Below are positions 1-64,000 of a DNA stretch of 64,000 nucleotides, piece by piece. Below the pieces are notes generated by a model. It searched no databases. It had not been told where the DNA came from and was given only the letters and a program-made list of their open reading frames with translations. How positions within the stretch are numbered: the stretch's first letter is position 1; each line of letters begins with the position of its first letter. The position numbers were made by a program, and so were the translations under genes. The DNA lies in IMG/VR virus record IMGVR_UViG_3300035181_001974; one strand, written 5' to 3'. This DNA is from a virus.

Positions 1-27
1 TGTTCTCTGACAATCTACGTTCCAAAT

Positions 28-99
28 CCCTGAGTAGCTCAAGCTCGAGCGCCGGCCGCCTTAGGTCGGATATGACGGTATCGAATCCGTCCTCGGGGG
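28..99 (+). tRNA. tRNA, anticodon unresolved by eye
   Basis: 7-bp acceptor CCCTGAG/CTCGGGG + GCCA, D-stem GCTC/GAGC, T-loop-like TATCGAA; preceded by conserved CGTTCCA motif. Confidence 0.3.
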
Positions 100-105
100 C
101 CACAT

Positions 106-176
106 TCCGGTATCGTTCAACGGGAGGACGTCTAGCTGTTTACTAGATCATCGAGGTTCGAATCCTTGTGCCGGAG
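106..176 (+). tRNA. tRNA-Asn(GTT)-like (anticodon loop CTGTTTA, pyrimidine at 37)
   Basis: acceptor TCCGGTA/TGCCGGA, D GTTC..GGAC, anticodon stem TCTAG/CTAGA, T-arm GAGGTTCGAATCC, CCA encoded. Confidence 0.45.
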
Positions 177-180
177 CCAT

Positions 181-266
181 TGCGTCGTAGCACAACCGTA
201 AAGCCGGAGAGGCAGTGCACTCGACTGTTAATCGAGGGGATGAGGGTTCGACTCCTTCCGACGCAG
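181..266 (+). tRNA. tRNA with canonical Asn loop CTGTTAA (GTT) and a 21-nt D-loop insertion (86 nt)
   Basis: perfect acceptor TGCGTCG/CGACGCA, D-stem GCAC/GTGC enclosing hairpin GCCGGAGAGGC, anticodon stem CTCGA/TCGAG, T-arm GAGGGTTCGACTCCTTC. Confidence 0.4.
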
Positions 267-288
267 CCAGATCCTTTGGGATCATCAT

Positions 289-372
289 TCACAGGTAGCC
301 TAGTGGCCAGGCAGCGGGCTGTTAACCCGTAACGGTGAAAGCCTAACGCGGGTTCGAATCCTGCCCTGTGAG
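289..372 (+). tRNA. tRNA, GTT-type anticodon loop CTGTTAA, 19-nt variable region (atypical)
   Basis: acceptor TCACAGG/CCTGTGA, anticodon stem GCGGG/CCCGT, T-arm GCGGGTTCGAATCCTGC, CCA encoded. Confidence 0.35.
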
Positions 373-493
373 CCAGCCGTCAGCAAGACAAACCGCAGAC
401 TCCGTAATCGTGGGAGCGGTAGCCTTGCGATGGCGCAGACATGAGAGCCCACGGAGCGACGGCCAAACTCTCAGCAGAACTTCCGTCGCAACC

Positions 494-570
494 TCGGTCC
501 GAGGTGTTACTGGTATTGCATAGCTCCCTCTTAAGGAGACAGGTGCGGGTTCGAATCCCGCCGGACCGAC
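494..570 (+). tRNA. tRNA, anticodon loop CTCTTAA (CTT-like), irregular
   Basis: acceptor TCGGTCC/GGACCGA, T-arm GCGGGTTCGAATCCCGC. Confidence 0.3.
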
Positions 571-631
571 CGATCGAATAGTAACCACTCAACACGACAC
601 ATGAAGTCGAAGGTGAGGTTCGATCATTCAT

Positions 632-706
632 GCGCTTGTAGCTCAGTGGAACCAGAGCAACTAGTTCTTACCTAGAAGGTCGTGGGTTCGAATCCCACCA
701 GACGCA
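632..706 (+). tRNA. tRNA-Lys(CTT)
   Basis: GCGCTTG TA GCTC AGTGG..GAGC, anticodon stem CTAG/CTAG, loop TTCTTAC, T-arm GTGGGTTCGAATCCCAC. Confidence 0.6.
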
Positions 707-753
707 CTAAGTCAGTGTACACGTTCTAGCGGACAGGGTACAGTGACGGTCAC

Positions 754-825
754 GGGGAGGTAGCTCAGTGAAAGAGCGCCGGCAGAATAAGCCGGGGGTC
801 GTAGGTTCAAGTCCTGCCCTCCCCA
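754..825 (+). tRNA. tRNA, non-canonical anticodon loop AGAATAA (AAT; Ile-like?)
   Basis: perfect acceptor GGGGAGG/CCTCCCC, D GCTC/GAGC, anticodon stem CCGGC/GCCGG, T-arm GTAGGTTCAAGTCCTGC, CCA encoded. Confidence 0.45.
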
Positions 826-829
826 CCAT

Positions 830-902
830 GTGCGAGTAGCTCAGGCAGAAGAGCACCAAGGATTATCCTTGGGGGTCGGTGGTTCAACTCCACCCTCGCG
901 CA
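830..902 (+). tRNA. tRNA, anticodon loop GATTATC (positions 34-36 = TTA; A at 33); possible UUA-anticodon tRNA
   Basis: acceptor GTGCGAG/CTCGCGC, D GCTC AGGCAGAA GAGC, anticodon stem CCAAG/CTTGG, T-arm GGTGGTTCAACTCCACC, CCA encoded. Confidence 0.4.
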
Positions 903-924
903 CCAGTCACAGCAAGTAACCAAA

Positions 925-992
925 TGCGAGTGTGATGGTAGCACAGCAGGCTTTGAACCTGCAAGACCTCGGTTCGAATCCGGGGGTAGCAG
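925..992 (+). tRNA. tRNA-like, anticodon loop CTTTGAA (TTG, Gln-like), short D region
   Basis: anticodon stem GCAGG/CCTGC perfect; T-arm CTCGGTTCGAATCCGGG; acceptor only 5/7 paired. Confidence 0.3.
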
Positions 993-1009
993 GTGAAAGG
1001 TGTGATATT

Positions 1010-1081
1010 GGGTCCGTAACTCAAGTGGAAGAGACCAGTCTTTTAAACTGGCGCGTGGGGTTTCGATTACCTCCGGACCCA
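1010..1081 (+). tRNA. tRNA-Lys(TTT)
   Basis: perfect acceptor GGGTCCG/CGGACCC, anticodon stem CCAGT/ACTGG, loop CTTTTAA, T-loop TTCGATT. Confidence 0.55.
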
Positions 1082-1095
1082 CCTAGATAGATCAT

Positions 1096-1167
1096 AGCGG
1101 GATAGAGCAGCGGTAGCTTGCTAGGCTCATAACCTAGAGGTCGGCGGTTCGATTCCGTCTCCCGCTA
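1096..1167 (+). tRNA. tRNA-Met(CAT) (elongator or Ile-lysidine type)
   Basis: AGCGGGA TA GAGC AGCGGTA GCTT, anticodon stem CTAGG/CCTAG, loop CTCATAA, T-arm CGGCGGTTCGATTCCGTC, CCA encoded. Confidence 0.55.
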
Positions 1168-1189
1168 CCAGTATTAGATTGACCCGGAG

Positions 1190-1247
1190 GAGGGACGGTT
1201 CCCGCTGGGGCCCATAATCCAGAGACGTTCGGCTTAAATCCCTCCAG
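1190..1247 (+). tRNA. short tRNA-like element, unresolved
   Basis: perfect 7-bp GGAGGGA/TCCCTCC helix enclosing about 43 nt with CCCATAA loop; no canonical T-arm. Confidence 0.2.
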
Positions 1248-1273
1248 GCACACCAAAACGAATAACCTATTGC

Positions 1274-2032
1274 ATGGCAATCGTCATCACGGTAGGTAGG
1301 CTTAGGACGCTGCTCGAGATCCTCATCCGCGAAGGTGAGGCGATCGATGCTGATAAGTCCAAGGAACTGTTGAAGAAGTTCCCAAAGGGCATGGCCAAGT
1401 TGGGTCTCAACGTCAACAAGATCGATTCACTGCCTGTTCTCGGAACGGGAACGCGTGGAACCGCCTTGGACATCGGCGGGGGCAAGGTCCTGAAGGTGAC
1501 CAATGACGACAAGGAGGCTGAGGCAGCCTCGGCGCTGGTAGGTAAGGACATCAAGAACGTCGTTCACTTCTACGCGGTGTGGCGCTTTGGCGACACGGGA
1601 TTTTTCGGAATCCTGCAGGAAAAGTTGCAACCGCTTCCGAAGGACGAGGCCAAGGCCTTCAATAACGCTCTTGTTGCCACGGGTCTACCAATCTGGATCA
1701 AGCGAGCCGAGGGCTCTTGGGACAATGCCAAGAAGTTGACGAAGGAGTTTATCGTCTCTCAAGTCAAGAAGAAGTACGGCGGCAACCTGAACTCGCCAGA
1801 GGCTCAAGAGTTCGTCAAGGACATCAACAGCAAGTGGAATGCGCTGGTCACCAAGTACGGTCTCCGCGACATGTTCAACACGCTGACGGAACTCGGCATC
1901 GACTTTCACGACTACCATGCGGGCAATATGATGACCCGTGACGATGGGACGCTGGTCCTGATTGATCTTGGCATGTCGAACGTTCGTGGTGGCGGTAAGA
2001 TCAACACGATCACGGAGAGACGCAAGAAGTGA
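1274..2032 (+). CDS. protein-kinase-like (eukaryotic-like kinase / aminoglycoside phosphotransferase fold) protein
   Basis: 252-aa ORF; Gly-rich loop GTGTRGTALDIGGGK, Lys in VLKV, catalytic-loop-like HDYHAGNMM and LIDLG resembling HxDxxxxN...DFG. Confidence 0.5.
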   Translation: MAIVITVGRLRTLLEILIREGEAIDADKSKELLKKFPKGMAKLGLNVNKIDSLPVLGTGTRGTALDIGGGKVLKVTNDDKEAEAASALVGKDIKNVVHFYAVWRFGDTGFFGILQEKLQPLPKDEAKAFNNALVATGLPIWIKRAEGSWDNAKKLTKEFIVSQVKKKYGGNLNSPEAQEFVKDINSKWNALVTKYGLRDMFNTLTELGIDFHDYHAGNMMTRDDGTLVLIDLGMSNVRGGGKINTITERRKK

Positions 2033-2036
2033 AACT

Positions 2037-2060
2037 TCCCCCTCACGGGGATTATCCTGT
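2037..2060 (+). terminator. putative intrinsic terminator
   Basis: CCCC TCAC GGGG hairpin then ATTATCC immediately after the kinase-like stop codon. Confidence 0.3.
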
Positions 2061-2225
2061 TGCTAGGCCGCTAAGCCAATAGCGACCGAACTACTGAGGA
2101 TGCTGCGACAAAGTCCTGTCAGGATTAGACAGAGAAAATGCACGCAGATCCGGACAAGTCAATAGGTGAAATGAAATGTTCCTCTGAAATCATATATGAG
2201 GCGGGCAAAGTAACTGTTGGCACGC

Positions 2226-2298
2226 GGGGCACTAGCTCAGTTGGAAGAGCGCTTGCACGGCATGCAAGAGGTGATGGGTTCGAATCCCTTGTGCTCCA
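2226..2298 (+). tRNA. tRNA-Ala(GGC) (loop ACGGCAT, C at 33)
   Basis: acceptor GGGGCAC/GTGCTCC with G3:U70 Ala identity pair, D GCTC AGTTGGAA GAGC, T-arm TGGGTTCGAATCCCT, CCA encoded. Confidence 0.5.
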
Positions 2299-2381
2299 CC
2301 AAGATGGAATAGTGATGATCAGACCCGGCCACCGGACAAACGCCTCTCAGGTCAAAGTTCATCGTAAAAATCCTATTTCAT

Positions 2382-2454
2382 GGGGCTGTAGCTCAGTTGG
2401 GAGAGCGCCTCGTTCGCAACGAGGAGGTAGAGGGTTCGAATCCCTTCAGCTCCA
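2382..2454 (+). tRNA. tRNA-Ala(CGC)
   Basis: GGGGCTG/CAGCTCC with G3:U70, anticodon stem CCTCG/CGAGG, loop TTCGCAA, T-arm GAGGGTTCGAATCCCTT. Confidence 0.65.
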
Positions 2455-2583
2455 CCGTAGCCAGTAACCGTTTGGGCAGAGGGCGCCTTTTGCAGGTGAA
2501 AGCCGAATCTTGGGTGTAGATCGATAAAAAGGCCCTCGATCTAATCATTGGTGAAGTATCTTCAAAGACACCCGAGAACATTT

Positions 2584-2656
2584 GGGGCTGTAGCTCAACT
2601 GGGAGAGCGCCTGCCTTGCACGCAGGAGGTCGTGGGTTCGAATCCCATCAGCTCCA
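2584..2656 (+). tRNA. tRNA-Ala(TGC)
   Basis: GGGGCTG/CAGCTCC with G3:U70, anticodon stem CCTGC/GCAGG, loop CTTGCAC, T-arm GTGGGTTCGAATCCCAT. Confidence 0.65.
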
Positions 2657-2890
2657 CCGACGCTTCACAGCGTGGTAAGCTCGAATAGGCACGGGTTGAA
2701 CAGGACATCTGACCGGTGGTGTACCACCGCATTGATGATCATTTCACGAAGGCTGAATGAATTTGTCACGTCGGGTACGCTGTGATGGGGTGCGCATGTA
2801 ACCGCCTGAGCCGGGCTAAACACTCGGAAGGTGAATGCGAGAACGAACTAATGACCCCGACGCGAAGCTCAGCGTGATCGGGTTTTCTTG

Positions 2891-2960
2891 GAGGCGTGGG
2901 CCACTGGAGGCCACTCCCCTGTCTAGGGAATGTACGCGGGTTCGAATCCCGTCGTCTCCG
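2891..2960 (+). tRNA. tRNA-Asp(GTC)-like (loop CTGTCTA, T at 37)
   Basis: acceptor GGAGGCG/CGTCTCC, D GGCC/GGCC, T-arm GCGGGTTCGAATCCCGT, CCA encoded. Confidence 0.45.
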
Positions 2961-2980
2961 CCAAGTTCTTCATTCATCAT

Positions 2981-3052
2981 GCCGGCGTCGTTCAGTGGCT
3001 AGGACGCCGCGCTGTCTACCCGGAAACGGGGTTCGAATCCCCCTCGCCGGTG
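2981..3052 (+). tRNA. tRNA-Asp(GTC)-like, second copy (loop CTGTCTA)
   Basis: acceptor GCCGGCG/CGCCGGT, D GTTC AGTGGCTA GGAC, T-arm GGGGTTCGAATCCCC, CCA encoded. Confidence 0.45.
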
Positions 3053-3076
3053 CCAAGATACGTCTTCTCAGTTCAC

Positions 3077-3150
3077 AGGGGTGTGATGTTCAACGGCTAG
3101 CATGGCCGCCTCCAAAACGGCTCGTCTCGGTTCGAATCCGAGCACCCCTG
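3077..3150 (+). tRNA. tRNA-Trp(CCA)
   Basis: perfect acceptor AGGGGTG/CACCCCT, anticodon loop CTCCAAA, T-arm TCGGTTCGAATCCGAG, CCA encoded. Confidence 0.5.
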
Positions 3151-3155
3151 CCAGT

Positions 3156-3250
3156 CACCGTGTTTGAGGAAAGTTGTGAGGTTCACAGAATCTTACCACG
3201 CGAAAGCGAATGCGGCTGCTATCGCAACGTCTGTTCGATCCAGACCACGG
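3156..3250 (+). tRNA. long (class II-like) tRNA-like gene, anticodon unresolved
   Basis: acceptor CACCGTG/CACGGTG, T-arm GTCTGTTCGATCCAGAC; about 94 nt. Confidence 0.25.
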
Positions 3251-3260
3251 TGACGCTTAT

Positions 3261-3333
3261 TGTCCGGTCGTCTAAATGGGAGGACCCTACGCTCTGAACG
3301 TAGAAAATCCAGGTTCGAATCCTGGGCGGGCAG
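3261..3333 (+). tRNA. tRNA-Gln(CTG)
   Basis: anticodon stem CTACG/CGTAG, loop CTCTGAA, Glu/Gln-type D-arm TCGTCTAAATGGGAGGAC, T-arm CCAGGTTCGAATCCTGG, 3' ..GCAGCCA. Confidence 0.55.
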
Positions 3334-3349
3334 CCATAAATGTAAACAT

Positions 3350-3421
3350 TGGGAGATCATTCAGCGGCAAGGATGGCAGACTTTGACTCTGCTCACGGTG
3401 GTTCGAATCCACCTCTCCCAG
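3350..3421 (+). tRNA. tRNA-Gln(TTG)
   Basis: perfect acceptor TGGGAGA/TCTCCCA, anticodon stem GCAGA/TCTGC, loop CTTTGAC, T-arm GGTGGTTCGAATCCACC, CCA encoded. Confidence 0.55.
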
Positions 3422-3513
3422 CCATCCCGAGAATATTCGGGACAATTGGAACGTAGGTTACAGCCACGTTGATCGATCGTCTATACCAGGCAGGACAAGG
3501 CAGCATGAATCAT

Positions 3514-3585
3514 TCAGGGGTCGTCTAACGGCAGGACCTTCCGCTTTGAACGGAAAAAATGTGGGTTCGAATCCCACTCCCTGAT
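3514..3585 (+). tRNA. tRNA-Gln(TTG)-like, second copy (loop CTTTGAA)
   Basis: acceptor TCAGGGG/TCCCTGA, D-arm TCGTCTAACGGCAGGAC, anticodon stem TTCCG/CGGAA, T-arm GTGGGTTCGAATCCCAC, CCA encoded. Confidence 0.45.
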
Positions 3586-3849
3586 CCAAACCGCTTGAAC
3601 TGAGTTGTGTTTCGAACTAAGTTCGAACACGTAAAACATGAGTTTGTGTGAAAAGTGTCAGAATCCCCATGATGGGTCGTATGGATCGGGTAGATTCTGT
3701 TCTATCAAGTGTGCTTGTGGATTCACGACATCACACGTACGTTCAGAATTGTCACTCTCAAACTAAGACTTTTGCGGCAAGAATATTGTTCACAAAAGAC
3801 AGTCGACCAGCCAGTGAACACCAGCCCGTCTCCGTAGTATGATGGGCGC

Positions 3850-4446
3850 ATGCTAAAGAAATCGATTCTCACCGTTGCAGTCGTGTTCTCGTTCGTTGCG
3901 TGCCAGTCATCGACACTGCCGTCCAGCGATTACGAGACTGGAGTGACTTCTTCCGCGTCTGCATCTACTTCCGCTTCTGGCGCCGGTGCAGACGTCGAGG
4001 CCTCTGTGGACGCAGGGGTCGACTCATCGGTCGAGGTCTCAGTGGCAACGCCGTGTCTTACCTCAGATGGGAAGCGGCGGTTGCCCGATCCTGCGTTGAC
4101 GCCGGGCAAGCTGTGCACTAAGGACGATCCTGACTTTAAGGAGCTGCGCTACCCGGGCAAGATCGCCTACTGTCAGCGCCACATCACCAAGAAGATGAAG
4201 GACACCGTCGCCAAGGCCTACGGCATCGCAGAGGCCGACTACTCGAAGTACGAGTTCGACCATTACATCCCGTTGGCCGCCGGCGGCGCCAACGACGTCA
4301 CCAACCTGTGGCCCCAGCCACTCTCGGATGCCAACAAGAAGGATGTGGTGGAGGACAAAGTCTACACGGGCCTGAAGTCGGGTGCGATTTCACAGGCTGA
4401 CGCAGTCACCGCGATCCGCGCGTGGAAGCCCGCCGATTGCCAGTGA
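3850..4446 (+). CDS. secreted/lipoprotein His-Me-finger (HNH, DUF1524-like) nuclease
   Basis: N-terminal signal with lipobox-like FVAC; Ser/Ala/Thr-rich linker; C-terminal EFDHYIPLAAGGANDVTNLWPQP motif. Confidence 0.5.
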   Translation: MLKKSILTVAVVFSFVACQSSTLPSSDYETGVTSSASASTSASGAGADVEASVDAGVDSSVEVSVATPCLTSDGKRRLPDPALTPGKLCTKDDPDFKELRYPGKIAYCQRHITKKMKDTVAKAYGIAEADYSKYEFDHYIPLAAGGANDVTNLWPQPLSDANKKDVVEDKVYTGLKSGAISQADAVTAIRAWKPADCQ

Positions 4447-4477
4447 AAAACCGTTGAGTTGCGTGGTAAAAAAGACC

Positions 4478-4894
4478 ATGCAGCTTGAACGTGAGCGGGC
4501 CTGGTCAACGAACAGGAACCGGGAAACGATGGCCTTGGTCCGGCAGATCAAGGCCATCGTTCACATGATGGGCGAAAATCGCAGCGAAGAACGCAGGTCG
4601 AAGACGCGCAGCATGGTCCGCAAGTGCGTGAACGATTTCAATGCATTGTCGCTGCCATTTTCGTGGCTCGGCGTTGACACCGACGGACGCCTCCACCTGA
4701 CAAGGATCGCTCGCCTCGAGCGCTTGCCCTGGCTGATCATGCCCTCGCCCGCGGGCCTGGAACGTAATGTCGATTTCATCTGGGAGTTGATGCCCGATGG
4801 TCGCTACTCCATCGTCAAGGACCGCACCGGCGAGTTCGCGGCGTACCACGACAAGAAGACCGAGATCAAGCAGGTCATTCGCTTTGCGATTTAA
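4478..4894 (+). CDS. hypothetical protein
   Basis: ORF in same frame as track ORF 4382..4894, ATG after HNH gene stop. Confidence 0.35.
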   Translation: MQLERERAWSTNRNRETMALVRQIKAIVHMMGENRSEERRSKTRSMVRKCVNDFNALSLPFSWLGVDTDGRLHLTRIARLERLPWLIMPSPAGLERNVDFIWELMPDGRYSIVKDRTGEFAAYHDKKTEIKQVIRFAI

Positions 4895-4968
4895 GCACAG
4901 ATTTTACCAATGTTGTACAGACCCTCGCTTAGAGGTTATAGTGCAATGACCTGTGGTGAGACGAGGGA

Positions 4969-5211
4969 ATGATGTTGAGGATTATCGTCAACATCAACAG
5001 GCAGGACATTGTTCAGACCTACACGGCGGGACAATCATGGCCCACGCTCAACGGCAAGCTCGTCTCTGTCGAGGCCAGTGGCAAGGAACTGCAGCGCCTC
5101 CAGGAAGTCCAGGAGATTCCGATCAATGCAATTGACAGTGCTAGCATCACTTGGCGCGGTCGCCACGCAGGTCACATCCTGCGCACCTTCAAGGAAATCT
5201 TCGACAAGTGA
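4969..5211 (+). CDS. hypothetical protein
   Basis: 80-aa ORF, no recognisable motif. Confidence 0.3.
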   Translation: MMLRIIVNINRQDIVQTYTAGQSWPTLNGKLVSVEASGKELQRLQEVQEIPINAIDSASITWRGRHAGHILRTFKEIFDK

Positions 5212-5375
5212 TGGAAGTGCAAACCACCATCACTGGATGGTAGACTGAAGGTCAACAACATGTCATACTACGATGACGGGCCCGGCCCGTTTGCGGTCAT
5301 CTTGGCGACAACCGTCTTGGTATTCAGCGCCTGCGGCGGCACCGAGCGCGTCTACCAAGTGAAAGGACACTGAAC

Positions 5376-5600
5376 ATGGCGAAGACGATCGCTGAGGTCC
5401 GTGGAACCGTCGGCAAACCTGGACCTAAGCAGCCTCTCAATGACGAGGCACAGGCGGCGATGCTCGAGGCCTTGGGCCTGGCAGACAAGTTGGCGACCTC
5501 CGTGGTTCGTGGTGACTCGCAGGGGCAGATGGCCCGGGCCTTGGCCTTCGTCCGTGCCCTGTCAGATCTCAGTCGAACGTACCGTATCAAGGTGCCCTGA
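5376..5600 (+). CDS. hypothetical protein
   Basis: 74-aa ORF with AAAGGA RBS; ATGA overlap with next ORF. Confidence 0.4.
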   Translation: MAKTIAEVRGTVGKPGPKQPLNDEAQAAMLEALGLADKLATSVVRGDSQGQMARALAFVRALSDLSRTYRIKVP

Positions 5601-5989
5601 TGCAGGCTGGGACCTTCAAGGCTCTGAGCAACGTGCGGCTCATGATCTGGCCCGCCTCGTGGGCCAATCAGTACCGCGACAACTACGAGGCCGCGCTCGC
5701 CAAGCAGCCTCAACCACACACAGTCCAGCTGCCTCTCGACATCACCATCAAGGAAGGACAGGAGTTTACGGTGGAGTTTGGCGCCGAGCGTCGCAAGCTG
5801 CTCGAGGTCATTCGCATCACCAAGAACCAAGAGCATCACGAGGACGAGCGCGACATCAACGTCGTCGACGTGATTGTCAAGGTGGGCTCCAAGACGCACA
5901 CCGGCATCTGCATCGTCTATGACGAGTGTCTACCCGTGATCGTCCAAGATGCCAACGCAATTAGGCCTGTTAAGAAACGCGCGAAGTAG
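5600..5989 (+). CDS. hypothetical protein (ends at TAG)
   Basis: 129-aa ORF, translationally coupled to the upstream ORF; stop codon TAG. Confidence 0.45.
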   Translation: MQAGTFKALSNVRLMIWPASWANQYRDNYEAALAKQPQPHTVQLPLDITIKEGQEFTVEFGAERRKLLEVIRITKNQEHHEDERDINVVDVIVKVGSKTHTGICIVYDECLPVIVQDANAIRPVKKRAK

Positions 5990-6066
5990 AAGTGGTGTAT
6001 AAGCCACGCCTGTAGCATAGAATCAACACACGCAGTTGTAAAGGTTGAGTCAATCGGAGGTACACG

Positions 6067-6452
6067 GTGTCGAAGAACAAGAAGTCATCTCAGCGGCAGT
6101 CGCAGCATGAAACGTTTCACAACCACTACGTTGAGCCGCAGCGTCCTCGGTACCCGGTCGCGGTGCCAGAGGTCATCAACATGGACATCCTCGCGGGGAT
6201 GATGGACGAGGACGTCTATGGACGTCTCAATGCCCTCGAGGCCGACCGGGTCAAGGTCGTGGAATCGCGGCTCGATGCCCGTCCATGGGAGGAAGAGATC
6301 GCCTATATTCGCCGTGAGATTCAGCTCCGGCGTGGTCGTCGCGAGGCGCACGAGGCCTTCATCAGGGAGCAGGCACGCCTCTTTGCCGAAGAAGAGCGCG
6401 ATCTGCCCGCGGCCGACTTCGACAACCTCAAGTTCGTGATGGTGTACCGCTG

Positions 6453-6453
<1 letters not shown>
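6067..6453 (+). CDS. hypothetical protein upstream of the sigma factor
   Basis: GTG start preceded by GGAGGT; ATGA overlap with sigma gene. Confidence 0.45.
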
Positions 6454-7256
<803 letters not shown>

Positions 7257-7393
7257 TGGCATGGGCGGTGGAGTCGTCGATGTTTTTGCCTCACTAGGTG
7301 GCGTATTCATCGGCGGCCTCATCGCCCTCGTCCTGCTTCTTGTGCTCAGAACAATCACTCAGGCTGAGTCACTACGAAGAAGAGAAAAAGACG

Positions 7394-7681
7394 ATGATTG
7401 AGATCGGCGTCTTCCTGATGTGCGTTGGAATCGGCCTGGCTTGCCTGATTGTCGCCTGTGCGCACGCTTATAAGGTCATCACCGAGGTCAACATTCGTAA
7501 GCGTTTGTTTGCCCGTGAGGAGACGCCAGAGGAAGAGACCGACCTCGAGAAGCGCCTCAACGCATTCAGGCAGCAGCAGTTCGGCGTGCCTATCGATCGC
7601 ATGCGCTCACCCGCAGGACGGTTGACTCCGACGCGCGGACGTCCGGGAATCGTCGGTCGCACTCCGGCTGGCGACGAGTGA
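7394..7681 (+). CDS. small membrane protein
   Basis: TM segment IEIGVFLMCVGIGLACLIVACAHAY; lies between the sigma gene and the region-4-like gene. Confidence 0.4.
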   Translation: MIEIGVFLMCVGIGLACLIVACAHAYKVITEVNIRKRLFAREETPEEETDLEKRLNAFRQQQFGVPIDRMRSPAGRLTPTRGRPGIVGRTPAGDE

Positions 7682-7725
7682 AGCTCCACCCGCAATGGTG
7701 GTACAACAGAGGAAGAGGAAAAGGC

Positions 7726-8040
7726 ATGGCACTGAAGAAGGGCACCAAGGTCGAGCGTGGGTATTCCACTGTGGCGGAGGACGAGGGCGTCAACTACCGC
7801 GAGATCGCGGATATCATGACAGAACTCGGGTTCTCTATGAACCACTCCTCGGCCCGTAACTATGTCCTCCGCGTCATGCGGAAGTTTGCGGGTGCGCTCT
7901 CAGAGCGCTACGGTCTCGAGCTGACCGAGAAGCGCATTGACGAGATCGCCAAGTCGCCCGATTTCCAGCAGGGTGTCGCTGAAGTGCTCCATGCCATCGA
8001 AGCTCGCCGTCGCGTGATCCGCGTGCGGTCGGAGCCATAG
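7726..8040 (+). CDS. small HTH protein resembling sigma-70 region 4.2 (possible trans-encoded sigma domain or anti-sigma/accessory factor); ends at TAG
   Basis: NYREIADIMTELGFSMNHSSARNYVLRVMRKFAG fits the TLEEVG..GVTRERIRQIE..ALRKLR pattern; RBS AGAGGAAAAGG. Confidence 0.4.
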   Translation: MALKKGTKVERGYSTVAEDEGVNYREIADIMTELGFSMNHSSARNYVLRVMRKFAGALSERYGLELTEKRIDEIAKSPDFQQGVAEVLHAIEARRRVIRVRSEP

Positions 8041-8083
8041 TTAGTACTACGGCCGCGCCCCGCGGCACCTAACCGGAGACAGG

Positions 8084-8512
8084 ATGAGCAGGATTCACGT
8101 TAAGAACTTGCCGCGCCTAAGGTTGACTGATCTGCTGCGCCGCCGCAAGACGGCGCTCCGGTCGTACCTCAATGAGTTCGGCATCACCACATACGAAGGG
8201 CTCCTTGCCCGGTGTGAACGCATGGGCGTCGCGCCGCCAGAACGCGAAGACTTCGAAAAAGTCGTCGTCGTTCGTGTCAGCTCGCCCCCGGAGGGCGTCG
8301 TTGTCCTCGAGGCGCCCAAGGTCATCAAGGAATCGACGGGTGAAGTCATCGACGTAGACGCCGAAGACGCTCAACATGGCGAGGTCGTCGTCTTGACTGA
8401 GCCAGGTCAGATCGACGGTCTGCTCGCGGTCCAGTCTGGGGCCCTGAAAGGTCCCACGAAAAAGGCGAGAAAAAAGAAGGAAGGCCACCAACAAGGCAAC
8501 GCAAATGAGTGA
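8084..8512 (+). CDS. hypothetical protein
   Basis: 142-aa ORF, RBS GGAGACAGG. Confidence 0.4.
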   Translation: MSRIHVKNLPRLRLTDLLRRRKTALRSYLNEFGITTYEGLLARCERMGVAPPEREDFEKVVVVRVSSPPEGVVVLEAPKVIKESTGEVIDVDAEDAQHGEVVVLTEPGQIDGLLAVQSGALKGPTKKARKKKEGHQQGNANE

Positions 8513-8861
8513 ACCGGCGAACTGCCAACGGCCTCGACGCGTGATGATCGAGATGCCGGGCACGGCAAAGGCGGCGCCGACGAATGGCCGCAATCGAAAG
8601 CGAGGGCGTGGTGTTTCCGCGACCCTGCAACAATCCGAGCCCAAGTCGCTCGAGGCCCAACCCGTCATCAGGGCCGCGCAGGAATACGCTAAGCGAGCCC
8701 ACTCGCTCGGTGCACTGCAGGGTGCCTATGAGATCCAACGGCTGGTCGATCGGATCAATCACCTCGGGATTGACGACGAGCGCCTCCGTGAAATTGTGAC
8801 CTCGGGAGAGCGCGCCGCTGACCAACTGCGTTCTTACCTGAGCAAGGTTTACGGTGACTGA
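8505..8861 (+). CDS. hypothetical protein
   Basis: 118-aa ORF overlapping upstream stop. Confidence 0.4.
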   Translation: MSEPANCQRPRRVMIEMPGTAKAAPTNGRNRKRGRGVSATLQQSEPKSLEAQPVIRAAQEYAKRAHSLGALQGAYEIQRLVDRINHLGIDDERLREIVTSGERAADQLRSYLSKVYGD

Positions 8862-8875
8862 CGAGGGCATACATA

Positions 8876-9286
8876 TTGTTGATGGGGACGGTGCAGATCG
8901 TGGTCAGGCTCGATGACTGGTTCGCTGAGCGCCTCGAGGCGGTCAACTGCAGTCCTGATGCCAGGGCCTATGTGGTCAGCGTGTTGAGCAGCTTTAAGCG
9001 TGCAGATGGTGATCTGAGCGATCGCTCGATCGTGGTGGCCTTTGCCAATGCCCGTGATCACGGGAACTTCGAGCACTTTCAACGAATCGGCGACTGGGTC
9101 CTCTGGACCGCGACAATCATGCCAGGTGCCATCGCTGAACACCGTGAGACCATCGAGACCTTGGGGCGCATGTCATACTACACCTGTCACCGGATGGTCC
9201 AGCGAACGTGGCCTGTCTATGAAGAGTTGGCTGACGAGCTCCCGAGCCTTGCGCAAAAGGTTCGTTGCACCCTGCAACTCCCATGA
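8876..9286 (+). CDS. hypothetical protein
   Basis: 136-aa ORF. Confidence 0.4.
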   Translation: MLMGTVQIVVRLDDWFAERLEAVNCSPDARAYVVSVLSSFKRADGDLSDRSIVVAFANARDHGNFEHFQRIGDWVLWTATIMPGAIAEHRETIETLGRMSYYTCHRMVQRTWPVYEELADELPSLAQKVRCTLQLP

Positions 9287-9339
9287 GAAATTGCCCGCGA
9301 GCAGTGTATCTTCAGCTCGCGCTGTGATACACTAAGACT

Positions 9340-9522
9340 ATGTTCACGGTGAGCCTGAAGCACAACAGCAGTGGCCGCCTCGAAGGCGCCATCCTGCGTG
9401 CTCGTGCCTGCCTTGAATTCGGTCTCGAAGAGGCCCGTGTCCATCAACTTCTGGTCGACAGTGGCTTTCGCTCCTACGAGGCGCACCACGCCATCGTCGC
9501 GGCGAAGATCCTAGGTTGGTGA
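9340..9522 (+). CDS. hypothetical small protein
   Basis: 60-aa ORF. Confidence 0.3.
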   Translation: MFTVSLKHNSSGRLEGAILRARACLEFGLEEARVHQLLVDSGFRSYEAHHAIVAAKILGW

Positions 9523-9526
9523 AACC

Positions 9527-9763
9527 ATGTCGCGAGACAACGTCATCGACTTCAACCTGTATTACGACAAGTGGAAGACGGTTTTCGAAGCTGAGTCCGG
9601 CGACGTCGACCTGCAGATCCACGTGGACACGCGTGTTTGGGCGATCGACATCACCATGGTCAACGTTGAAGGCGAGTCGATGGCTGCGCGCCTCGATGTT
9701 GAGAACTCGTGGGCACTCTACGAGTCGCTGCGGAAGCTCTTCGAGCCCAAGGGCGGTGCCTGA
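9527..9763 (+). CDS. hypothetical protein
   Basis: 78-aa ORF. Confidence 0.35.
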   Translation: MSRDNVIDFNLYYDKWKTVFEAESGDVDLQIHVDTRVWAIDITMVNVEGESMAARLDVENSWALYESLRKLFEPKGGA

Positions 9764-9809
9764 TGTCCTCCAAGCGGCGAATCGACTCGACAAGGCCCGC
9801 TATGACCAG

Positions 9810-10103
9810 GTGATATGGTCGCGGGTCTGTCCTAACTGTGGCAACCACACCGTCATCGACATCGTGAGGATGTCGAAGAAGGACGTGCTCTCGCGGGATT
9901 CGAAGTACCTCGGCACGTACCACTCGTGCGGAGGCCCGCGAGGGTATCGTTGTTGGCACATGACGAAGTTCGAGCCCGCCAAGCCCGAAAAAGCTCTCTA
10001 TGAGACGTTCGGGTCCAAATCGAAGATTCGTGAGTGTATTTATCACTCCGAACCTGGTAGGATCGACCCATCATGGCAAGCAAGATTCGCAAGCACAAGA
10101 TGA
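9810..10103 (+). CDS. zinc-ribbon protein (start uncertain, GTG?)
   Basis: CPNCGNH ... HSCGGPRGYRCWH cysteine/histidine pattern in the 3' part of track ORF 9516..10103. Confidence 0.3.
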   Translation: MIWSRVCPNCGNHTVIDIVRMSKKDVLSRDSKYLGTYHSCGGPRGYRCWHMTKFEPAKPEKALYETFGSKSKIRECIYHSEPGRIDPSWQARFASTR

Positions 10104-10246
10104 AGGAGCCGCGTGAGCTCGTCACGCTCGGCATGATCCTCAACTGTAAGGGTGGTCCGATGAAGGATCGCCGCGCACCTCGCGGGGGTGCTCGAAATCA
10201 CAAGCGCGAGTTTCAGGCCGAGGCCGATCTCGGCTGAGAAGTCGCA

Positions 10247-10471
10247 ATGGAACTCGAAGAGCCTCTCGTAAGCGAGGACGGGCTCATTCAGTGGATCGCA
10301 TTCCTCCAGGATGATGCCCAGAAGAATGGCGGCACCGCCAGCACGTTTTTGCGCCTGAAACCCGAAGGACGCCCGGTGAAGGTGACATGCTGCTCGCGGG
10401 TCGTCATCGTGGAGTTCCTGACTGATATTGAGTTCGCAATCGAAAAAGCGACCTTTTTCATTGCCGTCTGA
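10247..10471 (+). CDS. hypothetical protein
   Basis: 74-aa ORF. Confidence 0.35.
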   Translation: MELEEPLVSEDGLIQWIAFLQDDAQKNGGTASTFLRLKPEGRPVKVTCCSRVVIVEFLTDIEFAIEKATFFIAV

Positions 10472-10515
10472 CAGTGTCAGTGTATTCCCTCCTCACGTTG
10501 GGGTAAACTAGAGCC

Positions 10516-11874
10516 ATGAGCGATACCGTCATCGACATCCTGGAGAGTCTCGAGACCACCGCGGGTTCAAACGCGAAGCGCGACATCCTCAAGCGCAACT
10601 GCGACAACGAGCTGCTCCGCCGCGTCTTCGCAGCGGCCCAGGACCCGTACATGGTTTACTACGTCAACAAGTTCAAGATGCCTCAGGCACAGGCGAGTGC
10701 CCCCGTGGGCGACGACAAGACGCTGACGGCGTTTCTCGACGTCCTCCTTCCCGACCTATCGTCGCGGAAGTTGACGGGTAACGAGGCCAAGTTCACGGTC
10801 TCAGCGGCGTTTCAGCTGATGGACGCTCGCCAGCAGAAGTGGTGCCTTCGAATCCTCTTGAAGAACCTGCGCTGCGGCGTCCAGGAGTCGACGGTCAACA
10901 AGATCTGGCCTGGCACCATCAAGAGCTTCGCCGTTGCCCTGGCGTCTTCGGTGAAGAGCACCTTCGTCAAAGGCGAGGGCATCAAGATCCTCGAGAAGAT
11001 CGCATATCCCGTACGCGTGGAGCCCAAGCTTGACGGTCTGCGTTGCATCGCGGTGAAGAAGGACGGCAGGGTCACGTTCTTCACCCGCAATGGCACCGAG
11101 CTCGAGACCCTGCCGCGAATCAAGGCCGCGTTGGAAGCCGCAGAATACGACAACGTCGTCCTCGACGGCGAGGCGATGGGCGAGGACTGGAACGAGTCCA
11201 GTAGTGTCCTGATGTCGTCCAAGAACAAGAAGGACGACAGCAACATATTCTACAACGTCTTCGACGCGATGGCAGTCGACGATTGGATCGACCAAGAGAC
11301 GACGGTCATCTATTCAGACCGCTGCGAGCTGGTCGCCACCGTGGTCGAAATGGTCAACACCGGCTGTGTGCGCCAGGTGCCCCACATCATGGCCAAGGAC
11401 GAGGCTGAGCTCAAGGCCTTCTTCGCCAAGTGCATGAATGAGGGGTACGAGGGTGTCATGCTGAAGACGCTCGATTCCACCTACGAGTGGGACCGCTCGC
11501 GGAACATCCTGAAGCTGAAGCCCGTGACGACCTTCGAGGGCGTCGTAGTGGGCTGGTACGAGGGTCGCCGCGGTACCAAACGCGAGGGACTTTTCGGTGG
11601 CTTCAACGTGGTGCTGCCCAACGGCGTGGTCACTCGCGTGGGCGGGGGCTTCTCTGACAAGCTGCGTGCCGAGATCATGCTTGAGATGGCTGACTCTTGG
11701 TTGGGCAAGATCGTTGAGGTAGAAGGCCAACCTGACCCACTGACGAAGGACGGGCTCACTGTCGACGGCAAGGTTCGCTTTCCAGTCTACATTCGCGTTC
11801 GGTCGCCCGGCGACGTGGATCCTAAGGTGATAGCCGCGGGCGAGGCGTACCTCGCCAAGGAGATGGCCCAGTGA
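10516..11874 (+). CDS. ATP-dependent DNA ligase
   Basis: motif I KLDGLRCIAV, motif IV EGVMLK, motif V LKLKP; 452 aa. Confidence 0.8.
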   Translation: MSDTVIDILESLETTAGSNAKRDILKRNCDNELLRRVFAAAQDPYMVYYVNKFKMPQAQASAPVGDDKTLTAFLDVLLPDLSSRKLTGNEAKFTVSAAFQLMDARQQKWCLRILLKNLRCGVQESTVNKIWPGTIKSFAVALASSVKSTFVKGEGIKILEKIAYPVRVEPKLDGLRCIAVKKDGRVTFFTRNGTELETLPRIKAALEAAEYDNVVLDGEAMGEDWNESSSVLMSSKNKKDDSNIFYNVFDAMAVDDWIDQETTVIYSDRCELVATVVEMVNTGCVRQVPHIMAKDEAELKAFFAKCMNEGYEGVMLKTLDSTYEWDRSRNILKLKPVTTFEGVVVGWYEGRRGTKREGLFGGFNVVLPNGVVTRVGGGFSDKLRAEIMLEMADSWLGKIVEVEGQPDPLTKDGLTVDGKVRFPVYIRVRSPGDVDPKVIAAGEAYLAKEMAQ

Positions 11875-12104
11875 AGTCCATTGCATTCGACGTTCCGTTC
11901 ACTCGCCACAAACACGTGGAGGTCGACGCCGCCCGCGACAATGAGACCGACTTTTCGGTCAGGTTCTCATTCACCACGAAGGGCGACCATCCAGGTCTGA
12001 GATTCCATGTGGAGCTGGGTCCACTCTATTTTGGCGTGTCGGTCTACGATGACCGTCACTGGGATTGGGACAAGAACACGTACTGCGAGTACGACAACGA
12101 GTAA
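11871..12104 (+). CDS. hypothetical protein
   Basis: 77-aa ORF overlapping the ligase stop. Confidence 0.4.
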   Translation: MKSIAFDVPFTRHKHVEVDAARDNETDFSVRFSFTTKGDHPGLRFHVELGPLYFGVSVYDDRHWDWDKNTYCEYDNE

Positions 12105-12604
12105 TGGCCTTGAACATGTTCGCGAAAGTCGGCGGCGTCTTTGCAGTCCTCGTCTTCTGGCATTTCCTCGCAGATTGGGTCTTCCAGTCGCACAAAGAGG
12201 AAATGCAAAAGTCCAATGACAGGCTAGTCCGCGCCTGGCACTGTCTCAAGTATGCCCTGGTGTTCGTTCCGTTGTTCTGGTGGGCGAGCTTCCCAGACGG
12301 GGCCTTCGAGTGGTCGATGGTAATTCTCTTCGCTTCACACTACGTCATCGACTCCTATGTGCCGGTACTACTGTGGGCCAAGTTCCTGCGAAAGGCGCCT
12401 CAATTCGATTCTGTGGGTAAGGACCTGCCGGCTCCCGTGGGTTGGTCTGACCGCGTCATCGAGTCGCCCAGGTATCGCACCAACGAAGAGGCCCTCAAGG
12501 CCTTCGCCCTGACTCCTCGGGGTCTGGTCCTGATGATCACGATGGACCAGTTCCTGCACATCGCCTTCCTGCTGCCCATCGCCTATTTGGCCGTCGTTCG
12601 CTAA
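12104..12604 (+). CDS. integral membrane protein (DUF3307-like?)
   Basis: several hydrophobic helices, WHFLADWVFQSH and SHYVIDSY motifs. Confidence 0.4.
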   Translation: MALNMFAKVGGVFAVLVFWHFLADWVFQSHKEEMQKSNDRLVRAWHCLKYALVFVPLFWWASFPDGAFEWSMVILFASHYVIDSYVPVLLWAKFLRKAPQFDSVGKDLPAPVGWSDRVIESPRYRTNEEALKAFALTPRGLVLMITMDQFLHIAFLLPIAYLAVVR

Positions 12605-12613
12605 AGAAATCAC

Positions 12614-13870
12614 ATGCCCGTCGACATTGTAGAAATGCTGTGGAAGTGTCCTGCCTGCCGTAGCACCGTCCTGGGACGCTACAAGGCTTGCTACAACTGC
12701 GGTCAATTTCGAACTCCTGACGTGGAGGAGTGGCTGCCGGACGATATCTCTCACGAGGCCGCCGTGCGCGATGCCGAACTGCTGAACAAGTTCGAGGGCG
12801 GCGAGGACCGGCACTGCGAGTACTGCGGTTCTTCGCAATGGAAAGTGGACGACAGTTGCCAGCGTTGCGGTTCACCCGCTCATTCCGAGAAAGTCATCCA
12901 GGAGATCGAGGAAGCGTCGAAGTTGCCGATCTCTGCGGCCGAACAGGACGTCCTCGGCGGACGCAATCATTCTGAGTTTGAACGCCGGGTGACCAAGCAG
13001 TCACAGGATTGGCCTCCGAAGCCCGTCGTCAAGAAGCGGGCGAGCCAACTGATGTACGAGGAAGACATGGGATGGCATCCGCCGTCCAAGGTTCTTTGGG
13101 GCATTGTGGGAGGCGTTGCTGGTGCGATCGCCTTCATCAGCCTCGTTCTCTATCTCATCTTTCACACCGTGACGCATTACTCGGTCGTCACCGCCACGCG
13201 ATGGACCGACACGGTCGAGGTCCAGCGCTACCAGATCAATCACCACGATGGGTGGTCGCCGCCCCTTGACGCGCTTAACGTTAACAACGAGGGCGAACGC
13301 ATCCACCACTACAACCACGTCCTCGACCACTACGACACGGTTTCTTATATGTACCAGGAGGCCTGTGGGCAGACGTGCACGCAAATCCCGCGAACCTGTT
13401 CTAAGACCTCGCGGTCTTGCACTTCAAACAAGAACGGTTCTGCAACCTGCACCGGCGGCGACACCGTCTGCACCGGCGGCGGGCAATCATGCTCGACGAA
13501 GTACTGTACTCGGACGGGAACTCGCCGGGAAGCGCGCTATCGCAACGATCCCGTCTACCAGGCGTACTACTCCTGGCGAGTCTGGGAGTGGACGTTCAAT
13601 CGTAACGTGGTCGCGGCAGGCAATGACACTGCGCCGCACAGCCCGACGAGCGACCAACTCGCCCTCAATGCCAACGTTCACGACAGCGAGAAGGAGCGGA
13701 CTGCGGGCGAATCGCTAGAGCTCAACGTCGTCTTTACCGATGACGACGACCACGAGAACCATGACTACACGCCTCACGATGTCAGCGAGTTCAAGTCGCT
13801 GCCGGTCGGGACCCACAAGGTCATCGAGGTGGGTACCATGGGTGGCGTGGCGATCGCTAGGGAAAAGTGA
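12614..13870 (+). CDS. zinc-ribbon / single-pass membrane / Cys-Thr-Gly-rich protein
   Basis: CPACRS..CYNCGQ and CEYCGS..CQRCGS ribbons, TM helix WGIVGGVAGAIAFISLVLYLIF, C/T/G-rich low-complexity stretch. Confidence 0.5.
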   Translation: MPVDIVEMLWKCPACRSTVLGRYKACYNCGQFRTPDVEEWLPDDISHEAAVRDAELLNKFEGGEDRHCEYCGSSQWKVDDSCQRCGSPAHSEKVIQEIEEASKLPISAAEQDVLGGRNHSEFERRVTKQSQDWPPKPVVKKRASQLMYEEDMGWHPPSKVLWGIVGGVAGAIAFISLVLYLIFHTVTHYSVVTATRWTDTVEVQRYQINHHDGWSPPLDALNVNNEGERIHHYNHVLDHYDTVSYMYQEACGQTCTQIPRTCSKTSRSCTSNKNGSATCTGGDTVCTGGGQSCSTKYCTRTGTRREARYRNDPVYQAYYSWRVWEWTFNRNVVAAGNDTAPHSPTSDQLALNANVHDSEKERTAGESLELNVVFTDDDDHENHDYTPHDVSEFKSLPVGTHKVIEVGTMGGVAIAREK

Positions 13871-14139
13871 GATTTGCACAGTAGAATCTCACGGATTTCA
13901 ATGACAGTGTAATCCCACCGTGTCTTCTCGTGTGGTCAGCAATGGGAAACCCCGTCCGGCTTGTGAAAACGGCACGGTGGGTCACGTGAGGGCACCCAGA
14001 GCGGTGCAAAGGCCGGACCTGACCGGGTAGGATGACTTCATGAAGCGCACTCGATTCAATCCCGAGCGCCGCGCTTGGCGCGGGCGTTCCTATCATCGCA
14101 GGGGAACCTGCGTGCGCGAGCTCCGCGATCGCGCGGGCT

Positions 14140-15597
14140 ATGCAAAACACACCTTCGATGGGGTACAGTAATATCATGCACTCCCACTGGAACCCCTGCG
14201 GTCCGAACGACCCAACGTTCAACATCGAACGCCACCTGCTGGTCTTCCTCCAGGAGAACGCCTACTATGCCGAGATCTCGCGTCACCTGCGTAAGGTGGC
14301 GACGCTCGACATACCGACGGCTGCGGTCACCTTCGACGTGGTAAACGATGAGTTCGTCATGTACTACAACCCGGTCTTCTTCGCGGGCGGCAAGTACACC
14401 GACAAGAAGACGGGCGAGGAAATCGAGTGCACGCCGCTCTCCAACTGGGAGGTTCGCGGTGTGGTTCGCCACGAGTTCGACCACCTGACGTTCGGCCACC
14501 TAACGCACCGGCGCCCAGCGAAGCGGGAACTCGCCGTCCGACACAATATCGCAGGCGACCTTGCAATCAACTCGCTGATCGTCTCCTCGGCCGGCATGCG
14601 ACAGGAGGACGACCGCCTCGACGCGCGTCCACTGCCGAAGAGCGCGCTGATCCCCGGGCAGCGACCCTGGGTCGACCCGAAGCAGTTCGCGGCGCTGACT
14701 CCGGAACGCAAGAAGGCCATCGAGGAGTTCTCGGACATCATCGAGAAGTTCCCGAAGGACCAGGCGACTGAGTTCTACTTCAACAAGCTCAACGAAATCG
14801 CACAGAAGAAGCAGAAGCAGTCGGGCGGCTCCTGCGATGCCGATGGCAGCGGCTTCGATATCGACAGCGTCCTGGGCACGCTTGATGACCATGATGGTTG
14901 GGACGATGTCCCGGACGATCAGGTCGACTACGTCGAAGGCAAGATCAAGGCGATGGTCGAAAAGGCCGTCGCCAACGCCGACGGGAAGCCCAACGGTTGG
15001 GGCAGCATTCCGGTACACATCCAGGCTGAGATCCGTCGCAGCATCAGCACCATCGTCGACTGGCGCGCGGTCCTTCGCCAGTTCGTTGGCTCGCTGATGC
15101 GTGGTGAACGCACTACCTCGATCAAGCGCATCAACCGTCGCTACCCATACATTCACCCGGGCGTCAAGCGAGGCTACACGGCTCGCATCCTCGTTGCCAT
15201 CGACCAATCAGGGTCCGTCGACGACGGCCAGATGTCGATGTTCTTCGATGAGCTGGCCACGCTGACCAAGCGCGTGGGTGTCGACATTCTCCCGTTCGAC
15301 TGCGGCGCCGACGTCCGCGAGATCTTCGAATGGAAGAAGGGAACCAACCCGAAGATCAAGCGCACTCGAATGGGTGGCACCGACTTCAACGCCCCATCTG
15401 ACATCGTCAACGACGTCAAGAACCGTGGTCGTTGGGACGGCTACCTCATCATGACCGATGGCGAGTGCAGCGCTCCTCGTGGCTCGCGGGTGAAGCGTGG
15501 TTGGGTCCTGAGCAAGGGTCACAAGTTGCTCTTCAACAGCGATGAGCTTCAGGTTTACCTGGACGACACGAAGCCCATGACCGGCGCCTGGCGCTGA
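14140..15597 (+). CDS. DUF2201-type HExxH metallopeptidase-like domain fused to a von Willebrand factor A domain
   Basis: HEFDHLTFGH motif; MIDAS-like ILVAIDQSGSVDD; 485 aa. Confidence 0.6.
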   Translation: MQNTPSMGYSNIMHSHWNPCGPNDPTFNIERHLLVFLQENAYYAEISRHLRKVATLDIPTAAVTFDVVNDEFVMYYNPVFFAGGKYTDKKTGEEIECTPLSNWEVRGVVRHEFDHLTFGHLTHRRPAKRELAVRHNIAGDLAINSLIVSSAGMRQEDDRLDARPLPKSALIPGQRPWVDPKQFAALTPERKKAIEEFSDIIEKFPKDQATEFYFNKLNEIAQKKQKQSGGSCDADGSGFDIDSVLGTLDDHDGWDDVPDDQVDYVEGKIKAMVEKAVANADGKPNGWGSIPVHIQAEIRRSISTIVDWRAVLRQFVGSLMRGERTTSIKRINRRYPYIHPGVKRGYTARILVAIDQSGSVDDGQMSMFFDELATLTKRVGVDILPFDCGADVREIFEWKKGTNPKIKRTRMGGTDFNAPSDIVNDVKNRGRWDGYLIMTDGECSAPRGSRVKRGWVLSKGHKLLFNSDELQVYLDDTKPMTGAWR

Positions 15598-15604
15598 GGG
15601 TACC

Positions 15605-15829
15605 ATGCACATTCTGTTCATCTTGACGATGATGGGTCTCGGCCTGCTCTTCCCGAAGGGAATGAAGTTCCTCGTCGCCGCGCCGCTGTTCGGCATCGCG
15701 GCCGGTGGCGTGGGATGGGCCATCGTGGCCACAATCGTCAACTCTCTCATCACCCTGCATGCCTTTGGCCTGTTCCTACTGTCGGGCGTGCTACTCGCAG
15801 AGGTCCTCGCGTTGTTCGACACCAACTGA
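15605..15829 (+). CDS. small membrane protein 1 of 3
   Basis: 74 aa, 2-3 predicted TM helices, RBS GAGGG. Confidence 0.45.
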   Translation: MHILFILTMMGLGLLFPKGMKFLVAAPLFGIAAGGVGWAIVATIVNSLITLHAFGLFLLSGVLLAEVLALFDTN

Positions 15830-15846
15830 AAGAAAGGAATCATATC

Positions 15847-16074
15847 ATGCTGCAGCGCGTCACCGTTGCGGGCCTTCTCGTCCTCGTCACCCTGTTGCTC
15901 TGCGCCCTCATGGCGCTGATCAGCAGCGTCTTCCTCTATGCGGGCTGGAACTGGGATCTTGTGCCCGTCACCGGGCTCCACCCGCTCACCGACGTCTTCC
16001 GGGCGTTCTGGTTGGCGTTCGGTCTCACCGTGCTTGGCAGCCTTGTCAAGGGCGCGTCGGCGAAGGTCGAGTGA
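15847..16074 (+). CDS. small membrane protein 2 of 3
   Basis: TM helices LLVLVTLLLCALMALISSVFLY and AFWLAFGLTVLGSLV, RBS AAAGGAA. Confidence 0.45.
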   Translation: MLQRVTVAGLLVLVTLLLCALMALISSVFLYAGWNWDLVPVTGLHPLTDVFRAFWLAFGLTVLGSLVKGASAKVE

Positions 16075-16075
16075 A

Positions 16076-16276
16076 ATGGAAAATCGAAGCAAGTTCGCCA
16101 ACGTGATGGCGATCCTGTGGGCGCTGCTCGTGGCCTTTTGCCTCGTTGGCGCCTTTCTTAAGCACCAGAATGCCACGTTGATGGCGATTCTGGTGGCGGT
16201 GATGTGGACGTTGGTCCGCATCATCAACGAGGGAATCGAAGCCACCAAGGAACTGTTCGCCAACAAGAAGGAGTGA
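16076..16276 (+). CDS. small membrane protein 3 of 3
   Basis: 66 aa, TM helices; start overlaps upstream stop (GTGAAATG). Confidence 0.45.
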   Translation: MENRSKFANVMAILWALLVAFCLVGAFLKHQNATLMAILVAVMWTLVRIINEGIEATKELFANKKE

Positions 16277-16292
16277 GGTCCTACTTGCTCTT

Positions 16293-16541
16293 ATGAGGCT
16301 TAGAGCAGGCGACCTGGTCAAGGCCGCGTCCATCGCCGGGGCGGTGGAATTGACAGCGTCTCCCGCGGGACCCGCGACCATGAGTCACGTCATCAACATC
16401 CTTGAACCCAAGGATGTCGCACTCGTCATTTCGCTCGACCGCCACGATGGTCGCTGCGTCTATGTCTTGGGCCCCCGCGGTGGCGGTTGGGCCCTTGGTG
16501 CATTTCTAGTCCAGGTGGTGACGGATACCTCATCTCAATAA
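16293..16541 (+). CDS. hypothetical protein
   Basis: 82-aa ORF. Confidence 0.35.
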   Translation: MRLRAGDLVKAASIAGAVELTASPAGPATMSHVINILEPKDVALVISLDRHDGRCVYVLGPRGGGWALGAFLVQVVTDTSSQ

Positions 16542-16602
16542 GCGCGAATATTCTGTGTGTCACGGGTGTAACACATTTGGACCCTCAGAGTACCATTAAG
16601 GG

Positions 16603-16800
16603 ATGAAGCAGCCGATCGAGAAGGGTGCATTGGTCGTGGTTTACGGGAGACGGGACATCATCCCTCGCGTGATTGACGTCAACTACGTGGACTGCGAGGC
16701 ACGTTGGGTTATCACCCTTGACTGGGGTGAATTCGGCCTGAGCCGCGTATACGACCACGACGAGGACAAGGTCTGGTATCGCTACAGCAGCGCCAACTGA
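16603..16800 (+). CDS. hypothetical protein
   Basis: 65-aa ORF, RBS AAGGGATG. Confidence 0.35.
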   Translation: MKQPIEKGALVVVYGRRDIIPRVIDVNYVDCEARWVITLDWGEFGLSRVYDHDEDKVWYRYSSAN

Positions 16801-17072
16801 TCAGACACAGTCGACGGGCGTGGGAGGTGGGGACGCGGATCCCGAGGGCGCTAGCGTCAGCGAGCCTGTGAAGTCGGAAGTCAGGATGACGTCGGGCGTC
16901 AAAATTGACGACAACGTTCCCGACAGGGACCCCGTCAACATCACCCTGAAGGCTCCACCGACGTTCGACCAACGATCGACGAGAGGCCTGATCCAAACCT
17001 GCTCGTGATCACGAGATGCTGCGTCGAGTGCCGCCTGTAGTCGAGCCCTTGAGATGATTTGTGTGGTAGATT

Positions 17073-19862
17073 TCACAGCCATCGTAGCACCAGTTCAAGC
17101 TTGAGGACAAAACCCGCGCCGGCGGCGGGTGCCGCAGGGTTCCAGGCACCCGCCAGAACATCAAGGAACTCAACGCTGGGACCCTGATCCGCCAGCCACG
17201 CCGTCACTGACGGCAGCTCGACCTCAAAGAACCCAGGCGCGGTAATCGTGGTGTCGACGACGCTTGATCGATAGATAGTGGCGCCCGGTGAACCGACAGC
17301 ACCATTGGTGTCAATCAGTTTCACCGCTACGTTGCCGGGACCGCCCCCGCCGACGTTGTTGTCGGCCCACATGCAGCCTCGGAGATAAGCACGAATCTTG
17401 TCAGACCTGCCTCTGTCGGCATACACGGTCCGCGTCGCACCACCGCCCGGAAATGAATACCTCTTGGAGTGCCAGGCTGCCCTGATTGGGTGCCACAGGC
17501 GGCACGCGCCGATAGGAAGATACGTCAAAGCATTTACGCCATTGATCTCGCTGTAACCTGCCGTCAAGTTGAGGACATACTCGTTGGAAGTGCCGCCGCC
17601 AAATCGAACTGGCAGCGGTTGGTCCATCCACGAGATGCCCGAGATCGACAGGGACGGTTCGGGTGACGTCACCTCGAGGTCAATCGTGGCAAATGTCCCT
17701 GATTGACCGTGGCTGACGATTGCAGTCCCGGGCGACACTGGGACGATTGCGCCCGTCGTGGTACCAAGCCCGGGTTGACTGACGATCGTGCAGCTGTCAG
17801 GATCGATCATGTATGTGTTGCCCTGGTACCAATTTTCGCTGTACAAGGGGTTGACCGCCGAGTTGACCCAAAGGTATTGACCATCGAACGCGAGACGTAG
17901 GTACTGCCTGGCCCCTGAAACGTTATTGTAACCAGCATTCTTAAAATCAATGAAGCTGCCCCCCGCGGGCGTCGATGTGACCTTGCCGACAATGCAGCCA
18001 GCTCGAGGATCAACCTTCCACACAGTTCCCTGGGGCGCTGAGGGTCCTTCGATTTTGGGAGCTGACAGGGCATCCAGGACCCAGACGTGCTTGCCGTCGA
18101 AGACCAAATCTATGATATTGGGAAATTTAATGGTGACGACTGGGCTTGGGACCAGCTCATTGGTCCAACTGCTGATCCTGTACTTCTCTAGCCTGCATGT
18201 CGTTGCGTTTTCAATGTGTCTCTGCGCGACGGCGACCCACAGGTAGCCTTCGTTGTCGACGCAACCGCACAACGGCGTGTCAAATTGGCGACCCGTGAAG
18301 TCCAGCAGCACTGTTCCAGGGGAGTTCTTGTTGCCATCAAAGCCCAAGATCGACTTTAGAACGGGCGCAAACAGGAAGATCTGCCCCATCTTGTCCTTTG
18401 AACTCTGACCGATAGGCGAGTAGCACAAACGTGCGTCTTGGAACGTACCGGCGACTACCGAGTACTTGTACGTGTAGTTGTATGAAGGAACTGGCCAGAT
18501 ACTGTCGCTGCCCAGGCTCAACAAGAAGAATGCGTTGGCATGGACGACCGCTAGCTGCTGGCCATTGAACCAATTCTTGAGTGCCAGGATGTCTGACGCA
18601 TTTCTTGCACTGATTGACGACGGCCCTGGTCCATCATTCTTCGTGCCTGCCAACGTGAGCCAATCGGTGAAGCGACCCGTGAACTGATTGAACGACAATA
18701 GTTCGCCTTCACCTTCACCTTCACCCGTTCCTGCAGTGAAGAAGAGCTCCTCATCCAACAAGGCTGCGCAAGAAAAAGCCTTTTCGTAGTTGGCGGTGTC
18801 GGTGAGTGTCGGGTGGTCCTGGTCCGTGCCATCCCAATAACCGATCGTCATTGATCCGCTGATGTACGAGCGATTGCTGTGCCGATAGTCGAATGAATCA
18901 TCTGCGTAGCGGCCACCAGATACGCCGCCTCGTGAGAACAACGTCGCCTTCTTGCCAGCTCCTGAATCACCCGGGGCGTATCTCGTGCTGCTGATCTCGT
19001 TGCCTCCACCGATCACGTGCCAGGCACCGCCCCAAGCAACGAACGTGACCTCGTCACCTTGTGCCTTGAGGACGTACGAAGAAGGATACTCGTTCTCGAG
19101 TGTATCTGGATCATTATCAGACACGTAGCCCGAGCCTGAGATGACATCGATCTGCGTGCCTCGTTGAGCATCCTTTAGAGGCAATGGCGTATAGATGTGC
19201 ACTGAGTTGGGACTCGGATCGATTTTCTTGTAGCGCAACATCGACCCAGAAGACCAACTCGTTATGGGCAAATTGTCAGTCTTTGAAAGCTGCCCAGTGT
19301 CGCTGAGGCTCGGCAGCGCAATGAACGCAGGGCTGTTGCCATCTGGATCGATGCTAAGCTGCTGCGCGCCGCTGGCATCGATCAGGTTGATCAGCGCTGT
19401 GGCGGCGCTTGGCAATTTGCCATACGCGTCTTGATTGATCTTATCGTCAAGGAAATACTGCAGATCGTTCGTGCGCCAACCTGGAGAAATTTCGCCCGCT
19501 GCGTACTTGGCCAACTTGGTGTTGAAGCGCAGACCTCCCGCGGGACCAGCGTTGTTACTTGACCATTCATTGCAGTTAGAGTTAAGGATGCTGAGGCTGC
19601 CTGAGATGACCACGTCGCCCGCAAACACCTGCGTGTTTCTGCCGACTTGATTCACTTCGTCAACGTCATTGCCACCATCGACCCATAGTGCCACGTCCCA
19701 ACCAACCGTGGGTCGTTGAGTGCTGTAAGGTGGGTTATGCGCGCCGATGTCACCCGGTCCTTTGTAGACGCTGAGCGGTCCCAGGTAACCCACGCTTCCC
19801 GACAGTGTCGTCAGACGGTAGAACCAACCGGGGCGTTGTGTTGGACGTGCGTACGTTTTCAT
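17073..19862 (-). CDS. large virion/receptor-binding-like protein with beta-propeller-type repeats
   Basis: 929-aa uninterrupted ORF; recurring YLWV / HVWVLD / YLWVNSA repeat signatures, GEGEGEGE linker. Confidence 0.5.
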   Translation of the reverse strand: MKTYARPTQRPGWFYRLTTLSGSVGYLGPLSVYKGPGDIGAHNPPYSTQRPTVGWDVALWVDGGNDVDEVNQVGRNTQVFAGDVVISGSLSILNSNCNEWSSNNAGPAGGLRFNTKLAKYAAGEISPGWRTNDLQYFLDDKINQDAYGKLPSAATALINLIDASGAQQLSIDPDGNSPAFIALPSLSDTGQLSKTDNLPITSWSSGSMLRYKKIDPSPNSVHIYTPLPLKDAQRGTQIDVISGSGYVSDNDPDTLENEYPSSYVLKAQGDEVTFVAWGGAWHVIGGGNEISSTRYAPGDSGAGKKATLFSRGGVSGGRYADDSFDYRHSNRSYISGSMTIGYWDGTDQDHPTLTDTANYEKAFSCAALLDEELFFTAGTGEGEGEGELLSFNQFTGRFTDWLTLAGTKNDGPGPSSISARNASDILALKNWFNGQQLAVVHANAFFLLSLGSDSIWPVPSYNYTYKYSVVAGTFQDARLCYSPIGQSSKDKMGQIFLFAPVLKSILGFDGNKNSPGTVLLDFTGRQFDTPLCGCVDNEGYLWVAVAQRHIENATTCRLEKYRISSWTNELVPSPVVTIKFPNIIDLVFDGKHVWVLDALSAPKIEGPSAPQGTVWKVDPRAGCIVGKVTSTPAGGSFIDFKNAGYNNVSGARQYLRLAFDGQYLWVNSAVNPLYSENWYQGNTYMIDPDSCTIVSQPGLGTTTGAIVPVSPGTAIVSHGQSGTFATIDLEVTSPEPSLSISGISWMDQPLPVRFGGGTSNEYVLNLTAGYSEINGVNALTYLPIGACRLWHPIRAAWHSKRYSFPGGGATRTVYADRGRSDKIRAYLRGCMWADNNVGGGGPGNVAVKLIDTNGAVGSPGATIYRSSVVDTTITAPGFFEVELPSVTAWLADQGPSVEFLDVLAGAWNPAAPAAGAGFVLKLELVLRWL

Positions 19863-19909
19863 TGTCTAGTTTTCTCTCACAGGATCTGTCTTGACTTTGC
19901 GCTCAAAAT

Positions 19910-22105
19910 TCACCAAGGTCCGGGTATCTGCTTCGGCATTGGCATTGGACCTTTGCCATTGGGAGACGCAGCCCAAGCACCCGAGCCCGTCAACACCGTC
20001 CACGGCAAGATGCCTGGCACGATTCTAGTGCCAGTCAGTGTGTCGACGATGGGCGTGTCATACCACTGGCGCTCTTGCGGCATAGACCCTTCGGTGATGT
20101 AATCCAAGATGATGCTGCCGGTAGGGGGCGGTGCAGGAGAGTAACTTGGTGTCGAGTACGGCGTGTAGATGGTCGAATTTTGGTTACGAAGTTCAAAGAC
20201 TGACTTGGGATATCCCAAACGATCAATTCTCGTAAACCACGGGTTCAACGTGTAAATACCATTGTTGGCACCATCCATGACTGTGTCGCCATCGATCAAT
20301 GATCCCACGTCGACTATGGAATCACCGTCCATTGAGAAGACACACCCAGTCACAGCGGCAGGACAACCAGCATCGTCTGGATGACCTGAGGTATCTGTCT
20401 TGTGCCAAGCTGAGGGCCGCGGCATGCCGGCGTCAGCCTTGGCACCCAGGCTGAGTTTAGAACGTTCCATCGAGAAGTTGACGTTGAACAGCGAGCTATC
20501 GTCGACCTCCAACAGTGAGTCCTTCATGTAGACGTTGTTGGGCAGAGGAATGCCTTCCAGTTTTGGCATGAATTGACCCTGATCAGTGCCCGTGATGCCA
20601 GAGAGGCTGAATCCGACCCTTGCGTCTTGGAAGATGACGATGGGCGACTTGTCACTGCAATAGAACCAGCCTTTGCCCATGGGTGGACCAGGGTTGGCTC
20701 CAAAGCCTTCTGGGTAATTTTCGGTGTATGGCACAGCCGTCAACAACGATGCGTTGAACGTGATGGGTCCACCTTGGATGATAAGCTTGCCCAGGGTATT
20801 GAAAACATTACACTTAGTGAAGATCAGCCTTGAGGCCTCGTCACCCGTCACAGTCATGTCTGGTGCGATCTTATTGTTGAAGAACTCGAGTTCTCCAGCT
20901 ATTCCCACATCAAGCGAGTGGAAGACGCAGGTGCCAGCGCCTTCGACAGAGACCTCACTCGTGTTGATCTTTGCGAAGTCAACGTTGTAAACCTTAAGTT
21001 GAGTGCCAGTGCCCCAGTCAGTTGGCCACATGGGTGCGTATGGGCCAGCATAGGGTCCACCCGCGCCCGGCTGCGCATCGGGCCACATGTGTAGACCAGC
21101 TCGGGCATACTGTGAGTTGGTGTCACCTTCCCGCGGAAAAGGCGTGATCATGTACTTGAACGACGTGGCGCTGGCATACGTGTTATCGTAGACCTCTTCC
21201 ATGAACCAACCGAAGAACATTGGCTGCGAACCCTCAAATTTGGGTTCCACAAAGATGCACTGCGGCTTTTTGAATGGAGGTTCGATGTTGTAGGCATCGT
21301 ACGACGACGAGATCATCGGAATCATCAAGATCGATCCTCCATCACCACGTGCCTGGTAACCGTACGCAATGCTTCCGGTGGCTCCGTAGTCGGCATAGCC
21401 GATCTGTGAGATGTACACGTGGCGTCCGTACTGCCACGGATCGAGCGCAGTGATTCCGTAACCGGGCCCTCCACCACCGTAGGTGCGGTAGCCTTCGAAC
21501 TTGATGCTGCCGGACGCAAACTTGACGTTGACGCCAAGTTTTGCCTGAACCGACGATGTGACCTGTGACGTGACGTTGACAACGTAGTCGCCTTCAAGGC
21601 CATCTGGGCGGCTAAGCAAGCGTAGCGTCAATTCGTCGATGGTACGCAGCGCTGTCTCGGGCGTCTTGCCGTCGTTCTCATCGTAGCCGTAGTCGGCATT
21701 GACCCACCAAGTCTGCTGTGCAGACCATTCGCGGCTCAACCTCAATCGTAGCCAGTACATCAAGGGATACGGTGCGATGGTCCCGTTGGCAGGCACCGCG
21801 TCGGTGTGCGTACCTGAATACGGAAACATAGTGGGCTGCGTTGTTGGATCAAGGAACGATGAAAAAGGCAGCAGCGAGAAGTAATCGCCGACTGACTTGA
21901 CGTAAGCGATCATGCCGCGGGAGGCGCAGCCGGTCGCCGCGGCCGCTGCAACGTCGAATGCCGCCAACTCTGCGATGTTGTTGAAGGTTTGCAATTTAGA
22001 CCCCGGGCATCCTGTCACGGCCGCGGCTACCATGGCCTCGACCACGGGAGGAGACCGGTAGAACGAGTACGTCTTTCGTGATCGAGTCTTGTCTCTGATG
22101 GTCAT
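19910..22105 (-). CDS. large virion protein, tail-spike / beta-helix-like
   Basis: 731-aa ORF, Gly/Asn/Thr-rich with repetitive short-strand character. Confidence 0.45.
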   Translation of the reverse strand: MTIRDKTRSRKTYSFYRSPPVVEAMVAAAVTGCPGSKLQTFNNIAELAAFDVAAAAATGCASRGMIAYVKSVGDYFSLLPFSSFLDPTTQPTMFPYSGTHTDAVPANGTIAPYPLMYWLRLRLSREWSAQQTWWVNADYGYDENDGKTPETALRTIDELTLRLLSRPDGLEGDYVVNVTSQVTSSVQAKLGVNVKFASGSIKFEGYRTYGGGGPGYGITALDPWQYGRHVYISQIGYADYGATGSIAYGYQARGDGGSILMIPMISSSYDAYNIEPPFKKPQCIFVEPKFEGSQPMFFGWFMEEVYDNTYASATSFKYMITPFPREGDTNSQYARAGLHMWPDAQPGAGGPYAGPYAPMWPTDWGTGTQLKVYNVDFAKINTSEVSVEGAGTCVFHSLDVGIAGELEFFNNKIAPDMTVTGDEASRLIFTKCNVFNTLGKLIIQGGPITFNASLLTAVPYTENYPEGFGANPGPPMGKGWFYCSDKSPIVIFQDARVGFSLSGITGTDQGQFMPKLEGIPLPNNVYMKDSLLEVDDSSLFNVNFSMERSKLSLGAKADAGMPRPSAWHKTDTSGHPDDAGCPAAVTGCVFSMDGDSIVDVGSLIDGDTVMDGANNGIYTLNPWFTRIDRLGYPKSVFELRNQNSTIYTPYSTPSYSPAPPPTGSIILDYITEGSMPQERQWYDTPIVDTLTGTRIVPGILPWTVLTGSGAWAASPNGKGPMPMPKQIPGPW

Positions 22106-22125
22106 ATGCCTGCGCCGTCATTGCG

Positions 22126-22548
22126 GTGACTGCAGATACGTATCTGTCGACGTTCGGAATGGTACCCGGCACGCGCAATCGGGTGTTATATGATGAAACA
22201 CACAGGACGCACGACATGATTGATTTGAGCGGGTTCGACCTAGACGTTGTTTCGAGCATTGTCGATGCTCACGAGGAGGCAATCGATTGGCCCATCGGGG
22301 ATTACCGCGTTGAAGCTCACGAGTTATACCAGTCACTGTTCACCTCGGCAGTCTGGCATGTCGTTGTCAAGATCAATGGCAAGGAGGTCGACATGTCCGA
22401 AGAGTCCACGTGGCCTCATGGTGAGTCGTTCATCAAGCTCTGGATGGAGCAACTGATCAGGCAGCGCTGTGATGACTGGCTACGGTGGGTGGGCGTTGAC
22501 GTTGAAAACGAGTATGAACGTTGGGCCAGCGCCGGAGACGACCTGTGA
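22126..22548 (+). CDS. hypothetical protein (true start possibly ATG near 22216)
   Basis: 140-aa ORF. Confidence 0.35.
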   Translation: MTADTYLSTFGMVPGTRNRVLYDETHRTHDMIDLSGFDLDVVSSIVDAHEEAIDWPIGDYRVEAHELYQSLFTSAVWHVVVKINGKEVDMSEESTWPHGESFIKLWMEQLIRQRCDDWLRWVGVDVENEYERWASAGDDL

Positions 22549-22763
22549 CGTACGCTCATTGGTCCGTCGATGCCTTGCGCGGTTACCTCGTCATGGCTGA
22601 TGCCCTCCTATCGGGCACCACGTCGCCGGAGCTTCGCGCAAGCTATGCGACAAAGATCCACGATGTCAAAGCTGAACTCGGTAAGAGGTCTGACTCCGCG
22701 CTGGACCACCGAAGCCTCGCCTATCCCGCTGAGTCGGCCATGAGTGGGTCAGCTGGCAGCTAG
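22521..22763 (+). CDS. hypothetical protein (ends TAG)
   Basis: 80-aa ORF. Confidence 0.3.
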   Translation: MGQRRRRPVTYAHWSVDALRGYLVMADALLSGTTSPELRASYATKIHDVKAELGKRSDSALDHRSLAYPAESAMSGSAGS

Positions 22764-22774
22764 TTAAAGCTGCC

Positions 22775-23548
22775 ATGACATCGCCCATCATCCCAGTTTC
22801 CGAGACGCCGATCACCGCCGCACAGTTCGTCAGCGAAGTGACGGGCATGGATCACATCACCCGTGACGCTCACGCCGTCGCAGCCTTGCTCGCGGGCAAC
22901 GTGCCTGCGCACATGCGATCATTTGTCGACGTGACGACGACGTTTCGCTCAGCCGACAACCAGACGCACACTCTGACGCTCCACGTGATGCCCGACGTGT
23001 TGTGCATCGGCACTAATGCTGACTACCTACGTACCTCGTTGTCTCCGCTCGCGGCGCAGCAGGTGTGCGATGCGTGGGATTGCATGCTACCGACGACTAG
23101 GATGTCTGACCTGATTTGGGCCGCAGCGGTCAACAAGCTGCAACCTCTCCCATGGGGCCCGCCTTATGATGCGTCAATGATGACAACTGAGCGTCTGGTC
23201 ATTCACAACCAGCGCATCAACAAGCAACTCGAGATGATGAAGCTCGATGCCACCAAGTTGACCGCGGGTCACAAGAAGGATGTCGTCATGACGCAGCGCT
23301 TGGAGCGTCAGACGAAGCAGGTCGCCATCTATGGTTGGCAGCAGCTCAATGGGCGGCCGATCCAGCCTCTGTACCTAGGCCATGAGAACACGTACGCCGA
23401 CTACAGCCACGGTCTGAGGCTGGTGAGCCTAGACTGCGAGCTGGATGGGACGACGATGCGGTTGCCCGTGATCCTCGCCGACGCTAATCTTTCGCTTGGG
23501 ATTTCGTCTGAGGGCGCGCAGACCGTCTACCGCCAGCCTCCCGCATAA
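22775..23548 (+). CDS. hypothetical protein
   Basis: 257-aa ORF. Confidence 0.45.
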   Translation: MTSPIIPVSETPITAAQFVSEVTGMDHITRDAHAVAALLAGNVPAHMRSFVDVTTTFRSADNQTHTLTLHVMPDVLCIGTNADYLRTSLSPLAAQQVCDAWDCMLPTTRMSDLIWAAAVNKLQPLPWGPPYDASMMTTERLVIHNQRINKQLEMMKLDATKLTAGHKKDVVMTQRLERQTKQVAIYGWQQLNGRPIQPLYLGHENTYADYSHGLRLVSLDCELDGTTMRLPVILADANLSLGISSEGAQTVYRQPPA

Positions 23549-23645
23549 GTTCGCAGAGAGCCCATCGAAAAAAGTGAAAAAAGCAGTGTACGAGACCCAA
23601 GGAGCATGATACTGTATGTTCACGATGGTTGCAAGGCCATCAAAT

Positions 23646-23718
23646 GGCCCTATCTTCTAACGGCTCAGGATGCTAGCCTCTCACGCTGGCGACCCGGGTT
23701 CGAATCCCGTTAGGGTCA
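23646..23718 (+). tRNA. tRNA-Glu(CTC)
   Basis: acceptor GGCCCTA/TAGGGTC, Glu-type D-arm TCTTCTAACGGCTCAGGA, anticodon stem CTAGC/GCTGG, loop CTCTCAC, T-arm CGGGTTCGAATCCCG. Confidence 0.45.
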
Positions 23719-23929
23719 CCGAGTCACTACAACTCACTCCTAACCGAAAACGAGATTTACAATGTCACGCGGAACCACAACGACGATGATGAGCATGGAA
23801 GGCGAAAGCCTCTGTTGCCTCTTGTCTGTGACCACGTTGTCGTTGCCGTTTCGGTCGCCGCACCCCCATAGGGGTTGAAAGTGGCGCAGCCGGGCAGAGA
23901 CAACCGGCAGACAGACAGAAGAAACTCAT

Positions 23930-24003
23930 CGGGGTGTAGCACAACCTGGTAGTGCGCGTGCTTTGGGTGCACGATGTTGTCGGTTCAAATCCGACCTCCC
24001 CGA
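23930..24003 (+). tRNA. tRNA-Pro(TGG)
   Basis: C1-G72 acceptor CGGGGTG/CTCCCCG, D GCAC AACCTGGTA GTGC, anticodon stem CGTGC/GCACG, loop TTTGGGT, T-arm GTCGGTTCAAATCCGAC, CCA encoded. Confidence 0.55.
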
Positions 24004-24061
24004 CCAGGAAACAGACCGCAAGGTCCGTTCTTCCTTGTTCTCTGACAACCTGCGTTCCAAT

Positions 24062-24156
24062 GGACCCGTGGTGTAACGGGCATACACGGTGTTGCTGTTC
24101 CTCCATGTCAGGAGGTTACGGGCACCCGACAGGGCGGTTCGATCCCGCCGGGTCCA
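24062..24156 (+). tRNA. long (about 95 nt) class II-like tRNA, anticodon unresolved
   Basis: perfect acceptor GGACCCG/CGGGTCC, D GTGT/ACAC, variable-arm hairpin CGGGCACCCG, T-arm GGCGGTTCGATCCCGCC; 11 extra nt before a CCTCC/GGAGG stem with 6-nt loop ATGTCA. Confidence 0.35.
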
Positions 24157-24161
24157 CTAAT

Positions 24162-24234
24162 CGGCACTTAGCTCAGGGGCTAGATCGCTGCTCTCACACA
24201 GCAGAGGTCGTGGGTTCAGATCCCATCGTGCCGA
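24162..24234 (+). tRNA. tRNA-Val(CAC)
   Basis: TA GCTC AGGGGCTA GATC, anticodon stem CTGCT/AGCAG, loop CTCACAC, T-arm GTGGGTTCAGATCCCAT. Confidence 0.5.
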
Positions 24235-24551
24235 CCGTCGATCGTCTGATCGTCTCGTGGCTGAAGTTCATCCCTGCTCGGGGAAAGGCACTGGCACCGG
24301 GAACTGGTCAGGTCCGAGGCGCATGGAAGCGTAACGTCGTCCGACGTGGGATCAGGCAGTTCCCTATTCTCACGAGAGACAGTGCACCGACAATACCGGA
24401 TCAGAGCTGGGGTGCATGCAGGTAAATTCCTGCTGGGATGTTGAGGCGGTCTAGCTAACTGCTGAGTCCTATGACGGAACAACGCGACTGCTGCGAGGTA
24501 GGTGAGAGGGAGTGATGCCCTTCTCCTAGACGATCAGTCGATCGACGCTAT

Positions 24552-24623
24552 CAGGGTGTAAGTCAGAAGCAGACGGCCTCGTTCGGATCGAGGAGGACGG
24601 GAGTGCAAGTCTCCCCACCCTGA
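24552..24623 (+). tRNA. tRNA-Pro(CGG) with unusual T-loop TGCAAGT
   Basis: C1-G72 acceptor CAGGGTG/CACCCTG, 3-bp D-stem GTC/GAC, anticodon stem CCTCG/CGAGG, loop TTCGGAT, T-stem GGGAG/CTCCC, CCA encoded. Confidence 0.45.
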
Positions 24624-24636
24624 CCAAGTTTCACAT

Positions 24637-24712
24637 CGGAATGTAGCGTAGTTTGGTTTAGCGCACCCGTCTGGGGGACAGGGGGTCGCCGGTTCGAATC
24701 CGGCCATTCCGA
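24637..24712 (+). tRNA. tRNA-Pro(GGG)
   Basis: C1-G72 acceptor CGGAATG/CATTCCG, anticodon loop CTGGGGG, T-arm GCCGGTTCGAATCCGGC, CCA encoded. Confidence 0.45.
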
Positions 24713-24837
24713 CCAATCGCCACGTGGCGATGGCATACCTCTGAAACCGGATTCACCGGCGAGGGTAGTAAGACGGTCGGCACAGGGGTGATTCTCAGCG
24801 TCGAGTGAGAAACGTGGGGTGTACAAGCACCCCACAT

Positions 24838-24910
24838 GCTGGTGTAGCACAAAGGCAGATGCGCCTCTCTCGTAAGGAGGATCATGTGGGTTCGACTCCC
24901 ATCGCCAGCT
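24838..24910 (+). tRNA. tRNA-Thr(CGT)
   Basis: acceptor GCTGGTG/CGCCAGC, anticodon stem CCTCT/GGAGG, loop CTCGTAA, T-arm TGGGTTCGACTCCCA, CCA encoded. Confidence 0.55.
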
Positions 24911-24965
24911 CCACGTCGTGATGGCCAACTCGAAATCTCGCCGTGTTTCACGGTGCCATCAAATT

Positions 24966-25037
24966 CAGGATGTAAGTCAGCGGCAGACAACCTCGTCTGG
25001 AGCGAGGGAGCCGTGGGTTCGAGTCCCACCATCCTGA
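24966..25037 (+). tRNA. tRNA-Pro(TGG)-like second copy (loop TCTGGAG, C at 33)
   Basis: perfect C1-G72 acceptor CAGGATG/CATCCTG, D GTC/GAC, anticodon stem CCTCG/CGAGG, T-arm GTGGGTTCGAGTCCCAC. Confidence 0.4.
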
Positions 25038-25039
25038 CT

Positions 25040-25108
25040 GTGACCGCCCGATAACGGGTCATTTGACTGTGAATCAGACAAGTGCGGGTGCAACTCCCGT
25101 CGGTCACC
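25040..25108 (+). tRNA. tRNA-His(GTG)-like with compact D region and T-loop TGCAACT
   Basis: acceptor GTGACCG/CGGTCAC with discriminator C, anticodon stem TTTGA/TCAGA, loop CTGTGAA. Confidence 0.35.
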
Positions 25109-25187
25109 CATGCATGTGTCGTCTAATGCAAGACGCCGGAAAAAGCAAATCCGGAAATGTTGGGTTGGAACCAACGACACGTTCCAT

Positions 25188-25260
25188 CCCCGAGTAGCCG
25201 GGGTGGCTTTAGCGCCTGCCTGAAGAACAGGAGATGTCGGTTCGACTCCGACCTTGGGGA
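25188..25260 (+). tRNA. tRNA-Phe(GAA) (loop CTGAAGA)
   Basis: acceptor CCCCGAG/CTTGGGG, T-arm GTCGGTTCGACTCCGAC; preceded by conserved ACGTTCCA motif. Confidence 0.45.
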
Positions 25261-25275
25261 CCGGATTTCATGCAT

Positions 25276-25352
25276 CCACCCTTGGCGTAATGGTAGCGCA
25301 CTTGGTTGAAACCCAGGAGGCCTCGATTCAATCCTGAGAGGGAGAGGGTGGA
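25276..25352 (+). tRNA. tRNA-Phe(GAA) (canonical loop TTGAAAC), irregular T region
   Basis: perfect acceptor CCACCCT/AGGGTGG with CCA, D GCGT AATGGTA GCGC, anticodon stem CTTGG/CCAGG; 6 extra nt before the acceptor 3' strand. Confidence 0.4.
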
Positions 25353-25369
25353 CCACATACTTAGATCGT

Positions 25370-25756
25370 ATGAAGATCAGGTTGTCTGAGCTGCGGCAGA
25401 TCATCCGCAACGTTGTCAAGGAGTGCTACGGTTGGCCCGTCGAAAAGGAAGAACACCTCTACGGTGCACCTACCAAGATCGACGTGCAGAATCCGCGTGA
25501 TCCTAAGAACAGTTTGGTCAGTATGCCAAAGGGGCCCAACAGCCGCTCAGGAATGAATGAATCATTCCAGAAGATCTCACAGGCCGAACTCAAGGCTTGG
25601 AAGCAGGGCGACTACCGCGAAATCAATGAGGTGGACGGTTCGTTTGATCCTTGCGAGGGCTGTGGTGAAATGGTCCCGTCTAACCAGCTGCAGCAGGTCG
25701 AAGGCAAGTATATGTGCCAGGCCTGCTCGGGCGGAATGGATCAGTCCAGCTACTAA
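25370..25756 (+). CDS. hypothetical protein, member of a small paralogous family (N-terminus MKIRLSELRQIIRNVV)
   Basis: 128-aa ORF inside tRNA array; N-terminus similar to ORF 33660..34043; C-terminal CEGCGEM..CQAC Cys pairs. Confidence 0.45.
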   Translation: MKIRLSELRQIIRNVVKECYGWPVEKEEHLYGAPTKIDVQNPRDPKNSLVSMPKGPNSRSGMNESFQKISQAELKAWKQGDYREINEVDGSFDPCEGCGEMVPSNQLQQVEGKYMCQACSGGMDQSSY

Positions 25757-26036
25757 CAGTGCAAACCACTCGATCGGTGTGGTACAACCGATCTCATGTC
25801 GAGGTACGCCATTGGAGAGCGGCCTGTCTGCAAAACAGGTGTCTGCGAGCTCAACTCTCGCCCTCGACTCTAATCTCTTCGCGAGTAATCCAGATGCCTA
25901 CTGCGAGCAATCGTGTGTAGTGGTGGAATGGCAAACGCGATCGGCGTAAAAACCCGGCGACTCGGTCGACACTTGATGTCGAACTAGGGTTTGTGGGCTC
26001 GAGTCCCGGTGGGTGAAAGCTAGAGAAATGTTTTGC

Positions 26037-26107
26037 TGACATGGTGTAAGTGGCATCACGCTTCCTTGGTACGGAAGAATCCCGAGTTCGATTCTCGGTG
26101 TCAGCTC
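26037..26107 (+). tRNA. tRNA-Thr(GGT)
   Basis: perfect acceptor GCTGACA/TGTCAGC, anticodon stem CTTCC/GGAAG, loop TTGGTAC, T-arm CCGAGTTCGATTCTCGG. Confidence 0.55.
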
Positions 26108-26129
26108 CGATTGCTCAAGTAACCACACA

Positions 26130-26215
26130 GCACAGTGGTGGAATCGGCATACACGGCCGGCAGAAAACCGGCTCGCCTCGCGAGGGGTGGTGGGGGTTCA
26201 AGTCCCTCCTGTCGA
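26130..26215 (+). tRNA. class II-like tRNA, anticodon loop CAGAAAA (A at 33), unresolved
   Basis: anticodon stem GCCGG/CCGGC perfect, variable-arm hairpin CCTCGCGAGG, T-arm GGGGGTTCAAGTCCCTC; acceptor not resolved. Confidence 0.25.
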
Positions 26216-26236
26216 AGGTGAAAGATCGATCGCAAT

Positions 26237-26310
26237 GCGGCCGTGGCCCAGTGGTACGGCGTCTCCTTGCCATGGAGAATCTCACGGGTTCGATTCCTGT
26301 CGGCCGCTCA
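26237..26310 (+). tRNA. tRNA-Gly(GCC)
   Basis: perfect acceptor GCGGCCG/CGGCCGC, D GCC CAGTGGTAC GGC, anticodon stem TCTCC/GGAGA, loop TTGCCAT, T-arm ACGGGTTCGATTCCTGT. Confidence 0.6.
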
Positions 26311-26329
26311 GAGTTAGTAACTCTTGGGC

Positions 26330-26400
26330 GCTAACGCGTCTGACTTAGTGTAACGGTAGCACATTTGCCTAAAAAGCGAGTAGAACGGTTCGATTCCGTG
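26330..26400 (+). tRNA. tRNA-like gene, loop CTAAAAA, unresolved
   Basis: D-like TAGTGTAACGGTAGCAC, T-arm ACGGTTCGATTCCGT; acceptor pairing not found by eye. Confidence 0.2.
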
Positions 26401-26417
26401 CAAGTGAAAATTCATGC

Positions 26418-26489
26418 TGGTGTAGCATAATGGCGATGCAGCTGCCTTGTAAGCAGCAGACTGTCGGTTCGAGTCCGACCATCAGCTCC
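26418..26489 (+). tRNA. tRNA-Thr(TGT)
   Basis: acceptor GCTGGTG/CATCAGC, D GCAT AATGGCG ATGC, anticodon stem GCTGC/GCAGC, loop CTTGTAA, T-arm GTCGGTTCGAGTCCGAC, CCA encoded. Confidence 0.6.
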
Positions 26490-26496
26490 ATTGAAG

Positions 26497-26588
26497 CGTG
26501 GTAGAACGGTTTATCACACCTGTCTCGAAGCTTAGCAGGAGGGTCCTCATGGGCCCAGAGGTTTGAATCCCTTCGCTTCCGCCAACTG
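26497..26588 (+). tRNA. class II tRNA, Ser-like (contains CTCGAAG, possible anticodon CGA), unresolved
   Basis: 3' strand CGCTTCC G CCA identical to Ser(GCT) at 32461; variable-arm hairpin TGGGCCCA; T-loop TTTGAAT. Confidence 0.3.
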
Positions 26589-26803
26589 TGTACACCCTCT
26601 GACGAGGGTGGTAAGGTAGCATTATGCAATTTTCCAAGCTTGTCAGGGTGGCAACTGTCGCAACACTTACGGCCGCAGCTGTTGCAGCGGTGGTCTTCAT
26701 CGTCAAGAAGGTCAAGGCAGCGTCCGAGAAATCTAACAGCTGAAGTTTGCGACCCTTCGGGTGATCGCAGGGTCCGCCGGACTCCCCAAAAAGTCCGGTC
26801 TAT

Positions 26804-26877
26804 GGTGGGCGTGGTATAGTGGTTCTGCACGTCAGGTTGTGGCCCTGAAGGTGGGGGTTCGAATCCCCTCGCTCACC
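26804..26877 (+). tRNA. tRNA-His(GTG)
   Basis: extra 5' G (G-1) pairing with discriminator C73, acceptor GTGGGCG/CGCTCAC, anticodon stem TCAGG/CCTGA, loop TTGTGGC, T-arm GGGGGTTCGAATCCCC. Confidence 0.5.
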
Positions 26878-27053
26878 CTGTGCAACTCGATCGAATATCG
26901 AAGTTGTCGATAAATAGATCGTGTTTCATTACGTCTACTGCATCGAAAATCTCGTTTAACGGAAAGGTCTACGTCGGGAAACACTCGTCTGATGATCTCG
27001 ATGATGGGTGCATGGGTAGTGGTAAGTTGCTAACACGTGCAATCGCCAAGTAT

Positions 27054-27125
27054 GGCCCCATCGACCAGTGGCTAAGTCGCCTGGCTTTCAACCAGGAGAA
27101 GCGGGATCGAAACCCGCTGGGGTCA
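27054..27125 (+). tRNA. tRNA-Glu(TTC)
   Basis: acceptor GGCCCCA/TGGGGTC, 3-bp D-stem GAC/GTC, anticodon stem CCTGG/CCAGG, loop CTTTCAA, T-arm GCGGGATCGAAACCCGC, CCA encoded. Confidence 0.55.
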
Positions 27126-27260
27126 CCAAGCATTAGTTACGTCGCCGTGGAGGAATTAGGCAGACGCGCTAGTCTCAGACCCTAGTTAGGGTAACTTCTC
27201 TAGGCAGGTCCGATCCCCTGTCATCGACACCAGAATTGACTCGAGAATATTCAACGTAAT

Positions 27261-27343
27261 GCCAGTGTGGTGGAACCAGGCAGACACAGCGGTCTCAAAA
27301 ACCGCCGCCCACAAGCGTGAGGGTTCGAATCCCTCCACTGGCA
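27261..27343 (+). tRNA. tRNA-Leu(CAA), class II
   Basis: perfect acceptor GCCAGTG/CACTGGC, D GTG GAACCAGGCAGA CAC, anticodon stem GCGGT/ACCGC, loop CTCAAAA, long variable arm, T-arm GAGGGTTCGAATCCCTC, CCA encoded. Confidence 0.55.
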
Positions 27344-27363
27344 CCAGAAACGTAAGTAACTCA

Positions 27364-27440
27364 TGAGACGTAGCTCAGTCTGGTAGAGCAGGTGGTGTCC
27401 AACTACTGGGTCGTCGGTTCGAATCCGATCGTGAAGGTGA
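27364..27440 (+). tRNA. tRNA-like gene with canonical D-arm but unpaired acceptor, unresolved
   Basis: TAGCTCAGTCTGGTAGAGCA D-arm, T-arm GTCGGTTCGAATCCGAT; no complementary acceptor strands found. Confidence 0.2.
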
Positions 27441-27548
27441 AGCGTTTCAACCTTTGAGGTGGGGACAGGTAACTGTCAACCAAGAGGAATGATCGTCCAC
27501 CCGCTTAGGGTGAACAAACCCGGTTTACGACTCACCTCACTAAATCAT

Positions 27549-27621
27549 GCGCCCGTAGCCTAGTGGATGAGGCACTTGTCTACGAAACAAGTTTACGTAG
27601 GTTCAAATCCTGCCGGGCGCG
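27549..27621 (+). tRNA. tRNA-Arg(ACG)
   Basis: perfect acceptor GCGCCCG/CGGGCGC, D GCC TAGTGGATGA GGC, anticodon stem CTTGT/ACAAG, loop CTACGAA, T-arm GTAGGTTCAAATCCTGC, CCA encoded. Confidence 0.65.
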
Positions 27622-27739
27622 CCAGCAAGTAACCACTGGCTCGGGTGAAACTCCCAGGATGGCAGCAAGTGCTGTTATCGGCGGTGTCCACCAGCACAGG
27701 TCATGGAGACCTGTGGGTGAACGCTTGGCTGAAGAAAAG

Positions 27740-27920
27740 TCTGATTAGATCGGGACTTAAGAAAATGAGTGTGAAGAGTGCGGATTCCCAGAATAGAGAG
27801 GAAACATCTCTGCGTTCATGTTGATCATGTGAACCGGAATCCACGGGATCACAGGCTTGAAAATTTTCGCATGCTGTGTCCCAATTGCCACAGTCAAACA
27901 CCTACCTACTGCGGTAGAAA
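27740..27920 (+). pseudogene. frameshifted remnant of an HNH (homing-type) endonuclease
   Basis: CEECG zinc-finger motif in one frame followed in a different frame by HVDHVNRNPRDHRLENFRMLCPNCH (HNH core); stops interrupt both frames. Confidence 0.4.
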
Positions 27921-27921
27921 T

Positions 27922-28001
27922 GCCAGAGTGGTGGAACGGCAGACACACTCCGTTTAGAGCGGAGCGCCAAAAGCGTGCGGGTTCAAATCCCGCCTCTGGT
28001 A
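27922..28001 (+). tRNA. tRNA-Leu(TAG), class II
   Basis: acceptor GCCAGAG/CTCTGGT, D GTG GAACGGCAGA CAC, anticodon stem CTCCG/CGGAG, loop TTTAGAG, variable arm, T-arm GCGGGTTCAAATCCCGC, CCA encoded. Confidence 0.55.
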
Positions 28002-28059
28002 CCAGAATGAAGAGATCTTCGTAGAAGTAACCACTCGAGTTGGGTTGGCGCGTGATGCC

Positions 28060-28150
28060 CACCCCCTGTAGGTGAGCGCAGGTTGGCCTCCCAATGGCTC
28101 AGCGGCAACAGCACCCATCTCATACGTGGGGAATCGTGGATTCGAGTCCC
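28060..28150 (+). tRNA. tRNA-like element, unresolved
   Basis: T-arm-like CGTGGATTCGAGTCCCA; acceptor not resolved; preceded by AGTAACCA motif. Confidence 0.2.
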
Positions 28151-28246
28151 ATCTCAACAGGAACCATCATGACAGACTGATCTCTCTTCAACGTCCAGGC
28201 TCTACGTGAGGGTCAGACGGTCAAGTTTCGCCCACACGGGAACAGT

Positions 28247-28480
28247 ATGGTCCCGCGGATCTGCAGCGGGCAGCTGGTCACGGTCGCCCCTGTCACGGAC
28301 GAAACGTTGGTCGAGGTTGACGACGTTGTCCTGTGCAAGGTCAACGGCATCCAGATGCTTCACAAGGTGTCAGCTATCGGCAGCGATGGTCGCTACCAGA
28401 TCAGCAACAATCACGGCCACATCAACGGTTGGTGCACGAGGAAGACCGTCTTCGGCATCCTCGTTGCCGTGGAGGACTAA
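28247..28480 (+). CDS. hypothetical small protein upstream of prfB
   Basis: 77-aa ORF. Confidence 0.4.
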   Translation: MVPRICSGQLVTVAPVTDETLVEVDDVVLCKVNGIQMLHKVSAIGSDGRYQISNNHGHINGWCTRKTVFGILVAVED

Positions 28481-28481
28481 C

Positions 28482-29151
28482 ATGGAAACTGTCATCATCG
28501 AGATCAGGGCCGCCGAGGGCGGCGAGGACGCAAGACTTCTCGTTCAGGAGCAGCTCCGGGCATACGCCAACGCGGCGGCCCGGAGGGGTCTTTGAGGCGA
28601 CTGTAATCGATGATCGACCAGGGATGGTGATGCTCTCTGTCTCCGGCCCAGGAACCCTGCAGACCTTTGCAAATGAAGGCGGCGGGCACAGGTGGCAGCG
28701 CGTTCCACCGACAGAAAAGCGTGGTCGTGTGCAAACGTCGACAGTGACGGTCGCGGTCTTAAACCCAGACACCGTCATCGGCCAGGCACTAGACCCCCGT
28801 GATGTGGAAATCACCACTGCCCGAGGCTCGGGTCCGGGCGGCCAAAATCGCAACAAGACAGAGTCGTGCGTCATCGCGGTCCACAAGCCCACCGGCTTTC
28901 AGGTTCGCATTGACAACGAGCGCTCGCAGCACCAGAACCGGGCGATGGCCTTCAAGGTCTTGGCCGCTCGCCTCTACGAGGCTGAGTCTGAACGGCTCTA
29001 CCGCGAGCGCTCCAACGAGCGCAAGCAACAGGTGGGCTCAGGTCAGCGCGGCGACAAGGTACGAACCTACCGGACACAGGACGACCTGGTCACTGACCAT
29101 AGGACAGGTCAGAAGTACAACCTGTCGAAGTGGCTCAAGGGTGACTGGTGA
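28482..29151 (+). CDS. prfB: peptide chain release factor 2 (prfB) with +1 programmed ribosomal frameshift; coding as join(28482..28592,28594..29151)
   Basis: N-terminal METVIIEIRAAEGGEDARL (PCRF) ending at in-frame TGA inside GGAGGGG-T-CTT-TGA-G (SD-like + CUU UGA shift site); +1 frame continues FEATVIDDR..., universal GGQ motif in RGSGPGGQNRNKTESC, RSQHQNR. Confidence 0.85.
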
Positions 29152-29192
29152 ACAGTTGCCGTTCCCTTTGATAGGGTGAGGCGGAGGCCAAA

Positions 29193-29654
29193 GTGTCAGC
29201 AAAGATCGACAGGTTCATCAATGAGTTCGCGTTCTTGTCGAACTTTCATCCATCCACCATCATCGTCGACGGCCGGCATTATGCCACGGTTGAGCATGCC
29301 TATCAGGCTGCCAAGACCCTAGACGAGACGCAACGTGAGATGGTGCGCAAGTCGAAGACGGCGGCCGAGGCCAAGAAGCTCGGCCGCTCTGTCACCCTCC
29401 GCGAGGATTGGGACCAGGTCAAGGTCGACTTGATGCGAAAGTTCGTCAAGGCCAAGTTCGAGAACCCGCTGCTCCGCGAGATGTTGCTGGCGACTGAGGA
29501 TGCTGAGCTCATCGAGGGCAACCACTGGAACGATAAGTTTTGGGGCGTTTGTCGCGGGCAGGGACAGAATTGGTTGGGTCGTATCTTGCAGGAGGTTCGT
29601 GATGAAATCAGGGCCGAAGTTGATGCAGAGTCAGCCCTCGATGACATTCCCTGA
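29193..29654 (+). CDS. NADAR (YbiA/DUF1768) family protein
   Basis: GTG start with GGAGG RBS; FLSNFHPS..HYATVEHAYQAAK..NHWNDKFWGV, a strong YbiA/NADAR signature. Confidence 0.75.
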   Translation: MSAKIDRFINEFAFLSNFHPSTIIVDGRHYATVEHAYQAAKTLDETQREMVRKSKTAAEAKKLGRSVTLREDWDQVKVDLMRKFVKAKFENPLLREMLLATEDAELIEGNHWNDKFWGVCRGQGQNWLGRILQEVRDEIRAEVDAESALDDIP

Positions 29655-30053
29655 CGCCTCGGGTCGCCTGTCACCAAAATACAGGTCACCGCCGAAGAGG
29701 ACCAACACGGGTGGCTACCGCGTCAAGCTCTTTCACGGGCTCGACCAGATTGGTTACGTCAATGTCTGTGAGTCGTTCGTTCGTGCGGCGAAGCGTAATG
29801 TCAAGGTCCTTGAGACGCACTCATTGCTGAAAAAGAATACCGTGGTCGCGGTCTCGGCATCGCCATGTGCGCGGCTGCCATCAAGTATGCCCTCGACAGA
29901 GGCAAGACGATCACCTCGTCATACTCGCCCAGCGCCTTCGCACAGCGCGTGTGGCGTTCCAAGCGATTGTCAGCGATGTTCTTTGTCACGAAGTTTGCGC
30001 GGAGGTGGTGGGTCTCGCTCTCGCGAGCTGTGAACGAAGCGACAGGAGGGTGA
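29641..30053 (+). CDS. GNAT N-acetyltransferase, reading frame split by -1 at an A5G run (29829-29835): programmed slippage, indel or pseudogene
   Basis: frame 1 29641..~29835 (MTFPDAS...KVLETHSLLKK); frame -1 continues EYRGRGLGIAMCAAAIKYALDRGK...SPSAFAQRVW (GNAT motif A/B) to TGA at 30053. Confidence 0.45.
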
Positions 30054-30207
30054 TAGAGTATTCAAGGTGTAGCGATGAAATTCGAAGACGTAAAGAGGGC
30101 AAGTTGGTACGTCCTGGTAGCGACCGGGTACGCGCTTGTGGCCCTCATTCTGGCTACTGCTGCGTTGGGTCTCTATGGCCTCGTGCAGTTATTCTTCAAG
30201 TGATACA

Positions 30208-30290
30208 CGCGGTCGTGGCGGAATGGCAGACGCGCTGGTTTCAGGTACCAGTGGGGCAATACCTGTGTGGGTTCAAGTCCCACCGACCGT
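30208..30290 (+). tRNA. tRNA-Leu(CAG), class II
   Basis: acceptor GCGGTCG/CGACCGT, D GCG GAATGGCAGA CGC, anticodon stem CTGGT/ACCAG, loop TTCAGGT, variable arm, T-arm TGGGTTCAAGTCCCA, CCA encoded. Confidence 0.55.
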
Positions 30291-30315
30291 ACCAATCAAC
30301 GGTAACCTACAGCCA

Positions 30316-30388
30316 GTTAGACATCGAGTGGAGCAATGGTAGCTTACCTGACTTGTACTCAGGGGGTTGCAGGTTCGATTCCTGCCTC
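30316..30388 (+). tRNA. tRNA-like, anticodon loop CTTGTAC (TGT), weak acceptor
   Basis: D GAGC AATGGTA GCTT, anticodon stem CCTGA/TCAGG, T-arm GCAGGTTCGATTCCTGC; acceptor 5/7. Confidence 0.3.
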
Positions 30389-30429
30389 GAATGAAGGTGA
30401 AGTTGATTGAACAGTGACGTGCGCACAAT

Positions 30430-30505
30430 TAGTAACCATCGATGGTGTATGGGTTAACACACCGGGCTCGTGATCCGGGGCAGCAGGTTCGAATCCTGCA
30501 TCAGG
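30430..30505 (+). tRNA. tRNA-like, anticodon loop CTCGTGA (CGT), acceptor unpaired
   Basis: D GTGT ATGGGTTA ACAC, anticodon stem CCGGG/TCCGG, T-arm GCAGGTTCGAATCCTGC. Confidence 0.25.
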
Positions 30506-30574
30506 TGAAGCACGTTTGACACGAGAAAGATCGCATGACTTCCACCAAAGGAGGCTATCACGTTAGCAAGAATT

Positions 30575-30648
30575 TCTCCCCGTAGCTCAGCGGATCAGAG
30601 CGCGTGTCTCCGAAGCACGAGGTCGTGGGTTCAAATCCCACCGGGGAG
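30575..30648 (+). tRNA. tRNA-Arg(CCG)
   Basis: perfect acceptor CTCCCCG/CGGGGAG, D GCTC AGCGGATCA GAGC, anticodon stem CGTGT/GCACG, loop CTCCGAA, T-arm GTGGGTTCAAATCCCAC, CCA encoded. Confidence 0.6.
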
Positions 30649-30656
30649 GCCAACTA

Positions 30657-30733
30657 TGCCGCTGTATCCCCTCGGTTTCCTAAACCGTTGAAAGGGTAGC
30701 TGGATGCACGTGGGTTCGAATCCCTCCAGCGGT
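30657..30733 (+). tRNA. atypical tRNA-Arg(CCT)-like: no D-arm at normal position, 22-nt region after anticodon arm
   Basis: acceptor GCCGCTG/CAGCGGT + GCCA, anticodon hairpin CGGT TTCCTAA ACCG, segment TTGAAAGGGTAGCTGGATGCAC, T-arm GTGGGTTCGAATCCCTC. Confidence 0.35.
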
Positions 30734-30743
30734 GCCACCATCA

Positions 30744-30818
30744 CGCCCCCGTATGCCGCGTGCCTTCGAAGCACGAGAAAGCTAACGGACACATGCAGGT
30801 TCGAATCCTGTCGGGGGT
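30744..30818 (+). tRNA. atypical tRNA-Arg(TCG)-like: 5 nt between position 9 and anticodon stem, 18-nt post-anticodon region
   Basis: acceptor GCCCCCG/CGGGGGT + GCCA, anticodon arm CGTGC CTTCGAA GCACG (near-identical to Arg(CCG) at 30575), segment AGAAAGCTAACGGACAC, T-arm GCAGGTTCGAATCCTGT. Confidence 0.35.
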
Positions 30819-30825
30819 GCCATCA

Positions 30826-30902
30826 TGCCCCTGTATCGACTCTGCCTTCTAAGCAGGTGAAATCGTAATTGGACACATGCGAGTTCGACTCTCGCCAGGG
30901 GT
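30826..30902 (+). tRNA. atypical tRNA-Arg(TCT)-like, same architecture
   Basis: acceptor GCCCCTG/CAGGGGT + GCCA, anticodon arm TCTGC CTTCTAA GCAGG, segment TGAAATCGTAATTGGACAC, T-arm GCGAGTTCGACTCTCGC. Confidence 0.35.
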
Positions 30903-31065
30903 GCCAGTGTAACTCGAGCGGTCGGTATGGTATCTTGAATCAAGAGGCCACGCATGGCGAAGGCAAAAGCGATTTCCGGTCGTCTCCTAAGAATGGAACG
31001 AGTTTGAACGAGGTTGGAGCTGTCGCCCTGACGGGGCCACGCTTCACCTGACCGAGGCAGACCAC

Positions 31066-31257
31066 GTGGCATTCGAGAAGGACTATTGGGCCAAGATGCT
31101 CAAGGAGGTCCTAGATGAGTATAACCGACCCAGCGGCAGCCCCAAGATCATCGATGTTGATTCGGACATGTACAATCGCATCAAAGAGAGCCACAATGGC
31201 ATCTGGTTCCGGCAGATGGACTACTCGAAGCTCCTTCGGGAGATGAGGGCCATGTGA
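31066..31257 (+). CDS. hypothetical protein
   Basis: 63-aa ORF, GTG start. Confidence 0.3.
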   Translation: MAFEKDYWAKMLKEVLDEYNRPSGSPKIIDVDSDMYNRIKESHNGIWFRQMDYSKLLREMRAM

Positions 31258-31442
31258 AGAAGCTAATCGTCACGGTGATTGCGATTGCGACCCTCGCTGT
31301 CGCTGGTTGCTACACGGAATGGGACATTCCCAAGGTGCGACGCCGCGATCCTTGCACTCGTCTTCTCGAAGAAGGTTATGTCTACGTCAACCCCACGTGT
31401 CGCTATCCAGCGCCACCTCCACATCCAAAGTCACCTGACTGA
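31254..31442 (+). CDS. small lipoprotein
   Basis: MKKLIVTVIAIATLAVAGC signal with lipobox; ATGTGA overlap with upstream ORF. Confidence 0.4.
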   Translation: MKKLIVTVIAIATLAVAGCYTEWDIPKVRRRDPCTRLLEEGYVYVNPTCRYPAPPPHPKSPD

Positions 31443-31460
31443 AGAAGGAAACGGAATCAC

Positions 31461-31790
31461 ATGAACCTGAAGGCTACCAAGAAGCTCAACAACGTCCGTA
31501 AGTTCACCGGCGGCGGCCCGCGGCCCGATCTGCGCAAGCTGCGTCAAAAAGAGGCGAAGGAACGCCTCACGGTGTGGCAGAAGCTGTCGCCTCGGGAACA
31601 GCTCGCCAGCCTCGACGGCCGGCTTGGCAAGGGTGTTGGTGCCCAGAAGCAGCGCGCCCGGATCGCGGTGGCTCTCGCAGAGTCCAAGCCGTTGACCGGC
31701 ATTGGCAAGCGAACTGCGCCCGCTGAGCAGGTGAAGCAGAAGGCGAAGGAACGTCGCGCACAAGAAAAGGCGGAGCGCCCCAGCAAGTGA
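31461..31790 (+). CDS. Lys/Arg-rich basic protein
   Basis: 109-aa highly basic ORF (KKLNNVRKF, KQKAKERRAQEKAERPSK). Confidence 0.4.
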   Translation: MNLKATKKLNNVRKFTGGGPRPDLRKLRQKEAKERLTVWQKLSPREQLASLDGRLGKGVGAQKQRARIAVALAESKPLTGIGKRTAPAEQVKQKAKERRAQEKAERPSK

Positions 31791-31948
31791 ACTGAACCTC
31801 GAACTTCCGATACTTATCAAGGCCGGTTATGCGCCCGCAAGACCTATCAACTCCCAAGACGCGCAAGCGTCCGAGATTCGGCGAAGAGCCGAGGGGGAAG
31901 CCCGTGCCGAAAGGCACGAGACCGATCCTTGACAAGCCGGAGGACACC

Positions 31949-32335
31949 ATGAGTGACGTGAAGCAGGTCATCGTCGTACGAAAGGACCTGAACATGAAAA
32001 AGGGCAAATTGGCCGCCCAGGTCGCCCATGCTTCGATGAAGTTTCTCGTTGACAACAACGAAGCGCAACGTGGAGACGAGGTCGTCATCAAGCTGACACC
32101 CGCAGAGGCCACATGGTTGTCGGGTTCCTTCACCAAGATCGTGGTGGGTGTGGATTCGGAAGATGCCTTGAAGGACCTCATCTTCAAGGCAGAAATTGAG
32201 GACGTCGAGGTGCATCCCATCATCGACGCCGGAAGGACAGAGTTCAATGGAGTTCCGACATTGACTTGTGCAGCCTTCGGACCATGCGAGGGTGCGCTGC
32301 TCGACAGGATCACAGGTAACCTGAAGTTGATTTGA
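31949..32335 (+). CDS. peptidyl-tRNA hydrolase, PTH2 family
   Basis: KQVIVVRKDLNMKKGKLAAQVAHASMKF and IDAGRTEFNGVPTLTCAAFGP match the PTH2 signature; RBS GGAGG. Confidence 0.7.
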   Translation: MSDVKQVIVVRKDLNMKKGKLAAQVAHASMKFLVDNNEAQRGDEVVIKLTPAEATWLSGSFTKIVVGVDSEDALKDLIFKAEIEDVEVHPIIDAGRTEFNGVPTLTCAAFGPCEGALLDRITGNLKLI

Positions 32336-32364
32336 GGCGAGCGGGGGTGCTATCCCCCGCAATC

Positions 32365-32447
32365 GGAGCATAGTTCAGCGGTAGAATGCCTGGTTTACAC
32401 CCAGGAGGCCCATAGGGTTCACGGGGGTTCGAATCCCTCTGCTCCGA
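32365..32447 (+). tRNA. tRNA-Val(TAC)-like with long variable region
   Basis: acceptor CGGAGCA/TGCTCCG, D GTTC AGCGGTA GAAT, anticodon stem CCTGG/CCAGG, loop TTTACAC, T-arm GGGGGTTCGAATCCCTC. Confidence 0.4.
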
Positions 32448-32460
32448 CCCGAACGAACTT

Positions 32461-32547
32461 GGAAGCGTGCGAGAGTGGTTTATTCGACCGGTTTGCTAAA
32501 CCGGAGGGTTTGAAAGGGCCTCGGGGGTTCGAATCCCCCCGCTTCCG
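32461..32547 (+). tRNA. tRNA-Ser(GCT), class II
   Basis: perfect acceptor GGAAGCG/CGCTTCC, anticodon stem CCGGT/ACCGG, loop TTGCTAA, long variable arm, T-arm GGGGGTTCGAATCCCCC, CCA encoded. Confidence 0.55.
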
Positions 32548-32552
32548 CCATC

Positions 32553-32804
32553 ATGCAGACGATTTGTCCCAACTGCCGTCATGAGGTCATTGCCAACTCG
32601 GCACCCGTGCGTGGGCTAAGCAATGACGGGACCGAGATTTGGCTGTGCCTCAAATGCCCAGTCATTGTCTGCGGAAATCCCATCGATCTCGGGAATGGTA
32701 ACAGCGTTCCTTGCTATGCAAGCCACCTCGAGAAGGCCCATCCAGAAGTCTATGGCCTCAAACCTGGGCCCACGAAAGGTGGCAAGAAAAATAAGAAAAA
32801 GTAG
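32553..32804 (+). CDS. small zinc-ribbon protein (paralog 1); ends at TAG
   Basis: CPNCRH...CLKCPVIVC...basic tail GGKKNKKK. Confidence 0.45.
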   Translation: MQTICPNCRHEVIANSAPVRGLSNDGTEIWLCLKCPVIVCGNPIDLGNGNSVPCYASHLEKAHPEVYGLKPGPTKGGKKNKKK

Positions 32805-32818
32805 AGTGTGGTATATTG

Positions 32819-32899
32819 GAGGATTGGTAGAGTGGTTTATTCGACCGGTTTGCTAGACCGAAGGGTCTGCAAGGATCATGGGTTCAAATCCCCGCTTCC
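32819..32899 (+). tRNA. degenerate second copy of tRNA-Ser(GCT) (possible pseudo-tRNA)
   Basis: anticodon arm CCGGT TTGCTAG ACCGA, 3' strand CGCTTCCGCC retained, 5' acceptor strand diverged (GGAGGAT). Confidence 0.3.
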
Positions 32900-32904
32900 G
32901 CCGG

Positions 32905-33105
32905 ATGATCATTCCCTGTCCAAGCTGTAGTTCGAAGGTTGAATTAAAGAGAGTGCGTCCGTCCGCTGGCACGCCTCTGACACGTCAGAAGTGTGGATCT
33001 GCATCAAGTGTGCAGTGATCGTCTGCATCGATTGTTACCACGAACACTCACGAAAAAAGCACCCGGAGACGGTGAACGAAATCAAGAAGCCGAAGAAGAA
33101 GTGAC
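32905..33105 (+). pseudogene. zinc-ribbon protein paralog 2, needs a -1 frame change near 32975 to align with paralog 1
   Basis: MIIPCPSCSSKVELKRVRPSAGTP in one frame, SDTSEVWICIKCAVIVCIDCYHEHSRKKHPETVNEIKKPKKK in the -1 frame. Confidence 0.35.
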
Positions 33106-33107
33106 TT

Positions 33108-33194
33108 GGAAGGTTTGGGCATTGGCAGGCCCATCGGTCTTGAAAACCGACATAGGTGATGAGCCTATTGCGAGTTCGACTCTCGCACCTTCCG
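33108..33194 (+). tRNA. tRNA-Ser(TGA), class II
   Basis: acceptor GGAAGGT/ACCTTCC, anticodon stem TCGGT/ACCGA, loop CTTGAAA, long variable arm, T-arm GCGAGTTCGACTCTCGC. Confidence 0.5.
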
Positions 33195-33244
33195 CAAGTT
33201 AGAACAGGCGCTTTACACCATTTACATGCAAAGCATGATTCTAA

Positions 33245-33472
33245 ATGCCTCAATGTGATTATGGATGTGGCAACGAAGGAGTGAAATTCTTCATAAGCAC
33301 AAAACGCTGGTGTTGCAACACTAGTGTCAATGCATGTCCCGCTAAGAAAGAACGAGATGCTTCACATAAACGAGGCAAGAATCCCCTTGAGGGTCGTGAA
33401 CATCCACGCGGAATCTTAGGAAAGAAAAGTTGGAGTCACGGGCAGACAACTTCTCCCGAAGTGCGCGAGTAA
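33245..33472 (+). CDS. Cys-rich hypothetical protein inside a low-GC insert
   Basis: 75-aa ORF CDYGCGNEG...WCCNTSVNAC in a visibly AT-richer about 450-bp segment. Confidence 0.25.
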   Translation: MPQCDYGCGNEGVKFFISTKRWCCNTSVNACPAKKERDASHKRGKNPLEGREHPRGILGKKSWSHGQTTSPEVRE

Positions 33473-33582
33473 ATTAGGATAGCACTCACGAATAATCTTA
33501 ATTGTCGTGGCATAGCCTCCTCTCCTGAAAAGGATGTCGTTCGACGACAACGTATTCGTGAAGCAGCTAAACGTGACGGAAA

Positions 33583-33657
33583 TATTGGAGGTTATCGCAA
33601 AGGTAGCGGGGAGGGCCCCAAGGGTTCGAATTCCTCCTCTTCCGCCATAGTTACTGG
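33583..33657 (+). tRNA. tRNA-like gene, unresolved
   Basis: T-arm-like AAGGGTTCGAATTCC and 3' CTTCCGCCA end; 5' half not resolved. Confidence 0.2.
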
Positions 33658-33659
33658 AC

Positions 33660-34043
33660 ATGAAGATTACCCTTGGCAAACTGAGGAACCTCATTAAAGA
33701 GGTTGTCTTGGCAGAATCGTATCCGACTTGGGATAAGTCGACCCGTAAGCAGCAGATTGAGCCTGAGCCTGAGTATTCGGACCTCTACGACGAAGAAGGC
33801 TACGATTACATGGATGATGACATCGTGGAGCCTCCTCTAGAGAATCCTCCGCTCGATGGTGAAGTCTCGCCCGAAGAACCCGCGAGCCCGTATGAGGACA
33901 TGGACCCACCCACCAGGATCCCGTTGAAGGGCGGCGATGAGGTTGATGCTCTGACCGGATGGAAGAATATGTTGAAGTGGAAGCCTGGTCAGCGCGCGGC
34001 AGCAAAGAACTCATACAACCGACGTTTGAGGCGAGCAGGTTGA
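33660..34043 (+). CDS. hypothetical protein, paralog family (N-terminus MKITLGKLRNLIKEVV), acidic middle
   Basis: 127-aa ORF; N-terminal 17 aa resemble ORF 25370..25756. Confidence 0.45.
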   Translation: MKITLGKLRNLIKEVVLAESYPTWDKSTRKQQIEPEPEYSDLYDEEGYDYMDDDIVEPPLENPPLDGEVSPEEPASPYEDMDPPTRIPLKGGDEVDALTGWKNMLKWKPGQRAAAKNSYNRRLRRAG

Positions 34044-34057
34044 GGGACGCAGGTTAC

Positions 34058-34129
34058 AATAGCACAGTGCAGGTGTAGTTCAGTAGTAGAACATCTCGTT
34101 GCCAATGAGATGGTCGTGGGTTTGAATTT
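34058..34129 (+). tRNA. tRNA-Gly(GCC)-like with weak, AT-rich T-stem
   Basis: perfect acceptor GCAGGTG/CACCTGC, D GTTC AGTAGTA GAAC, anticodon stem TCTCG/TGAGA, loop TTGCCAA, T-loop TTTGAAT, CCA encoded. Confidence 0.4.
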
Positions 34130-34153
34130 TATCACCTGCTCCAAAATTCAAGT

Positions 34154-34224
34154 GCGGGTCTGGTATAGTGGTTGTGCCCTAGCCTTCCAAGCTAGAGAGA
34201 TCGGTTCGATTCCGGTGACCCGCT
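34154..34224 (+). tRNA. tRNA-Gly(TCC)
   Basis: perfect acceptor GCGGGTC/GACCCGC, anticodon stem CTAGC/GCTAG, loop CTTCCAA, T-arm ATCGGTTCGATTCCGGT, CCA encoded. Confidence 0.55.
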
Positions 34225-34368
34225 CCAGCAAGTAATCACCACCAAGGCCGTCCCCAATGGCCTACATGTGAAAGCTTTTGTGATCGTGGCGTAGTGGTAT
34301 CGTACCACCGACGATCTAGGGCTATCGATGACATCGATGGCGACGAATGTTTTTCTGTGAAGAAAGTC

Positions 34369-34986
34369 ATGAAATCATATCCCTCAATCCCCTACGCCAC
34401 CGAGTGCCGAGTCCCAATCGTCGCCTTCGACAAGCTCGACGGGTCCAACGTCCGCGCCGAGTGGTCGCGCAAAAAAGGCTTCTACAAGTTCGGCACCCGC
34501 ACGCGGCTAGTGGACGCATCCGATCCTGTCTTCGGTAAGGTGCCCGGACTGATCAACGACAAGTACGGCAAGGGCATCGACGAGGTGCTCAAGGAATCGA
34601 AGTGGGTCTCGGCCTGCTGCTTCTTCGAATTTTGGGGGCCCAATAGTGCCTTCGGCATGCACGACCTCAAGGAAGACCAGACGGTAACCCTGATCGACGT
34701 GGCGCCCTTCGGCGCCGGCATTCTGGAGCCTGAGCTCTACCTGAAGTTGTTTGGTCACCTCGACCACGCCAAGGTCTTGTACGAAGGCGAAGTGACGGAA
34801 GCCTTCATAGAGAGCGTTCGGGACGGTTCGCTGCCCGGCATGACCTTTGAAGGCGTCGTCTGCAAAGGCAAGAACGACAAGAAAACCAAGGCACCCGTGA
34901 TGTTCAAGCAGAAGTCGCGGGCCTGGTTCGACAAGCTGAAGGCTTACTGCGGCGACAATAACGAGTTGTTCCGGACTCTACGGTAA
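34369..34986 (+). CDS. small nucleotidyltransferase-superfamily RNA ligase-like protein (KxDG)
   Basis: motif I FDKLDGSNVRAEW, downstream EFWGPNS and EGVVCKGKNDKK (motif IV/V-like); true start likely ATG 34369 (MKSYPSIPY). Confidence 0.55.
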   Translation: MKSYPSIPYATECRVPIVAFDKLDGSNVRAEWSRKKGFYKFGTRTRLVDASDPVFGKVPGLINDKYGKGIDEVLKESKWVSACCFFEFWGPNSAFGMHDLKEDQTVTLIDVAPFGAGILEPELYLKLFGHLDHAKVLYEGEVTEAFIESVRDGSLPGMTFEGVVCKGKNDKKTKAPVMFKQKSRAWFDKLKAYCGDNNELFRTLR

Positions 34987-34994
34987 CATAACAA

Positions 34995-35067
34995 CCGCCC
35001 GGGTCGGAGTGGTCCTCCGAGCGCGTCTTATAAGCGCGCCAAGCCGGTTCAATTCCGGACGGTCGGA
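34995..35067 (+). tRNA. tRNA with anticodon loop CTTATAA (TAT; Ile-UAU-like)
   Basis: acceptor CCGCCCG/CGGTCGG (6/7), D TCGG AGTGGTCCT CCGA, anticodon stem CGCGT/GCGCG, T-arm GCCGGTTCAATTCCGGA. Confidence 0.4.
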
Positions 35068-35105
35068 CCGTTGAAGTACACGTGGGCATGGAGTAGAATC
35101 ATCCC

Positions 35106-35495
35106 ATGGCAGATCGTCCTGACGTGAAGGTAGCACTTGCAAAGTTGGTTATGCGTCATGAGAGGCTAATTAACGCCCTGTCTGACGGTTTCTTCGACGT
35201 TGTTAAGCTGCTGATTCCTCAGGTTGAGAGGTGTAACGCAGGGGAGTGCAGTGTTCCGGCGACAGTCCGGCACAAGCGCCTCAACGTTGCCATGTGCGAT
35301 CATCACTGCGCGGCGGCAATCGTCAATGCTGAAAAGAACCTCATCAAGTCACAGCCAAGAGACACCCTCAACTCAATCCGAGGGACCCTGATGAAGGAAG
35401 AAGATTGGGACGACGTTCCCAATGCCGAGAGCATCAGGCGACTCACGGATTACCTAGGATTGGTGGGCAACTCTTCTAGCCACACGATCAATTGA
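35106..35495 (+). CDS. hypothetical protein
   Basis: 129-aa ORF. Confidence 0.4.
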   Translation: MADRPDVKVALAKLVMRHERLINALSDGFFDVVKLLIPQVERCNAGECSVPATVRHKRLNVAMCDHHCAAAIVNAEKNLIKSQPRDTLNSIRGTLMKEEDWDDVPNAESIRRLTDYLGLVGNSSSHTIN

Positions 35496-35504
35496 GGGAA
35501 CACC

Positions 35505-35966
35505 GTGAAAAAAATCCGCATTGAGTTGAAGAACAAGGCGTTGGGCAAGCCCTTCAGGTTCTTCGATTCTGCCGAGGCGCTCTACCTCTGGCTAAACGAC
35601 GTGGGTGCAGGTCCCGATCCAGATGGCTCGTCAGTGGTGACGTTGTTGCCCGGTGACTTTCTTGAAGTTGAGTGGCGTGGTTGTGAGTTCGCTCACGAGG
35701 GAGCCGATCGCTATCGACGTCTCGACTACGTGAGGTTCGCCAAGGGCTCACCGACCAAGAACGCCTCTGGGCTGGTTGTCTCAGTCGATCACGGTTGGGT
35801 CGCTGATGATACGTTCATCTTTCGCGATATTGAAGACGAACTCACGCGCACCAGGCTGCTGACCTCTGAGGCTGAGTGGCGCCTCGATTTGGATGCTCTG
35901 TTCCAGGACGGCAGCGACGATCCAGATGAGGAGGATCCTGATGGAAGCGACGTTGAAGACGGGTGA
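35505..35966 (+). CDS. hypothetical protein with acidic C-terminus
   Basis: 153-aa ORF, GTG start, DDPDEEDPDGSDVEDG tail. Confidence 0.4.
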   Translation: MKKIRIELKNKALGKPFRFFDSAEALYLWLNDVGAGPDPDGSSVVTLLPGDFLEVEWRGCEFAHEGADRYRRLDYVRFAKGSPTKNASGLVVSVDHGWVADDTFIFRDIEDELTRTRLLTSEAEWRLDLDALFQDGSDDPDEEDPDGSDVEDG

Positions 35967-36236
35967 TCTGGTCAGATTCATCGACATGTATGAGAGGACT
36001 CATGCCGAGGCTATCATCGTCAAGCGCTTGACAGAGGCGGACTTCGTCACCCATCGCTTCGCTTGAAGCATGATACAGTGATGATCGTCCTCGTTGAGAC
36101 GATGCCAAAGTCTACCAGATACTGCGCGACGAAATGCAAATGCAGCCGAGCGATGATCCCGGCGGGCTATTCATCGTACTCAACCGCGCAGAAGATCAGT
36201 GGTCGCTGTGTCTAACCTCTAACGGCATCTACGCAA

Positions 36237-36860
36237 TCAAATCTTGTTCCTTGATCGCGGTTGCAGCGGAGGATATGGGTGTGGCATCGGCTTCGACTGG
36301 TGCACAATGTGTCGCGCAATCACCTTGACGTCAGGGTGTTTGTCCTGCAGGGCGCGGACTGCCTCAACATTCTTGCTCGAGTCATCAAAGAACTCAATCA
36401 AGTGCAGGTCATCACGCACGATGCGGGCATCGATCCAATTGGCTTTGGCCTGCGGGTTGGAGGTGCCCAGAGCAATGACCTCAATCCCGTCAAATCCTGC
36501 TTGATGCAGGAACTGATGAATGGGCGCTGTCGCGTGGCGTGCTGTCAGGATGACGACACCACTAGGTCCGTACTTGTCGTAGATGTTCTTTAGGACGCGG
36601 CCCGTCCAGACGTAGGCCTTGGGCTCGATCAACTGACCAAACTCAGTGAAGTCAAACTGCTCGTCGGGCGTAGGCTGGTAGACAGCAAATTCTCCCGGCA
36701 ACAATGACTTCCGCGAACCATCGGGTCGAATGACCCAGACCTTGGAACCTGTCTGCGCCAGAGTGTCATCGAAGTCGAACACACGCAGTTTTCGCGGGCC
36801 GATGACTTCCAGGACGAGACCCTCGACGCACTCTTTCAAGAGTTTCGTCTTGGATTGCAT
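36237..36860 (-). CDS. HAD-family polynucleotide 3'-phosphatase (T4 Pnk phosphatase-domain-like); no kinase P-loop seen
   Basis: DxDxT motif LRVFDFDDTLA, downstream VVILTAR and IEFFDDS motifs; start taken at the internal Met (MQSKTKLL). Confidence 0.55.
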   Translation of the reverse strand: MQSKTKLLKECVEGLVLEVIGPRKLRVFDFDDTLAQTGSKVWVIRPDGSRKSLLPGEFAVYQPTPDEQFDFTEFGQLIEPKAYVWTGRVLKNIYDKYGPSGVVILTARHATAPIHQFLHQAGFDGIEVIALGTSNPQAKANWIDARIVRDDLHLIEFFDDSSKNVEAVRALQDKHPDVKVIARHIVHQSKPMPHPYPPLQPRSRNKI

Positions 36861-36937
36861 GTATAATCGTACATGGTCTCGACGCAGTGTATTAGTCCGT
36901 CCCGGCATGGTATGCTAGAGTAACTAGGAGGCATGAG

Positions 36938-38209
36938 ATGAAGCCGTTGGTGTTGGAGTACCTGCGTTCCCATACGTTCCGTGAGCTCGAGGACGAGCAC
37001 GGTGTCTGTGCGCGGCCCAACTCGCGCTTCGATAAGTTCTCACTCAACTATGATCAGATCTTGGCGAAGTCGGGCAATGCCTTGATGGAACAGTGCCGCG
37101 GCATGGTGATTCGTCCATCTCGCGAGCAGACGGAGCAGTTCCTCCACGATGAGGCCCGGCGTGGTGGCGCGCCTCTGTCGACAGCAAAGTGGCGCGACCG
37201 CGTCGTAGGCGACTGCGAGCTGTTGGCCTGGCCCATGAATCGCTTCTACAACCACGGCGATGTCGCGGCCGCGGGGGTCGACTGGTCGGATCCCGAGCTC
37301 CGCGTCTACGAGAAGCTCGATGGCACGTGTTGCATCGTCTACTGGGACGAACTTCATGGTCAGTGGCACGTCGGTACGCGGTCGGTTCCCGAGGCTGACC
37401 TGCCGATCCGCAAGGATGACATGTCGATCGGCAACATGACGTTCCGCGACCTGTTCTTCAAGGCCCTGATCGAGACCCGTGAGGCGAACTCGGGCCAAAA
37501 GCTAGACTGGGTTCCGAGCGACTTCGATCAGGTCGTTCATCTCAACAAGGAACTGACGTACGTCTTCGAGCTAACGAGCCCGCACAACCGCATCGTGGTT
37601 CGCTATGACGAGCCTCGTGTGACGCTGTTGGCGATTCGTCACACGGCATCGGGCAATGAATCGGTCATCGAGGAGCTGCAACTGCAGCACGTCAACCGGC
37701 CGCAGCGTTGGAAGTTGTCGGAACCGAAGGCGCTGGCAGCGTTTGTTGAGGCGGCGGACCCATCAAAGTTGGAAGGCGCGGTCGTCGTTGACTCGAATTT
37801 CAACCGTCAGAAGGTCAAGTCTCGGGCCTGGGTCCTGTCTTCCAAAGCGAAGGACCTAGTGACTGTCTCGAAGCGATCCGCAGTCGAGGCCATCATCCGC
37901 GGCACGATTGATGACGTCATCCCGTTGGTCGAGGCCGACGTGGCTGGGGAGCTGCGTTCGATGCAGGCTGCGGTGCGCGAGTATCTCATCTCTGTCGATC
38001 GCAACTTCGAGGCCTGGCGTGATTACGCAGCGGGTTCGCGGAAGCTCTTCGCTGAGAAGGTGATGCAGTCCAACGATTGGGCGGCGCCCTACTTCAACTT
38101 GTGGGAAAGCCGTGCGGCCAATGCCCGCGAGTGGTGTGAGTTGATGGCGTCCAAGGAAAAGCTCAACGCCTCGTCCTACGACACCATCCTGAATAAGATC
38201 GGCCGCTGA
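36938..38209 (+). CDS. ATP-dependent RNA ligase (Rnl-type)
   Basis: motif I YEKLDGTCCIVYWD, 423 aa, further nucleotidyltransferase motifs (FELTSPHNRIV, EGAVVVD); RBS TAGGAGG. Confidence 0.7.
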   Translation: MKPLVLEYLRSHTFRELEDEHGVCARPNSRFDKFSLNYDQILAKSGNALMEQCRGMVIRPSREQTEQFLHDEARRGGAPLSTAKWRDRVVGDCELLAWPMNRFYNHGDVAAAGVDWSDPELRVYEKLDGTCCIVYWDELHGQWHVGTRSVPEADLPIRKDDMSIGNMTFRDLFFKALIETREANSGQKLDWVPSDFDQVVHLNKELTYVFELTSPHNRIVVRYDEPRVTLLAIRHTASGNESVIEELQLQHVNRPQRWKLSEPKALAAFVEAADPSKLEGAVVVDSNFNRQKVKSRAWVLSSKAKDLVTVSKRSAVEAIIRGTIDDVIPLVEADVAGELRSMQAAVREYLISVDRNFEAWRDYAAGSRKLFAEKVMQSNDWAAPYFNLWESRAANAREWCELMASKEKLNASSYDTILNKIGR

Positions 38210-38225
38210 AGGCTGAACACAACCG

Positions 38226-38268
38226 GGGGTATTACGCGAATATTCGTGGGTGCCCCCGTGTTCCATTT
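38226..38268 (+). terminator. putative terminator hairpin after RNA ligase
   Basis: ACCGGGGG ... CCCCCGTG stem followed by TTCCATTTGG. Confidence 0.25.
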
Positions 38269-38310
38269 GGGCCTTCCCACGGGCCCGGAATGTGTTACGG
38301 TGGTTAGAGG

Positions 38311-38505
38311 GTGCCCGATACTTACGTTTCGGAGGTTAACATGATCGTAATTGATTTGGGCAGTGAGGGGGAAGACGTCGTGGTTACTCGCAATGATGGT
38401 CCGCCCGTCGACAAGGCAGAACAAGAGCGACTACGCCACGAGCGGTGGTACGAGTACCTAAAGCGAGCTCCTCAACCCCAAGTGATTCTGGTTGAGAAGC
38501 CTTAG
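38311..38505 (+). CDS. hypothetical small protein (ends TAG TAG)
   Basis: 64-aa ORF with RBS GGAGG. Confidence 0.35.
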   Translation: MPDTYVSEVNMIVIDLGSEGEDVVVTRNDGPPVDKAEQERLRHERWYEYLKRAPQPQVILVEKP

Positions 38506-39770
38506 TAGCGACCGTTCTCTGCTGCAAAAACGGCGGTGAACCAAGAACCTGGTCGTGCCACGTCGCACACGCGCAAGGCATTGACGTAAGTGTTCGGGTA
38601 CTCGCTGTTATTGGGATCTGACCCGGTGCACCAGCTCCCGCAAGCGTCTGCTCCCGCATTGTTCCAATCGATCGTGCTACTGCCAAATGCGGGTGACGTA
38701 TAGACGAGATTACCGTTGACATACACTCGATACTTGCTGTCAGCTTGATCGAACGTCAGACCTACGAAGACCCACTCTCCATACGGGATAATCTTGGGCG
38801 TGTCAAACTGAAAACGTGTGCCTGCTCCGTCGGGGCCCAATGTGAGGTACAATGACGTGGTATTGTCAGAGTGCCAGGTCATCAACACAGTGGCAAATGG
38901 CGCAAACCAGCCGTAAGCCGACCCTGTAATGCGATACCGTTTGTAGAACAATAACGTATCAGATGCGGCCAAGAGCTTAAACCAACCAGCAACAGTGAAG
39001 CTACCCGTCGGTGATAGGTTACCTGATGTTCCAGCTGGGCCGCCAAGGTACGACCAACCAGAGTGAAAAACGCACTGTGTCACTCGACCAAATTGACACG
39101 GGATATCTTGACCTGCAGTGCCAAGCTGCGTTGCATCATAGCCAACTATAGTTCCATAGTTGAGGTACGGACCTCCTGGTGTAGTGTCGTCAAACTTCCA
39201 CAAGATTTTGTCGTGTGAATCGAGAGGATAAAGCGATGCGGCTCCTCCACCAGCACCATTGGTCGCACCCCCGCCCCCGCTGGTGCCAGTCTTCGTCAAC
39301 AGGATCCAGATGCGTTCCGGGCCAGACCAGACAAAGCCACACGAGTCGTATGGTGTAGTCATACTGACGGGTGACGCACTGCCATCGATCGGCGTCTTAC
39401 CATCGGCGCTGCCGTAGACGTCGATTCTAGCGTTGCCTGCGCTGCCAGAAACATCCTTAATGAAGTGAAGTTGACCATCCCTGGGCTTGGCCGGCAGGTT
39501 GACGCGAATGATGTTTGTTGACGGTGTGTATGCGTTAATAATGCAGGCGACGGTGTCGTACGGCTTCAGGTTGATGATGCCGTTGTTCGCTGGCGCGGTT
39601 CGGTACGTCGTCACGTTGACAGACAGACTGCCCAACACAGACAGTTCGGTTGGATTGCCGGCCATGCCGACCTGCACGGCGCCCGGAAAGGCAACACGCG
39701 AGATCTTGCCCGTGTTGACGTCCTTGACGAACACAAAGAATGAGTGCGCTGCGTCGTCCTTCGTCGGCAT
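38502..39770 (-). CDS. tail-fibre-like structural protein
   Basis: 422 aa, Gly-rich GGGGATNGAGGGAAS segment; first gene of the long minus-strand structural operon. Confidence 0.45.
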   Translation of the reverse strand: MPTKDDAAHSFFVFVKDVNTGKISRVAFPGAVQVGMAGNPTELSVLGSLSVNVTTYRTAPANNGIINLKPYDTVACIINAYTPSTNIIRVNLPAKPRDGQLHFIKDVSGSAGNARIDVYGSADGKTPIDGSASPVSMTTPYDSCGFVWSGPERIWILLTKTGTSGGGGATNGAGGGAASLYPLDSHDKILWKFDDTTPGGPYLNYGTIVGYDATQLGTAGQDIPCQFGRVTQCVFHSGWSYLGGPAGTSGNLSPTGSFTVAGWFKLLAASDTLLFYKRYRITGSAYGWFAPFATVLMTWHSDNTTSLYLTLGPDGAGTRFQFDTPKIIPYGEWVFVGLTFDQADSKYRVYVNGNLVYTSPAFGSSTIDWNNAGADACGSWCTGSDPNNSEYPNTYVNALRVCDVARPGSWFTAVFAAENGRY

Positions 39771-39773
39771 CGT

Positions 39774-42700
39774 TTAGACCGTCAAGTTGCCAAAGACATT
39801 GGACGTGAACGTGATGATCGACTGGTTTAGCGCCGCCGGGTTGGGGTCTGGGCGATTCACGGCTTGACCGTCAAAGTACGGCATCGACGATGTAGCCTCA
39901 GTGCTCAAGTTCTGCGACCAGGTGTTTTCTGGCGGTGTGATCCTGCCTTGTGAGTCGACGAAGGTAACTTGCACCGCACTGCGTAGAACTCCAGCCTTAT
40001 TGTCGGCGGTGTCGGTCGCCTGGTAGTACTTGGTGAACGGGCGCTGCTCGAGCATATCACGGTTTTGACCGTAACGATCACGACGGAACGTAGCGTGGCT
40101 CTTGACCGGCAGTCCGTTATAGAGCCCGTATTTCCAACCTCTGATGATCGGACCGACCAGGTACGTTGCGTATAGGCCCTTTGCAATTTCTTGGTCACGC
40201 CAAGCAGGTTGATTGTTGCAACCCGCCACTGACGATGACGTATAATCTGGCGTGACGTTAGGCCAACTTCCGGTGACCTTTTGGGGCACCATGGTGTTGA
40301 TGTCACCATAGCCATACATGACCCTGATCATATCATCTGGCGACAGTGAGCTGGTGAGGTAATAGGGCGACGATCTTCGAAGGTCAACGTCAGCAGCGAT
40401 CTGCCAGGAGATGGCGAACTGATTCAATGCCAAGTGTAGATAATCTTCAAAGAATCCAACGTGAGGCGTAGTGCCAACAAAGATTGGATAGAACGTGTCG
40501 ATTTCGTGCGGGGTGATCGGAGAGATCATGTTTGACCCACTCGAGTATTCGCGCTCAGCCACCAGCGACTTTGACATGCCTATTGAGCGAGGAATGTCGC
40601 TGTAGCGCGGCTCAAATGGATAAGACCACGTCCAAACGCCGTTAGCGAGGGATTCGATTGTCTCGCTAGCCGAGTCCACTTGATTGTTGAAATAGAGGTA
40701 GCCCACTGTTGGACCTACCTTGACTTTCGTCGAGTCAAACGGCGCGGGTGGAACGTCGCCATTCTTCAAGATCCAGATTCCATTGCCACTTGCCTTGAGG
40801 CACTGCGCGAGGTCTGGAACCATAGAATCATAGTATGTCTCAGAATCAGACAGGAGCTGAGTGACAATGGGCCGGTTTGCTCGCTCGTACCACGGCTGCA
40901 ATCTGAATGACTTCGAGTTGTTCTGCTGAACCTCGTACGAGGTGATTGGAGAAGAGGCGGGCGCGGGCTGCGAACGAGCATCCAACCTCTGAAAGACCTT
41001 GCCCCGCGAGCCGGTCACAAAGTAGCGGCTGCCTCCTGACGAGACGATCGACAACATGCTTCCGGTGATGTAGTCGTCCGTGTACGTCCCCCAGTACGAA
41101 CCAGGGTACTCTACGTTGTACTGATCGAGTACAGGATCATCGCCGATCGTCTCGTGAATTGTGTCAGAACTCAGTGGCTGGTTCAATGTGCTGTGTCGTT
41201 CCCTTGATTCCCGCAGCAACGTGCCGTACAACGTGATCTTGATGGTCCCCGTCGGCAGTGTCACATCGTGACGTAGTGATGCGGTGAAGTAATCCACCGG
41301 CAACGACGACGTCAAATTGTCCTGACCGTTTGTGAAGATCGACGGTCGCATCTTGGAAAGCGCCAACGTCAACTTATCGCCAGGCAGGACCAGATAGGGT
41401 GACGGGTAGGTGCTGCCGACGTTGATGGCAGAGATGACTGCGGCAACGAAGTTGGGATCATTGATCGCGTTTTGGTAGTTCTGCGGCAGTGAGCTCGTCG
41501 ATGAGGTGGTCGAGGCAGAGATGAAGAGGGGATTCTTGAACTGTCCTCGTGAGTTGATAGACGTCTGAGTGGTAACGAACTCTTTTCCGAATACTGAGCG
41601 TCCCGAGGGGTTGAACCCGGTCGCGGCTCGACCAAATGGATCAACGTCCTTGACGACAGTGATGCCGCTACCGCCTTCGAAGATCTCGGTCGTCGAATTG
41701 ACGTCGACGGTTGGGCTCGTCAACCACTTCAACACATTGACGCGGTTGCTTTCGATGTCAGGGTCTGCAAAGATAGACGTGTACTCTGCAATAATTCCAT
41801 TTGAAACGCCCGCGATGGTCGGAATCTCGATGCTACCCGTGAAGTAGTTGTCACCATCAGGTCGCACAACGCTCGAGGGCGTGGCGTTGTATGAGACGAA
41901 GCCTTCAGGAGAGAAGATCCAGGCTGGCAGAATGCCTATGCCGGTATAGTAGTAGACCTTGGTCGCCTTGACGTTTGCGTAGTTATCACCCAACGGGATG
42001 ACGGTTCCTGACGTGATCAGGTCGCGGTACGTGTTGGGCCCGGCTTGCTGTTGGTTGAAGAGCGAGACCGTGATTGCAGGGCCAGCGAAGTCGTACGTAT
42101 AGAAGTTGATGCCACCGTTATAGGCTGAAGTAATCGGAACGCTTGTGGTCGTTCTATCGTTGAACCAGCCAGGACCCATTGTCATCGGAATCTCGAAGAT
42201 GACCTTCTCGATCAAGAATGGGTGGTTGATGGGCAGTTCAAACTGCTCGTCTGAGGTCGCAAGGTATTTCGGATTCGTCTGGACACTATTCGGGTACTGC
42301 CTTGACAGAATGCTGCTTAGCTTGTCGAGGTTGAGATTGAACGGTGGTGGGCTACTGAATCCCAACACGGCGTCTGTCTGCTGTCCCAGATTTTGGTTGT
42401 GTGATCCAGATGAGATGGAGTTGCCGAGCGCACCGAAACCTCGAGCATCTTCAGGATTGACGAGGTAATCGAGCGCCGCCAGCGGATCACTCAGGTCGTA
42501 ATTTCCGTGTCCAAGATTCGTGACAACGTTTCGAGGAACGTACCACCCGCGTGACTGCACATTGTAGTAATAGATGCTGGACGTTGTCTCAAACATCCAG
42601 GTCGCATATTCAATCGGTAGCTCGAGTTTAATCTGAGTCTTGGCTGACAGCGGTTCCTTCAGGTTATCGCCGAAGATGTCGACGTTTGAGCCCGTGGCAT

Positions 42701-44042
42701 AGTATACCTGGCTCGACCTGGACTGCTCGGGTCGTTCATGGTCAGAAAATGGCGTGATGAATTGCTTGGGTTCATTGCCAATGAACGTGTCAGCATTTCC
42801 TTTGATGATGCTGCCAGTGACCTCCATGCTACCGAACAGGTTGATCCTGTCAGGTGCTCCTGGTTCAGAGTCAGCATAACGACGAGGAATTGTCGTCGGA
42901 TAGTCGACGACCACGCCGGGAACGTAGGTCAACGTTCGACGATCATCGAACGCACTCAAACGCGTGCCCAACCTGTCCCCGTCGCCAGTCCTGGCCGCCA
43001 GAGGATACGAGGTTCTTGCGTCACGCTGAGCGAGCTCTCTACGGGGCAGAATCTTGCGACGGTTCTGCGGCGGTGTGAACCGCATTACGCAGCCTTCACT
43101 GTTGAGACCGGGCCAGTGAAGTTCCGGCGTCAGGTTGACGGTGTACGGCACTGACGATAGGCCATCGACATACGTTGAATCGTACACGTAACCGCCCAAC
43201 CTGTACGGCGTGCGATCCTGGTCACGGTAACCCATCCCGACCGTGAAGTCGCGGAATCGCCAGTAACTCGGCGAATTGGGATCGTTGTTCAGGAAGACGC
43301 CGATGGTCGCAGACTCTAGGTGCACTGGGTCGGTCTTGTAGATGCCGATGCGCGTGTGGTAGCGATACTCGATGACGCCGTTTTCGTAGATGACAAGATC
43401 AAAGCGCAGCTTTGAACCTGCGAACGAAAAGTTGCTCAATGAGTTCCAACGAAATACCGTCGCCCGGATGCCTTCCTTCGTCGTGACATAGGCATACTTG
43501 ATGCCGTACTCGACGGCATTGTAACGCTCGTTCGGCAGATCAAGGCCACGCTGCTGATATAGCAGTTGCTGATCCGTGATCTGAGACGGAAAATCATCGC
43601 GGAAATCTTTTCCTGTCTTGTACAGGTTGCGAAGGTCGTCAAACCAGACACACAGCAACACGTGATTGGCAGTGGCGTTGAAAGGCGACCTGATCGAAGA
43701 GTTGTCGTAGGTGACAAACGTACAGTCACCGATGACTGTACCTGATATCGGGCTCGTGGCCGGATCGATCAACACGGCGACGCCGTTGGGGGTCACCTCA
43801 ATTTGAGTGTAGTCGATGCCGTCGAAGTGAAAGACAAATCCCAGGTCGAGATTGATCGACGGACCGTCATCAGCGCCAGGAGCCCCGCCCGTCGGTCCCG
43901 AGGTTGTCCAGCCCGGAACTTCCGTCATCGCAGAAGTTGCGATCGGATACAGGCCCACCTCAGGACTGACGATTCGATTGAGGGTGTAGTCCTCAAATCT
44001 GCGCTGAGGTGCTTTACGAAGTTGGGTCGATGAAGCCGGCAT
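39774..44042 (-). CDS. very large (1422 aa) virion structural protein (fibre/baseplate-associated)
   Basis: uninterrupted 4.3-kb ORF, translationally coupled to flanking structural genes. Confidence 0.5.
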   Translation of the reverse strand: MPASSTQLRKAPQRRFEDYTLNRIVSPEVGLYPIATSAMTEVPGWTTSGPTGGAPGADDGPSINLDLGFVFHFDGIDYTQIEVTPNGVAVLIDPATSPISGTVIGDCTFVTYDNSSIRSPFNATANHVLLCVWFDDLRNLYKTGKDFRDDFPSQITDQQLLYQQRGLDLPNERYNAVEYGIKYAYVTTKEGIRATVFRWNSLSNFSFAGSKLRFDLVIYENGVIEYRYHTRIGIYKTDPVHLESATIGVFLNNDPNSPSYWRFRDFTVGMGYRDQDRTPYRLGGYVYDSTYVDGLSSVPYTVNLTPELHWPGLNSEGCVMRFTPPQNRRKILPRRELAQRDARTSYPLAARTGDGDRLGTRLSAFDDRRTLTYVPGVVVDYPTTIPRRYADSEPGAPDRINLFGSMEVTGSIIKGNADTFIGNEPKQFITPFSDHERPEQSRSSQVYYATGSNVDIFGDNLKEPLSAKTQIKLELPIEYATWMFETTSSIYYYNVQSRGWYVPRNVVTNLGHGNYDLSDPLAALDYLVNPEDARGFGALGNSISSGSHNQNLGQQTDAVLGFSSPPPFNLNLDKLSSILSRQYPNSVQTNPKYLATSDEQFELPINHPFLIEKVIFEIPMTMGPGWFNDRTTTSVPITSAYNGGINFYTYDFAGPAITVSLFNQQQAGPNTYRDLITSGTVIPLGDNYANVKATKVYYYTGIGILPAWIFSPEGFVSYNATPSSVVRPDGDNYFTGSIEIPTIAGVSNGIIAEYTSIFADPDIESNRVNVLKWLTSPTVDVNSTTEIFEGGSGITVVKDVDPFGRAATGFNPSGRSVFGKEFVTTQTSINSRGQFKNPLFISASTTSSTSSLPQNYQNAINDPNFVAAVISAINVGSTYPSPYLVLPGDKLTLALSKMRPSIFTNGQDNLTSSLPVDYFTASLRHDVTLPTGTIKITLYGTLLRESRERHSTLNQPLSSDTIHETIGDDPVLDQYNVEYPGSYWGTYTDDYITGSMLSIVSSGGSRYFVTGSRGKVFQRLDARSQPAPASSPITSYEVQQNNSKSFRLQPWYERANRPIVTQLLSDSETYYDSMVPDLAQCLKASGNGIWILKNGDVPPAPFDSTKVKVGPTVGYLYFNNQVDSASETIESLANGVWTWSYPFEPRYSDIPRSIGMSKSLVAEREYSSGSNMISPITPHEIDTFYPIFVGTTPHVGFFEDYLHLALNQFAISWQIAADVDLRRSSPYYLTSSLSPDDMIRVMYGYGDINTMVPQKVTGSWPNVTPDYTSSSVAGCNNQPAWRDQEIAKGLYATYLVGPIIRGWKYGLYNGLPVKSHATFRRDRYGQNRDMLEQRPFTKYYQATDTADNKAGVLRSAVQVTFVDSQGRITPPENTWSQNLSTEATSSMPYFDGQAVNRPDPNPAALNQSIITFTSNVFGNLTV

Positions 44043-44974
44043 CAGTATGTCATGCCTCCGAAAGCGATCGAGTCGGTGCCGACCGCCGCCGCAGTATCAT
44101 AATCCCAACCCGTCGCCTGTGACCTCTGTTTGCTCGACACGTAGTTGTCGGTCGAGCCTGACATCAGTGACAACGCGGCATCCATGTCGCTGCCGCGTGA
44201 AGAAGAGGCTACATTTCTCGGATAACGCTCATCCTTGAAGGGTTTGAGGTAGACCTTGTCGTAGCGGAAGAAGCCCGTCGAGACGCCCATGGTCCCAAGC
44301 ATGTCGACGTCATCCAGGTACTCGACGATGCGTGATTCGGGATCAAAGTCATCAATGCCGACGATCTGACATGAGGCCCGCGATTGATCCTCGCTGCCAC
44401 CCATGAAAGAACCCTTGATGCTGTGACTCTCGAAGGGAATGTCCATCGAGTAGAAAGCAGCAGGTGCGCGGATCGCCAATGGTTCAATGACACCGTTGGT
44501 GTTGAACGACTCGAGTTGGTCAGAGTCGCCAGTAACGATCGGGAACGTCAGAATTTCCTTGTCAAGGTACGAAATGTGTTCTTGTGCCTCCAGGAAGCGC
44601 ACTGGGTTGAACAGGTCGAGGTCCCCGTAACGTGGGTCCGGGAAGAAGTTCTTGTCTTCACCAAAGTTGTTCTTGCGAAGCACGTGCCCGGGCTCACCAG
44701 CGTGAATCTTGACGAGACCAGCGTCAAAGTGTTTCATCTGTGTCAGCTCAACGCCCTGACGGTAACCGTCGATTTGCGACGTATCGTGGCCCTGCTGCAC
44801 AGCAGTGGCGATCGTGTCAATCTTATTGACAATCATGCCGTTAATCAAAACTGATGCGCTGAAGTATGTGTACTCGTACTTGACGTTGGACTTAGCAGTG
44901 ACGAGAGGTCCCTCATCGAACCAATCGGGCTCCTGAAAGCCTGGATTTCGGAAGAAGTTCAGGTTGACGCCCAT
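44042..44974 (-). CDS. baseplate/tail structural protein
   Basis: 310-aa ORF with 1-nt and 3-nt junctions to neighbours. Confidence 0.45.
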   Translation of the reverse strand: MGVNLNFFRNPGFQEPDWFDEGPLVTAKSNVKYEYTYFSASVLINGMIVNKIDTIATAVQQGHDTSQIDGYRQGVELTQMKHFDAGLVKIHAGEPGHVLRKNNFGEDKNFFPDPRYGDLDLFNPVRFLEAQEHISYLDKEILTFPIVTGDSDQLESFNTNGVIEPLAIRAPAAFYSMDIPFESHSIKGSFMGGSEDQSRASCQIVGIDDFDPESRIVEYLDDVDMLGTMGVSTGFFRYDKVYLKPFKDERYPRNVASSSRGSDMDAALSLMSGSTDNYVSSKQRSQATGWDYDTAAAVGTDSIAFGGMTY

Positions 44975-44975
44975 T

Positions 44976-47900
44976 TTAGTATTTCCTTATGATGCCGGTC
45001 ACTTGCTGCACCAGCAACACGTCGCGGATGCGGCTGCGGTCTTCTTCGCCGAGATAAATCTCGGAGGAGAGGTGTTCCAACTTTGCACGCTCCAACATGT
45101 GCGACTCGATGGTGAAGTTGGTCCCCTTGAACCGCGTCTTGCGGGGAATCAATTGCTCGATGAAGGTTCCCAGCGTCTTGTCGAACCACCTGAAGAACTC
45201 GAAGAAGTCCTGAAAGTTCAGCCTACGGGTGATCCTGTTGAAGTATACGTTACGCAGGTGATCGAGGTTCGGGTAATCAGGTGAATACACCAGCTCCGGT
45301 GCGCCCAAAGCGTTGTCCAGTGCATCGAAGGTGGAAAACAGAGTGACGATGTCGCGGTTCAAGGCGTCGACCAGTGAAAACTCAATGCTCAGCCGCGTGT
45401 CGTCGGTCGGGCGCTCGCTCCTGACGATCTCGTGAACGGGTGCCACCGATGCCCAAGGAGTTGCGTCAACCAGGTCTTGATTCTGGTAGCCTCGAACGCG
45501 GATCTTCTCGTCTGTTGCTGCCTCGTCAAAGTAAGGCGACAGGTAGGAGTGATCAAAGATCTCGCCCACCACCGAATTGACGCCCGGTGGAAAACCAGAT
45601 CCTGTCAAGTGAAGGCCATTGAGCGAGAAGTCGATGAAGGTGATGCTGCCCGAGATTCCCATTGAGCTCGTCACCGCCGCGCGATCCACCTGTTTCTGCA
45701 GTGCATCAATGCGGACGCGGTTCCAGGAGCCCGTGCTCGTCTGGTTAAAGTTGTAGTTGACCAGCGGGTTCTCAACGCCCAGTGACTTGTAGTTTCGAGT
45801 GTGCTCACGGAACTCTGCGTCGGACACGGCCTTTGACCAGAATCGAAGGTTAGACGCACGACCAGTAAATGCCGTCGTCCGGGCCTCCTCAGGGACTGCT
45901 AGAATATCTGCCAAAAACAGACTGCTGGATACTGAAGCCTGGTTTTCGCCAATTGCTAGGTAGCTGCCAGACGGTGCCTCGAGCGTGATGGCTTGCCAGA
46001 CATTTGCTTCTCCAGCAGGATTCTCGAGGAAGAAGCTGCTGGTGCTGGCGAACCAAGTGACATCACCATCGTTCTGTGTGGCAACGCGGAGGAAGTAGCT
46101 CGAGGAAACGTTAGACTTCACCTCGTCGTTGCGGTAGCGACCGAACGAGATGTTCCAACGATCGTAATTGAAGATGCCGCCTGGTGGCAGATCGATCTCC
46201 ATGCGCAGCAGCGGTGACGTCGATGCATTGCCAGGACGTACGTAGAGCAGGACCTTGGGATCAAATGACGACGAGATTGCCAGCAGGTTGGCCACAAAGC
46301 TACCTGACGTGCCCGGAGCGTCACCGACCGCGAGGCGAGCCAACGACTGTGTCGCAGACGTCATCAGTGCAATGTTCTGAGGTGTGAACTTGAAAATGCC
46401 CTCAACGGTCCACGAGCCGCTCGTCAGCAGCCCATCGTTCTGATTCTGCGAAATGCCATGCGGCGGGTAGAGGTCCTGCTGAACCATCGAGCCCGCGGGT
46501 TTGGGAAATCCGACCTCAACACGTGATGCTGAAAGAAAGGGAGACGTTGCCAATGATGAGGTGACGAACTGCACCATGGCGCCAGAATCGAACTTGCGTT
46601 CACGGGAGAATGACAGTGGGCGTTCAGTGGGCCCGCCGTACTCGCGGATCCGCAGCGAGTTCTCGGGGTCGATGCCCATGGCGCGGAGGAATGACTTGAT
46701 CGCGTGCTGCGTGCCCTTTGACCTGACGACTTGGGGCATGTTGATCAACACGCGGCGCAGTAGCTCGTTCTGAACAACCTTCAACGGAAATGCGGAAGTC
46801 GCGATCTCGTAGCCTACGTTCTCGGCGTTGACGTATTGGTCAATCGTCGCACCGCCGAAGAGGGGAGGCAGGTGGAACCCGTATGCACGGACAAAGTCAT
46901 ACAAGAAGTTGTTGGGAGAGTTATCGTGACCCGTGTAGTCAAGGTAGCGCAGGGCGCTGAACGAATCGAGGTACAGCTTCATCTCATCGAAGAAGCGTGC
47001 CCAGATGTAAAGGAACGACAGGACGATCTGCTGCGACGAGGCCTTGCTTTGGCCCGGCATGCCCGTGCCCCCGTAGGGCGCCAGTGGTTCTGTCCAGTCG
47101 ACAGTTCCATCCTGTGCATCGCCCTCGAGGAGGTAATGCTGTGGAACCAGCCTGGTGATCAAATTTGGATTGTGCTTGTCGTATTCAGACGCAGACGCCA
47201 GAAGTTGGGTGTTTAGGTTGACTGTCGTTGGATAGGCCGGGAACAAGACGGGGTACGTCTCTGGCTTCTCATAGATCATCAAGCTCGCAGGATCCTGACT
47301 AGCGTCATGCCTCAACGTGGGCTCGAAATTTGTGATCAAAGCATGCAACGAGTTGCCGCTCGAATCTAGAACAATGGCATTGACCGGGTCGTTGGGATCA
47401 GGCGTCAGCGGAGGAGGTGGCTCATTGAAACGGTAGTAGAGCTTCAGGTCAGGCGTTGCGTAGATCGCCTTCTTGGCATAGAGCTCCTGTTGATTGACTG
47501 TCCGAGCCGAGTGAAAGACACGCAGCTCATCAAGAGAACCGCTGAACGTCGTCTTGGGAATGACGTCAGTGGCACCCAACGAGATCATGGTGCCCGTTCC
47601 GATCAGCACGTCAGAGGCGTCGATGTCGAGCTCTCCGATGTTACTGCTCATACGTGAGCGTTCCTGCAACACCTCATCGACGTAGAAGTCGACGAAGTCG
47701 GTGGTCGACTCGCGGTTCAACGTCACGCAGACGTGATTGAAGCAACCCTTGCGGAGGGTTGCAGCTGCTGTGACATAGCTGCTGCCAGAGACGACAGCAA
47801 ATCGTGCCACACATGAACCCGTCGAGATTGACTTCTCAAGGTACAGCGACAGGCCTTGCTGCGAACCCGACAACTTCTGAAAAATTGTCGAGACGCTATT

Positions 47901-48449
47901 TGTCTTAGGCGGCAGGAAAACGTTGAGCTCTAGGGTGAACGAGACGCCATCCTTGGGATTGATGACGCCTTCACCCGACTTTTTCTTGGAGATTTCTGGG
48001 TACAACGCGCCAGCGAAATCGTTGAGCTTGATCCAGCTGCCCAACGTTCCGTCGACGTCCTCTCCGTACTGCGTACCTGAGAACATCAACTGGCCCTTGA
48101 ACTTCGGAAACTGATCGAAGACCCACCTATCAAAGCCCGTCAGACGCTCAAAGAAGGCTTCGATCTCGGCCCGAGAACCGTCGAACGGGTAACCGTTGAT
48201 GACCTGGTCAAACGCTAGATTGACCTTTGCCTCGGCCGACGAGAAAAAGGTGTGATTCTCGAACTTCGACCAGTCGATGTTGAGCTGCTGCGTGTTCTTC
48301 AGCGGCGCATTCGTCGGATCATAGAGAAATGACGAGGTACTCTGTATGTTGGTATGCTTCACCTCGCTGAACGTCAACTGAACGGGTTTGTTGTCCTCGA
48401 GCGCTGACCTCAGGAAAGAGGGAATGTAGGGTGAAGCTGTGTTCGGCAT
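44976..48449 (-). CDS. large (1157 aa) baseplate/tail structural protein
   Basis: 3.5-kb ORF in structural operon. Confidence 0.5.
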   Translation of the reverse strand: MPNTASPYIPSFLRSALEDNKPVQLTFSEVKHTNIQSTSSFLYDPTNAPLKNTQQLNIDWSKFENHTFFSSAEAKVNLAFDQVINGYPFDGSRAEIEAFFERLTGFDRWVFDQFPKFKGQLMFSGTQYGEDVDGTLGSWIKLNDFAGALYPEISKKKSGEGVINPKDGVSFTLELNVFLPPKTNSVSTIFQKLSGSQQGLSLYLEKSISTGSCVARFAVVSGSSYVTAAATLRKGCFNHVCVTLNRESTTDFVDFYVDEVLQERSRMSSNIGELDIDASDVLIGTGTMISLGATDVIPKTTFSGSLDELRVFHSARTVNQQELYAKKAIYATPDLKLYYRFNEPPPPLTPDPNDPVNAIVLDSSGNSLHALITNFEPTLRHDASQDPASLMIYEKPETYPVLFPAYPTTVNLNTQLLASASEYDKHNPNLITRLVPQHYLLEGDAQDGTVDWTEPLAPYGGTGMPGQSKASSQQIVLSFLYIWARFFDEMKLYLDSFSALRYLDYTGHDNSPNNFLYDFVRAYGFHLPPLFGGATIDQYVNAENVGYEIATSAFPLKVVQNELLRRVLINMPQVVRSKGTQHAIKSFLRAMGIDPENSLRIREYGGPTERPLSFSRERKFDSGAMVQFVTSSLATSPFLSASRVEVGFPKPAGSMVQQDLYPPHGISQNQNDGLLTSGSWTVEGIFKFTPQNIALMTSATQSLARLAVGDAPGTSGSFVANLLAISSSFDPKVLLYVRPGNASTSPLLRMEIDLPPGGIFNYDRWNISFGRYRNDEVKSNVSSSYFLRVATQNDGDVTWFASTSSFFLENPAGEANVWQAITLEAPSGSYLAIGENQASVSSSLFLADILAVPEEARTTAFTGRASNLRFWSKAVSDAEFREHTRNYKSLGVENPLVNYNFNQTSTGSWNRVRIDALQKQVDRAAVTSSMGISGSITFIDFSLNGLHLTGSGFPPGVNSVVGEIFDHSYLSPYFDEAATDEKIRVRGYQNQDLVDATPWASVAPVHEIVRSERPTDDTRLSIEFSLVDALNRDIVTLFSTFDALDNALGAPELVYSPDYPNLDHLRNVYFNRITRRLNFQDFFEFFRWFDKTLGTFIEQLIPRKTRFKGTNFTIESHMLERAKLEHLSSEIYLGEEDRSRIRDVLLVQQVTGIIRKY

Positions 48450-48464
48450 GCTGGCGACTCGAAC

Positions 48465-49964
48465 TTACTGTACTGGGTTGACTTTGAAAACTCCGGACGC
48501 TGCTGGGTGCCGCTGCTGCGTGCCTCCCACGATGACCATGACGTCGACGACGTAGCTGCGCCCAGGGTCCAGATTGCTCATGTCCAGTGCGAAGTACATG
48601 CCAGAACCGTCGGACGACAACCGCGTCGATCCCTTTGAAGTATCGTACGGGATGACGACCCTGTCAGTTGCAACATCGCGAACTGAATAGAAGGCATCGG
48701 AGGCCACGCCCTGCAGACCACCAGGCGATTCGACTGGAATCTTGACCGCTGTGATGCGAGGAGAGGTGTAGTCGAACAGGTTGACGCGGCAGGCCACGAT
48801 CTCGTCTGCATCGTGCTCAGAGTTCAAACCGTTGACAGTGACGACAAAGTGTTTGGGTGCCAGGTTTCTCGAACCACGCGTAGGTGGATAGACTGTGATG
48901 GCAGATGATGCAGTCAAGAACGCCAGCGTGCCATCGAGTGAACCCCAGATCGGTGTCAAGTTGATGCTCGAGCCAGAGGCAACCATCGCCGCTGCGATTA
49001 CAGGATCTGATGATGGGATGAAGACGTTGACATCATACTCACCGACAACAGGATTTACGCCAGCACTGTGTTGGCTGCCCGTGAACACCAGCTCATAGAC
49101 GCCGCCCGAGACGGGCAGTTGCAGCTTCACGATCAGACAATTGGAGCCAGTGACCGGTGAGCTGCCTGACATCAGGTTGGCAGGCCTTCCCTTGTCATAG
49201 TTCCACATGAACAGGTTGCTGTTAGAATCCAACGTCAATCCCTCGGAATCATCGCGGATTGAGTCATCGAATCCTACAAGTAGCCGCGGCCGCTTCGAGT
49301 CGTCGTAGGCGTGCCGTGAAGCAAACCTCTTGACGAAGCGGGTGTATTCATCATTTTCTTCGGCTGCAGTGAATGCGATGCGGAATCCAGCATCTGGAAC
49401 TGTTCCCGACAGGATACCTTTGATGATAGGAGTGACGTCGACCAGCAGGTCCTCTTCGCCCGTGACGAATGACTGTGTGGCCTCGAGATCTGTGAAGTAG
49501 TCACAGGGTCCGGGCAGCGTACCAGAGGCTGTGCAACCAGCTCCCAACCATGGGTTACCGCGTGAGGCTGTCAAGAAGTTACATTCGTCGTAGTCACTGT
49601 AGTAGACCACGTCTTTGCCACGACCTTCATCAAACGACTGCGACAACGGTGTTACCGACAAGGTGAAGTTGTCGGGCGTCGGTTGGCCACCGTAAACGTC
49701 GAACAGGTGAAGTTTGGCCCAAAAGCTGCTGTCAGTTGGATCAATTGAACCTGCGGTGACGGCCTGTTTGAGGGCCGTCAGGTCGAAGTGAACCAGCAAC
49801 CTCGACAACTCTGTATTGGGAACGCTGCCTGACGAGGTCGCGCCATACAGCTTGAAGACATCGAGGGTGCCAGCGATGCCAGTGTTTGACCCGTAGGCCC
49901 GAACACCCTTGACCACGCGATCATTGATGTAGGCATCTTTGTCAGCGCGCAGTGACTTGAACAT
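48465..49964 (-). CDS. baseplate structural protein
   Basis: 499-aa ORF; ATGA-type overlap with the gp6-like gene. Confidence 0.45.
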   Translation of the reverse strand: MFKSLRADKDAYINDRVVKGVRAYGSNTGIAGTLDVFKLYGATSSGSVPNTELSRLLVHFDLTALKQAVTAGSIDPTDSSFWAKLHLFDVYGGQPTPDNFTLSVTPLSQSFDEGRGKDVVYYSDYDECNFLTASRGNPWLGAGCTASGTLPGPCDYFTDLEATQSFVTGEEDLLVDVTPIIKGILSGTVPDAGFRIAFTAAEENDEYTRFVKRFASRHAYDDSKRPRLLVGFDDSIRDDSEGLTLDSNSNLFMWNYDKGRPANLMSGSSPVTGSNCLIVKLQLPVSGGVYELVFTGSQHSAGVNPVVGEYDVNVFIPSSDPVIAAAMVASGSSINLTPIWGSLDGTLAFLTASSAITVYPPTRGSRNLAPKHFVVTVNGLNSEHDADEIVACRVNLFDYTSPRITAVKIPVESPGGLQGVASDAFYSVRDVATDRVVIPYDTSKGSTRLSSDGSGMYFALDMSNLDPGRSYVVDVMVIVGGTQQRHPAASGVFKVNPVQ

Positions 49965-51805
49965 CAGACCACCTTACCCAGAATGTCGACTTCGGGGTAA
50001 CGTACCTCGAAGATTCCGCCAGGAGGCGGCAAAATGATTCCCCTAACCGTGTTGCTGGCCACGTCAAAGGTGTCGTTGCTGTAAGTTCGGTTGTTGACGG
50101 TGCCCGTGATGCTGTTGAACTGCACGCGGTCGACCGCAACGATGCCAGAAACCGAGAAGATCGTGTTGACGATGTCAGAGACGATCAAAGGCTGATCGAT
50201 GTGGTAGTTCTTGATGTTGAACGTCGACTGCAACTTGGTCAGGACGTTTTGCAGCACCGTGCTCTTGTTCAAGGCAGGATCAACGACGACCTCAAAGTCC
50301 AACGTCAAGTTGATGATCCGAGCATCCAGGATGTCGATGGCGTCTGAGATCATCCTGTAGGGATTCAAATACTTCTGCAGGTTGGTCTTCAGAGTGTCAG
50401 GCGACGTGATTAGCTTCTGTTCTGGTGACCGCGAGACGATGAACAGCTGCGTGGCCAGTGGGTTGTTCGAATTCGACTTGACAGATGCGCGAAAGACGCG
50501 ACCGAAGTTGGATGGAATCGTGTAGACTCGAGCGACCAGATCCTCACGGGAAACGATGCGCTCTTGGCTGTTCCTGACCGACGGGATCAAGGCCTTCAGG
50601 TCGTCCGCCGAGGGCGCGTCCTCACCGCCAGATGCTTGGATCAGGTTGGCACACTCCATCGTGTTGCGGACCTGCGCCGCGATGGCAGCAGGCGGATTGC
50701 CGGGAAAAAAGAGGTTGGCGATCTTGATCGTCTTGATGCTACCTGCAGAGACGTTGTGATTCAGGCCGCCGCCGTAGCGATAGTCGACGGTCACTGTCGT
50801 GTTGACAGCAGCCACGCCCAGAGTTTTGGTCTGCAGCAACTGCTGCGGATTGACTGAAATCCGCGAGAAGGTGCGAGAGTACGGAAACGAGATCGCAAAC
50901 TCTGAGGGATCGGGAATGACGTCGTCTTCTAGACTGTCAGCGCTGCCGCCGCCGAACGTTAGCACTGTGCGCCGTGTTGCCAAATCGACGTCAGAGGTGT
51001 ACCTGTAAGGCGCCGGAATGACCTTGATCGATTCTGGTACGATGTCATTGTCACTGGCGGTGTTCAGGACGTTGCGGTAAACGACATCGTGGCTCAGGGC
51101 CGAGACCTGGTAGTAGATGTTGCCCAGCGTGTCTGTGACGTTGATAATGTCAGTGACGTTAGCGTTGCTCAACGTCAACTGCCTAAACGGGACAAACGCT
51201 TGACTGATCGGAAAGGCGTCCTGTCCAACCTTGCCTGAAACGCAGAGGCCTGTTTGGGCCATGATGAAAGTTCGAGGCACGCCGGCCGGAGACTTGTTTC
51301 CCACTTTGACGGTGGCCTTGAGTGATCCATCGGCGCGTCGCGCGCCGAAGTCGATGTCCTCGAGGAGGATGAACTCAGTTCCGTTATCAGCGGTGAAGAT
51401 CGTGTTCATCTGCATCACCGGGATGCAGTCGGGCCGCGGGCCGATTGAGTTGCCGATGGCGGCAGCCGGAACCTGGATATAGACTGTGACAGGAACCAAC
51501 GCGGGTGCTGCTCCAGTGATCGGGACGCCTGCTGTTCTGAGGTGACGCTGAATGTTGTTTGTCTCGACTGCAGTCTCGGGATTCAGTTCCGAGTACTGGT
51601 GATCGAGGTAGAACGACATGTTGTCGCCCACGTAGGCCGCCATGTCAAGGAACAAGCCACCCAGTGACGCCTCTGAAAAGTCACGCAACCTGTCAGGGTA
51701 GTACAACCGAGCGTACTCCAACAGCTGCGCGCGCAGACTGTCAAAGTCTTTGCCCAAATACTTCCGTTGCCTGACAGGCACGATGTCGTCACGCTTTAGC
51801 GCCAT
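49964..51805 (-). CDS. baseplate wedge protein, gp6 / Baseplate_J-like
   Basis: 613 aa, lies immediately upstream of the gp25-like gene as in T4-like and Mu-like baseplate modules. Confidence 0.5.
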   Translation of the reverse strand: MALKRDDIVPVRQRKYLGKDFDSLRAQLLEYARLYYPDRLRDFSEASLGGLFLDMAAYVGDNMSFYLDHQYSELNPETAVETNNIQRHLRTAGVPITGAAPALVPVTVYIQVPAAAIGNSIGPRPDCIPVMQMNTIFTADNGTEFILLEDIDFGARRADGSLKATVKVGNKSPAGVPRTFIMAQTGLCVSGKVGQDAFPISQAFVPFRQLTLSNANVTDIINVTDTLGNIYYQVSALSHDVVYRNVLNTASDNDIVPESIKVIPAPYRYTSDVDLATRRTVLTFGGGSADSLEDDVIPDPSEFAISFPYSRTFSRISVNPQQLLQTKTLGVAAVNTTVTVDYRYGGGLNHNVSAGSIKTIKIANLFFPGNPPAAIAAQVRNTMECANLIQASGGEDAPSADDLKALIPSVRNSQERIVSREDLVARVYTIPSNFGRVFRASVKSNSNNPLATQLFIVSRSPEQKLITSPDTLKTNLQKYLNPYRMISDAIDILDARIINLTLDFEVVVDPALNKSTVLQNVLTKLQSTFNIKNYHIDQPLIVSDIVNTIFSVSGIVAVDRVQFNSITGTVNNRTYSNDTFDVASNTVRGIILPPPGGIFEVRYPEVDILGKVV

Positions 51806-51854
51806 TGGTTCACCGTCAACCGTAAGTATCGTATCCTAACGCGTGGGCTACCGC

Positions 51855-52328
51855 TCACATCGCGTAGAGATTGATCTCAAGCAGTTTATTGACGATGTTC
51901 AACGTTGGGACGCTGTAGGTGATCTTGATGTTAACGTGAGCAGTGTTCTTGTTGTCAGTGCGATCCGTGTTGGACAGGTAGTTCTCGAGGGAGACGTAGG
52001 GCATCCACCGCGAGACCGCGTTGGAGATTCTGTCAATCGCCTTGCCGTCGAAATCATCGAGTGAGACGAACTCTGCCATCAGAGGTCGCAAGTTCCCACC
52101 AAAATCGTAGAGGCCCAAGCGCTCGCCCCAGTTGGTCAACAACAGGTTGCGCAGGTTATCGTGTACAGTGTCAGCCAGATTGTCGTAGGTGGCCACGATC
52201 TCGGTCCCGTCGCCTTCGTTCAATTGTAGAGGCGTTCGGATGCCAATGGGCGTCTTGCTGCTCTCGAGTGTCTCGACGAGCTTTTGCTCTTGCGTCTTGC
52301 CAGAGCTCTTGAATGAATACACGGCCAT
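51855..52328 (-). CDS. baseplate wedge protein, gp25 / GPW-like
   Basis: 157 aa; motif TNWGERLGLYDFGGNLRPLM matches the gp25 GERxxxPxFG signature. Confidence 0.7.
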   Translation of the reverse strand: MAVYSFKSSGKTQEQKLVETLESSKTPIGIRTPLQLNEGDGTEIVATYDNLADTVHDNLRNLLLTNWGERLGLYDFGGNLRPLMAEFVSLDDFDGKAIDRISNAVSRWMPYVSLENYLSNTDRTDNKNTAHVNIKITYSVPTLNIVNKLLEINLYAM

Positions 52329-52344
52329 GATCTATCTACCATCC

Positions 52345-53184
52345 TCAAGCCGCCGGAGGCGTCTCTCCGTTTGACCGAGCCACGGCACCCACCATCCCAC
52401 CGGGCGCAGCACCCAATGTTGATCCGATGGCGGCATAGACGATGCAATTTGCAGTCTTACGCAGTAGAACCAACGCAACAGTTGCCATCATTGTCGGCAT
52501 GGGCGTCAGCTTGAAGGCCGGATTACCCAGGACGAGCGGGCCCAATGCGTCGGTAAATGCCTTGCAGAGTCCCATCTTGGGAAATTGTAGGATGGCCGTC
52601 GGAATACTAAGCGTGAAATTCAGGAAGACTTCGGGCAGCTTCGGGACAAGGTCGAACACCGCCGTCAGGGTAAACGATAGCCTGGAATCATCAATCTGAG
52701 GCAGCTCGAACTTTGGCATCGGGATAGCAGGCGACACCGGAGGCGGGAACTGGATGTCCAGCGAGGGCAACTTTGCCACGATTTCTGGAAGGGCTAGTTT
52801 AGCAGCGATCTTGGGCGACCATGCTGGAATATCGGGAGGCAGTGACACGTCAATGTCAAAGTCGATTCCCAGCTTGAGGCCGAGCGCGATCGGATCAACG
52901 ACGGGTAGAAACTTGAAGTCGCTATCAAGGTTCAGGCCTCTTGCGATCGACTCGTAGAGGTTGAAGACGTATCGGTGGAACTCTGGGAACTTCGAGGCAT
53001 CTTCGAGAGGAATCGAGTCAGATCCAGGCGTGGGTGGCACTTCAAAACACAGCAACTTGCCATCATCGATGCCAGTGACGCCATTGACGAGAATGCTCTT
53101 GACCTCCTTGATGAAGGAGTCCTTTGCAGATTGCGTCAGTTTTTCCTTTGCGTCGAGGATGCCTGCCGCTTCCTGTGACTTCAT
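52345..53184 (-). CDS. baseplate component (start set at internal Met to avoid 130-nt overlap)
   Basis: track ORF 52345..53310; Met at FDEMKSQEA gives an ATGA junction with the upstream gene. Confidence 0.4.
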   Translation of the reverse strand: MKSQEAAGILDAKEKLTQSAKDSFIKEVKSILVNGVTGIDDGKLLCFEVPPTPGSDSIPLEDASKFPEFHRYVFNLYESIARGLNLDSDFKFLPVVDPIALGLKLGIDFDIDVSLPPDIPAWSPKIAAKLALPEIVAKLPSLDIQFPPPVSPAIPMPKFELPQIDDSRLSFTLTAVFDLVPKLPEVFLNFTLSIPTAILQFPKMGLCKAFTDALGPLVLGNPAFKLTPMPTMMATVALVLLRKTANCIVYAAIGSTLGAAPGGMVGAVARSNGETPPAA

Positions 53185-54635
53185 TTCATCAAAACTTTCT
53201 TGGCGTATTGGCCTTGACCTGGCGCGCCTGTTCCCTGCTGCCCACCCATGGAGTCCGTGATTGGAATCGCGGACACTTGGCCGTCGATGGGCGTCGGACT
53301 GTCCTGACACAGGACCGCAAGATTCGCATCATCGCCGCCCAACTTGACGTAGCCCTTCTTCGAAGGCCTGTGGATGATGTCTCCGTTGCTTCTGATCACG
53401 ATGGCGGCATAGTTGTCAGGGTCGTTCAGCGCCTTGGCATTGCCTCTTGCGTCGGTCTCGTAGCCCGAGACGAGAATTTCGACGTCCATTCGAGCCACGA
53501 TCCTGACCTTGTCGGTGCGAATCAACACGGCGCCGGCACCCTTGCTCGGATCCTTGACGTCTGGAAAGTTGCTGGCATTGTAGCCATCGAGTCCAATGTT
53601 CTTGTCGATCATGGTGCGCTGGACAATGAGGACCCGAGAGCGGTCGTTCTTGAGGTCCGGGTCGCCCTCCTTTTCAGAGAGCTCCGCGCCTGATTTGCCC
53701 AACTCCTTATTGAAGTCTGACTTGTCGAGTTTCTTGTTGGTGACCTCCTTGCCTCGCGTGTCGTCTGTCTGTCCACGGCCAGCGACCAGGTCGATCATGC
53801 CTGCATCGCCGTCCATGTCAGAGTCAAGCTTAGCGGGCACCGTCCCCTTCTTTGGATCAGCGGGCCTCGTCAGGTCGGCAGCGGGTCCCACGCGGTCAGT
53901 GCCCAGGACGATCAACGTATTGTTGCTACCCTCAAAAGCAAGGTCCCCGGGCCTCTTACGGTACCTGGGAATTGCCTCGTATTTCATCACCTGGCTACCA
54001 TCTGAGTTTGTCAACAATTTTTCGTAGATCGCCTCGTCATCACTGGGCACCACGTGGCTGCTGGCCACGGTGTAACGCTCGCCTTCTTGGATATCGACGC
54101 GGCCGTTGCGGAACTCGTACTTGGCCTCGGCAGTTCCGTCAAAGACGTCTTTGATCTTGGGCGTAAATGATGGGTCCCAGGCCCGCGGCCCATGAGTGTG
54201 GTTGACATCGTCAACGTGACCCAACTCGGTGATCTTGCAAAACCAGTAACCCAATGAGGTCTCAACGGTTCCCGGAGCCTCGTACATCACCCAAACGTGT
54301 TCACCTGGTTTACATGGCATTGCCAAGTGACTCGAGAAGAATGGAAACAGAAAGACGGGTGCCTCGGTGGCTCCGTCCAGTATCCGTTGAGCGATGATGG
54401 CATTGCGCGGTAGCACGGCAGCGTACTCCATGTTGGCGACGCCGATGCCGTGCTCCCAGAAGTCGAGCTTAGCCTTGTCAATGATCGTTGGGTCGAAGAC
54501 CACGTCCAGGACAACATAGCGATAGAACGCTGGAAACTGAGCGTGTGTGCCGTGTTCCAGGGCCGACCGGTCCCGCATGATGCGGCCGGCTTCGCCCTCG
54601 ACGATGTGCTTCGTTAGCTTGGCATAGTCTGTCAT
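53181..54635 (-). CDS. baseplate hub / central spike-like protein
   Basis: 484 aa, position at head of baseplate module. Confidence 0.4.
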   Translation of the reverse strand: MTDYAKLTKHIVEGEAGRIMRDRSALEHGTHAQFPAFYRYVVLDVVFDPTIIDKAKLDFWEHGIGVANMEYAAVLPRNAIIAQRILDGATEAPVFLFPFFSSHLAMPCKPGEHVWVMYEAPGTVETSLGYWFCKITELGHVDDVNHTHGPRAWDPSFTPKIKDVFDGTAEAKYEFRNGRVDIQEGERYTVASSHVVPSDDEAIYEKLLTNSDGSQVMKYEAIPRYRKRPGDLAFEGSNNTLIVLGTDRVGPAADLTRPADPKKGTVPAKLDSDMDGDAGMIDLVAGRGQTDDTRGKEVTNKKLDKSDFNKELGKSGAELSEKEGDPDLKNDRSRVLIVQRTMIDKNIGLDGYNASNFPDVKDPSKGAGAVLIRTDKVRIVARMDVEILVSGYETDARGNAKALNDPDNYAAIVIRSNGDIIHRPSKKGYVKLGGDDANLAVLCQDSPTPIDGQVSAIPITDSMGGQQGTGAPGQGQYAKKVLMK

Positions 54636-54664
54636 GTCCTACGTACCTAATCGACCCAGTGCGT

Positions 54665-55042
54665 TCAGCCACCCTTCTTGATGCGCTCGAACATATCTTC
54701 AGGATCGATCTCTTCATCAGCACGTTCAGCCTTGGCAATCAACTCCGCCAGCTTGATGAGTTGATCGTTAGCCTTGCTCATGCGTTCGATATAGGTGGCG
54801 ATTGTCTTACCGTGAACGGCGTGTTCGGAACTCTTGTCCGACACGATTTTGACCAGGCGAGCGAACATGGCGTAGGAGTTCTGGCGATCTGAGATTGCAT
54901 TCTCGTAGATCTCCAACCACAGCTTGCGCTTCTTGTCGTTTAGGCTTTCGATCTGGTTGAGTAGGCCAGAAAAGTCCTTAATGCGCTCCTCGACGGTGCG
55001 ATCCTCGACTTCAACCAGATCATTCTTTTCTTCGACCGCCAT
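54665..55042 (-). CDS. hypothetical acidic protein (possible late-transcription accessory factor)
   Basis: 125 aa, immediately downstream of gp55-like gene. Confidence 0.35.
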   Translation of the reverse strand: MAVEEKNDLVEVEDRTVEERIKDFSGLLNQIESLNDKKRKLWLEIYENAISDRQNSYAMFARLVKIVSDKSSEHAVHGKTIATYIERMSKANDQLIKLAELIAKAERADEEIDPEDMFERIKKGG

Positions 55043-55050
55043 GATCTTCC

Positions 55051-55863
55051 TCAGAACAGGCGAAACTTAGCGTCGCCCTTCAACTTGCGATAGTGCTTCT
55101 TGACCATCTGCATCGTCGTTGTCAACTGCTTAGGACTCAGGCCCGACAGTTCACGCATGTAGAGCAGGATGGCACTCTTGCTCAACAAGTCAACATCATC
55201 AACGTTTTCGAAGATGGTGATGATGGAGTTGATGCACGCCAGCTCATTCTCTGTCTTGACGCGGGTCCTGATTTCGTACAACATCTTCAGGACGCCAGCT
55301 GCGCTGGTCTCATTCTCCATGATCATCTCAGCAGACGGGACCATGTTGTGCTCTTCGACGATGTTGAACTCATGAGCATTCAGCGAGTTGGGATCGTCCA
55401 GCGACACCGAACGCTTGACGCGCTGTGCCTTCTGCTTTGTCCTGATGATCAACCAGTTCTTGGCGACCACGTTGAAGTACGAAAAAGCGTTGGTCCCTCG
55501 CGTGCCGTCGAACTTGTGAATCGTCTCAAAGAGGAAGTTGACGCAGTCGTTCTTCAAATCATCGTAGGTGTCGTGCAGGCTGGTGAACTTGTGAATGTTG
55601 ATCAGGTTCTCTGTCAACTTCTCAAACGCTGGCATGATTTCATTGACGTAGAGCCTCTCGCGTTCCTTCCTGTCAGTTTCCTTCTGGTAGGCGCAGATCG
55701 CGGCCTGCGTATTTTGATTGAAGTACATCCTCGACTGCTTCGCAGCCTTCTTCTGTTCCTCCGTCTTGGGCTCTTCCTTCTCAGGGGGAGAAGATGGGAC
55801 GATTGCGGCGAGTGCTGCCTTCTTTGCGGGTGATTTCTGGGTCGTCTTTTTGCGGGCGGCCAT
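55051..55863 (-). CDS. gp55-like late-transcription sigma factor
   Basis: segment DCVNFLFETIHKFDGTRGTNAFSYFNVVAKNWLIIRTKQKAQR parallels T4 gp55 [39 protein letters not shown]; basic N-terminal extension. Confidence 0.55.
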   Translation of the reverse strand: MAARKKTTQKSPAKKAALAAIVPSSPPEKEEPKTEEQKKAAKQSRMYFNQNTQAAICAYQKETDRKERERLYVNEIMPAFEKLTENLINIHKFTSLHDTYDDLKNDCVNFLFETIHKFDGTRGTNAFSYFNVVAKNWLIIRTKQKAQRVKRSVSLDDPNSLNAHEFNIVEEHNMVPSAEMIMENETSAAGVLKMLYEIRTRVKTENELACINSIITIFENVDDVDLLSKSAILLYMRELSGLSPKQLTTTMQMVKKHYRKLKGDAKFRLF

Positions 55864-56172
55864 CTATTTGTTGCCTTCCTCGTCGTCCTGAATCGGCTCG
55901 ACAATCAAGTTTGCAACAAGCAGTATGGCGTCACGGGACATTTTGATGTCCTGCACGAGCTCACGGACGACGGGTTCGTCGCTCATGACCTCGAGCTCTG
56001 CCCGTGCGGCCGCTCGTTGATAGCACGTGTTCAACACGTCAAGCGCTACCTCTGTCTGATCGACGATTTCCTGCATCTTGTCTTGGTACTCGAGGTTCCT
56101 CTTTACGCTAACGTAGATGAAGAACGCAAGTGTCAGACAGAGCAGCGACAGTATGACAATCGTCGTAATCAT
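55864..56172 (-). CDS. small membrane protein (ends TAG, abuts gp55-like ATG)
   Basis: N-terminal TM helix ITTIVILSLLCLTLAFFIYV. Confidence 0.4.
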   Translation of the reverse strand: MITTIVILSLLCLTLAFFIYVSVKRNLEYQDKMQEIVDQTEVALDVLNTCYQRAAARAELEVMSDEPVVRELVQDIKMSRDAILLVANLIVEPIQDDEEGNK

Positions 56173-57332
56173 CAGAGCACGTCTTTCAGGAGTTCGTCAT
56201 ATTGTTTGGCGATCTCCGGGAAACTGAAGTGTCCTCGCAGGCGAGTGGCTAGCTCGTCGGCCCACTCCTTCGGGATGGTATGAGAGTTGCGAAACTTGAC
56301 GATTCGCTTCTTGAAGTCCTCCTCGGAAGGATTGGCCCACTTGGAGCCCTTCACGAAGATCTGGCCATCGATCCTGGACGGGTGTACCTCACCGAGTTGA
56401 TAGTAGATGCTAACGTACTTGCCCAGCTTCATAAAATCGAGGTGCCCTGACCATCCGGTTGCGATGACTGGTAGGCCACTGGCAGCTGCCTCGAGGATCG
56501 GCAATCCATAGCCTTCGCCCCGCGTCAAGGTGACCAGGCCCTTGATCTGTGGGTGACGGTACAACGCTGCTACCTCAAGGTCATCCATGTCACCGTGAAG
56601 CAGGTGAACCTTGGGATACGGACCCTTGCGAGCCTCAGCCAGGACGCCCGACAGGACATTCTTGATGATGTTCCTGTCGATCTTTGTATTACGCCCGGCG
56701 TTGGTCTTGATGACGATGCCCACGTCCTTGTCATCCTTGAATGCTTCACACAGCCATTTCAGGGTGAAGAAGGTGTTCTTGCGATCGTTGAACGGGTTGT
56801 TACCCGTCAACTGACCAAAAACCAAGAAGTTGAACTTGGTTGAGAACTCGGGCAACTTAGGCAGCTTGTCGTCGTCCAACAGCACCGAATCAACGAACGA
56901 CTCAGGAACCACTGCGATGGGCGTCGACACCTTGCCCGTGCTTGTCAGGTTGGCCAACACGTGCTGACTTGGAACGATGATCTGTGACATCCTGTTGCAG
57001 TATTCAATCCACGATGGGTTGCAGCGATCTGTCTCGACACCGGCTGTCATGCCTACGTTCCAAGCAGCAACCTTTGGGTCCCACTCATTGGGCAACTGCA
57101 GCTGAAATGACACGTCACTATGGGCGTCAGGGCCGACCGAGCGCTTCATCACTTCGCCCACCAGACCTTCATGTGCGTTGCTGTCGAGCAACCAAGGCGT
57201 GTCACCCCAAGGCAGCAAGTGAAATTTGACATCGATACCGGGCTTGTCGAGCAACCAACGTGCAACCTGGCGAGCGTGAACGCCGTATCCTGATTGGGTC
57301 AACGTTGGACCCCGAAGAATCACAGTCTTCAT
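56172..57332 (-). CDS. glycosyltransferase
   Basis: Rossmann-like GT pattern; track ORF 56172..57386 trimmed to internal Met MKTVILRGP to remove a 50-nt overlap. Confidence 0.5.
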   Translation of the reverse strand: MKTVILRGPTLTQSGYGVHARQVARWLLDKPGIDVKFHLLPWGDTPWLLDSNAHEGLVGEVMKRSVGPDAHSDVSFQLQLPNEWDPKVAAWNVGMTAGVETDRCNPSWIEYCNRMSQIIVPSQHVLANLTSTGKVSTPIAVVPESFVDSVLLDDDKLPKLPEFSTKFNFLVFGQLTGNNPFNDRKNTFFTLKWLCEAFKDDKDVGIVIKTNAGRNTKIDRNIIKNVLSGVLAEARKGPYPKVHLLHGDMDDLEVAALYRHPQIKGLVTLTRGEGYGLPILEAAASGLPVIATGWSGHLDFMKLGKYVSIYYQLGEVHPSRIDGQIFVKGSKWANPSEEDFKKRIVKFRNSHTIPKEWADELATRLRGHFSFPEIAKQYDELLKDVL

Positions 57333-57336
57333 CTGA

Positions 57337-58590
57337 TCAAAGCTCCACGTGTTCCCAGCGCTTATGTCGTGTGCGCCAATTATCAATGGTGTCGGTCAGC
57401 GTTTCGTCCCAACGATTGATGATCGTCTGCAGGTCATAGTCCCTGTGAGCATGCGCCAATGCCTTCTGGCCCAACTCGGCACGAGCCTCAGGGCCCAATT
57501 CATACATCTTCATGAATGCATTGGCAACTGTCTCATGAGAGACAAAATCCTCGAAAATGTAGGGTACCAGTTGGTTGCCGACCAGCGACTTGACCTCGGG
57601 CTCAAGGGCGATGCCGTACTGTTCACCAGTCTCATGGTCCTCGACCTGCCGAGTCAAACCTCCCGTCTTCAAGGCAATGATCGGCTTGCCGCACATCATG
57701 GCCTCAAGGGTGCCGAGACCGAAGCCCTCGTTGCACGAACGATTGATGATGACATCGCTCATGTTATAGAGACCCACCATCTCCGGGAACCCGACTCTGT
57801 CCTTCGAGAAGACCACATGTTCCTTCAACTGTAGGACGTCGAGCACATGGTGCAGGTTGGCACCTTCTGGATCGAGCGGATCGGCATGCATGACCAGCGT
57901 GGCCTTGGTGTGACCATACTTAGCGCGGAGCTGTTCAATGAACATGCGCCAGGAGACCAGGATGTCACCCGGCATCTTGCGGCGGGCGTTTCTGGAGACA
58001 AACAACACAATGAAGTGGTCCTCGCGGGCCGGGCCCAACAACGACTTCTTGAACCGCGCAACATCCGCGGGCGGCAGCGGGCGGAATAGATCCTTGGGCA
58101 CTCCATGTGGAATGTAGTTGGTCTTCTCCGGAAATCGCTTGCTGACCATCTCGTACGTTGGGTAGTTGATGCAGTTAATCAAGTCGGTGCTGTCGTACAG
58201 CGTTCTGTTGAACTCAGGCCAAGGCGGATTGTCCCACAGGTGATTGTAGGTGATCGGACAGATCTGGTGAACCTCGTCTTCCATCTCCCAGACCCAGATG
58301 AAGAACCGTGGGTCGGTGAAAAGCAACAAGGCGTCTGGCTTCACCTGAACCAGGGCCTTGCGAAGGAGATTCTTGTCACCAAAGCCGTTAGTCGGCTTGA
58401 TGATGAAGTCCTCACTGACAGCGATCTCGTCGTAGTTCTCGTGACGAATGGCGCCGCCGAAGACGCGAAAGCTGTACTTGCCGGTTCCGATCAGTCCATT
58501 GATCAACCAGCGGGCTTGCGTGCCGACGCCACTTGTGCTAAGAGGATGGTCACTTAGCATCAAAATCTTTTTCTTTTCAACCACTTGCAT
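57337..58590 (-). CDS. glycosyltransferase, family 1 (GT4-like)
   Basis: EGFGLGTLEAMMCGKPIIA resembles the GT-B E-x7-E motif; 417 aa. Confidence 0.65.
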   Translation of the reverse strand: MQVVEKKKILMLSDHPLSTSGVGTQARWLINGLIGTGKYSFRVFGGAIRHENYDEIAVSEDFIIKPTNGFGDKNLLRKALVQVKPDALLLFTDPRFFIWVWEMEDEVHQICPITYNHLWDNPPWPEFNRTLYDSTDLINCINYPTYEMVSKRFPEKTNYIPHGVPKDLFRPLPPADVARFKKSLLGPAREDHFIVLFVSRNARRKMPGDILVSWRMFIEQLRAKYGHTKATLVMHADPLDPEGANLHHVLDVLQLKEHVVFSKDRVGFPEMVGLYNMSDVIINRSCNEGFGLGTLEAMMCGKPIIALKTGGLTRQVEDHETGEQYGIALEPEVKSLVGNQLVPYIFEDFVSHETVANAFMKMYELGPEARAELGQKALAHAHRDYDLQTIINRWDETLTDTIDNWRTRHKRWEHVEL

Positions 58591-58620
58591 CTCTTTTGCT
58601 GCACGAAAGTGCTGTCTCAG

Positions 58621-59322
58621 TTAACCTTTGAAACACGTTCTGCTTGTCAGAATAGTACTCACTCTCTCACACTGTGATCGTGTAGCAACCTTTTGTTGCA
58701 TCACGCTCATTCGTTCTGCGTCTTCAGCCCAAATCTGTTCTGCGTACTTCTTCTTCAGTGGATGGTAGAAGGAACCGCTGTACTTGATAGGATTGCAGTG
58801 CCAGTAGTCGCCGTTGTACTCAACGACCATCTTGGCTTTGTCGCTGAAGATGTCGATGCAGTACTTGTGTGTGCCTCCATGGAACAGTTTCTCACCTTCA
58901 AACTGTGCTGCAGGTATGCTGCTGGATAGGTGATCGATGATTTCCTGCTGGGCTTTTGAAACCGTACGGTGCTTGCTCAGAAAGAATGCGTTGGTTACGC
59001 CGTGGTTCTGCAACAATGTTCGTCTAGACTTGTCGAGGACTTCTTCACTGTTTTTGCGACCGAACATAGGATTGCCAGAACCCATGAACTTGCGTCCAAA
59101 ATACGTTCTACCACACTGTCGACACGTCCGCTCGACCTTATGAGACTCGATGTTCTTGGCGCCGTACTCCTTGCGGTGCTCAGAGAAACACATCGGGCCG
59201 CAAAACCGCTTGCTGGCGACTGCGGCCTCAAAGGGTCGTTGACAACGCTCACATGTTCGGATGAACATCCAGACCAGATGTATCTGGTCCATTGAATCTG
59301 TAAAGCGTAGCAATACAGGCAC
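58621..59322 (-). CDS. zinc-ribbon + DUF559 / Vsr-like (PD-(D/E)xK) endonuclease
   Basis: N-terminal CERCQ..C..C and CRQCGR ribbons; C-terminal YCIDIFSDKAKMVVEYNGDYWH matches the DUF559 D..EvDG..H core. Confidence 0.5.
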   Translation of the reverse strand: MPVLLRFTDSMDQIHLVWMFIRTCERCQRPFEAAVASKRFCGPMCFSEHRKEYGAKNIESHKVERTCRQCGRTYFGRKFMGSGNPMFGRKNSEEVLDKSRRTLLQNHGVTNAFFLSKHRTVSKAQQEIIDHLSSSIPAAQFEGEKLFHGGTHKYCIDIFSDKAKMVVEYNGDYWHCNPIKYSGSFYHPLKKKYAEQIWAEDAERMSVMQQKVATRSQCERVSTILTSRTCFKG

Positions 59323-59586
59323 CCCAGGGAGTGAATGAAGCTACACACATTGCGTCACACACCCGTCGAGGCGGTTCACTTAACAGAACCTTCACAGCAA
59401 ATTTGTCATCATCAAGTTGAAGGCACGCAACGACAAGACCGATCGTTTCGAAATCCAGATACGCTACGTCATCTTCGTCTTTGCGCTTCAAGCCTTCAAA
59501 TGTGCGGTAAGCAACTGTCGGAGGCAAAGATCCGTCTAGGTGGCTGACAATGAAATTTATAGTTGAGCCGGGCTTGATCGGTGTTA

Positions 59587-60417
59587 TCAAGTGCAGTGCT
59601 CGGTATTCTTGTAGTCGCAATAGGTGCAAGAGTCCCTGTTCTTGATGAAGATCTTACGGCGGATGGAAACCACCGCATTGTTGAGGACCTTCAGCGACCT
59701 ACCAGTGGTGACGTCACCCACTGACACCTTGACGAGTTCGCAGTGACTGCCTACCTTGGCACTGCGTTTCAACAGGACGAAGCCACAGCGGACGTGCTTG
59801 GGATCGGTGCCTGTCTTGGATGACCAGAAGTTCTTGTAGAAGACCAGTTGCTGCAGCACGCGTGGGTCAGACTTCTTGTCGGCTGTCCATCCCCATGCGG
59901 TTGTCTTCCAGTCGATCAGCCAATAGACGGGTTCACCACGCTTGCCTTTGGCCTTGATGATGCCGTCGATGAAGCCCTTGAAGGCATGTGGATGCTTTTC
60001 CATCGACTCGTAGAGCTCGTGTTCGGCGTCAACGTATTCCCAATCCGGGAAGTTCTCGTCCATGAATGCCGGCACGTCTGCACAAATCGAGGTGGCCTCA
60101 GCCAACATCTGTTGCAGGAGCTCAGGCGTGTATGCAGGACGGGCCTTGTGCGTCTCGAAGAACTTCCTCAGAGAAATATGGGCAATCTCGGGTTCCATCA
60201 CACGCGTCTCTAGGAACTTCTCACAGGCCGAGTGGACCGCGGTCCCAAAGTCGATGATGGGAACAGGCTCGAAGACGCCGATCTTGTCGATGTACTTCAG
60301 CTTGTGACGATATGAGCAATCCTGCCAGTCGCGCAGTTCAGAAAACGAAATGTGAGGCTTCCCGGTGGGAAGGTTCTCGAAAATGGGCTTCGCCTCATCC
60401 AGGCCGCTGTCGCTCAT
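59587..60417 (-). CDS. PD-(D/E)xK exonuclease of the Cas4 / RecB-nuclease-domain type with Fe-S Cys cluster
   Basis: one N-terminal Cys (WQDCSYRH) plus C-terminal CTYCDYKNTEHC; central DxK-type motifs (IDWKT). Confidence 0.6.
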   Translation of the reverse strand: MSDSGLDEAKPIFENLPTGKPHISFSELRDWQDCSYRHKLKYIDKIGVFEPVPIIDFGTAVHSACEKFLETRVMEPEIAHISLRKFFETHKARPAYTPELLQQMLAEATSICADVPAFMDENFPDWEYVDAEHELYESMEKHPHAFKGFIDGIIKAKGKRGEPVYWLIDWKTTAWGWTADKKSDPRVLQQLVFYKNFWSSKTGTDPKHVRCGFVLLKRSAKVGSHCELVKVSVGDVTTGRSLKVLNNAVVSIRRKIFIKNRDSCTYCDYKNTEHCT

Positions 60418-60898
60418 TCCAACAATGTATCAACGTTTCTGCGCGAAGTTCATCGAGCCACCAACCCAGTGAATGAAGTACTCCTGCTCTGTCTCGTGAT
60501 ACATCGGTCCACAGGGCACCATGCGCCATGTACCGCCATAGCGATGATACTCATGACACAGATGATAACGTTGAAGCGGTTCTTCTGGCTCATCGCGCCG
60601 GAGTCGAAACTATTCAGCGAGCCTCTCTAGACCAGAGTTGTTGTAGAAGGCTGGATCACTCACGGAGCTCAAGCATTTGCTCGAGGCTACAACGCTTGCC
60701 GCAGTGATCACAGATAAAGGCAGTTTCCATGACGCTCCCGAAGGGACTTGAACCCTCAACGCATGGTGTTAGAATCCGTCACTCTGCCATTGAGTTACAG
60801 GAGCAGTGCCCCGAGTGGGAGTCGAACCCACGATCGCGGTTTTAGAGACCGCAGCTTTAGCCCGCTAAGCTACCGAGGCAAACCTCAAAATTGTACGG

Positions 60899-61507
60899 TC
60901 AGTAGCAGCACTTGTTTCTCCGTCTCGGCTCGGACCAGGTCACGCAGCGTCTGGGGGTGATTGAGATAGGTGCGGGCGTCAGAGTCATCATGACGTCGAA
61001 CAACGGAAAGTACTTCTCGCGGGTCTCTGCGACCTGCTTGACACGGAACTCCTTAGAGGCTGCCCCCAACGTCCTGAGATTGTCGAGCCGATCACGTGCC
61101 TTGATGAACGGACGCCAGTCGGTCGACATGTTGAAGCACTCAAAATAACCTTCCTCGGGCACCTTGTTCAAAGTCTTGATGATCTCGATGACATCGGTGC
61201 CGAAGCAGCGCTCGATCAACACGGGCGGCAGGTTGGGAGCGTCTTCCGCCACGTCATGGAGCAACGCAGAGATTATCATCTCTGACTTGACGATCTTGGC
61301 CTTGTCGATCAGGACGATGGCCACTTGGCGCACGTGCTCGAAGTACCTGACGGGATCACCGTGGTCGTCCAATTCCTTTCGAACCTACGCGCGGTTGCCA
61401 TACTTTGCCATCGTGTAGGCATGCTGCACGTTGAGGATGACGCTCGGGGCTAGGAACGAATCCAAATGCCTGAAGAAACTTTCGCGATTTCCGTTGCCAT
61501 GATTCAT
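60899..61507 (-). CDS. RelA/SpoT-type HD hydrolase (small alarmone hydrolase-like) interrupted by an in-frame TAG at 61385-61387
   Basis: HD motif ISALLHDVAEDAP and upstream YFEHVRQVAIVL; ATG 61505-61507 ORF hits TAG between ..AKYGNRA and VRKELDDHG.., aligning with the conserved Gln of the H.GQ.RK motif. Confidence 0.5.
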
Positions 61508-61548
61508 GGCAAGCAAAACGGGCGGTGAATTTCACCGCCCGCCCTTGC

Positions 61549-61905
61549 TCAACCGATTCGTTCTCCCCAGGGAACTCCCATACACGTGGCAAGTGTAACT
61601 GTGCCCGTCACCGGGTCATGTCCTGCTAGAAGCATTCCGTGTGATTCAACGCCCATCATCTTGCGAGGCGCAAGGTTGACCACGGCCAACACCCGAGTGC
61701 CGACCAACATCTCCACGTGGTAGCTCTTAGCGATGCCGGCCATAATGGTGCGATAGCCGATCTCGGATCCAAAGTAGACCTCGAGCTTGACAAGTTTGTC
61801 GCTCTTGGGCACTGCCTCTGACTTAGTGATTTCGCCCACACGAATATCGACCTTCAAGAAGTCATCGAAGGTGATTGTGTCGGGCGCCTTGTGTTCGTCG
61901 CTCAT
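61549..61905 (-). CDS. tRNA-binding domain protein (Trbp111 / CsaA / EMAP-II-like)
   Basis: FLKVDIRVGEITKSE...KLVKLEVYFG...VGTRVLAVVNLAPRKMMGVESHGMLL classic OB-fold tRNA-binding signature. Confidence 0.7.
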   Translation of the reverse strand: MSDEHKAPDTITFDDFLKVDIRVGEITKSEAVPKSDKLVKLEVYFGSEIGYRTIMAGIAKSYHVEMLVGTRVLAVVNLAPRKMMGVESHGMLLAGHDPVTGTVTLATCMGVPWGERIG

Positions 61906-62261
61906 GACAGTTCCTTGAGCGCCAGTGGCAGGTTCTTACAGAGCTCTGCCGTCTTGGGATGTGGCTCGATGGCGATCGCCGTGATGGCGCCTCCCACGTT
62001 AGGTTCACGGAAAGCACTCCAACGCAGGCCATGGTCCTTGGCAGCGGTGATAAGACGCATCAGCTCTACCTCATCGGCCACTGACAGCAACGCGAGGTAG
62101 TTAGAGTTGGTAAACCACTCACCATCGCGATCAGGATGATCAGCCGTGAACTGTCGAATGGCATGGCAAGACTGCACGGCCTGGTAACCAGGCGCAATGT
62201 CTCGCCGCGTGACGAGGTACAATTTATCCCCCGTCTTAACCTTGTGGTTTCCACCACTCAT
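61902..62261 (-). CDS. second PTH2-fold (peptidyl-tRNA hydrolase 2-like) protein
   Basis: KLYLVTRRDIAPGYQAVQSCHA and NVGGAITAIAIEPH parallel PTH2 motifs; start at internal Met MSGGNHKV directly after the upstream stop. Confidence 0.45.
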   Translation of the reverse strand: MSGGNHKVKTGDKLYLVTRRDIAPGYQAVQSCHAIRQFTADHPDRDGEWFTNSNYLALLSVADEVELMRLITAAKDHGLRWSAFREPNVGGAITAIAIEPHPKTAELCKNLPLALKELS

Positions 62262-62644
62262 TTTTCGAGCCTTTTTTCCGTGGGCTCGAGAAGGGCCTGC
62301 ACCGCCTCCACCGTGAGCTTTTTTGCCTCCCAAGGAGGCATGTGGGCGAGCATCAGCTCGTGAATCCTTGCGGGACTGGGTCGATTTACGTTTGAGCAAT
62401 GTTCAATCCTCTCATACGGGATGCCGCGAAGCAAACCGTAAGCAATCAGGTGCTCCCTGTTGAAGGTTCCAATCCTTCGCTTTTCCTGCCACAGCGAATC
62501 ACGTCGCTTGCCGCTCGTCTTGCGGATACGATTGTGGATCGAAACGCCGGTGGCCTGCAGACCGCGGATCTTGGCGCGAAGTACGCGCAAATAGATGTTC
62601 TTCATGATGTCCTCTCTTTTCTTTCTGAAAGTGCACTCAATCAC
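62258..62644 (-). CDS. hypothetical basic protein
   Basis: 128-aa ORF. Confidence 0.35.
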   Translation of the reverse strand: MIECTFRKKREDIMKNIYLRVLRAKIRGLQATGVSIHNRIRKTSGKRRDSLWQEKRRIGTFNREHLIAYGLLRGIPYERIEHCSNVNRPSPARIHELMLAHMPPWEAKKLTVEAVQALLEPTEKRLEK

Positions 62645-62879
62645 GGGTGAGGTAAGAGCGCGAAAAGGAGGACCTCGCGGCAGCTAATGCTCGCGGAGAA
62701 TCATCTGTGGATAGTTCTGCGTATACATGACGTACATGGCGATGCCTTTGTATTGTAAATACAACACAGGTGGCGTCTTGTACAGGTCCCTAAAACTTCT
62801 GTAATCTTTGCACATAAAGGACACATGTTGATGTCAAATTCGTCTTTTATGTACAAAGATTGACACAGAGGGCTTAAAC

Positions 62880-63359
62880 CTACTTGAGGTTGTCGTGGAC
62901 CCAAGCCACAAATGTCTTGTTCGACAAGGCATACTGACGGCGCCGTTTGATCGTCTCGACGCAGACGTGGCCATTCCAACCTGTCAACTCATGAAGGGCC
63001 ATCGCGGTCACAATCCCGCTGCGATTGTACCCTGACATGCATGTGACTAGGACCTTCTTGCCTGACCTGACGTGGCTGGCTACCTCTCGGGCGGCCGCCT
63101 GCCATGTCGGCAAGAAGTTCATAAGTCGATGTGGACGTTCATCGTCATCGCCCGGTGCGAGGATGACATGAAGACCCGGGTACCATGAGGCGTCCTGGTG
63201 ATCACTTGCTGCGAGCACCACGACATCAAAACCCTTATCACGCAGCAGGCTGCCTGCCGGCGGAATGGCACCCTGCCAAAGGGTACCGTGGATGTTGTTG
63301 ATGTCCAATACGTTCATGATGTCATCGTAATCCGGATCGTCGTCCATGTCAACCCTCAC
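62880..63359 (-). CDS. dual-specificity / tyrosine-type protein phosphatase (CX5R)
   Basis: VLVTCMSGYNRSGIVTAMA active-site loop; ATGA overlap with NAMPT gene. Confidence 0.65.
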   Translation of the reverse strand: MRVDMDDDPDYDDIMNVLDINNIHGTLWQGAIPPAGSLLRDKGFDVVVLAASDHQDASWYPGLHVILAPGDDDERPHRLMNFLPTWQAAAREVASHVRSGKKVLVTCMSGYNRSGIVTAMALHELTGWNGHVCVETIKRRRQYALSNKTFVAWVHDNLK

Positions 63360-64000
63360 AGGGCTGCGCGGGCTCGCACCTCATCGAGGGTGTATTCTTT
63401 CAGGACCTCACCGTCCAGGAACACCGTCTCCATGATTGAGTACGGCAGCTTCTCTTTGCCAACTGGGACTCGGCCCGTGGTGAATCGCCCCTCAAAGACC
63501 TCGAGGTCCAGACGCCCCTTCTTCGAGCGCTTGCCCGAGTCGGTCACTGGTTCCTTGAAGACGTCGATCTCAAGGCCGTCTGCCACAATATGACTACACT
63601 TCATGGCGAACTTCTGCGTATCGCGGTTGTGTTGCTGCAACAACGCGCCTCCCATGCCGAAGGCGATGTTGGTCGCCGAGAAGCCGGCCTTCACCGCCGC
63701 GTCCAGGATCGCATAGATGCTGTCACGGTTGATTCCGTCACCTTGGATGACGCGAACGTTGTTCAGGACCTTGTAGCCCTTCGAGTTGACAGTTGAACCG
63801 AACTTGGACTCCAAGAGTCGCAGACAGTTGAGCACCACGGTTGGCGGGTGACCCGAATCCGGACGTACCACCACGATGGCGCCCGAATCCTTGACCTCCT
63901 GACGCAGGGTCTCGCCCCAGATGTGCTCACAGGCATTGTAGATGTCGTACGAGTCGCTGACCACCGCGACCAGTGCTCCAGGCTTAGCGAAGTTCCGTAG
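63356..64000 (-). CDS. nicotinamide phosphoribosyltransferase (NAMPT), C-terminal part; gene continues beyond the window
   Basis: VRPDSG, VIQGDGI, FGMGGALLQ motifs typical of NAMPT. Confidence 0.8.
   Translation of the reverse strand, partial: LRNFAKPGALVAVVSDSYDIYNACEHIWGETLRQEVKDSGAIVVVRPDSGHPPTVVLNCLRLLESKFGSTVNSKGYKVLNNVRVIQGDGINRDSIYAILDAAVKAGFSATNIAFGMGGALLQQHNRDTQKFAMKCSHIVADGLEIDVFKEPVTDSGKRSKKGRLDLEVFEGRFTTGRVPVGKEKLPYSIMETVFLDGEVLKEYTLDEVRARAAL

Follow-up and report, generated by a model that had tools for sequence, protein, structure and literature searches.

The ability to hydrolyse G-ADPr on both DNA and RNA is shared by every NADAR family, E. coli YbiA included, and the YbiA-type enzymes additionally act on C-ADPr (PMC11125620, PMC11833690, PMC12945103). 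NADARs carry a Glu/Lys pair 7 residues apart (E43/K50 in the P. nicotianae NADAR, E88/K95 in the E. coli C7 NADAR; PMC11543638), and the residue in the last strand differs by type, being Glu in YbiA, Asp in DarG1/BC4488 and His in gp30.3 (PMC11125620). Divergent phage NADARs neutralise DarTG1 (PMC11825919). For the YbiA type a housekeeping role in the clean-up of riboflavin intermediates has been reported, and YbiA-like enzymes were judged in one study to be mostly housekeeping (PMC11825919). According to Johannesman et al., YbiA-like NADARs are almost absent from phages. A second group of relevant systems restores NAD+: NARP2 consists by definition of Nampt and Nmnat and defeats Thoeris and DSR2 (bioRxiv 10.1101/2024.02.11.579819).

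Here, a stretch of 64,000 nucleotides of viral DNA (IMG/VR record IMGVR_UViG_3300035181_001974; in the following, the window) was analysed. It probably stems from a jumbo-type tailed phage with two unlinked anti-defence loci, one being a NADAR gene and the other a NARP2 operon accompanied by a separate phosphatase, plus one dead gene of the GNAT type. The features of the first locus and its surroundings are the following:

28630..29151, plus strand: truncated RF1-like release-factor gene with PCRF and RF-1 domains, directly 5' of the NADAR gene
29193..29654, plus strand: YbiA-type NADAR gene (153 aa, intact open reading frame), a predicted base-ADP-ribose glycohydrolase
31829..32335, plus strand: PTH2-type peptidyl-tRNA hydrolase gene (PF01981, E=3.9e-29), the conserved downstream partner in the NADAR lineage
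35505..35966, plus strand: gene 'c2', third gene of a conserved NADAR-PTH2-c2 cassette

The NADAR gene starts with GTG, with GGAGG 5 nt upstream. Its product matches the Pfam NADAR profile PF08719 with 102.7 bits (cut-off 35.1; E=3.1e-29) over profile positions 9-163 of 163, is assigned to phrog_1017 in PHROG, and has its closest solved relative in E. coli YbiA (PDB 2B3W; 44% identity, E=1.5e-24). All catalytic residues are present. E34 and K41 (...TVEHAYQAAK...) align with those of 8BAU and 2B3W and are invariant across 81 viral homologues, and E108 (AELIEGN) aligns with LVE of YbiA and LYE (E125) of PnNADAR, this position being Glu in 64 of the 81 homologues. Profile, structure and catalytic residues thus agree with the identification of this gene as a NADAR in the preliminary description. 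An identical protein is encoded in two Logan assemblies, and megablast searches with both loci, that of the NADAR and that of the NAMPT gene described below, returned no relative among 50,697 GenBank phages. At the level of the protein family, YbiA-type NADARs give 308 matches in IMG/VR and occur in 620 GenBank phage records; thus, a group once thought to be nearly absent from phages is common in them.

Based on its sequence, the protein is expected to be a 'naked' YbiA-type N-glycohydrolase that would cut ADP-ribose off nucleobases, namely guanine and, as for the YbiA type, also cytosine. We infer both its activity and its target: most likely, it would strip ADP-ribose that host toxins (DarT1-, YarT- or pierisin-like) have placed on phage DNA and/or RNA.

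The surroundings of the gene may bear on the nature of this target. PTH2 lies within 4 kb of NADAR in 29 of 82 loci and is immediately adjacent in 18 of 76. By tblastn, c2 is 28-39% identical to the gene that follows PTH2 in six further loci (L011, L018, L024, L029, L034 and L050), and searches against Pfam and PHROG gave no match for it. The order NADAR-PTH2-c2 is kept in 18 loci with 50-100% NADAR identity, many of them on contigs without tRNA genes, and the window retains it together with inserted tRNAs, RNA ligases and a release factor. NADAR is part of a conserved NADAR-PTH2-c2 island that tRNA genes invaded. A release-factor gene 5' of NADAR is also found in L007, L008, L009, L016, L019 and L094, and in 10 relatives an NAD+-linked YAcAr SLOG gene lies upstream of NADAR. 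When the window was searched with Pfam for further genes linked to NAD (ART, Tpt1/KptA, NAD-dependent ligase, Macro, SIR2, Prs), none emerged, many of its open reading frames being without any Pfam match; its DNA ligase is of the ATP-dependent type.

This arrangement could be taken to mean that the substrate of NADAR is RNA of the translation machinery and not DNA, so that the enzyme would be no DNA-protecting analogue of AdfN, and that NADAR, the small GNAT gene where present, PTH2 and c2 together make up a translation-rescue cassette. NADAR would then remove ADP-ribose that host toxins have placed on tRNA or rRNA bases, PTH2 would recycle peptidyl-tRNAs from stalled ribosomes, and tRNA genes, RNA ligases and the release factor would have accreted around this core. 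The conservation of the gene order in loci that often lack tRNA genes, and its persistence in the window, speak for such a role, as do the reports that NADARs remove G-ADPr from RNA, that ScARP/Scabin modify tRNA (PMC11833690, PMC12945103) and that a function in ribosome rescue has been proposed for the PTH2 of jumbo phages (PMC7824862). However, the 18 loci also have flanking structural genes in common, so that nothing more than synteny inherited within one lineage may lie behind the adjacency; homologous NADARs of cultured phages sit among nucleotide-metabolism genes without PTH2; and no base-directed, NADAR-sensitive RNA ADP-ribosylating defence is known in vivo. We therefore regard the rescue function as unlikely; if it were true, RNA base ADP-ribosylation and its removal by NADARs would gain a physiological setting in the conflict between phage and host.

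The second locus lies at the end of the window and continues beyond it:

61902..62261, minus strand: second PTH2-like gene (PF01981, 32 bits; phrog_1866), downstream of the phosphatase gene
62880..63347, minus strand: atypical dual-specificity (CX5R) phosphatase gene (155 aa; DSPc PF00782, 36.6 bits, cut-off 33.5; P-loop VTCMSGYNRSG)
63356..64000, minus strand: C-terminal 214 codons of a NAMPT gene (PF04095, NAPRTase/NAMPT, E=1e-37); at its full length of 462 aa it reaches to about 64744 in window-equivalent numbering
about 64797-65807 in window-equivalent numbering (6099-7109 of contig L003), same strand as NAMPT: NMNAT-Nudix gene (336 aa; CTP_transf_like 53.8 bits, NUDIX 67.1 bits)

The part outside the window was obtained from the public contig L003, which is identical to the window over 12,452 nt with zero mismatches and extends past its end. 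It encodes the full 462-aa NAMPT with NAMPT_N and NAPRTase domains and, directly upstream after a gap of about 52-53 nt, the NMNAT-Nudix protein. The NAMPT assignment made earlier from the window alone is upheld by the PF04095 match, and the NMNAT gene that had been predicted to lie just past the 3' end is indeed there, fused to a Nudix domain. The NAMPT is 59% identical to annotated phage NAMPTs, and in 72 of the 80 closest viral NAMPT loci an NMNAT-Nudix gene stands upstream on the same strand. As to the Prs-like Adps partner, the mark of NARP1, no phosphoribosyl-pyrophosphokinase domain was detected in the genes called on L003 from about 7 kb upstream of NAMPT to about 12 kb downstream of it. 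By their domain content, NMNAT-Nudix and NAMPT form a canonical NAD+ reconstitution operon of the KVP40 NadV/NatV type, that is, NARP2 rather than NARP1. By homology to NadV/NatV, the two proteins would rebuild NAD+ from nicotinamide, PRPP and ATP after its destruction by host defences such as Thoeris, DSR or SIR2-HerA. The proposal that the genes of the window counter NAD+-using host defences agrees, by analogy, with the published work on NARP2 and on phage NADARs.

The phosphatase gene probably starts 8 nt after the NAMPT stop, at the ATG at 63347, which GAGGG precedes by 5-6 nt; public gene calls and homologues use the same start. The ATGA junction by which the two genes had been thought to be fused is absent, as the NAMPT TGA occupies 63358-56; an alternative GTG start at 63359 (159 aa) would give a GTGA overlap. 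The classification as a CX5R phosphatase has proved correct, given the PF00782 match and the P-loop (C103-x5-R109-S110). The general acid D67/D68 lies about 35 residues upstream, and C103, R109 and D67/D68 are invariant in 19 homologues. An AlphaFold model (pLDDT 93.5) was compared by Foldseek and matched DUSP14, DUSP5, DUSP9 and DUSP22 with TM-scores of 0.74-0.76 and a probability of 1.00. The protein is probably a catalytically competent atypical DUSP, with protein phosphatase as the default reading of its substrate class. Its invariant Asn, next to the Arg of the P-loop (CxxGxNRS), is reminiscent of RNA 5'-phosphatases such as BVP, PIR1 and Mce1 (HCTHGxNRTG); ordinary protein DUSPs, however, ranked first in the fold search, which speaks for them without being decisive, and the gene neighbourhood is ambiguous as to the substrate class. 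In IMG/VR, a single-sequence query gave 0 matches for the phosphatase and a profile found 80 loci; the protein occurs in uncultured phages only (19 clusters in 5.8 billion proteins), with no match in 50,697 GenBank phages. The second PTH2-like gene downstream belongs to the conserved clade synteny p115-PTH2b-tRNA_bind-HD and is 73-88% identical in L095-L099.

The preliminary description had noted a pairing of NAMPT with the phosphatase that it did not recognise from described pathways. This pairing is confined to a single phage clade, some of whose members have either gene without the other. The phosphatase follows NAMPT in 3 of the 80 closest viral NAMPT loci and is absent in 77, and NAMPT was not near any of 61 distant phosphatase loci. 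Among 22 clade loci with the phosphatase, NARP2 is upstream in about 12 and missing in about 10, and a Macro-domain gene is downstream in about 10. The order NMNAT-NAMPT-phosphatase-Macro is seen in L096-98, L178, L183, L184, L190 and L193, a 4-nt overlap of phosphatase and Macro genes in L093, L097 and L098, the phosphatase without NARP2 in L087/88, L091/92, L175, L176, L179-181, L187 and L188, and NARP2 without the phosphatase in L095 and L099; in IMGVR_3300044712_001255 the phosphatase and NAMPT genes are about 230 kb apart. Thus, the phage clade has a variable slot in which NARP2, the phosphatase and the Macro-domain gene are present or absent independently of one another, and the phosphatase is a resident of this slot, not a component of NARP2.

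A closer involvement of the phosphatase has to be weighed, since NAD/ADP-ribose genes adjoin it at a higher frequency than would be expected of a random slot, and a functional link to ADP-ribose metabolism may exist. In such a case the enzyme, together with the Macro protein in relatives, would be an accessory of an extended NARP2 island and would take the phosphate off an ester derived from NAD(P) or ADPR (for example 2'-phospho-ADPR from NADP cleavage, ADPR-1''-phosphate or NADP+), which would feed NAD+ recycling. The recurrence of the four-gene order in the clade, the 4-nt overlaps with Macro and the invariance of the catalytic Cys, Arg and Asp are in line with this idea. Nevertheless, the gene persists alone in many clade members, its distant homologues (61 of 61) are without NAMPT, its best fold matches are protein DUSPs, it is absent from cultured phages, and NARP2 is complete without it. 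An accessory function of this kind thus appears rather improbable.

It is improbable that the two loci work together as the single NAD/ADP-ribose module that had been suggested for this DNA. In an integrated pathway of this type, NADAR and the Nudix enzyme would have the task of processing ADP-ribose, the phosphatase that of trimming a phosphorylated intermediate and NAMPT/NMNAT that of rebuilding NAD+, with the GNAT as a further member. All four gene types are indeed present, the NMNAT-Nudix gene was found where predicted, at least four related IMG/VR genomes contain both NADAR and NAMPT (roughly 35-195 kb apart), and jumbo phages have been described with NAD+-centred sets comprising NADAR, Macro, Nudix and NAMPT (PMC7824862). 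On the other hand, 33 kb with tail and baseplate genes separates the NADAR and NAMPT loci, which are on opposite strands, and NAMPT is found within 4 kb of NADAR in 1 of about 80 loci. Furthermore, the GNAT gene is frameshifted (see below), the phosphatase is missing from most NARP2 loci and NARP2 from most phosphatase loci at the counts given above, and NARP2 functions as a two-gene unit in published knock-ins. Both loci share a theme, the countering of host NAD+-consuming immunity, yet they constitute neither one operon nor one module.

The gene that overlaps NADAR is split over two frames:

29641..29835, plus strand: N-terminal half of a GNAT-like gene in frame 1, with ATG at 29641 and a 14-nt overlap with the NADAR 3' end
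29830..29835, plus strand: frameshift site, a run of five A followed by G (AAAAAG), with 1 base fewer than in orthologues
29829..30053, plus strand: C-terminal half in frame 0, with motif A (EYRGRGLGIAM...) and SSYSPSAxAQRVWRSKRL, stop at 30053

The NADAR stop codon is at 29652-54, so that the overlap amounts to 14 nt and is not of the ATGA type; the same 14-nt overlap is present in L026. Of the earlier account of a GNAT gene overlapping NADAR, the overlap is real but the single open reading frame is not. With the intact orthologues P0020-22, tblastn aligned the window from 29698/29716 to 29829/29835 in frame 1, and the frame-0 matches reached 55-59% identity to P0020-22 and, over a shorter span, 53% to P0023, with E-values down to 3e-29; the alignments in the two frames meet at 29829-29835. 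In a codon alignment the window reads GAG ACG CAC TCA TTG CTG AAA AA_ GAA TAC, one base short of the intact L026 and L094. The acetyl-CoA motif in frame 0 thus cannot be reached from the ATG at 29641 without a -1 shift. Intact orthologues were found in L026 (4431-4847), L094 (5001-5384) and P0020-23; they form a tiny phage family of about 127-144 aa in which the overlap with NADAR is constant. The frameshifted sequence is identical in L001 and L002, which come from two sequencing runs, and two metagenome pattern scans for the A5 and A6 alleles of the site gave no match. On the GNAT models, the joined 137-aa sequence scored 18.7 bits, below the threshold of 20.7. Of the orthologues, P0022 passes PF00583 (29.9 bits) and P0020 scores 18.5 bits. 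A structural model of an orthologue (pLDDT 68) matched GNAT folds only, with TM-scores of about 0.5 that do not separate the subfamilies. A second frameshift in the N-terminus was considered, as frame 0 there contains ...IQVTAEEDQHGW..., which resembles ISVTPKENFTDY; since tblastn gave noise only in this region, a single frameshift suffices. As read from these alignments, the GNAT gene is inactivated in this phage by a 1-nt deletion in the A-run and, because of this deletion, should not count as a working part. The coupling of NADAR and GNAT through the 14-nt overlap, which had been proposed to be translational, is an ancestral arrangement, but in this phage the second gene is frameshifted.

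That the GNAT is instead expressed by programmed -1 ribosomal frameshifting at G AAA AAG (29829-29835), yielding ...THSLLKK|EYRGRGLG..., is very improbable. AAA AAG is a slippery pair well known from bacteria, 6 nt 3' of the site begins a GC-rich hairpin of 9 bp (-18 kcal/mol), and the joined product aligns without gaps with the orthologues; the hairpin, however, is no more stable than shuffled sequences (z=0.8; 164 of 200 fold at least as well), the heptamer starts with G and not A, no SD-like stimulator is found upstream, the site is not conserved and consists of ordinary in-frame codons in the orthologues, and the tRNA-Lys(CUU) supplied by the phage would be expected to reduce slippage on AAG. 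Low-level -1 slippage at this site may still occur.

Equally remote is a role of NADAR as a metabolic damage-control N-glycosidase acting, like E. coli YbiA, on reactive riboflavin-pathway intermediates and without part in ADP-ribosylation conflicts: despite the 44% identity to YbiA and the presence, among the phage homologues, of proteins with a riboflavin-related annotation or a GTP cyclohydrolase II fusion, Pfam scans of the window revealed no riboflavin gene, E. coli YbiA itself de-ADP-ribosylates G and C in DNA and RNA in vitro (PMC11125620, PMC12945103), and the SLOG gene upstream of NADAR in relatives is NAD+-linked.

Overall, NADAR and NARP2 in this window are known kinds of anti-defence genes, not one new module. 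The eye-catching NAMPT-phosphatase pair is lineage synteny, and NARP2 is a textbook operon, with its partner gene just outside the window. The class of the NADAR, counter-defence enzymes that remove ADP-ribose, is by now characterised, and the conserved neighbourhood of the gene with PTH2 and c2 suggests that what it protects might be RNA or translation. The slot of the jumbo-phage clade in which NARP2, the atypical DUSP and Macro assort in all combinations represents a natural experiment on whether there are accessory enzymes of NAD+ reconstitution at all.

When compared with the known systems, the NADAR of the window shares with the YbiA-type proteins (E. coli YbiA, 2B3W; Chondromyces crocatus YbiA, the antitoxin of YarT) the same single 'naked' fold of about 150 aa, the pair E34/K41 and the last-strand Glu E108. 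In contrast to them it is encoded by a phage as an orphan with no adjoining ART toxin, in an island of tRNA, PTH2 and release-factor genes. Like the AdfN NADARs (T4 gp30.3, Bas32, Bas60) it is an orphan in a lytic-type phage, and by analogy a reversal of base ADP-ribosylation would be expected. It is not of the gp30.3 type, as PF08010 gives 24.6 bits, below the cut-off of 36, and the last-strand residue is Glu, not His; it thus stands outside the AdfN/gp30.3 family, yet may act like AdfN. The GNAT orthologue appears to share with the small GNATs, including tRNA-acetylating toxins, the fold and the R-x-x-G-x-G acetyl-CoA loop, with TacT1, AtaT and GmvT among its best structural matches (TM about 0.5), although its model does not tell these toxins from aminoglycoside or protein acetyltransferases. 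The phosphatase has the fold (TM 0.74-0.76), the CX5R P-loop and the upstream acidic loop (PGDDD) of DUSP14, DUSP22, DUSP23, DUSP28 and archaeal Tk-PTP; it differs from these atypical DUSPs in its low identity (15-26%) and in the P-loop TCxxGxNRS, where Thr replaces His and Asn is invariant. With KVP40 NadV-NatV/NARP2 the second locus has in common the NMNAT (HIGH NTase)-Nudix fusion followed by NAMPT (NAMPT_N and NAPRTase) on one strand and the lack of a Prs-like Adps; different from the described NARP2, an atypical DUSP follows here, and in relatives also a Macro-domain gene. The adjacency of NADAR and PTH2, the GNAT overlapping NADAR and the DUSP beside salvage genes do not appear in the survey of jumbo-phage counter-defence sets centred on NAD+ (Iyer et al. 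2021, PMC7824862), whose scattered NADAR, Nudix, NAMPT/NMNAT, Macro and YAcAr SLOG genes, together with PTH2 and RNA-repair genes, are the same as those found here and in the relatives.

The gene initially recognized as NADAR was confirmed by its family match, its similarity to YbiA and its active site residues. The ORF matches the Pfam NADAR family end to end (E=3.1e-29) and also PHROG 1017. The nearest solved structure is that of E. coli YbiA (2B3W, E=1.5e-24, 57 of 131 residues identical), followed by a Phytophthora NADAR (8BAU). The residues established for distal-ribose binding and hydrolysis by Schuller et al. (PMC11543638) are present, with E34 and K41 invariant across 81 viral homologues, as are W73, K77, D114 and W117. 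E108 corresponds to the last-strand glutamate that marks the YbiA type (criterion taken from PMC11125620). At the level of the sequence, the predicted active site is intact. Homologues were found in IMG/VR (308 matches, up to 67% identity) and in GenBank phages (620 records, up to 51% identity). The genes of this region are:

28630-29151 (+), truncated release factor with PCRF and RF-1 domains, GGQ motif and PPT at the RF1 PxT position
29193-29654 (+), NADAR, GTG start with GGAGG 5 nt upstream
31829-32335 (+), PTH2
34294-34986 (+), Rnl2-like ligase, weak match
35505-35966 (+), c2
36237-36908 (-), HAD-like phosphatase, DxDxT motif in homologue
36938-38209 (+), Rnl1/T4-type RNA ligase

A GNAT gene had been described as overlapping NADAR; the overlap holds, but a single intact ORF does not exist. 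The sole plausible GNAT start is ATG 29641 in frame 1, overlapping the NADAR stop by 14 nt, and the stop at 30053 closes a frame-0 ORF bearing GNAT motif A (EYRGRGLGIAMCAAAIKYALDRG). Orthologues align to the window by tblastn in two HSPs, one covering frame 1 as far as 29829-29835, the other starting in frame 0 at 29829. In the related public loci L026/L027 an intact 138-aa orthologue shows the same 14-nt overlap and, like the window gene, has tRNA-Leu(CAG) next downstream; in L094 a 127-aa GNAT ORF overlaps a NADAR gene (RF...NADAR-GNAT...PTH2). In a codon alignment the window reads GAG ACG CAC TCA TTG CTG AAA AA_ GAA TAC, whereas L026 and L094 are in-frame there; the window has lost one base from the A-run. 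The 12.5 kb around this site are identical between two independent assemblies. Residual -1 slippage could still yield the protein, and a hairpin is located 6 nt 3' of the site; it is no more stable than shuffled controls, and the orthologues compared do not conserve the site, making this very improbable. From the two-frame alignment, the lost base, the identical assemblies, the unremarkable hairpin and the non-conserved site we conclude that the GNAT of this phage is a pseudogene. Its family comprises four clusters among 5.8 billion proteins, one of which (P0022) passes Pfam Acetyltransf_1, and GNAT folds are the sole matches of an orthologue model.

NAMPT is present near the closest viral NADARs in one locus only (L084). 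By comparison, 29 of 82 loci have a PTH2 homologue within 4 kb of NADAR, and in 18 of 76 it directly follows NADAR. A plus-strand cassette NADAR->PTH2->c2, flanked by minus-strand structural genes, is common to these 18 IMG/VR loci (L011, L015, L018, L020, L021, L024, L028-30, L033, L034, L045-47, L050, L053, L057), many of them on contigs without nearby tRNA genes; c2 (~157 aa) has no Pfam or PHROG match. The window preserves this order (29193, 31829, 35505), the three genes being separated by inserted tRNAs, an RNA ligase and small ORFs; as in L018, the HAD-like gene comes after c2 in the opposite orientation. Homologous NADARs of cultured phages reside among nucleotide-metabolism genes without PTH2. 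The NADAR-PTH2 link is thus a lineage feature, which may reflect inherited synteny or a functional cassette; no literature linking NADAR with PTH2 was found. In ten relatives (L007, L008, L009, L010, L016, L017, L019, L026/27, L071) NADAR is preceded, at ~0.5-1 kb, by a gene for YAcAr (PF10686), a SLOG domain for which NAD+ use has been predicted in the literature. The window lacks this gene, and its release factor directly adjoins NADAR.

At the other end of the window, the following genes are encoded:

56172-58590, two GT4 glycosyltransferases
60899-61372 (-), RelA/SpoT-like HD_4 protein, after the tRNA-binding gene
61549-61905 (-), CsaA/EMAP-type tRNA-binding protein, overlapped by PTH2b
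61902-62261 (-), PTH2b, highly conserved paralogue (73-88% identity across the clade of relatives sharing the phosphatase slot)
62880-63347 (-), CX5R phosphatase
63356-64000 (-), NAPRTase-family protein (Pfam), C-terminal 214 residues

The last of these was completed by L003, a locus on the Logan contig that also carries the NADAR locus; it matches window positions 51549-64000 over 12,452 nt with zero mismatches and runs ~7.9 kb further. On L003, NAMPT comprises 462 aa (NAMPT_N+NAPRTase), in agreement with the preliminary description, and the NMNAT partner anticipated just past position 64000 is located directly 5' of it: a 336-aa protein with CTP_transf_like (an NMNAT-type HIGH nucleotidyltransferase) and NUDIX domains, ending 53 nt upstream. 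No Prs-like gene was found around NAMPT on L003. Among the 80 closest IMG/VR NAMPT loci, 72 likewise have an NMNAT-Nudix gene 5' of NAMPT in the same orientation. The arrangement is that of KVP40 NadV/NatV, named NARP2, which defeats Thoeris and DSR2 (bioRxiv 10.1101/2024.02.11.579819). Judged by its domains, the predicted NARP2 gene pair is complete.

The phosphatase was likewise correctly recognized: the ORF 62880-63359 (-) matches DSPc above the Pfam threshold, and homologues show no variation at Cys103, at Arg109 or in the PGDDD acid loop, so that the predicted DUSP active site is intact. The model (pLDDT 93.5) resembles atypical protein DUSPs (TM ~0.75). We treat the protein as a putatively active phosphatase. 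An ATGA fusion to NAMPT was not confirmed, since the NAMPT stop is at 63358-56 and the most likely phosphatase start is ATG 63347, 8 nt past it, with GAGGG 5-6 nt upstream, as supported by public gene calls and homologues. Homologues form only 19 protein clusters and none occurs in 50,697 GenBank phages; a profile scan of IMG/VR gave 80 loci.

Evidence that the phosphatase belongs to the NARP2 pathway is mostly negative. It follows NAMPT in just 3 of the 80 closest NAMPT loci, all close relatives, and none of 61 more distant phosphatase loci has NAMPT within 5 kb. About 22 clade loci share the order UDP-glucose dehydrogenase...phosphatase...p115-PTH2b-tRNA_bind-HD-PDDEXK-glycosyltransferases; NARP2 is upstream of the phosphatase in ~12 and not in ~10. 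L095 and L099 have NARP2 without the phosphatase, and in one genome the two are ~230 kb apart. L177 retains only short NMNAT-like (~50 aa) and NAMPT-like (~105 aa) remnants (4446-4958), an apparently decayed NARP2 that supports gain and loss in the slot. As a caveat, a Macro-domain gene follows the phosphatase in many NARP2-positive relatives, the two overlapping by 4 nt in L093, L097 and L098, so that the slot is enriched in NAD/ADP-ribose genes:

L093 6447-6956
L095 5370-5870, directly after NAMPT
L096 6199-6726
L097 5819-6304
L098 5856-6365
further clade loci L178, L183, L184, L190, L193

More distant Macro homologues adjoin NAMPT in L100, L117, L156, L162 and L166/167; the window phage has none. 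This enrichment favors a role of the phosphatase in NAD/ADPR metabolite processing, which we nevertheless consider unlikely in view of the 61 distant loci and the ~10 clade loci without NARP2.

Just 3' of the slot lie the PTH2b, tRNA-binding and HD_4 genes. Hint/LAGLIDADG (intein) signatures occur in the PDDEXK nuclease or glycosyltransferase of relatives (L088 4080-6840; L093 10170-12450) and are absent from the window's own copies (59587-60417 and 57337-58590). The block 5' of NARP2, outside the window (L003 15-5568, window-equivalent ~66338-71891), encodes an NAD-dependent epimerase/dehydratase, a DegT aminotransferase and UDP-glucose dehydrogenase; together with the GT4 genes it suggests virion or DNA glycosylation.

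The source is an uncultured jumbo-type tailed phage, based on gene content, the lack of a close GenBank phage relative by megablast, recurrence in metagenomes (Logan assemblies of SRR11727985 and SRR11727740, JGI metagenomes) and presence of the phosphatase protein also on a 309-kb contig. The window contains 46 tRNA genes. Its protein-coding genes include three for ligases, one acting on DNA (ATP-dependent) and two on RNA, as well as those for a sigma-70 factor, two PTH2 peptidyl-tRNA hydrolases, a truncated release factor, a tRNA-binding and an HD protein, a baseplate protein of the gp25 type and large ORFs resembling tail fibres. The RNA ligases and the HAD-like phosphatase, interspersed among tRNA arrays, have the look of a set for tRNA repair, although Pfam searches of the window gave no Tpt1/KptA. 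Suppressor-type tRNAs are:

830-905 (+), UUA (ochre)
24062-24157 (+), four-base anticodon (ARAGORN)
60731-60879 (-), two tandem CUA (amber)

The truncated release factor, directly 5' of NADAR and syntenic in several relatives, is an odd partner for the amber and ochre suppressors. Among ~54 window genes TGA is used 39, TAA 12 and TAG 3 times, and the standard code leaves ORFs intact; thus, nothing in the window indicates stop-codon recoding.

NADARs of every family, E. coli YbiA included, take ADP-ribose off guanine in both DNA and RNA; those of the YbiA type act on ADP-ribosylated cytosine as well (PMC11125620, PMC11833690, PMC12945103). During infection, divergent phage NADARs counteract DarTG1 (PMC11825919). 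By analogy with this biochemistry, the NADAR would most likely reverse the base ADP-ribosylation that the host inflicts on phage nucleic acids, either DNA or translation-apparatus RNA, and NARP2 would rebuild NAD+ from nicotinamide, PRPP and ATP. Both loci address the same host weapon class, NAD+-consuming immunity; nothing indicates that they exchange intermediates, and the single NAD/ADP-ribose module proposed at first could not be upheld. NAD+-centred gene sets of jumbo phages have already been published (PMC7824862), as have NADAR counter-defence and NARP2. Our findings add minor points: YbiA-like NADARs are abundant in phages, there is a NADAR-overlapping mini-GNAT family, dead in this phage, the NADAR-PTH2-c2 neighbourhood is conserved, and a clade-specific variable slot joins NARP2, DUSP and Macro domain.

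Follow-up and report, generated by a model that had tools for sequence, protein, structure and literature searches.

Three consecutive genes of a phage tRNA array, bearing the Arg anticodons CCU, UCG and UCU, are probably working, chargeable arginine tRNAs whose core, as read from their sequences, is wired unlike the cloverleaf; they belong to a phage-borne family, with Arg and Ile members, that is apparently previously undescribed. In the literature, searched mainly outside subscription journals, no description of a phage tRNA architecture of this kind was found, and the terms 'phage' and 'virus' gave no match in a review of non-canonical natural tRNAs, in which those covered are organellar or, with arms of changed length, of the Sec/Pyl and allo-tRNA types (PMC7609411). 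The genes lie on a viral sequence of 64 000 nucleotides (IMG/VR record IMGVR_UViG_3300035181_001974), the whole of which is referred to as the window in the following.

In the cloverleaf, the chain runs through positions 8-9, the 5′ strand of the D-stem (10-13), the D-loop (14-21), the 3′ strand of the D-stem (22-25), position 26, the anticodon arm (27-43) and the variable loop (44-48) to the T-arm. The order proposed for the family is instead 8-9, the equivalent of 22-25, position 26, the anticodon arm, a linker (usually N-GAAA), the equivalent of 10-13, the D-loop, C-A-Y48 and the T-arm, with a D-loop reading A14, R15, Y, U, G18, G19, N20, N, A; the net change would be the placement of cloverleaf positions 10-21 downstream of 22-43.

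In all three genes (table 1), the acceptor stem has seven of seven pairs, one of them G-U in each case, and is followed by U8-A9; only 5-6 nt separate A9 from the anticodon stem, and a D-arm hairpin between positions 9 and 26 is absent. Anticodon stems of 4-5 bp carry 7-nt loops (UUCCUAA, CUUCGAA and CUUCUAA in the CCU, UCG and UCU genes, respectively) with U33 and a purine at 37. The 18-22 nt found 3′ of the anticodon arm consist of GAAA, 2-3 nt and then UAR..GGA..CAY, the base following G18G19 being A in all three, at 30704, 30789 and 30873 respectively, and the 3′ part is normal, with a T-arm formed by a 5-bp stem and GUUCGAnUC, discriminator G and an encoded CCA. The D-stem strands face each other across the anticodon arm, and the resulting helix is referred to here as the cross-helix. 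In gene 1, which represents the subclass with a 3-bp cross-helix, C30668-C30670 are paired with G30696-G30694, and the pair equivalent to 15-48 (the covarying alignment columns 42-52) is G-C; in gene 3, C-G-A (30837-30839) is paired with U-C-G (30863-30865), a rare variant of the helix that is present in L117 too. Gene 2, the relocated segment of which can be parsed as linker, strand 10′-13′, A14 A15, G18 G19, A20 and C-A-U48, falls in the subclass lacking column 38, and the pairs G30755-C30782 and C30756-G30781, with C30757-G30777 as a probable third, may be assigned to it.

A sequence-only reading had singled out these three genes as non-canonical, with the D-arm missing and a GG-containing segment moved behind the anticodon arm. 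The departure from the canonical form is borne out at all three sites, and the segment has indeed moved, but the description can be sharpened in that the displaced part comprises no more than the D-loop and the 5′ strand of the D-stem, while the 3′ strand stays in place and pairs across the anticodon arm. The same reading was right in taking the tRNA-Arg(CCG) gene directly upstream of gene 1, considered here for comparison only and outside the family, to be canonical, with an anticodon arm nearly identical to that of the UCG gene (two positions differ).

Table 1. Positions of the permuted-core genes, their parts and the canonical tRNA-Arg genes in the window.
Feature	Position	Strand	Details and basis
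Canonical tRNA-Arg(ACG)	27549..27624	+	ARAGORN, Rfam
Canonical tRNA-Arg(CCG)	30576..30652	+	ARAGORN; Rfam tRNA 66.3 bits, full cloverleaf; family model 25.1 bits
Permuted-core tRNA-Arg(CCU), gene 1	30658..30737	+	CCA encoded; anticodon 30679-30681; sequence, Rfam tRNA, family model R1
Gene 1, U-C-C-C strand 5′ of anticodon arm	30667..30670	+	Canonical positions 22-25; alignment A2 columns 10-13
Gene 1, relocated segment	30690..30709	+	Alignment A2 columns 33-52
Gene 1, GAAA linker	30690-30693	+	Part of relocated segment
Gene 1, GGG-U strand	30694-30697	+	Equivalent to positions 10-13
Gene 1, D-loop-like A14 G15 C U G18 G19 A20 U G, then C-A, C48	30698-30709	+	
Permuted-core tRNA-Arg(UCG), gene 2	30745..30822	+	CCA encoded; anticodon 30766-30768; sequence, Rfam tRNA, R1
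Gene 2, relocated segment GAAA-GC-U-AACGGACACAU	30777..30794	+	Alignments A1, A2, column statistics
Permuted-core tRNA-Arg(UCU), gene 3	30827..30906	+	CCA encoded; anticodon 30848-30850; sequence, Rfam tRNA, R1
Gene 3, relocated segment GAAA-UCG-U-AAUUGGACACAU	30859..30878	+	Alignment A2 columns 33-52

Standard tRNA finders miss the family because the D-arm is split around the anticodon arm. None of the three permuted genes is among the 46 tRNAs that ARAGORN calls in the window, and of 260 members of the family the program picks up 6. Against the Rfam tRNA model (RF00005; gathering score 29), the CCU, UCG and UCU genes score 27.8, 36.5 and 33.8 bits, respectively; of 14 further members, eight are at 29-41 bits and six under 29. 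The canonical tRNAs of the window reach 42-72 bits. The model fits the three genes only by skipping the D-arm, for which it has 15 nt and the genes 0-4 nt, and by placing an insertion of 16-18 nt in the variable region. A family covariance model that encodes the cross-helix (R1), the training alignment of which included the three window genes, assigns them 86.0, 81.3 and 90.2 bits, full-length members scoring at least 76 bits and canonical tRNAs at most 34. A pattern describing the architecture has exactly three matches in the window, namely the three genes, with 0.00 expected from 100 shuffles. A conventional cloverleaf in another register, which would have spoken against the sequence-only reading, was found neither by ARAGORN nor by Infernal with the Rfam tRNA model, and if the anticodon hairpin is taken to be a D-arm, nothing is left to serve as anticodon arm. 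Two other stretches thought to be akin to this architecture do not belong to it: 289-372 combines a canonical D-arm with a variable arm that forms a hairpin, and the family model gives it 25.7 bits, compared with 81-90 for the three genes, and 181-266, a D-stem around an enlarged 21-nt D-loop, is absent from the family-model matches. The corresponding Asn genes (181-269 and 289-375) were rejected as members, their resemblance in strings of letters being no more than a lead.

Pattern scans of IMG/VR brought to light 215 distinct relatives, 119 with Arg anticodons and 96 with Ile/CAU anticodons, and an anticodon-blind scan gave 129 occurrences, 111 of them distinct, with an Arg anticodon in 128 of the 129 and a perfect 7-bp acceptor stem in 102 of the 111; the pattern fixed GUAU, GAAA, GG(A) and GUUCRA, so that conservation at these sites follows from the search itself, and members that diverge from the pattern are under-represented. 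A looser scanner for the architecture, applied to all fetched loci, gave 170 distinct matches with Arg and Ile/CAU anticodons only, in loci that were selected for holding family members; canonical tRNAs of every kind, about 1,700 in number, are found in these loci as well. Scanning 596 Gb of prokaryotic genomes with the pattern returned 15 real members, clearly distinguishable from 20 unstructured chance matches, and the family is largely confined to phage DNA. An encoded CCA is frequent among the members. In GenBank, at least 78 records of Streptomyces phages and three of Microbacterium phages contain an unannotated or mislabelled copy. Among the carriers are the Streptomyces phages Jay2Jay, with a permuted Ile-GAU gene (NC_029098, 75237-75313), and TunaTartare, with Arg-UCG (NC_070784, 79716-79791), and the Microbacterium phage A3Wally, with Arg-ACG (MZ150783, 93609-93685). 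One GenBank record labels a member tRNA-Leu, and ARAGORN occasionally makes the same call, because of the long (18-22 nt) stretch between anticodon arm and T-arm. Thus, the view that the three genes represent a dedicated family of rearranged Arg tRNAs and not random decay is supported by these relatives and by the covarying cross-helix described below, with the amendment that the family is wider and includes an Ile clade.

Neither a dedicated synthetase nor a modification enzyme was found near the members in clusters of 2,969 neighbouring ORFs, which consist of homing endonucleases and ordinary phage genes instead; HNH endonuclease is the commonest of the neighbour families, and a conserved ligase gene is not among the 12 commonest. 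The large ORFs of the window itself are mostly without match in PHROG and Pfam, and close relatives of the window, sought in INPHARED by the window region and by a structural protein, were not found, so that the phage itself is absent from this collection. The window also contains an Rnl1-like RNA ligase gene of the tRNA-repair type (36938-38209), a second, weak RNA-ligase match under the Pfam cut-off (34294-34986) and a PTH2 gene (31829-32335).

The bacterial tRNA-Arg identity set consists of A20, C35, U/G36 and A/G73, and A73/A35 are common to Ile, Val and Met tRNAs (PMC9976931). At the position that would be equivalent to 20, A is found in 119 of 119 Arg members and U in 93 of 96 Ile members, and a scan of the whole of IMG/VR for C35 combined with a base other than A at this position gave one unrelated match and no real member. 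The discriminator is A in all 96 Ile members; among the 119 Arg members it is G in 67, A in 37 and U in 15, the last being outside the textbook A/G73. These putative identity nucleotides track the anticodon class, matching the published Arg set and the A73/A35 common to Ile, Val and Met. Furthermore, the permuted genes avoid the anticodons that their canonical neighbours already cover: of 59 permuted Arg genes sharing a locus with a canonical tRNA-Arg, only four share its anticodon, against a shuffle expectation of 16.4 ± 3.2 (a value as low being obtained in 1 of 5000 shuffles), i.e. an approximately four-fold depletion, and the corresponding figure for permuted Ile genes is 0 of 10 against 4.4 expected.

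The sequence-only reading had offered, as alternatives, rearranged Arg tRNAs and decoy or tRNA-like RNAs, and it is the first that is supported. As decoys or anti-defence RNAs, the genes would mimic Arg or Ile tRNAs so as to occupy or mislead either a synthetase or those immune proteins of the host that cleave or sense tRNAs, with no role in translation. Phages do oppose tRNA-directed immunity with tRNAs of their own (PMC10264068, PMC11464382, PMC11555353, PMC12445682), the window holds genes of the tRNA-repair type (the Rnl1-like ligase, the weak second ligase match and PTH2), and an odd core would perhaps be better tolerated in an RNA staying outside the ribosome. However, a decoy would not require the avoidance of anticodons of canonical tRNAs in the same phage; the features needed for charging and elongation are all kept, including the 7-bp acceptor, discriminator, frequent CCA, U33, purine 37, T-loop and class-switching identity nucleotides; and the protective phage tRNAs of the published cases are themselves functional tRNAs, so that this explanation is regarded as unlikely. 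Still less probable, and indeed very unlikely, is a role as structured RNAs outside translation with a tRNA-like top half, such as a primer of replication or reverse transcription, an integration site, or a synthetase or T-box regulator. Although tRNA-like modules are widely reused in biology, such a role would predict neither the full set of Arg anticodons, nor identity nucleotides that follow the anticodon, nor the complementarity with isoacceptors, and the three genes are placed in tandem within a tRNA array, with spacers of 4-7 nt like those of ordinary tRNA genes.

Support for the order in which the genes are written comes from covariation. The comparative alignment that had been proposed as a check reveals a shared architecture with a covarying cross-helix and a 15-48-like pair (111 Arg and 97 Ile sequences). 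Columns 11-13 and 37-39, all left free by the search pattern, are 100% paired in the 111 Arg-clade sequences (pairs 11-39, 12-38 and 13-37), with CG 40, GC 39, AU 28 and UA 4 at 11-39, and 99.7% paired in the 97 independent Ile-clade sequences, with CG 40, UA 33 and GC 20 at 12-38; when partners are slid by one column, pairing over the whole structure falls to 45-49%. At the counterpart of the G10-C25 pair, 105 of 111 sequences have C-G. U40, A41, C50 and A51 show no variation across 208 sequences, though unfixed by the pattern; the R after the invariant U-A, with GG next, covaries with the Y preceding the T-stem, and this 15-48-like pair (columns 42-52) is AU in 106 and GC in 3 sequences of the Arg clade and AU in 66 and GC in 25 of the Ile clade. 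Across the family, pairing of the T-stem amounts to 98%, the anticodon-stem pairs 16-30 to 19-27 covary, and the top pair of this stem (27:43; columns 15-31) is U-U in most members. The cross-helix is short, with 2-3 Watson-Crick pairs and with the U-U and a bulge of 3-4 nt alongside. Deletion of column 38 goes along with a Watson-Crick pair at 15-31 (C-G in 33 of 36), with G-A at 14-32 (27 of 36) and with a C13 that is able to pair with G33, by which the loss is offset so that both subclasses would keep about 10 layers. Columns 32-52 form no conserved self-hairpin, their pairing going to 11-13 instead, and a local GNRA hairpin around GAAA was ruled out, as column 32 varies freely against G37 without covariation.

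The cross-helix is revealed by explicit pair counting alone: RNAalifold, given the 111 sequences, recovers the acceptor, anticodon and T stems and does not predict the 3-bp cross-helix. Single-sequence folds of the three genes are about as stable as those of shuffled sequences (z of -0.6 to -1.1, against -1.5 for the canonical neighbour), and, since the minimum free energy structures differ among the genes and are not significantly stable, single-sequence folding is uninformative.

The covariation between columns 11-13 and 37-39 indicates that selection acts on the order as encoded, which argues against a primary transcript that is rearranged or spliced to a conventional cloverleaf, the odd order existing in the DNA only. 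The red alga Cyanidioschyzon merolae is known to have tRNAs that are permuted at the gene level (PMC3978253), and RNA ligases are encoded nearby in the window. However, both termini are canonical as they stand, with acceptor strands that pair in the order given by the gene, the normal order would take two cuts and two ligations within the molecule, splice motifs, whether bulge-helix-bulge or other, are not evident, and members occur in many unrelated phages, the commonest neighbour families of which include no conserved ligase; maturation by splicing is, therefore, considered very improbable. Finally, the idea of decaying pseudogenes or chance tRNA-like debris of a crowded array, possibly unexpressed, which might be prompted by several degenerate tRNA-like stretches in the window (e.g. 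26346-26399, 27368-27432 and 30441-30503) and by Rfam scores of the three genes close to the gathering score, has a practically negligible probability in the face of 215 distinct relatives, in which 94-96% of structural cells are paired and compensatory changes number in the hundreds, of invariant tertiary-contact nucleotides, of a chance expectation of 0.00 pattern matches in the window, and of 20 chance matches in prokaryotic genomes that, unlike the 15 real members, are unstructured.

As functional tRNAs, the three genes may be pictured as follows. Pairing of the D-stem strands across the anticodon arm would lengthen the latter to a single stack of about 10 layers, as many as the anticodon stem, 26:44 and the D-stem of a cloverleaf have together. 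The nucleotide correspondences suggest that the moved loop could still form the U8-A14, R15-Y48 and G18G19-T-loop contacts of the elbow and, the acceptor/T-arm half being unaltered, a normal L shape is expected for RNase P, the CCA enzyme, EF-Tu and the ribosome, and the host arginyl-tRNA synthetase should still locate A20, C35, U/G36 and A/G73. For the family, we infer three-dimensional equivalence to the cloverleaf, expression, processing, aminoacylation and ribosomal use. Within the window, in which the canonical Arg tRNAs are only those with ACG and CCG anticodons, the CCU, UCG and UCU genes are predicted to decode AGG, CGA/CGG and AGA/AGG, respectively, i.e. codons that the two canonical tRNAs would leave uncovered; among 538 Arg codons counted over 19 long ORFs in the window, 234 are CGA, CGG, AGA or AGG.

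A syntenic phage contig (L046) offers a view of how permuted and canonical genes may replace each other. Its Arg set comprises canonical UCU, UCG, ACG, CCG and GCG genes and a permuted CCU gene only, the latter (5561-5641) being 89% identical to gene 1. The permuted UCG gene of the window and the canonical Arg(UCU) gene found in the orthologous place of the contig are identical at 8 of 8 nt of the 5′ end and 33 of 36 nt of the 3′ end and, on this alignment, the lower halves of permuted and canonical Arg genes are interchangeable. In the plainest reading, the family would have originated from a single, functional rearrangement in a phage tRNA-Arg and would have spread with mobile tRNA cassettes, the Ile clade being reached by a one-base anticodon step from UCU to UAU.

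Why the core should have been transposed invites a further, tentative and rather doubtful, suggestion, namely an adaptation in the conflict between phage and host over tRNAs, by which the features read by the arginyl- and isoleucyl-tRNA synthetases, EF-Tu and the ribosome would be kept, and the D-arm/anticodon-stem geometry recognized by tRNA-cleaving immune nucleases of the host or of rival phages would be removed or re-shaped. If so, the phage would gain private, cleavage-resistant Arg and Ile decoders, and biology a natural orthogonal tRNA scaffold. If the family works as tRNA, the core can be rewired in chain topology with its tertiary contacts kept, and this has been done repeatedly in phages; the fold would be a natural experiment on which parts of a tRNA are read by synthetases, modification enzymes, nucleases and the ribosome, and a candidate scaffold for orthogonal tRNAs. 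In addition, phage tRNA complements would have been under-counted precisely for those codons, of Arg and of Ile (AUA among them), on which arguments about codon compensation draw. The cultured Streptomyces and Microbacterium phages that carry the family make the question directly testable.

Compared with known systems, the family resembles the canonical class I tRNA-Arg of bacteria and phages (RF00005), with which it has in common the 7-bp acceptor, discriminator A/G, CCA, the 7-nt loop with U33 and A37 and the GUUCRA T-arm, as well as U8, A14, R15-Y48, G18G19, A20 with C35 and the number of stack layers from loop to elbow. It differs in having the equivalent of 10-21 on the 3′ side of the anticodon arm, no D hairpin, a D-stem formed across the arm, an added GAAA linker and a top anticodon-stem pair that is often U-U, and in that finders fail or score it near threshold. 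The class II tRNAs (Leu, Ser and bacterial Tyr) share the long stretch between anticodon arm and T-arm, but their variable arm is a self-contained hairpin beside a normal D-arm, whereas the stretch in the family pairs with an upstream strand and carries the D-loop.

The D-armless mitochondrial tRNA-Ser(AGY/AGN) of animals likewise lacks a hairpin between acceptor and anticodon arm, has few connecting nucleotides and an anticodon helix that is effectively extended. In D-armless mitochondrial tRNAs, the D-loop and the contact of G18G19 with the T-loop are lost, the variable regions are short and adapted partner proteins are needed. The family, instead, keeps GG, A14 and the R15-Y48 partners in a new chain position, and has a canonical T-arm, 18-22 nt after the anticodon arm and a phage/bacterial setting. 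The permuted tRNA genes of C. merolae also depart from the canonical order of segments, but there the 3′ half comes before the 5′ half, and an ordinary tRNA arises from processing by way of a circle; in the family, the two ends of the gene carry the acceptor strands in their usual order, and it is a block inside the gene that is transposed, apparently in the RNA as well. The tRNA-like structures of plant RNA viruses are, similarly, L-shaped mimics recognized by synthetases and built by non-canonical chain connectivity; they form the 3′ termini of genomic RNAs, have an acceptor arm that is pseudoknotted and do not act as decoders, in contrast to the free-standing genes of the family, which are found in tRNA arrays and have real anticodon loops. 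Lastly, the engineered D-arm-less 'mini HisT' is accepted by E. coli translation at the level of synthetase, EF-Tu and ribosome (PMC11551756). It is artificial, wholly devoid of the D-domain and dependent on a host mutation for stability (PMC11551756), whereas the permuted-core family is natural, widespread and retains the elements of the D-domain.

Four Arg tRNA genes stand in tandem at 30576–30906, separated by spacers of 4–7 nt and each ending in an encoded CCA. As the sequence-only reading had held, the leading gene (anticodon CCG) forms an ordinary cloverleaf and scores 66.3 bits with the Rfam tRNA model; the other three, here called genes 1–3, are members of a widespread, phage-specific group of tRNAs whose D-arm is transposed and which annotation pipelines largely miss. 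Their 5′ part consists of a 7-bp acceptor stem, U8-A9 and 5–6 nt, followed by the anticodon hairpin; then come 18–22 nt that include GAAA, 2–3 variable nt and U-A-R..G-G-A..C-A-Y, and finally a normal T-arm, the acceptor 3′ strand, G and CCA. This anatomy confirms the earlier description of a non-canonical architecture, with the D-arm absent from its usual place and a GG segment after the anticodon arm. ARAGORN, run on the window, leaves genes 1–3 unreported and thus offers no cloverleaf in another register, and in the covariance-model check that had been proposed (Infernal with the tRNA model) they align only with the D-arm skipped and 16–18 nt inserted (27.8–36.5 bits). A pattern written from genes 1–3 matches those three alone in the window, the shuffle expectation being 0.00.

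Features of the window discussed in the text
Feature	Coordinates	Strand
tRNA-Asn(GUU)-like gene, long D-loop	181-269	+
tRNA-Asn(GUU), long variable arm	289-375	+
tRNA-Ile, anticodon AAU	754-828	+
Suppressor-type tRNA, UUA (ochre)	830-905	+
Low-scoring tRNA-like stretch	925-992	+
tRNA-like gene, 96 nt	24062-24157	+
Low-scoring tRNA-like stretch	25276-25346	+
Low-scoring tRNA-like stretch	26346-26399	+
Low-scoring tRNA-like stretch	27368-27432	+
RF-1/PCRF-domain protein	28333-29151	+
NADAR domain protein	29193-29654	+
Low-scoring tRNA-like stretch, Thr(CGU)-like	30441-30503	+
Gene 1, permuted Arg(CCU)	30658-30737	+
Gene 2, permuted Arg(UCG)	30745-30822	+
Gene 3, permuted Arg(UCU)	30827-30906	+
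PTH2 peptidyl-tRNA hydrolase	31829-32335	+
RNA-ligase, weak match below Pfam's cut-off	34294-34986	+
RNA ligase, T4 Rnl1 type	36938-38209	+
Suppressor-type tRNAs, two in tandem, CUA (amber)	60731-60879	-

The structure was tested by pair counts in 111 Arg-clade sequences aligned with MAFFT (77 columns), with 97 sequences of a sister Ile clade as independent replicate, both sets being among the matches listed. Columns 11–13, before the anticodon arm, and 37–39, after GAAA, none of which is fixed by the search pattern, are 100% paired in the Arg clade, with numerous double changes (11-39: CG 40, GC 39, AU 28, UA 4; 12-38: CG 60, UA 8, GC 6, AU 1; 13-37: CG 105, GC 4, AU 2), and shifting the 3′ partners by one column lowers whole-structure pairing from 96% to 45%. 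The Ile clade replicates this helix at 99.7% pairing (12-38: CG 40, UA 33, GC 20). The energy-based RNAalifold does not predict this short helix. Directly 3′ of it, the order is U40, A41, R42, Y, U, G45-G46, N47, N, A49, C50, A51, Y52, in which U40, A41, C50 and A51 are invariant among the matches listed, though left free by the search pattern, and R42 and Y52 covary (AU 106 and GC 3 in the Arg clade, AU 66 and GC 25 in the Ile clade).

Columns 10–13 correspond to canonical positions 22–25 and columns 37–40 to 10–13, with G37-C13 matching the conserved G10-C25; A41 corresponds to A14, the U8 partner, R42-Y52 to the R15-Y48 Levitt pair, G45-G46 to G18-G19, which dock on the T-loop, and N47 to position 20. 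The fold predicted from these correspondences is a cloverleaf with block 10–21 shifted from the 5′ to the 3′ side of block 22–43, and its core would be equivalent in three dimensions to that of a normal tRNA. When column 38 is present (genes 1 and 3), there are four anticodon-stem pairs, U15-U31, C14-G33, an AAA bulge, three Watson-Crick pairs and U10-U40; when it is deleted (gene 2), 15-31 is C-G in 33/36 and 14-32 is G-A in 27/36, resembling G26-A44, and a C13-G33 pair becomes possible. Both subclasses arrive at about 10 layers, equal to the 5 + 1 + 4 of normal tRNA, which supports a constraint on the length of the stack. Linker variants at four fetched loci (L049:14212, L076:785, L031:10111 and L021:89) score 46–59 bits with the family covariance model.

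Two Asn(GUU) genes near the start of the window also have unusual features. The first, for which a 21-nt D-loop insertion had earlier been noted at 181–266, has a D-loop of 21 nt (GCAC-AACCGUAAAGCCGGAGAGGCA-GUGC), while its acceptor stem, anticodon arm, T-arm and CCA are normal; it is flanked by two other Asn(GUU) genes and is reported neither by ARAGORN nor by Rfam at the gathering score. In the second, the D-arm is canonical and the variable arm, 17 nt long, can form a GAAA-capped 3-bp hairpin; the string GAAAGCCUAAC of this gene is similar to the linker of the family, which in gene 2 reads GAAAGCUAAC, and its GCCUA duplicates its own D-stem 5′ strand plus A14. The resemblance could be due to chance, or the gene could be a form in which the 5′ half of the D-arm is present twice.

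A scan of IMG/VR with the same pattern, the anticodon being left free, gave at least 120 loci. Among the matches listed there are 129 occurrences of 111 distinct sequences, 102 of which have a perfect 7-bp acceptor stem, and the anticodons (UCU 52, ACG 42, UCG 23, CCU 10, CCG 1, GAU 1) are those of Arg in 128/129 occurrences. Since 9 of the 19 loci found in all by a CCU-restricted scan were already among these matches, the number of viral loci that fit the strict Arg pattern is probably about 250. A second scan, requiring non-C at position 35 and with the loop fixed for GG only, yielded, in at least the matches listed, the sister clade (UAU 100, GAU 18, CAU 6). A family of this size, with a covarying helix, bears out the proposal of a dedicated rearranged set rather than random decay. 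In prokaryotes (one genome for each of 185,579 species, 596 Gb), the same pattern gave 34 stretches, 20 being unstructured chance matches, with 15 real members on 14 contigs, 13 of them metagenome-assembled and mostly tRNA-rich; therefore, the family is essentially a phage, or mobile-element, feature. The remaining contig, from Achromobacter anxifer LMG 26857 (NZ_CAHLAR010000005.1), the sole isolate genome with a real member among the species representatives, carries a permuted Arg(CCG) among at least 14 tRNA genes; this array, which also includes a canonical Arg(CCG), is probably a prophage or island.

Cultured carriers include Streptomyces phage TunaTartare (UCG) and Microbacterium phages A3Wally and Zooman (ACG shown for A3Wally), the copies being unannotated. 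Streptomyces phage carriers amount to 77 records, with sizes of about 130–136 kb among the matches listed, such as Jay2Jay (NC_029098; GAU at about 75237–75313). Their permuted Ile(GAU) gene lies directly 3′ of a nucleotidyltransferase gene and has no encoded CCA; it is labelled tRNA-Leu in EGole (NC_055791, 75265–75341) and is unannotated in the remaining records among the matches listed. On one IMG/VR contig (L016), two permuted Arg genes have a GOLLD RNA (Rfam RF02032, 159.5 bits; 6036–6505, minus strand) about 1 kb away, and a tRNA hit falls within that RNA.

Arginine identity depends on A20, C35, position 36 and A/G73, A20 being the main determinant for E. coli ArgRS, while A73 and A35 are common to Ile, Val and Met identity (PMC9976931). 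Genes 1–3 carry the Arg set. Among the matches listed, the base after GG is A in 119/119 Arg-clade members and U in 93/96 Ile-clade members, with discriminator A in 96/96 of the latter, and a scan of IMG/VR for C35 with non-A after GG returned a single, unrelated sequence; the putative identity nucleotides thus track the anticodon. Permuted genes fill anticodon gaps left by canonical tRNAs: of 59 permuted Arg genes in loci with canonical tRNA-Arg, only 4 share an anticodon with these (16.4 ± 3.2 expected by shuffling; as low in 1/5000 shuffles), and for Ile the figure is 0/10 against 4.4 expected. In the window, canonical ACG and CCG are accompanied by permuted CCU, UCG and UCU, and the codons that genes 1–3 would read (CGA, CGG, AGA and AGG) account for 234/538 Arg codons in 19 long ORFs. 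An architecture scanner freed of the GAAA/GUAU requirement gave only Arg or Ile/CAU anticodons (170 distinct hits, beside about 1,700 canonical tRNAs) in all fetched loci, a weaker test because these loci had been selected as carriers of the family. All members keep a canonical acceptor/T-arm half, so that RNase P, EF-Tu and the ribosome would be expected to handle them normally; bacterial translation accepts an engineered tRNA without D-arm (PMC11551756). Genes 1–3 are very probably functional Arg tRNAs.

A syntenic phage contig (L046; shared protein genes 71–79% identical in nucleotides) has a permuted CCU gene in the corresponding position, 89% identical to gene 1, and a canonical Arg(UCU) (5722–5799) in place of gene 2. 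The latter two share their first 8 nt and 33/36 of the last 36 nt, including GGACACAUGCAGGUUCGA; such nearly identical acceptor and T-arm halves suggest that canonical and permuted lower halves may be interchangeable, through modular replacement. The family anticodons are joined by single-base steps (UCU-CCU, UCU-UCG-ACG/CCG, UCU-UAU-GAU/CAU), and linker and junction motifs are common to both clades, which favours a single ancestral event, the rearrangement of a phage tRNA-Arg, with later drift of the anticodon and a change of identity to Ile (A20 to U, discriminator to A). A possible route is partial duplication, which would yield exactly such a block transposition if the outer copies were then lost. 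Within 2.5 kb of members, HNH endonuclease is the commonest gene (67/259 loci; phrog_2255, E 6e-33) and GIY-YIG endonucleases occur at 16 loci, which fits carriage on mobile tRNA cassettes, the frequency being from family-bearing loci alone.

The window appears to belong to the large genome of an uncultured phage, and none of 50,697 deposited phage records is closely related to it. The approximately 50 tRNA genes of the window, arranged in arrays, include no permuted Ile gene; a baseplate protein, DNA ligase and sigma factor are also encoded. The NADAR and PTH2 genes, the Rnl1-type RNA ligase and the weak RNA-ligase match, all interleaved with the arrays, together resemble a module for tRNA repair and turnover. 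The suppressor-type tRNAs, the RF-1/PCRF protein and the stops of the 19 long ORFs (TAA 6, TGA 13, TAG 0) may reflect stop-codon reassignment or stage-specific recoding. The 96-nt tRNA-like gene, to which ARAGORN gives a 4-base anticodon, has normal acceptor stem, D-arm and T-arm but is longer by about 20 nt around its anticodon, which suggests that it contains an insertion or an intron-like element. Five stretches of 29–43 bits with truncated or mismatched acceptor stems are interspersed among good tRNA genes, the Thr(CGU)-like one having a good T-arm and, in the Rfam alignment, an acceptor stem of 3 bp only; the tRNA-Ile has an unusual A34.

Phage tRNAs neutralise tRNA-cleaving defences, including via a shortened anticodon stem (PMC10264068, PMC11464382, PMC11555353, PMC12445682), and, with the RNA ligases and PTH2 of the window, this makes a counter-defence role of the transposed fold attractive, if rather unlikely; the fold would be explained equally well as a workable accident passed on by simple descent.

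As compared with known tRNA types, the transposed-D-arm family lacks the D-hairpin that defines the cloverleaf and lies near the Rfam gathering score (of 14 further members, 8 at 29–41 bits and 6 below), and very probably works like a tRNA. No description of this architecture was found in the full-text literature searched, whose coverage was incomplete, and a 2020 review of non-canonical tRNAs (PMC7609411) gives zero matches for 'phage' and 'virus'. Retention of the elbow nucleotides sets the family apart from the D-armless mitochondrial type, the absence of a variable-arm hairpin distinguishes it from class II tRNAs, and its normal termini exclude the red-algal circularly permuted kind.
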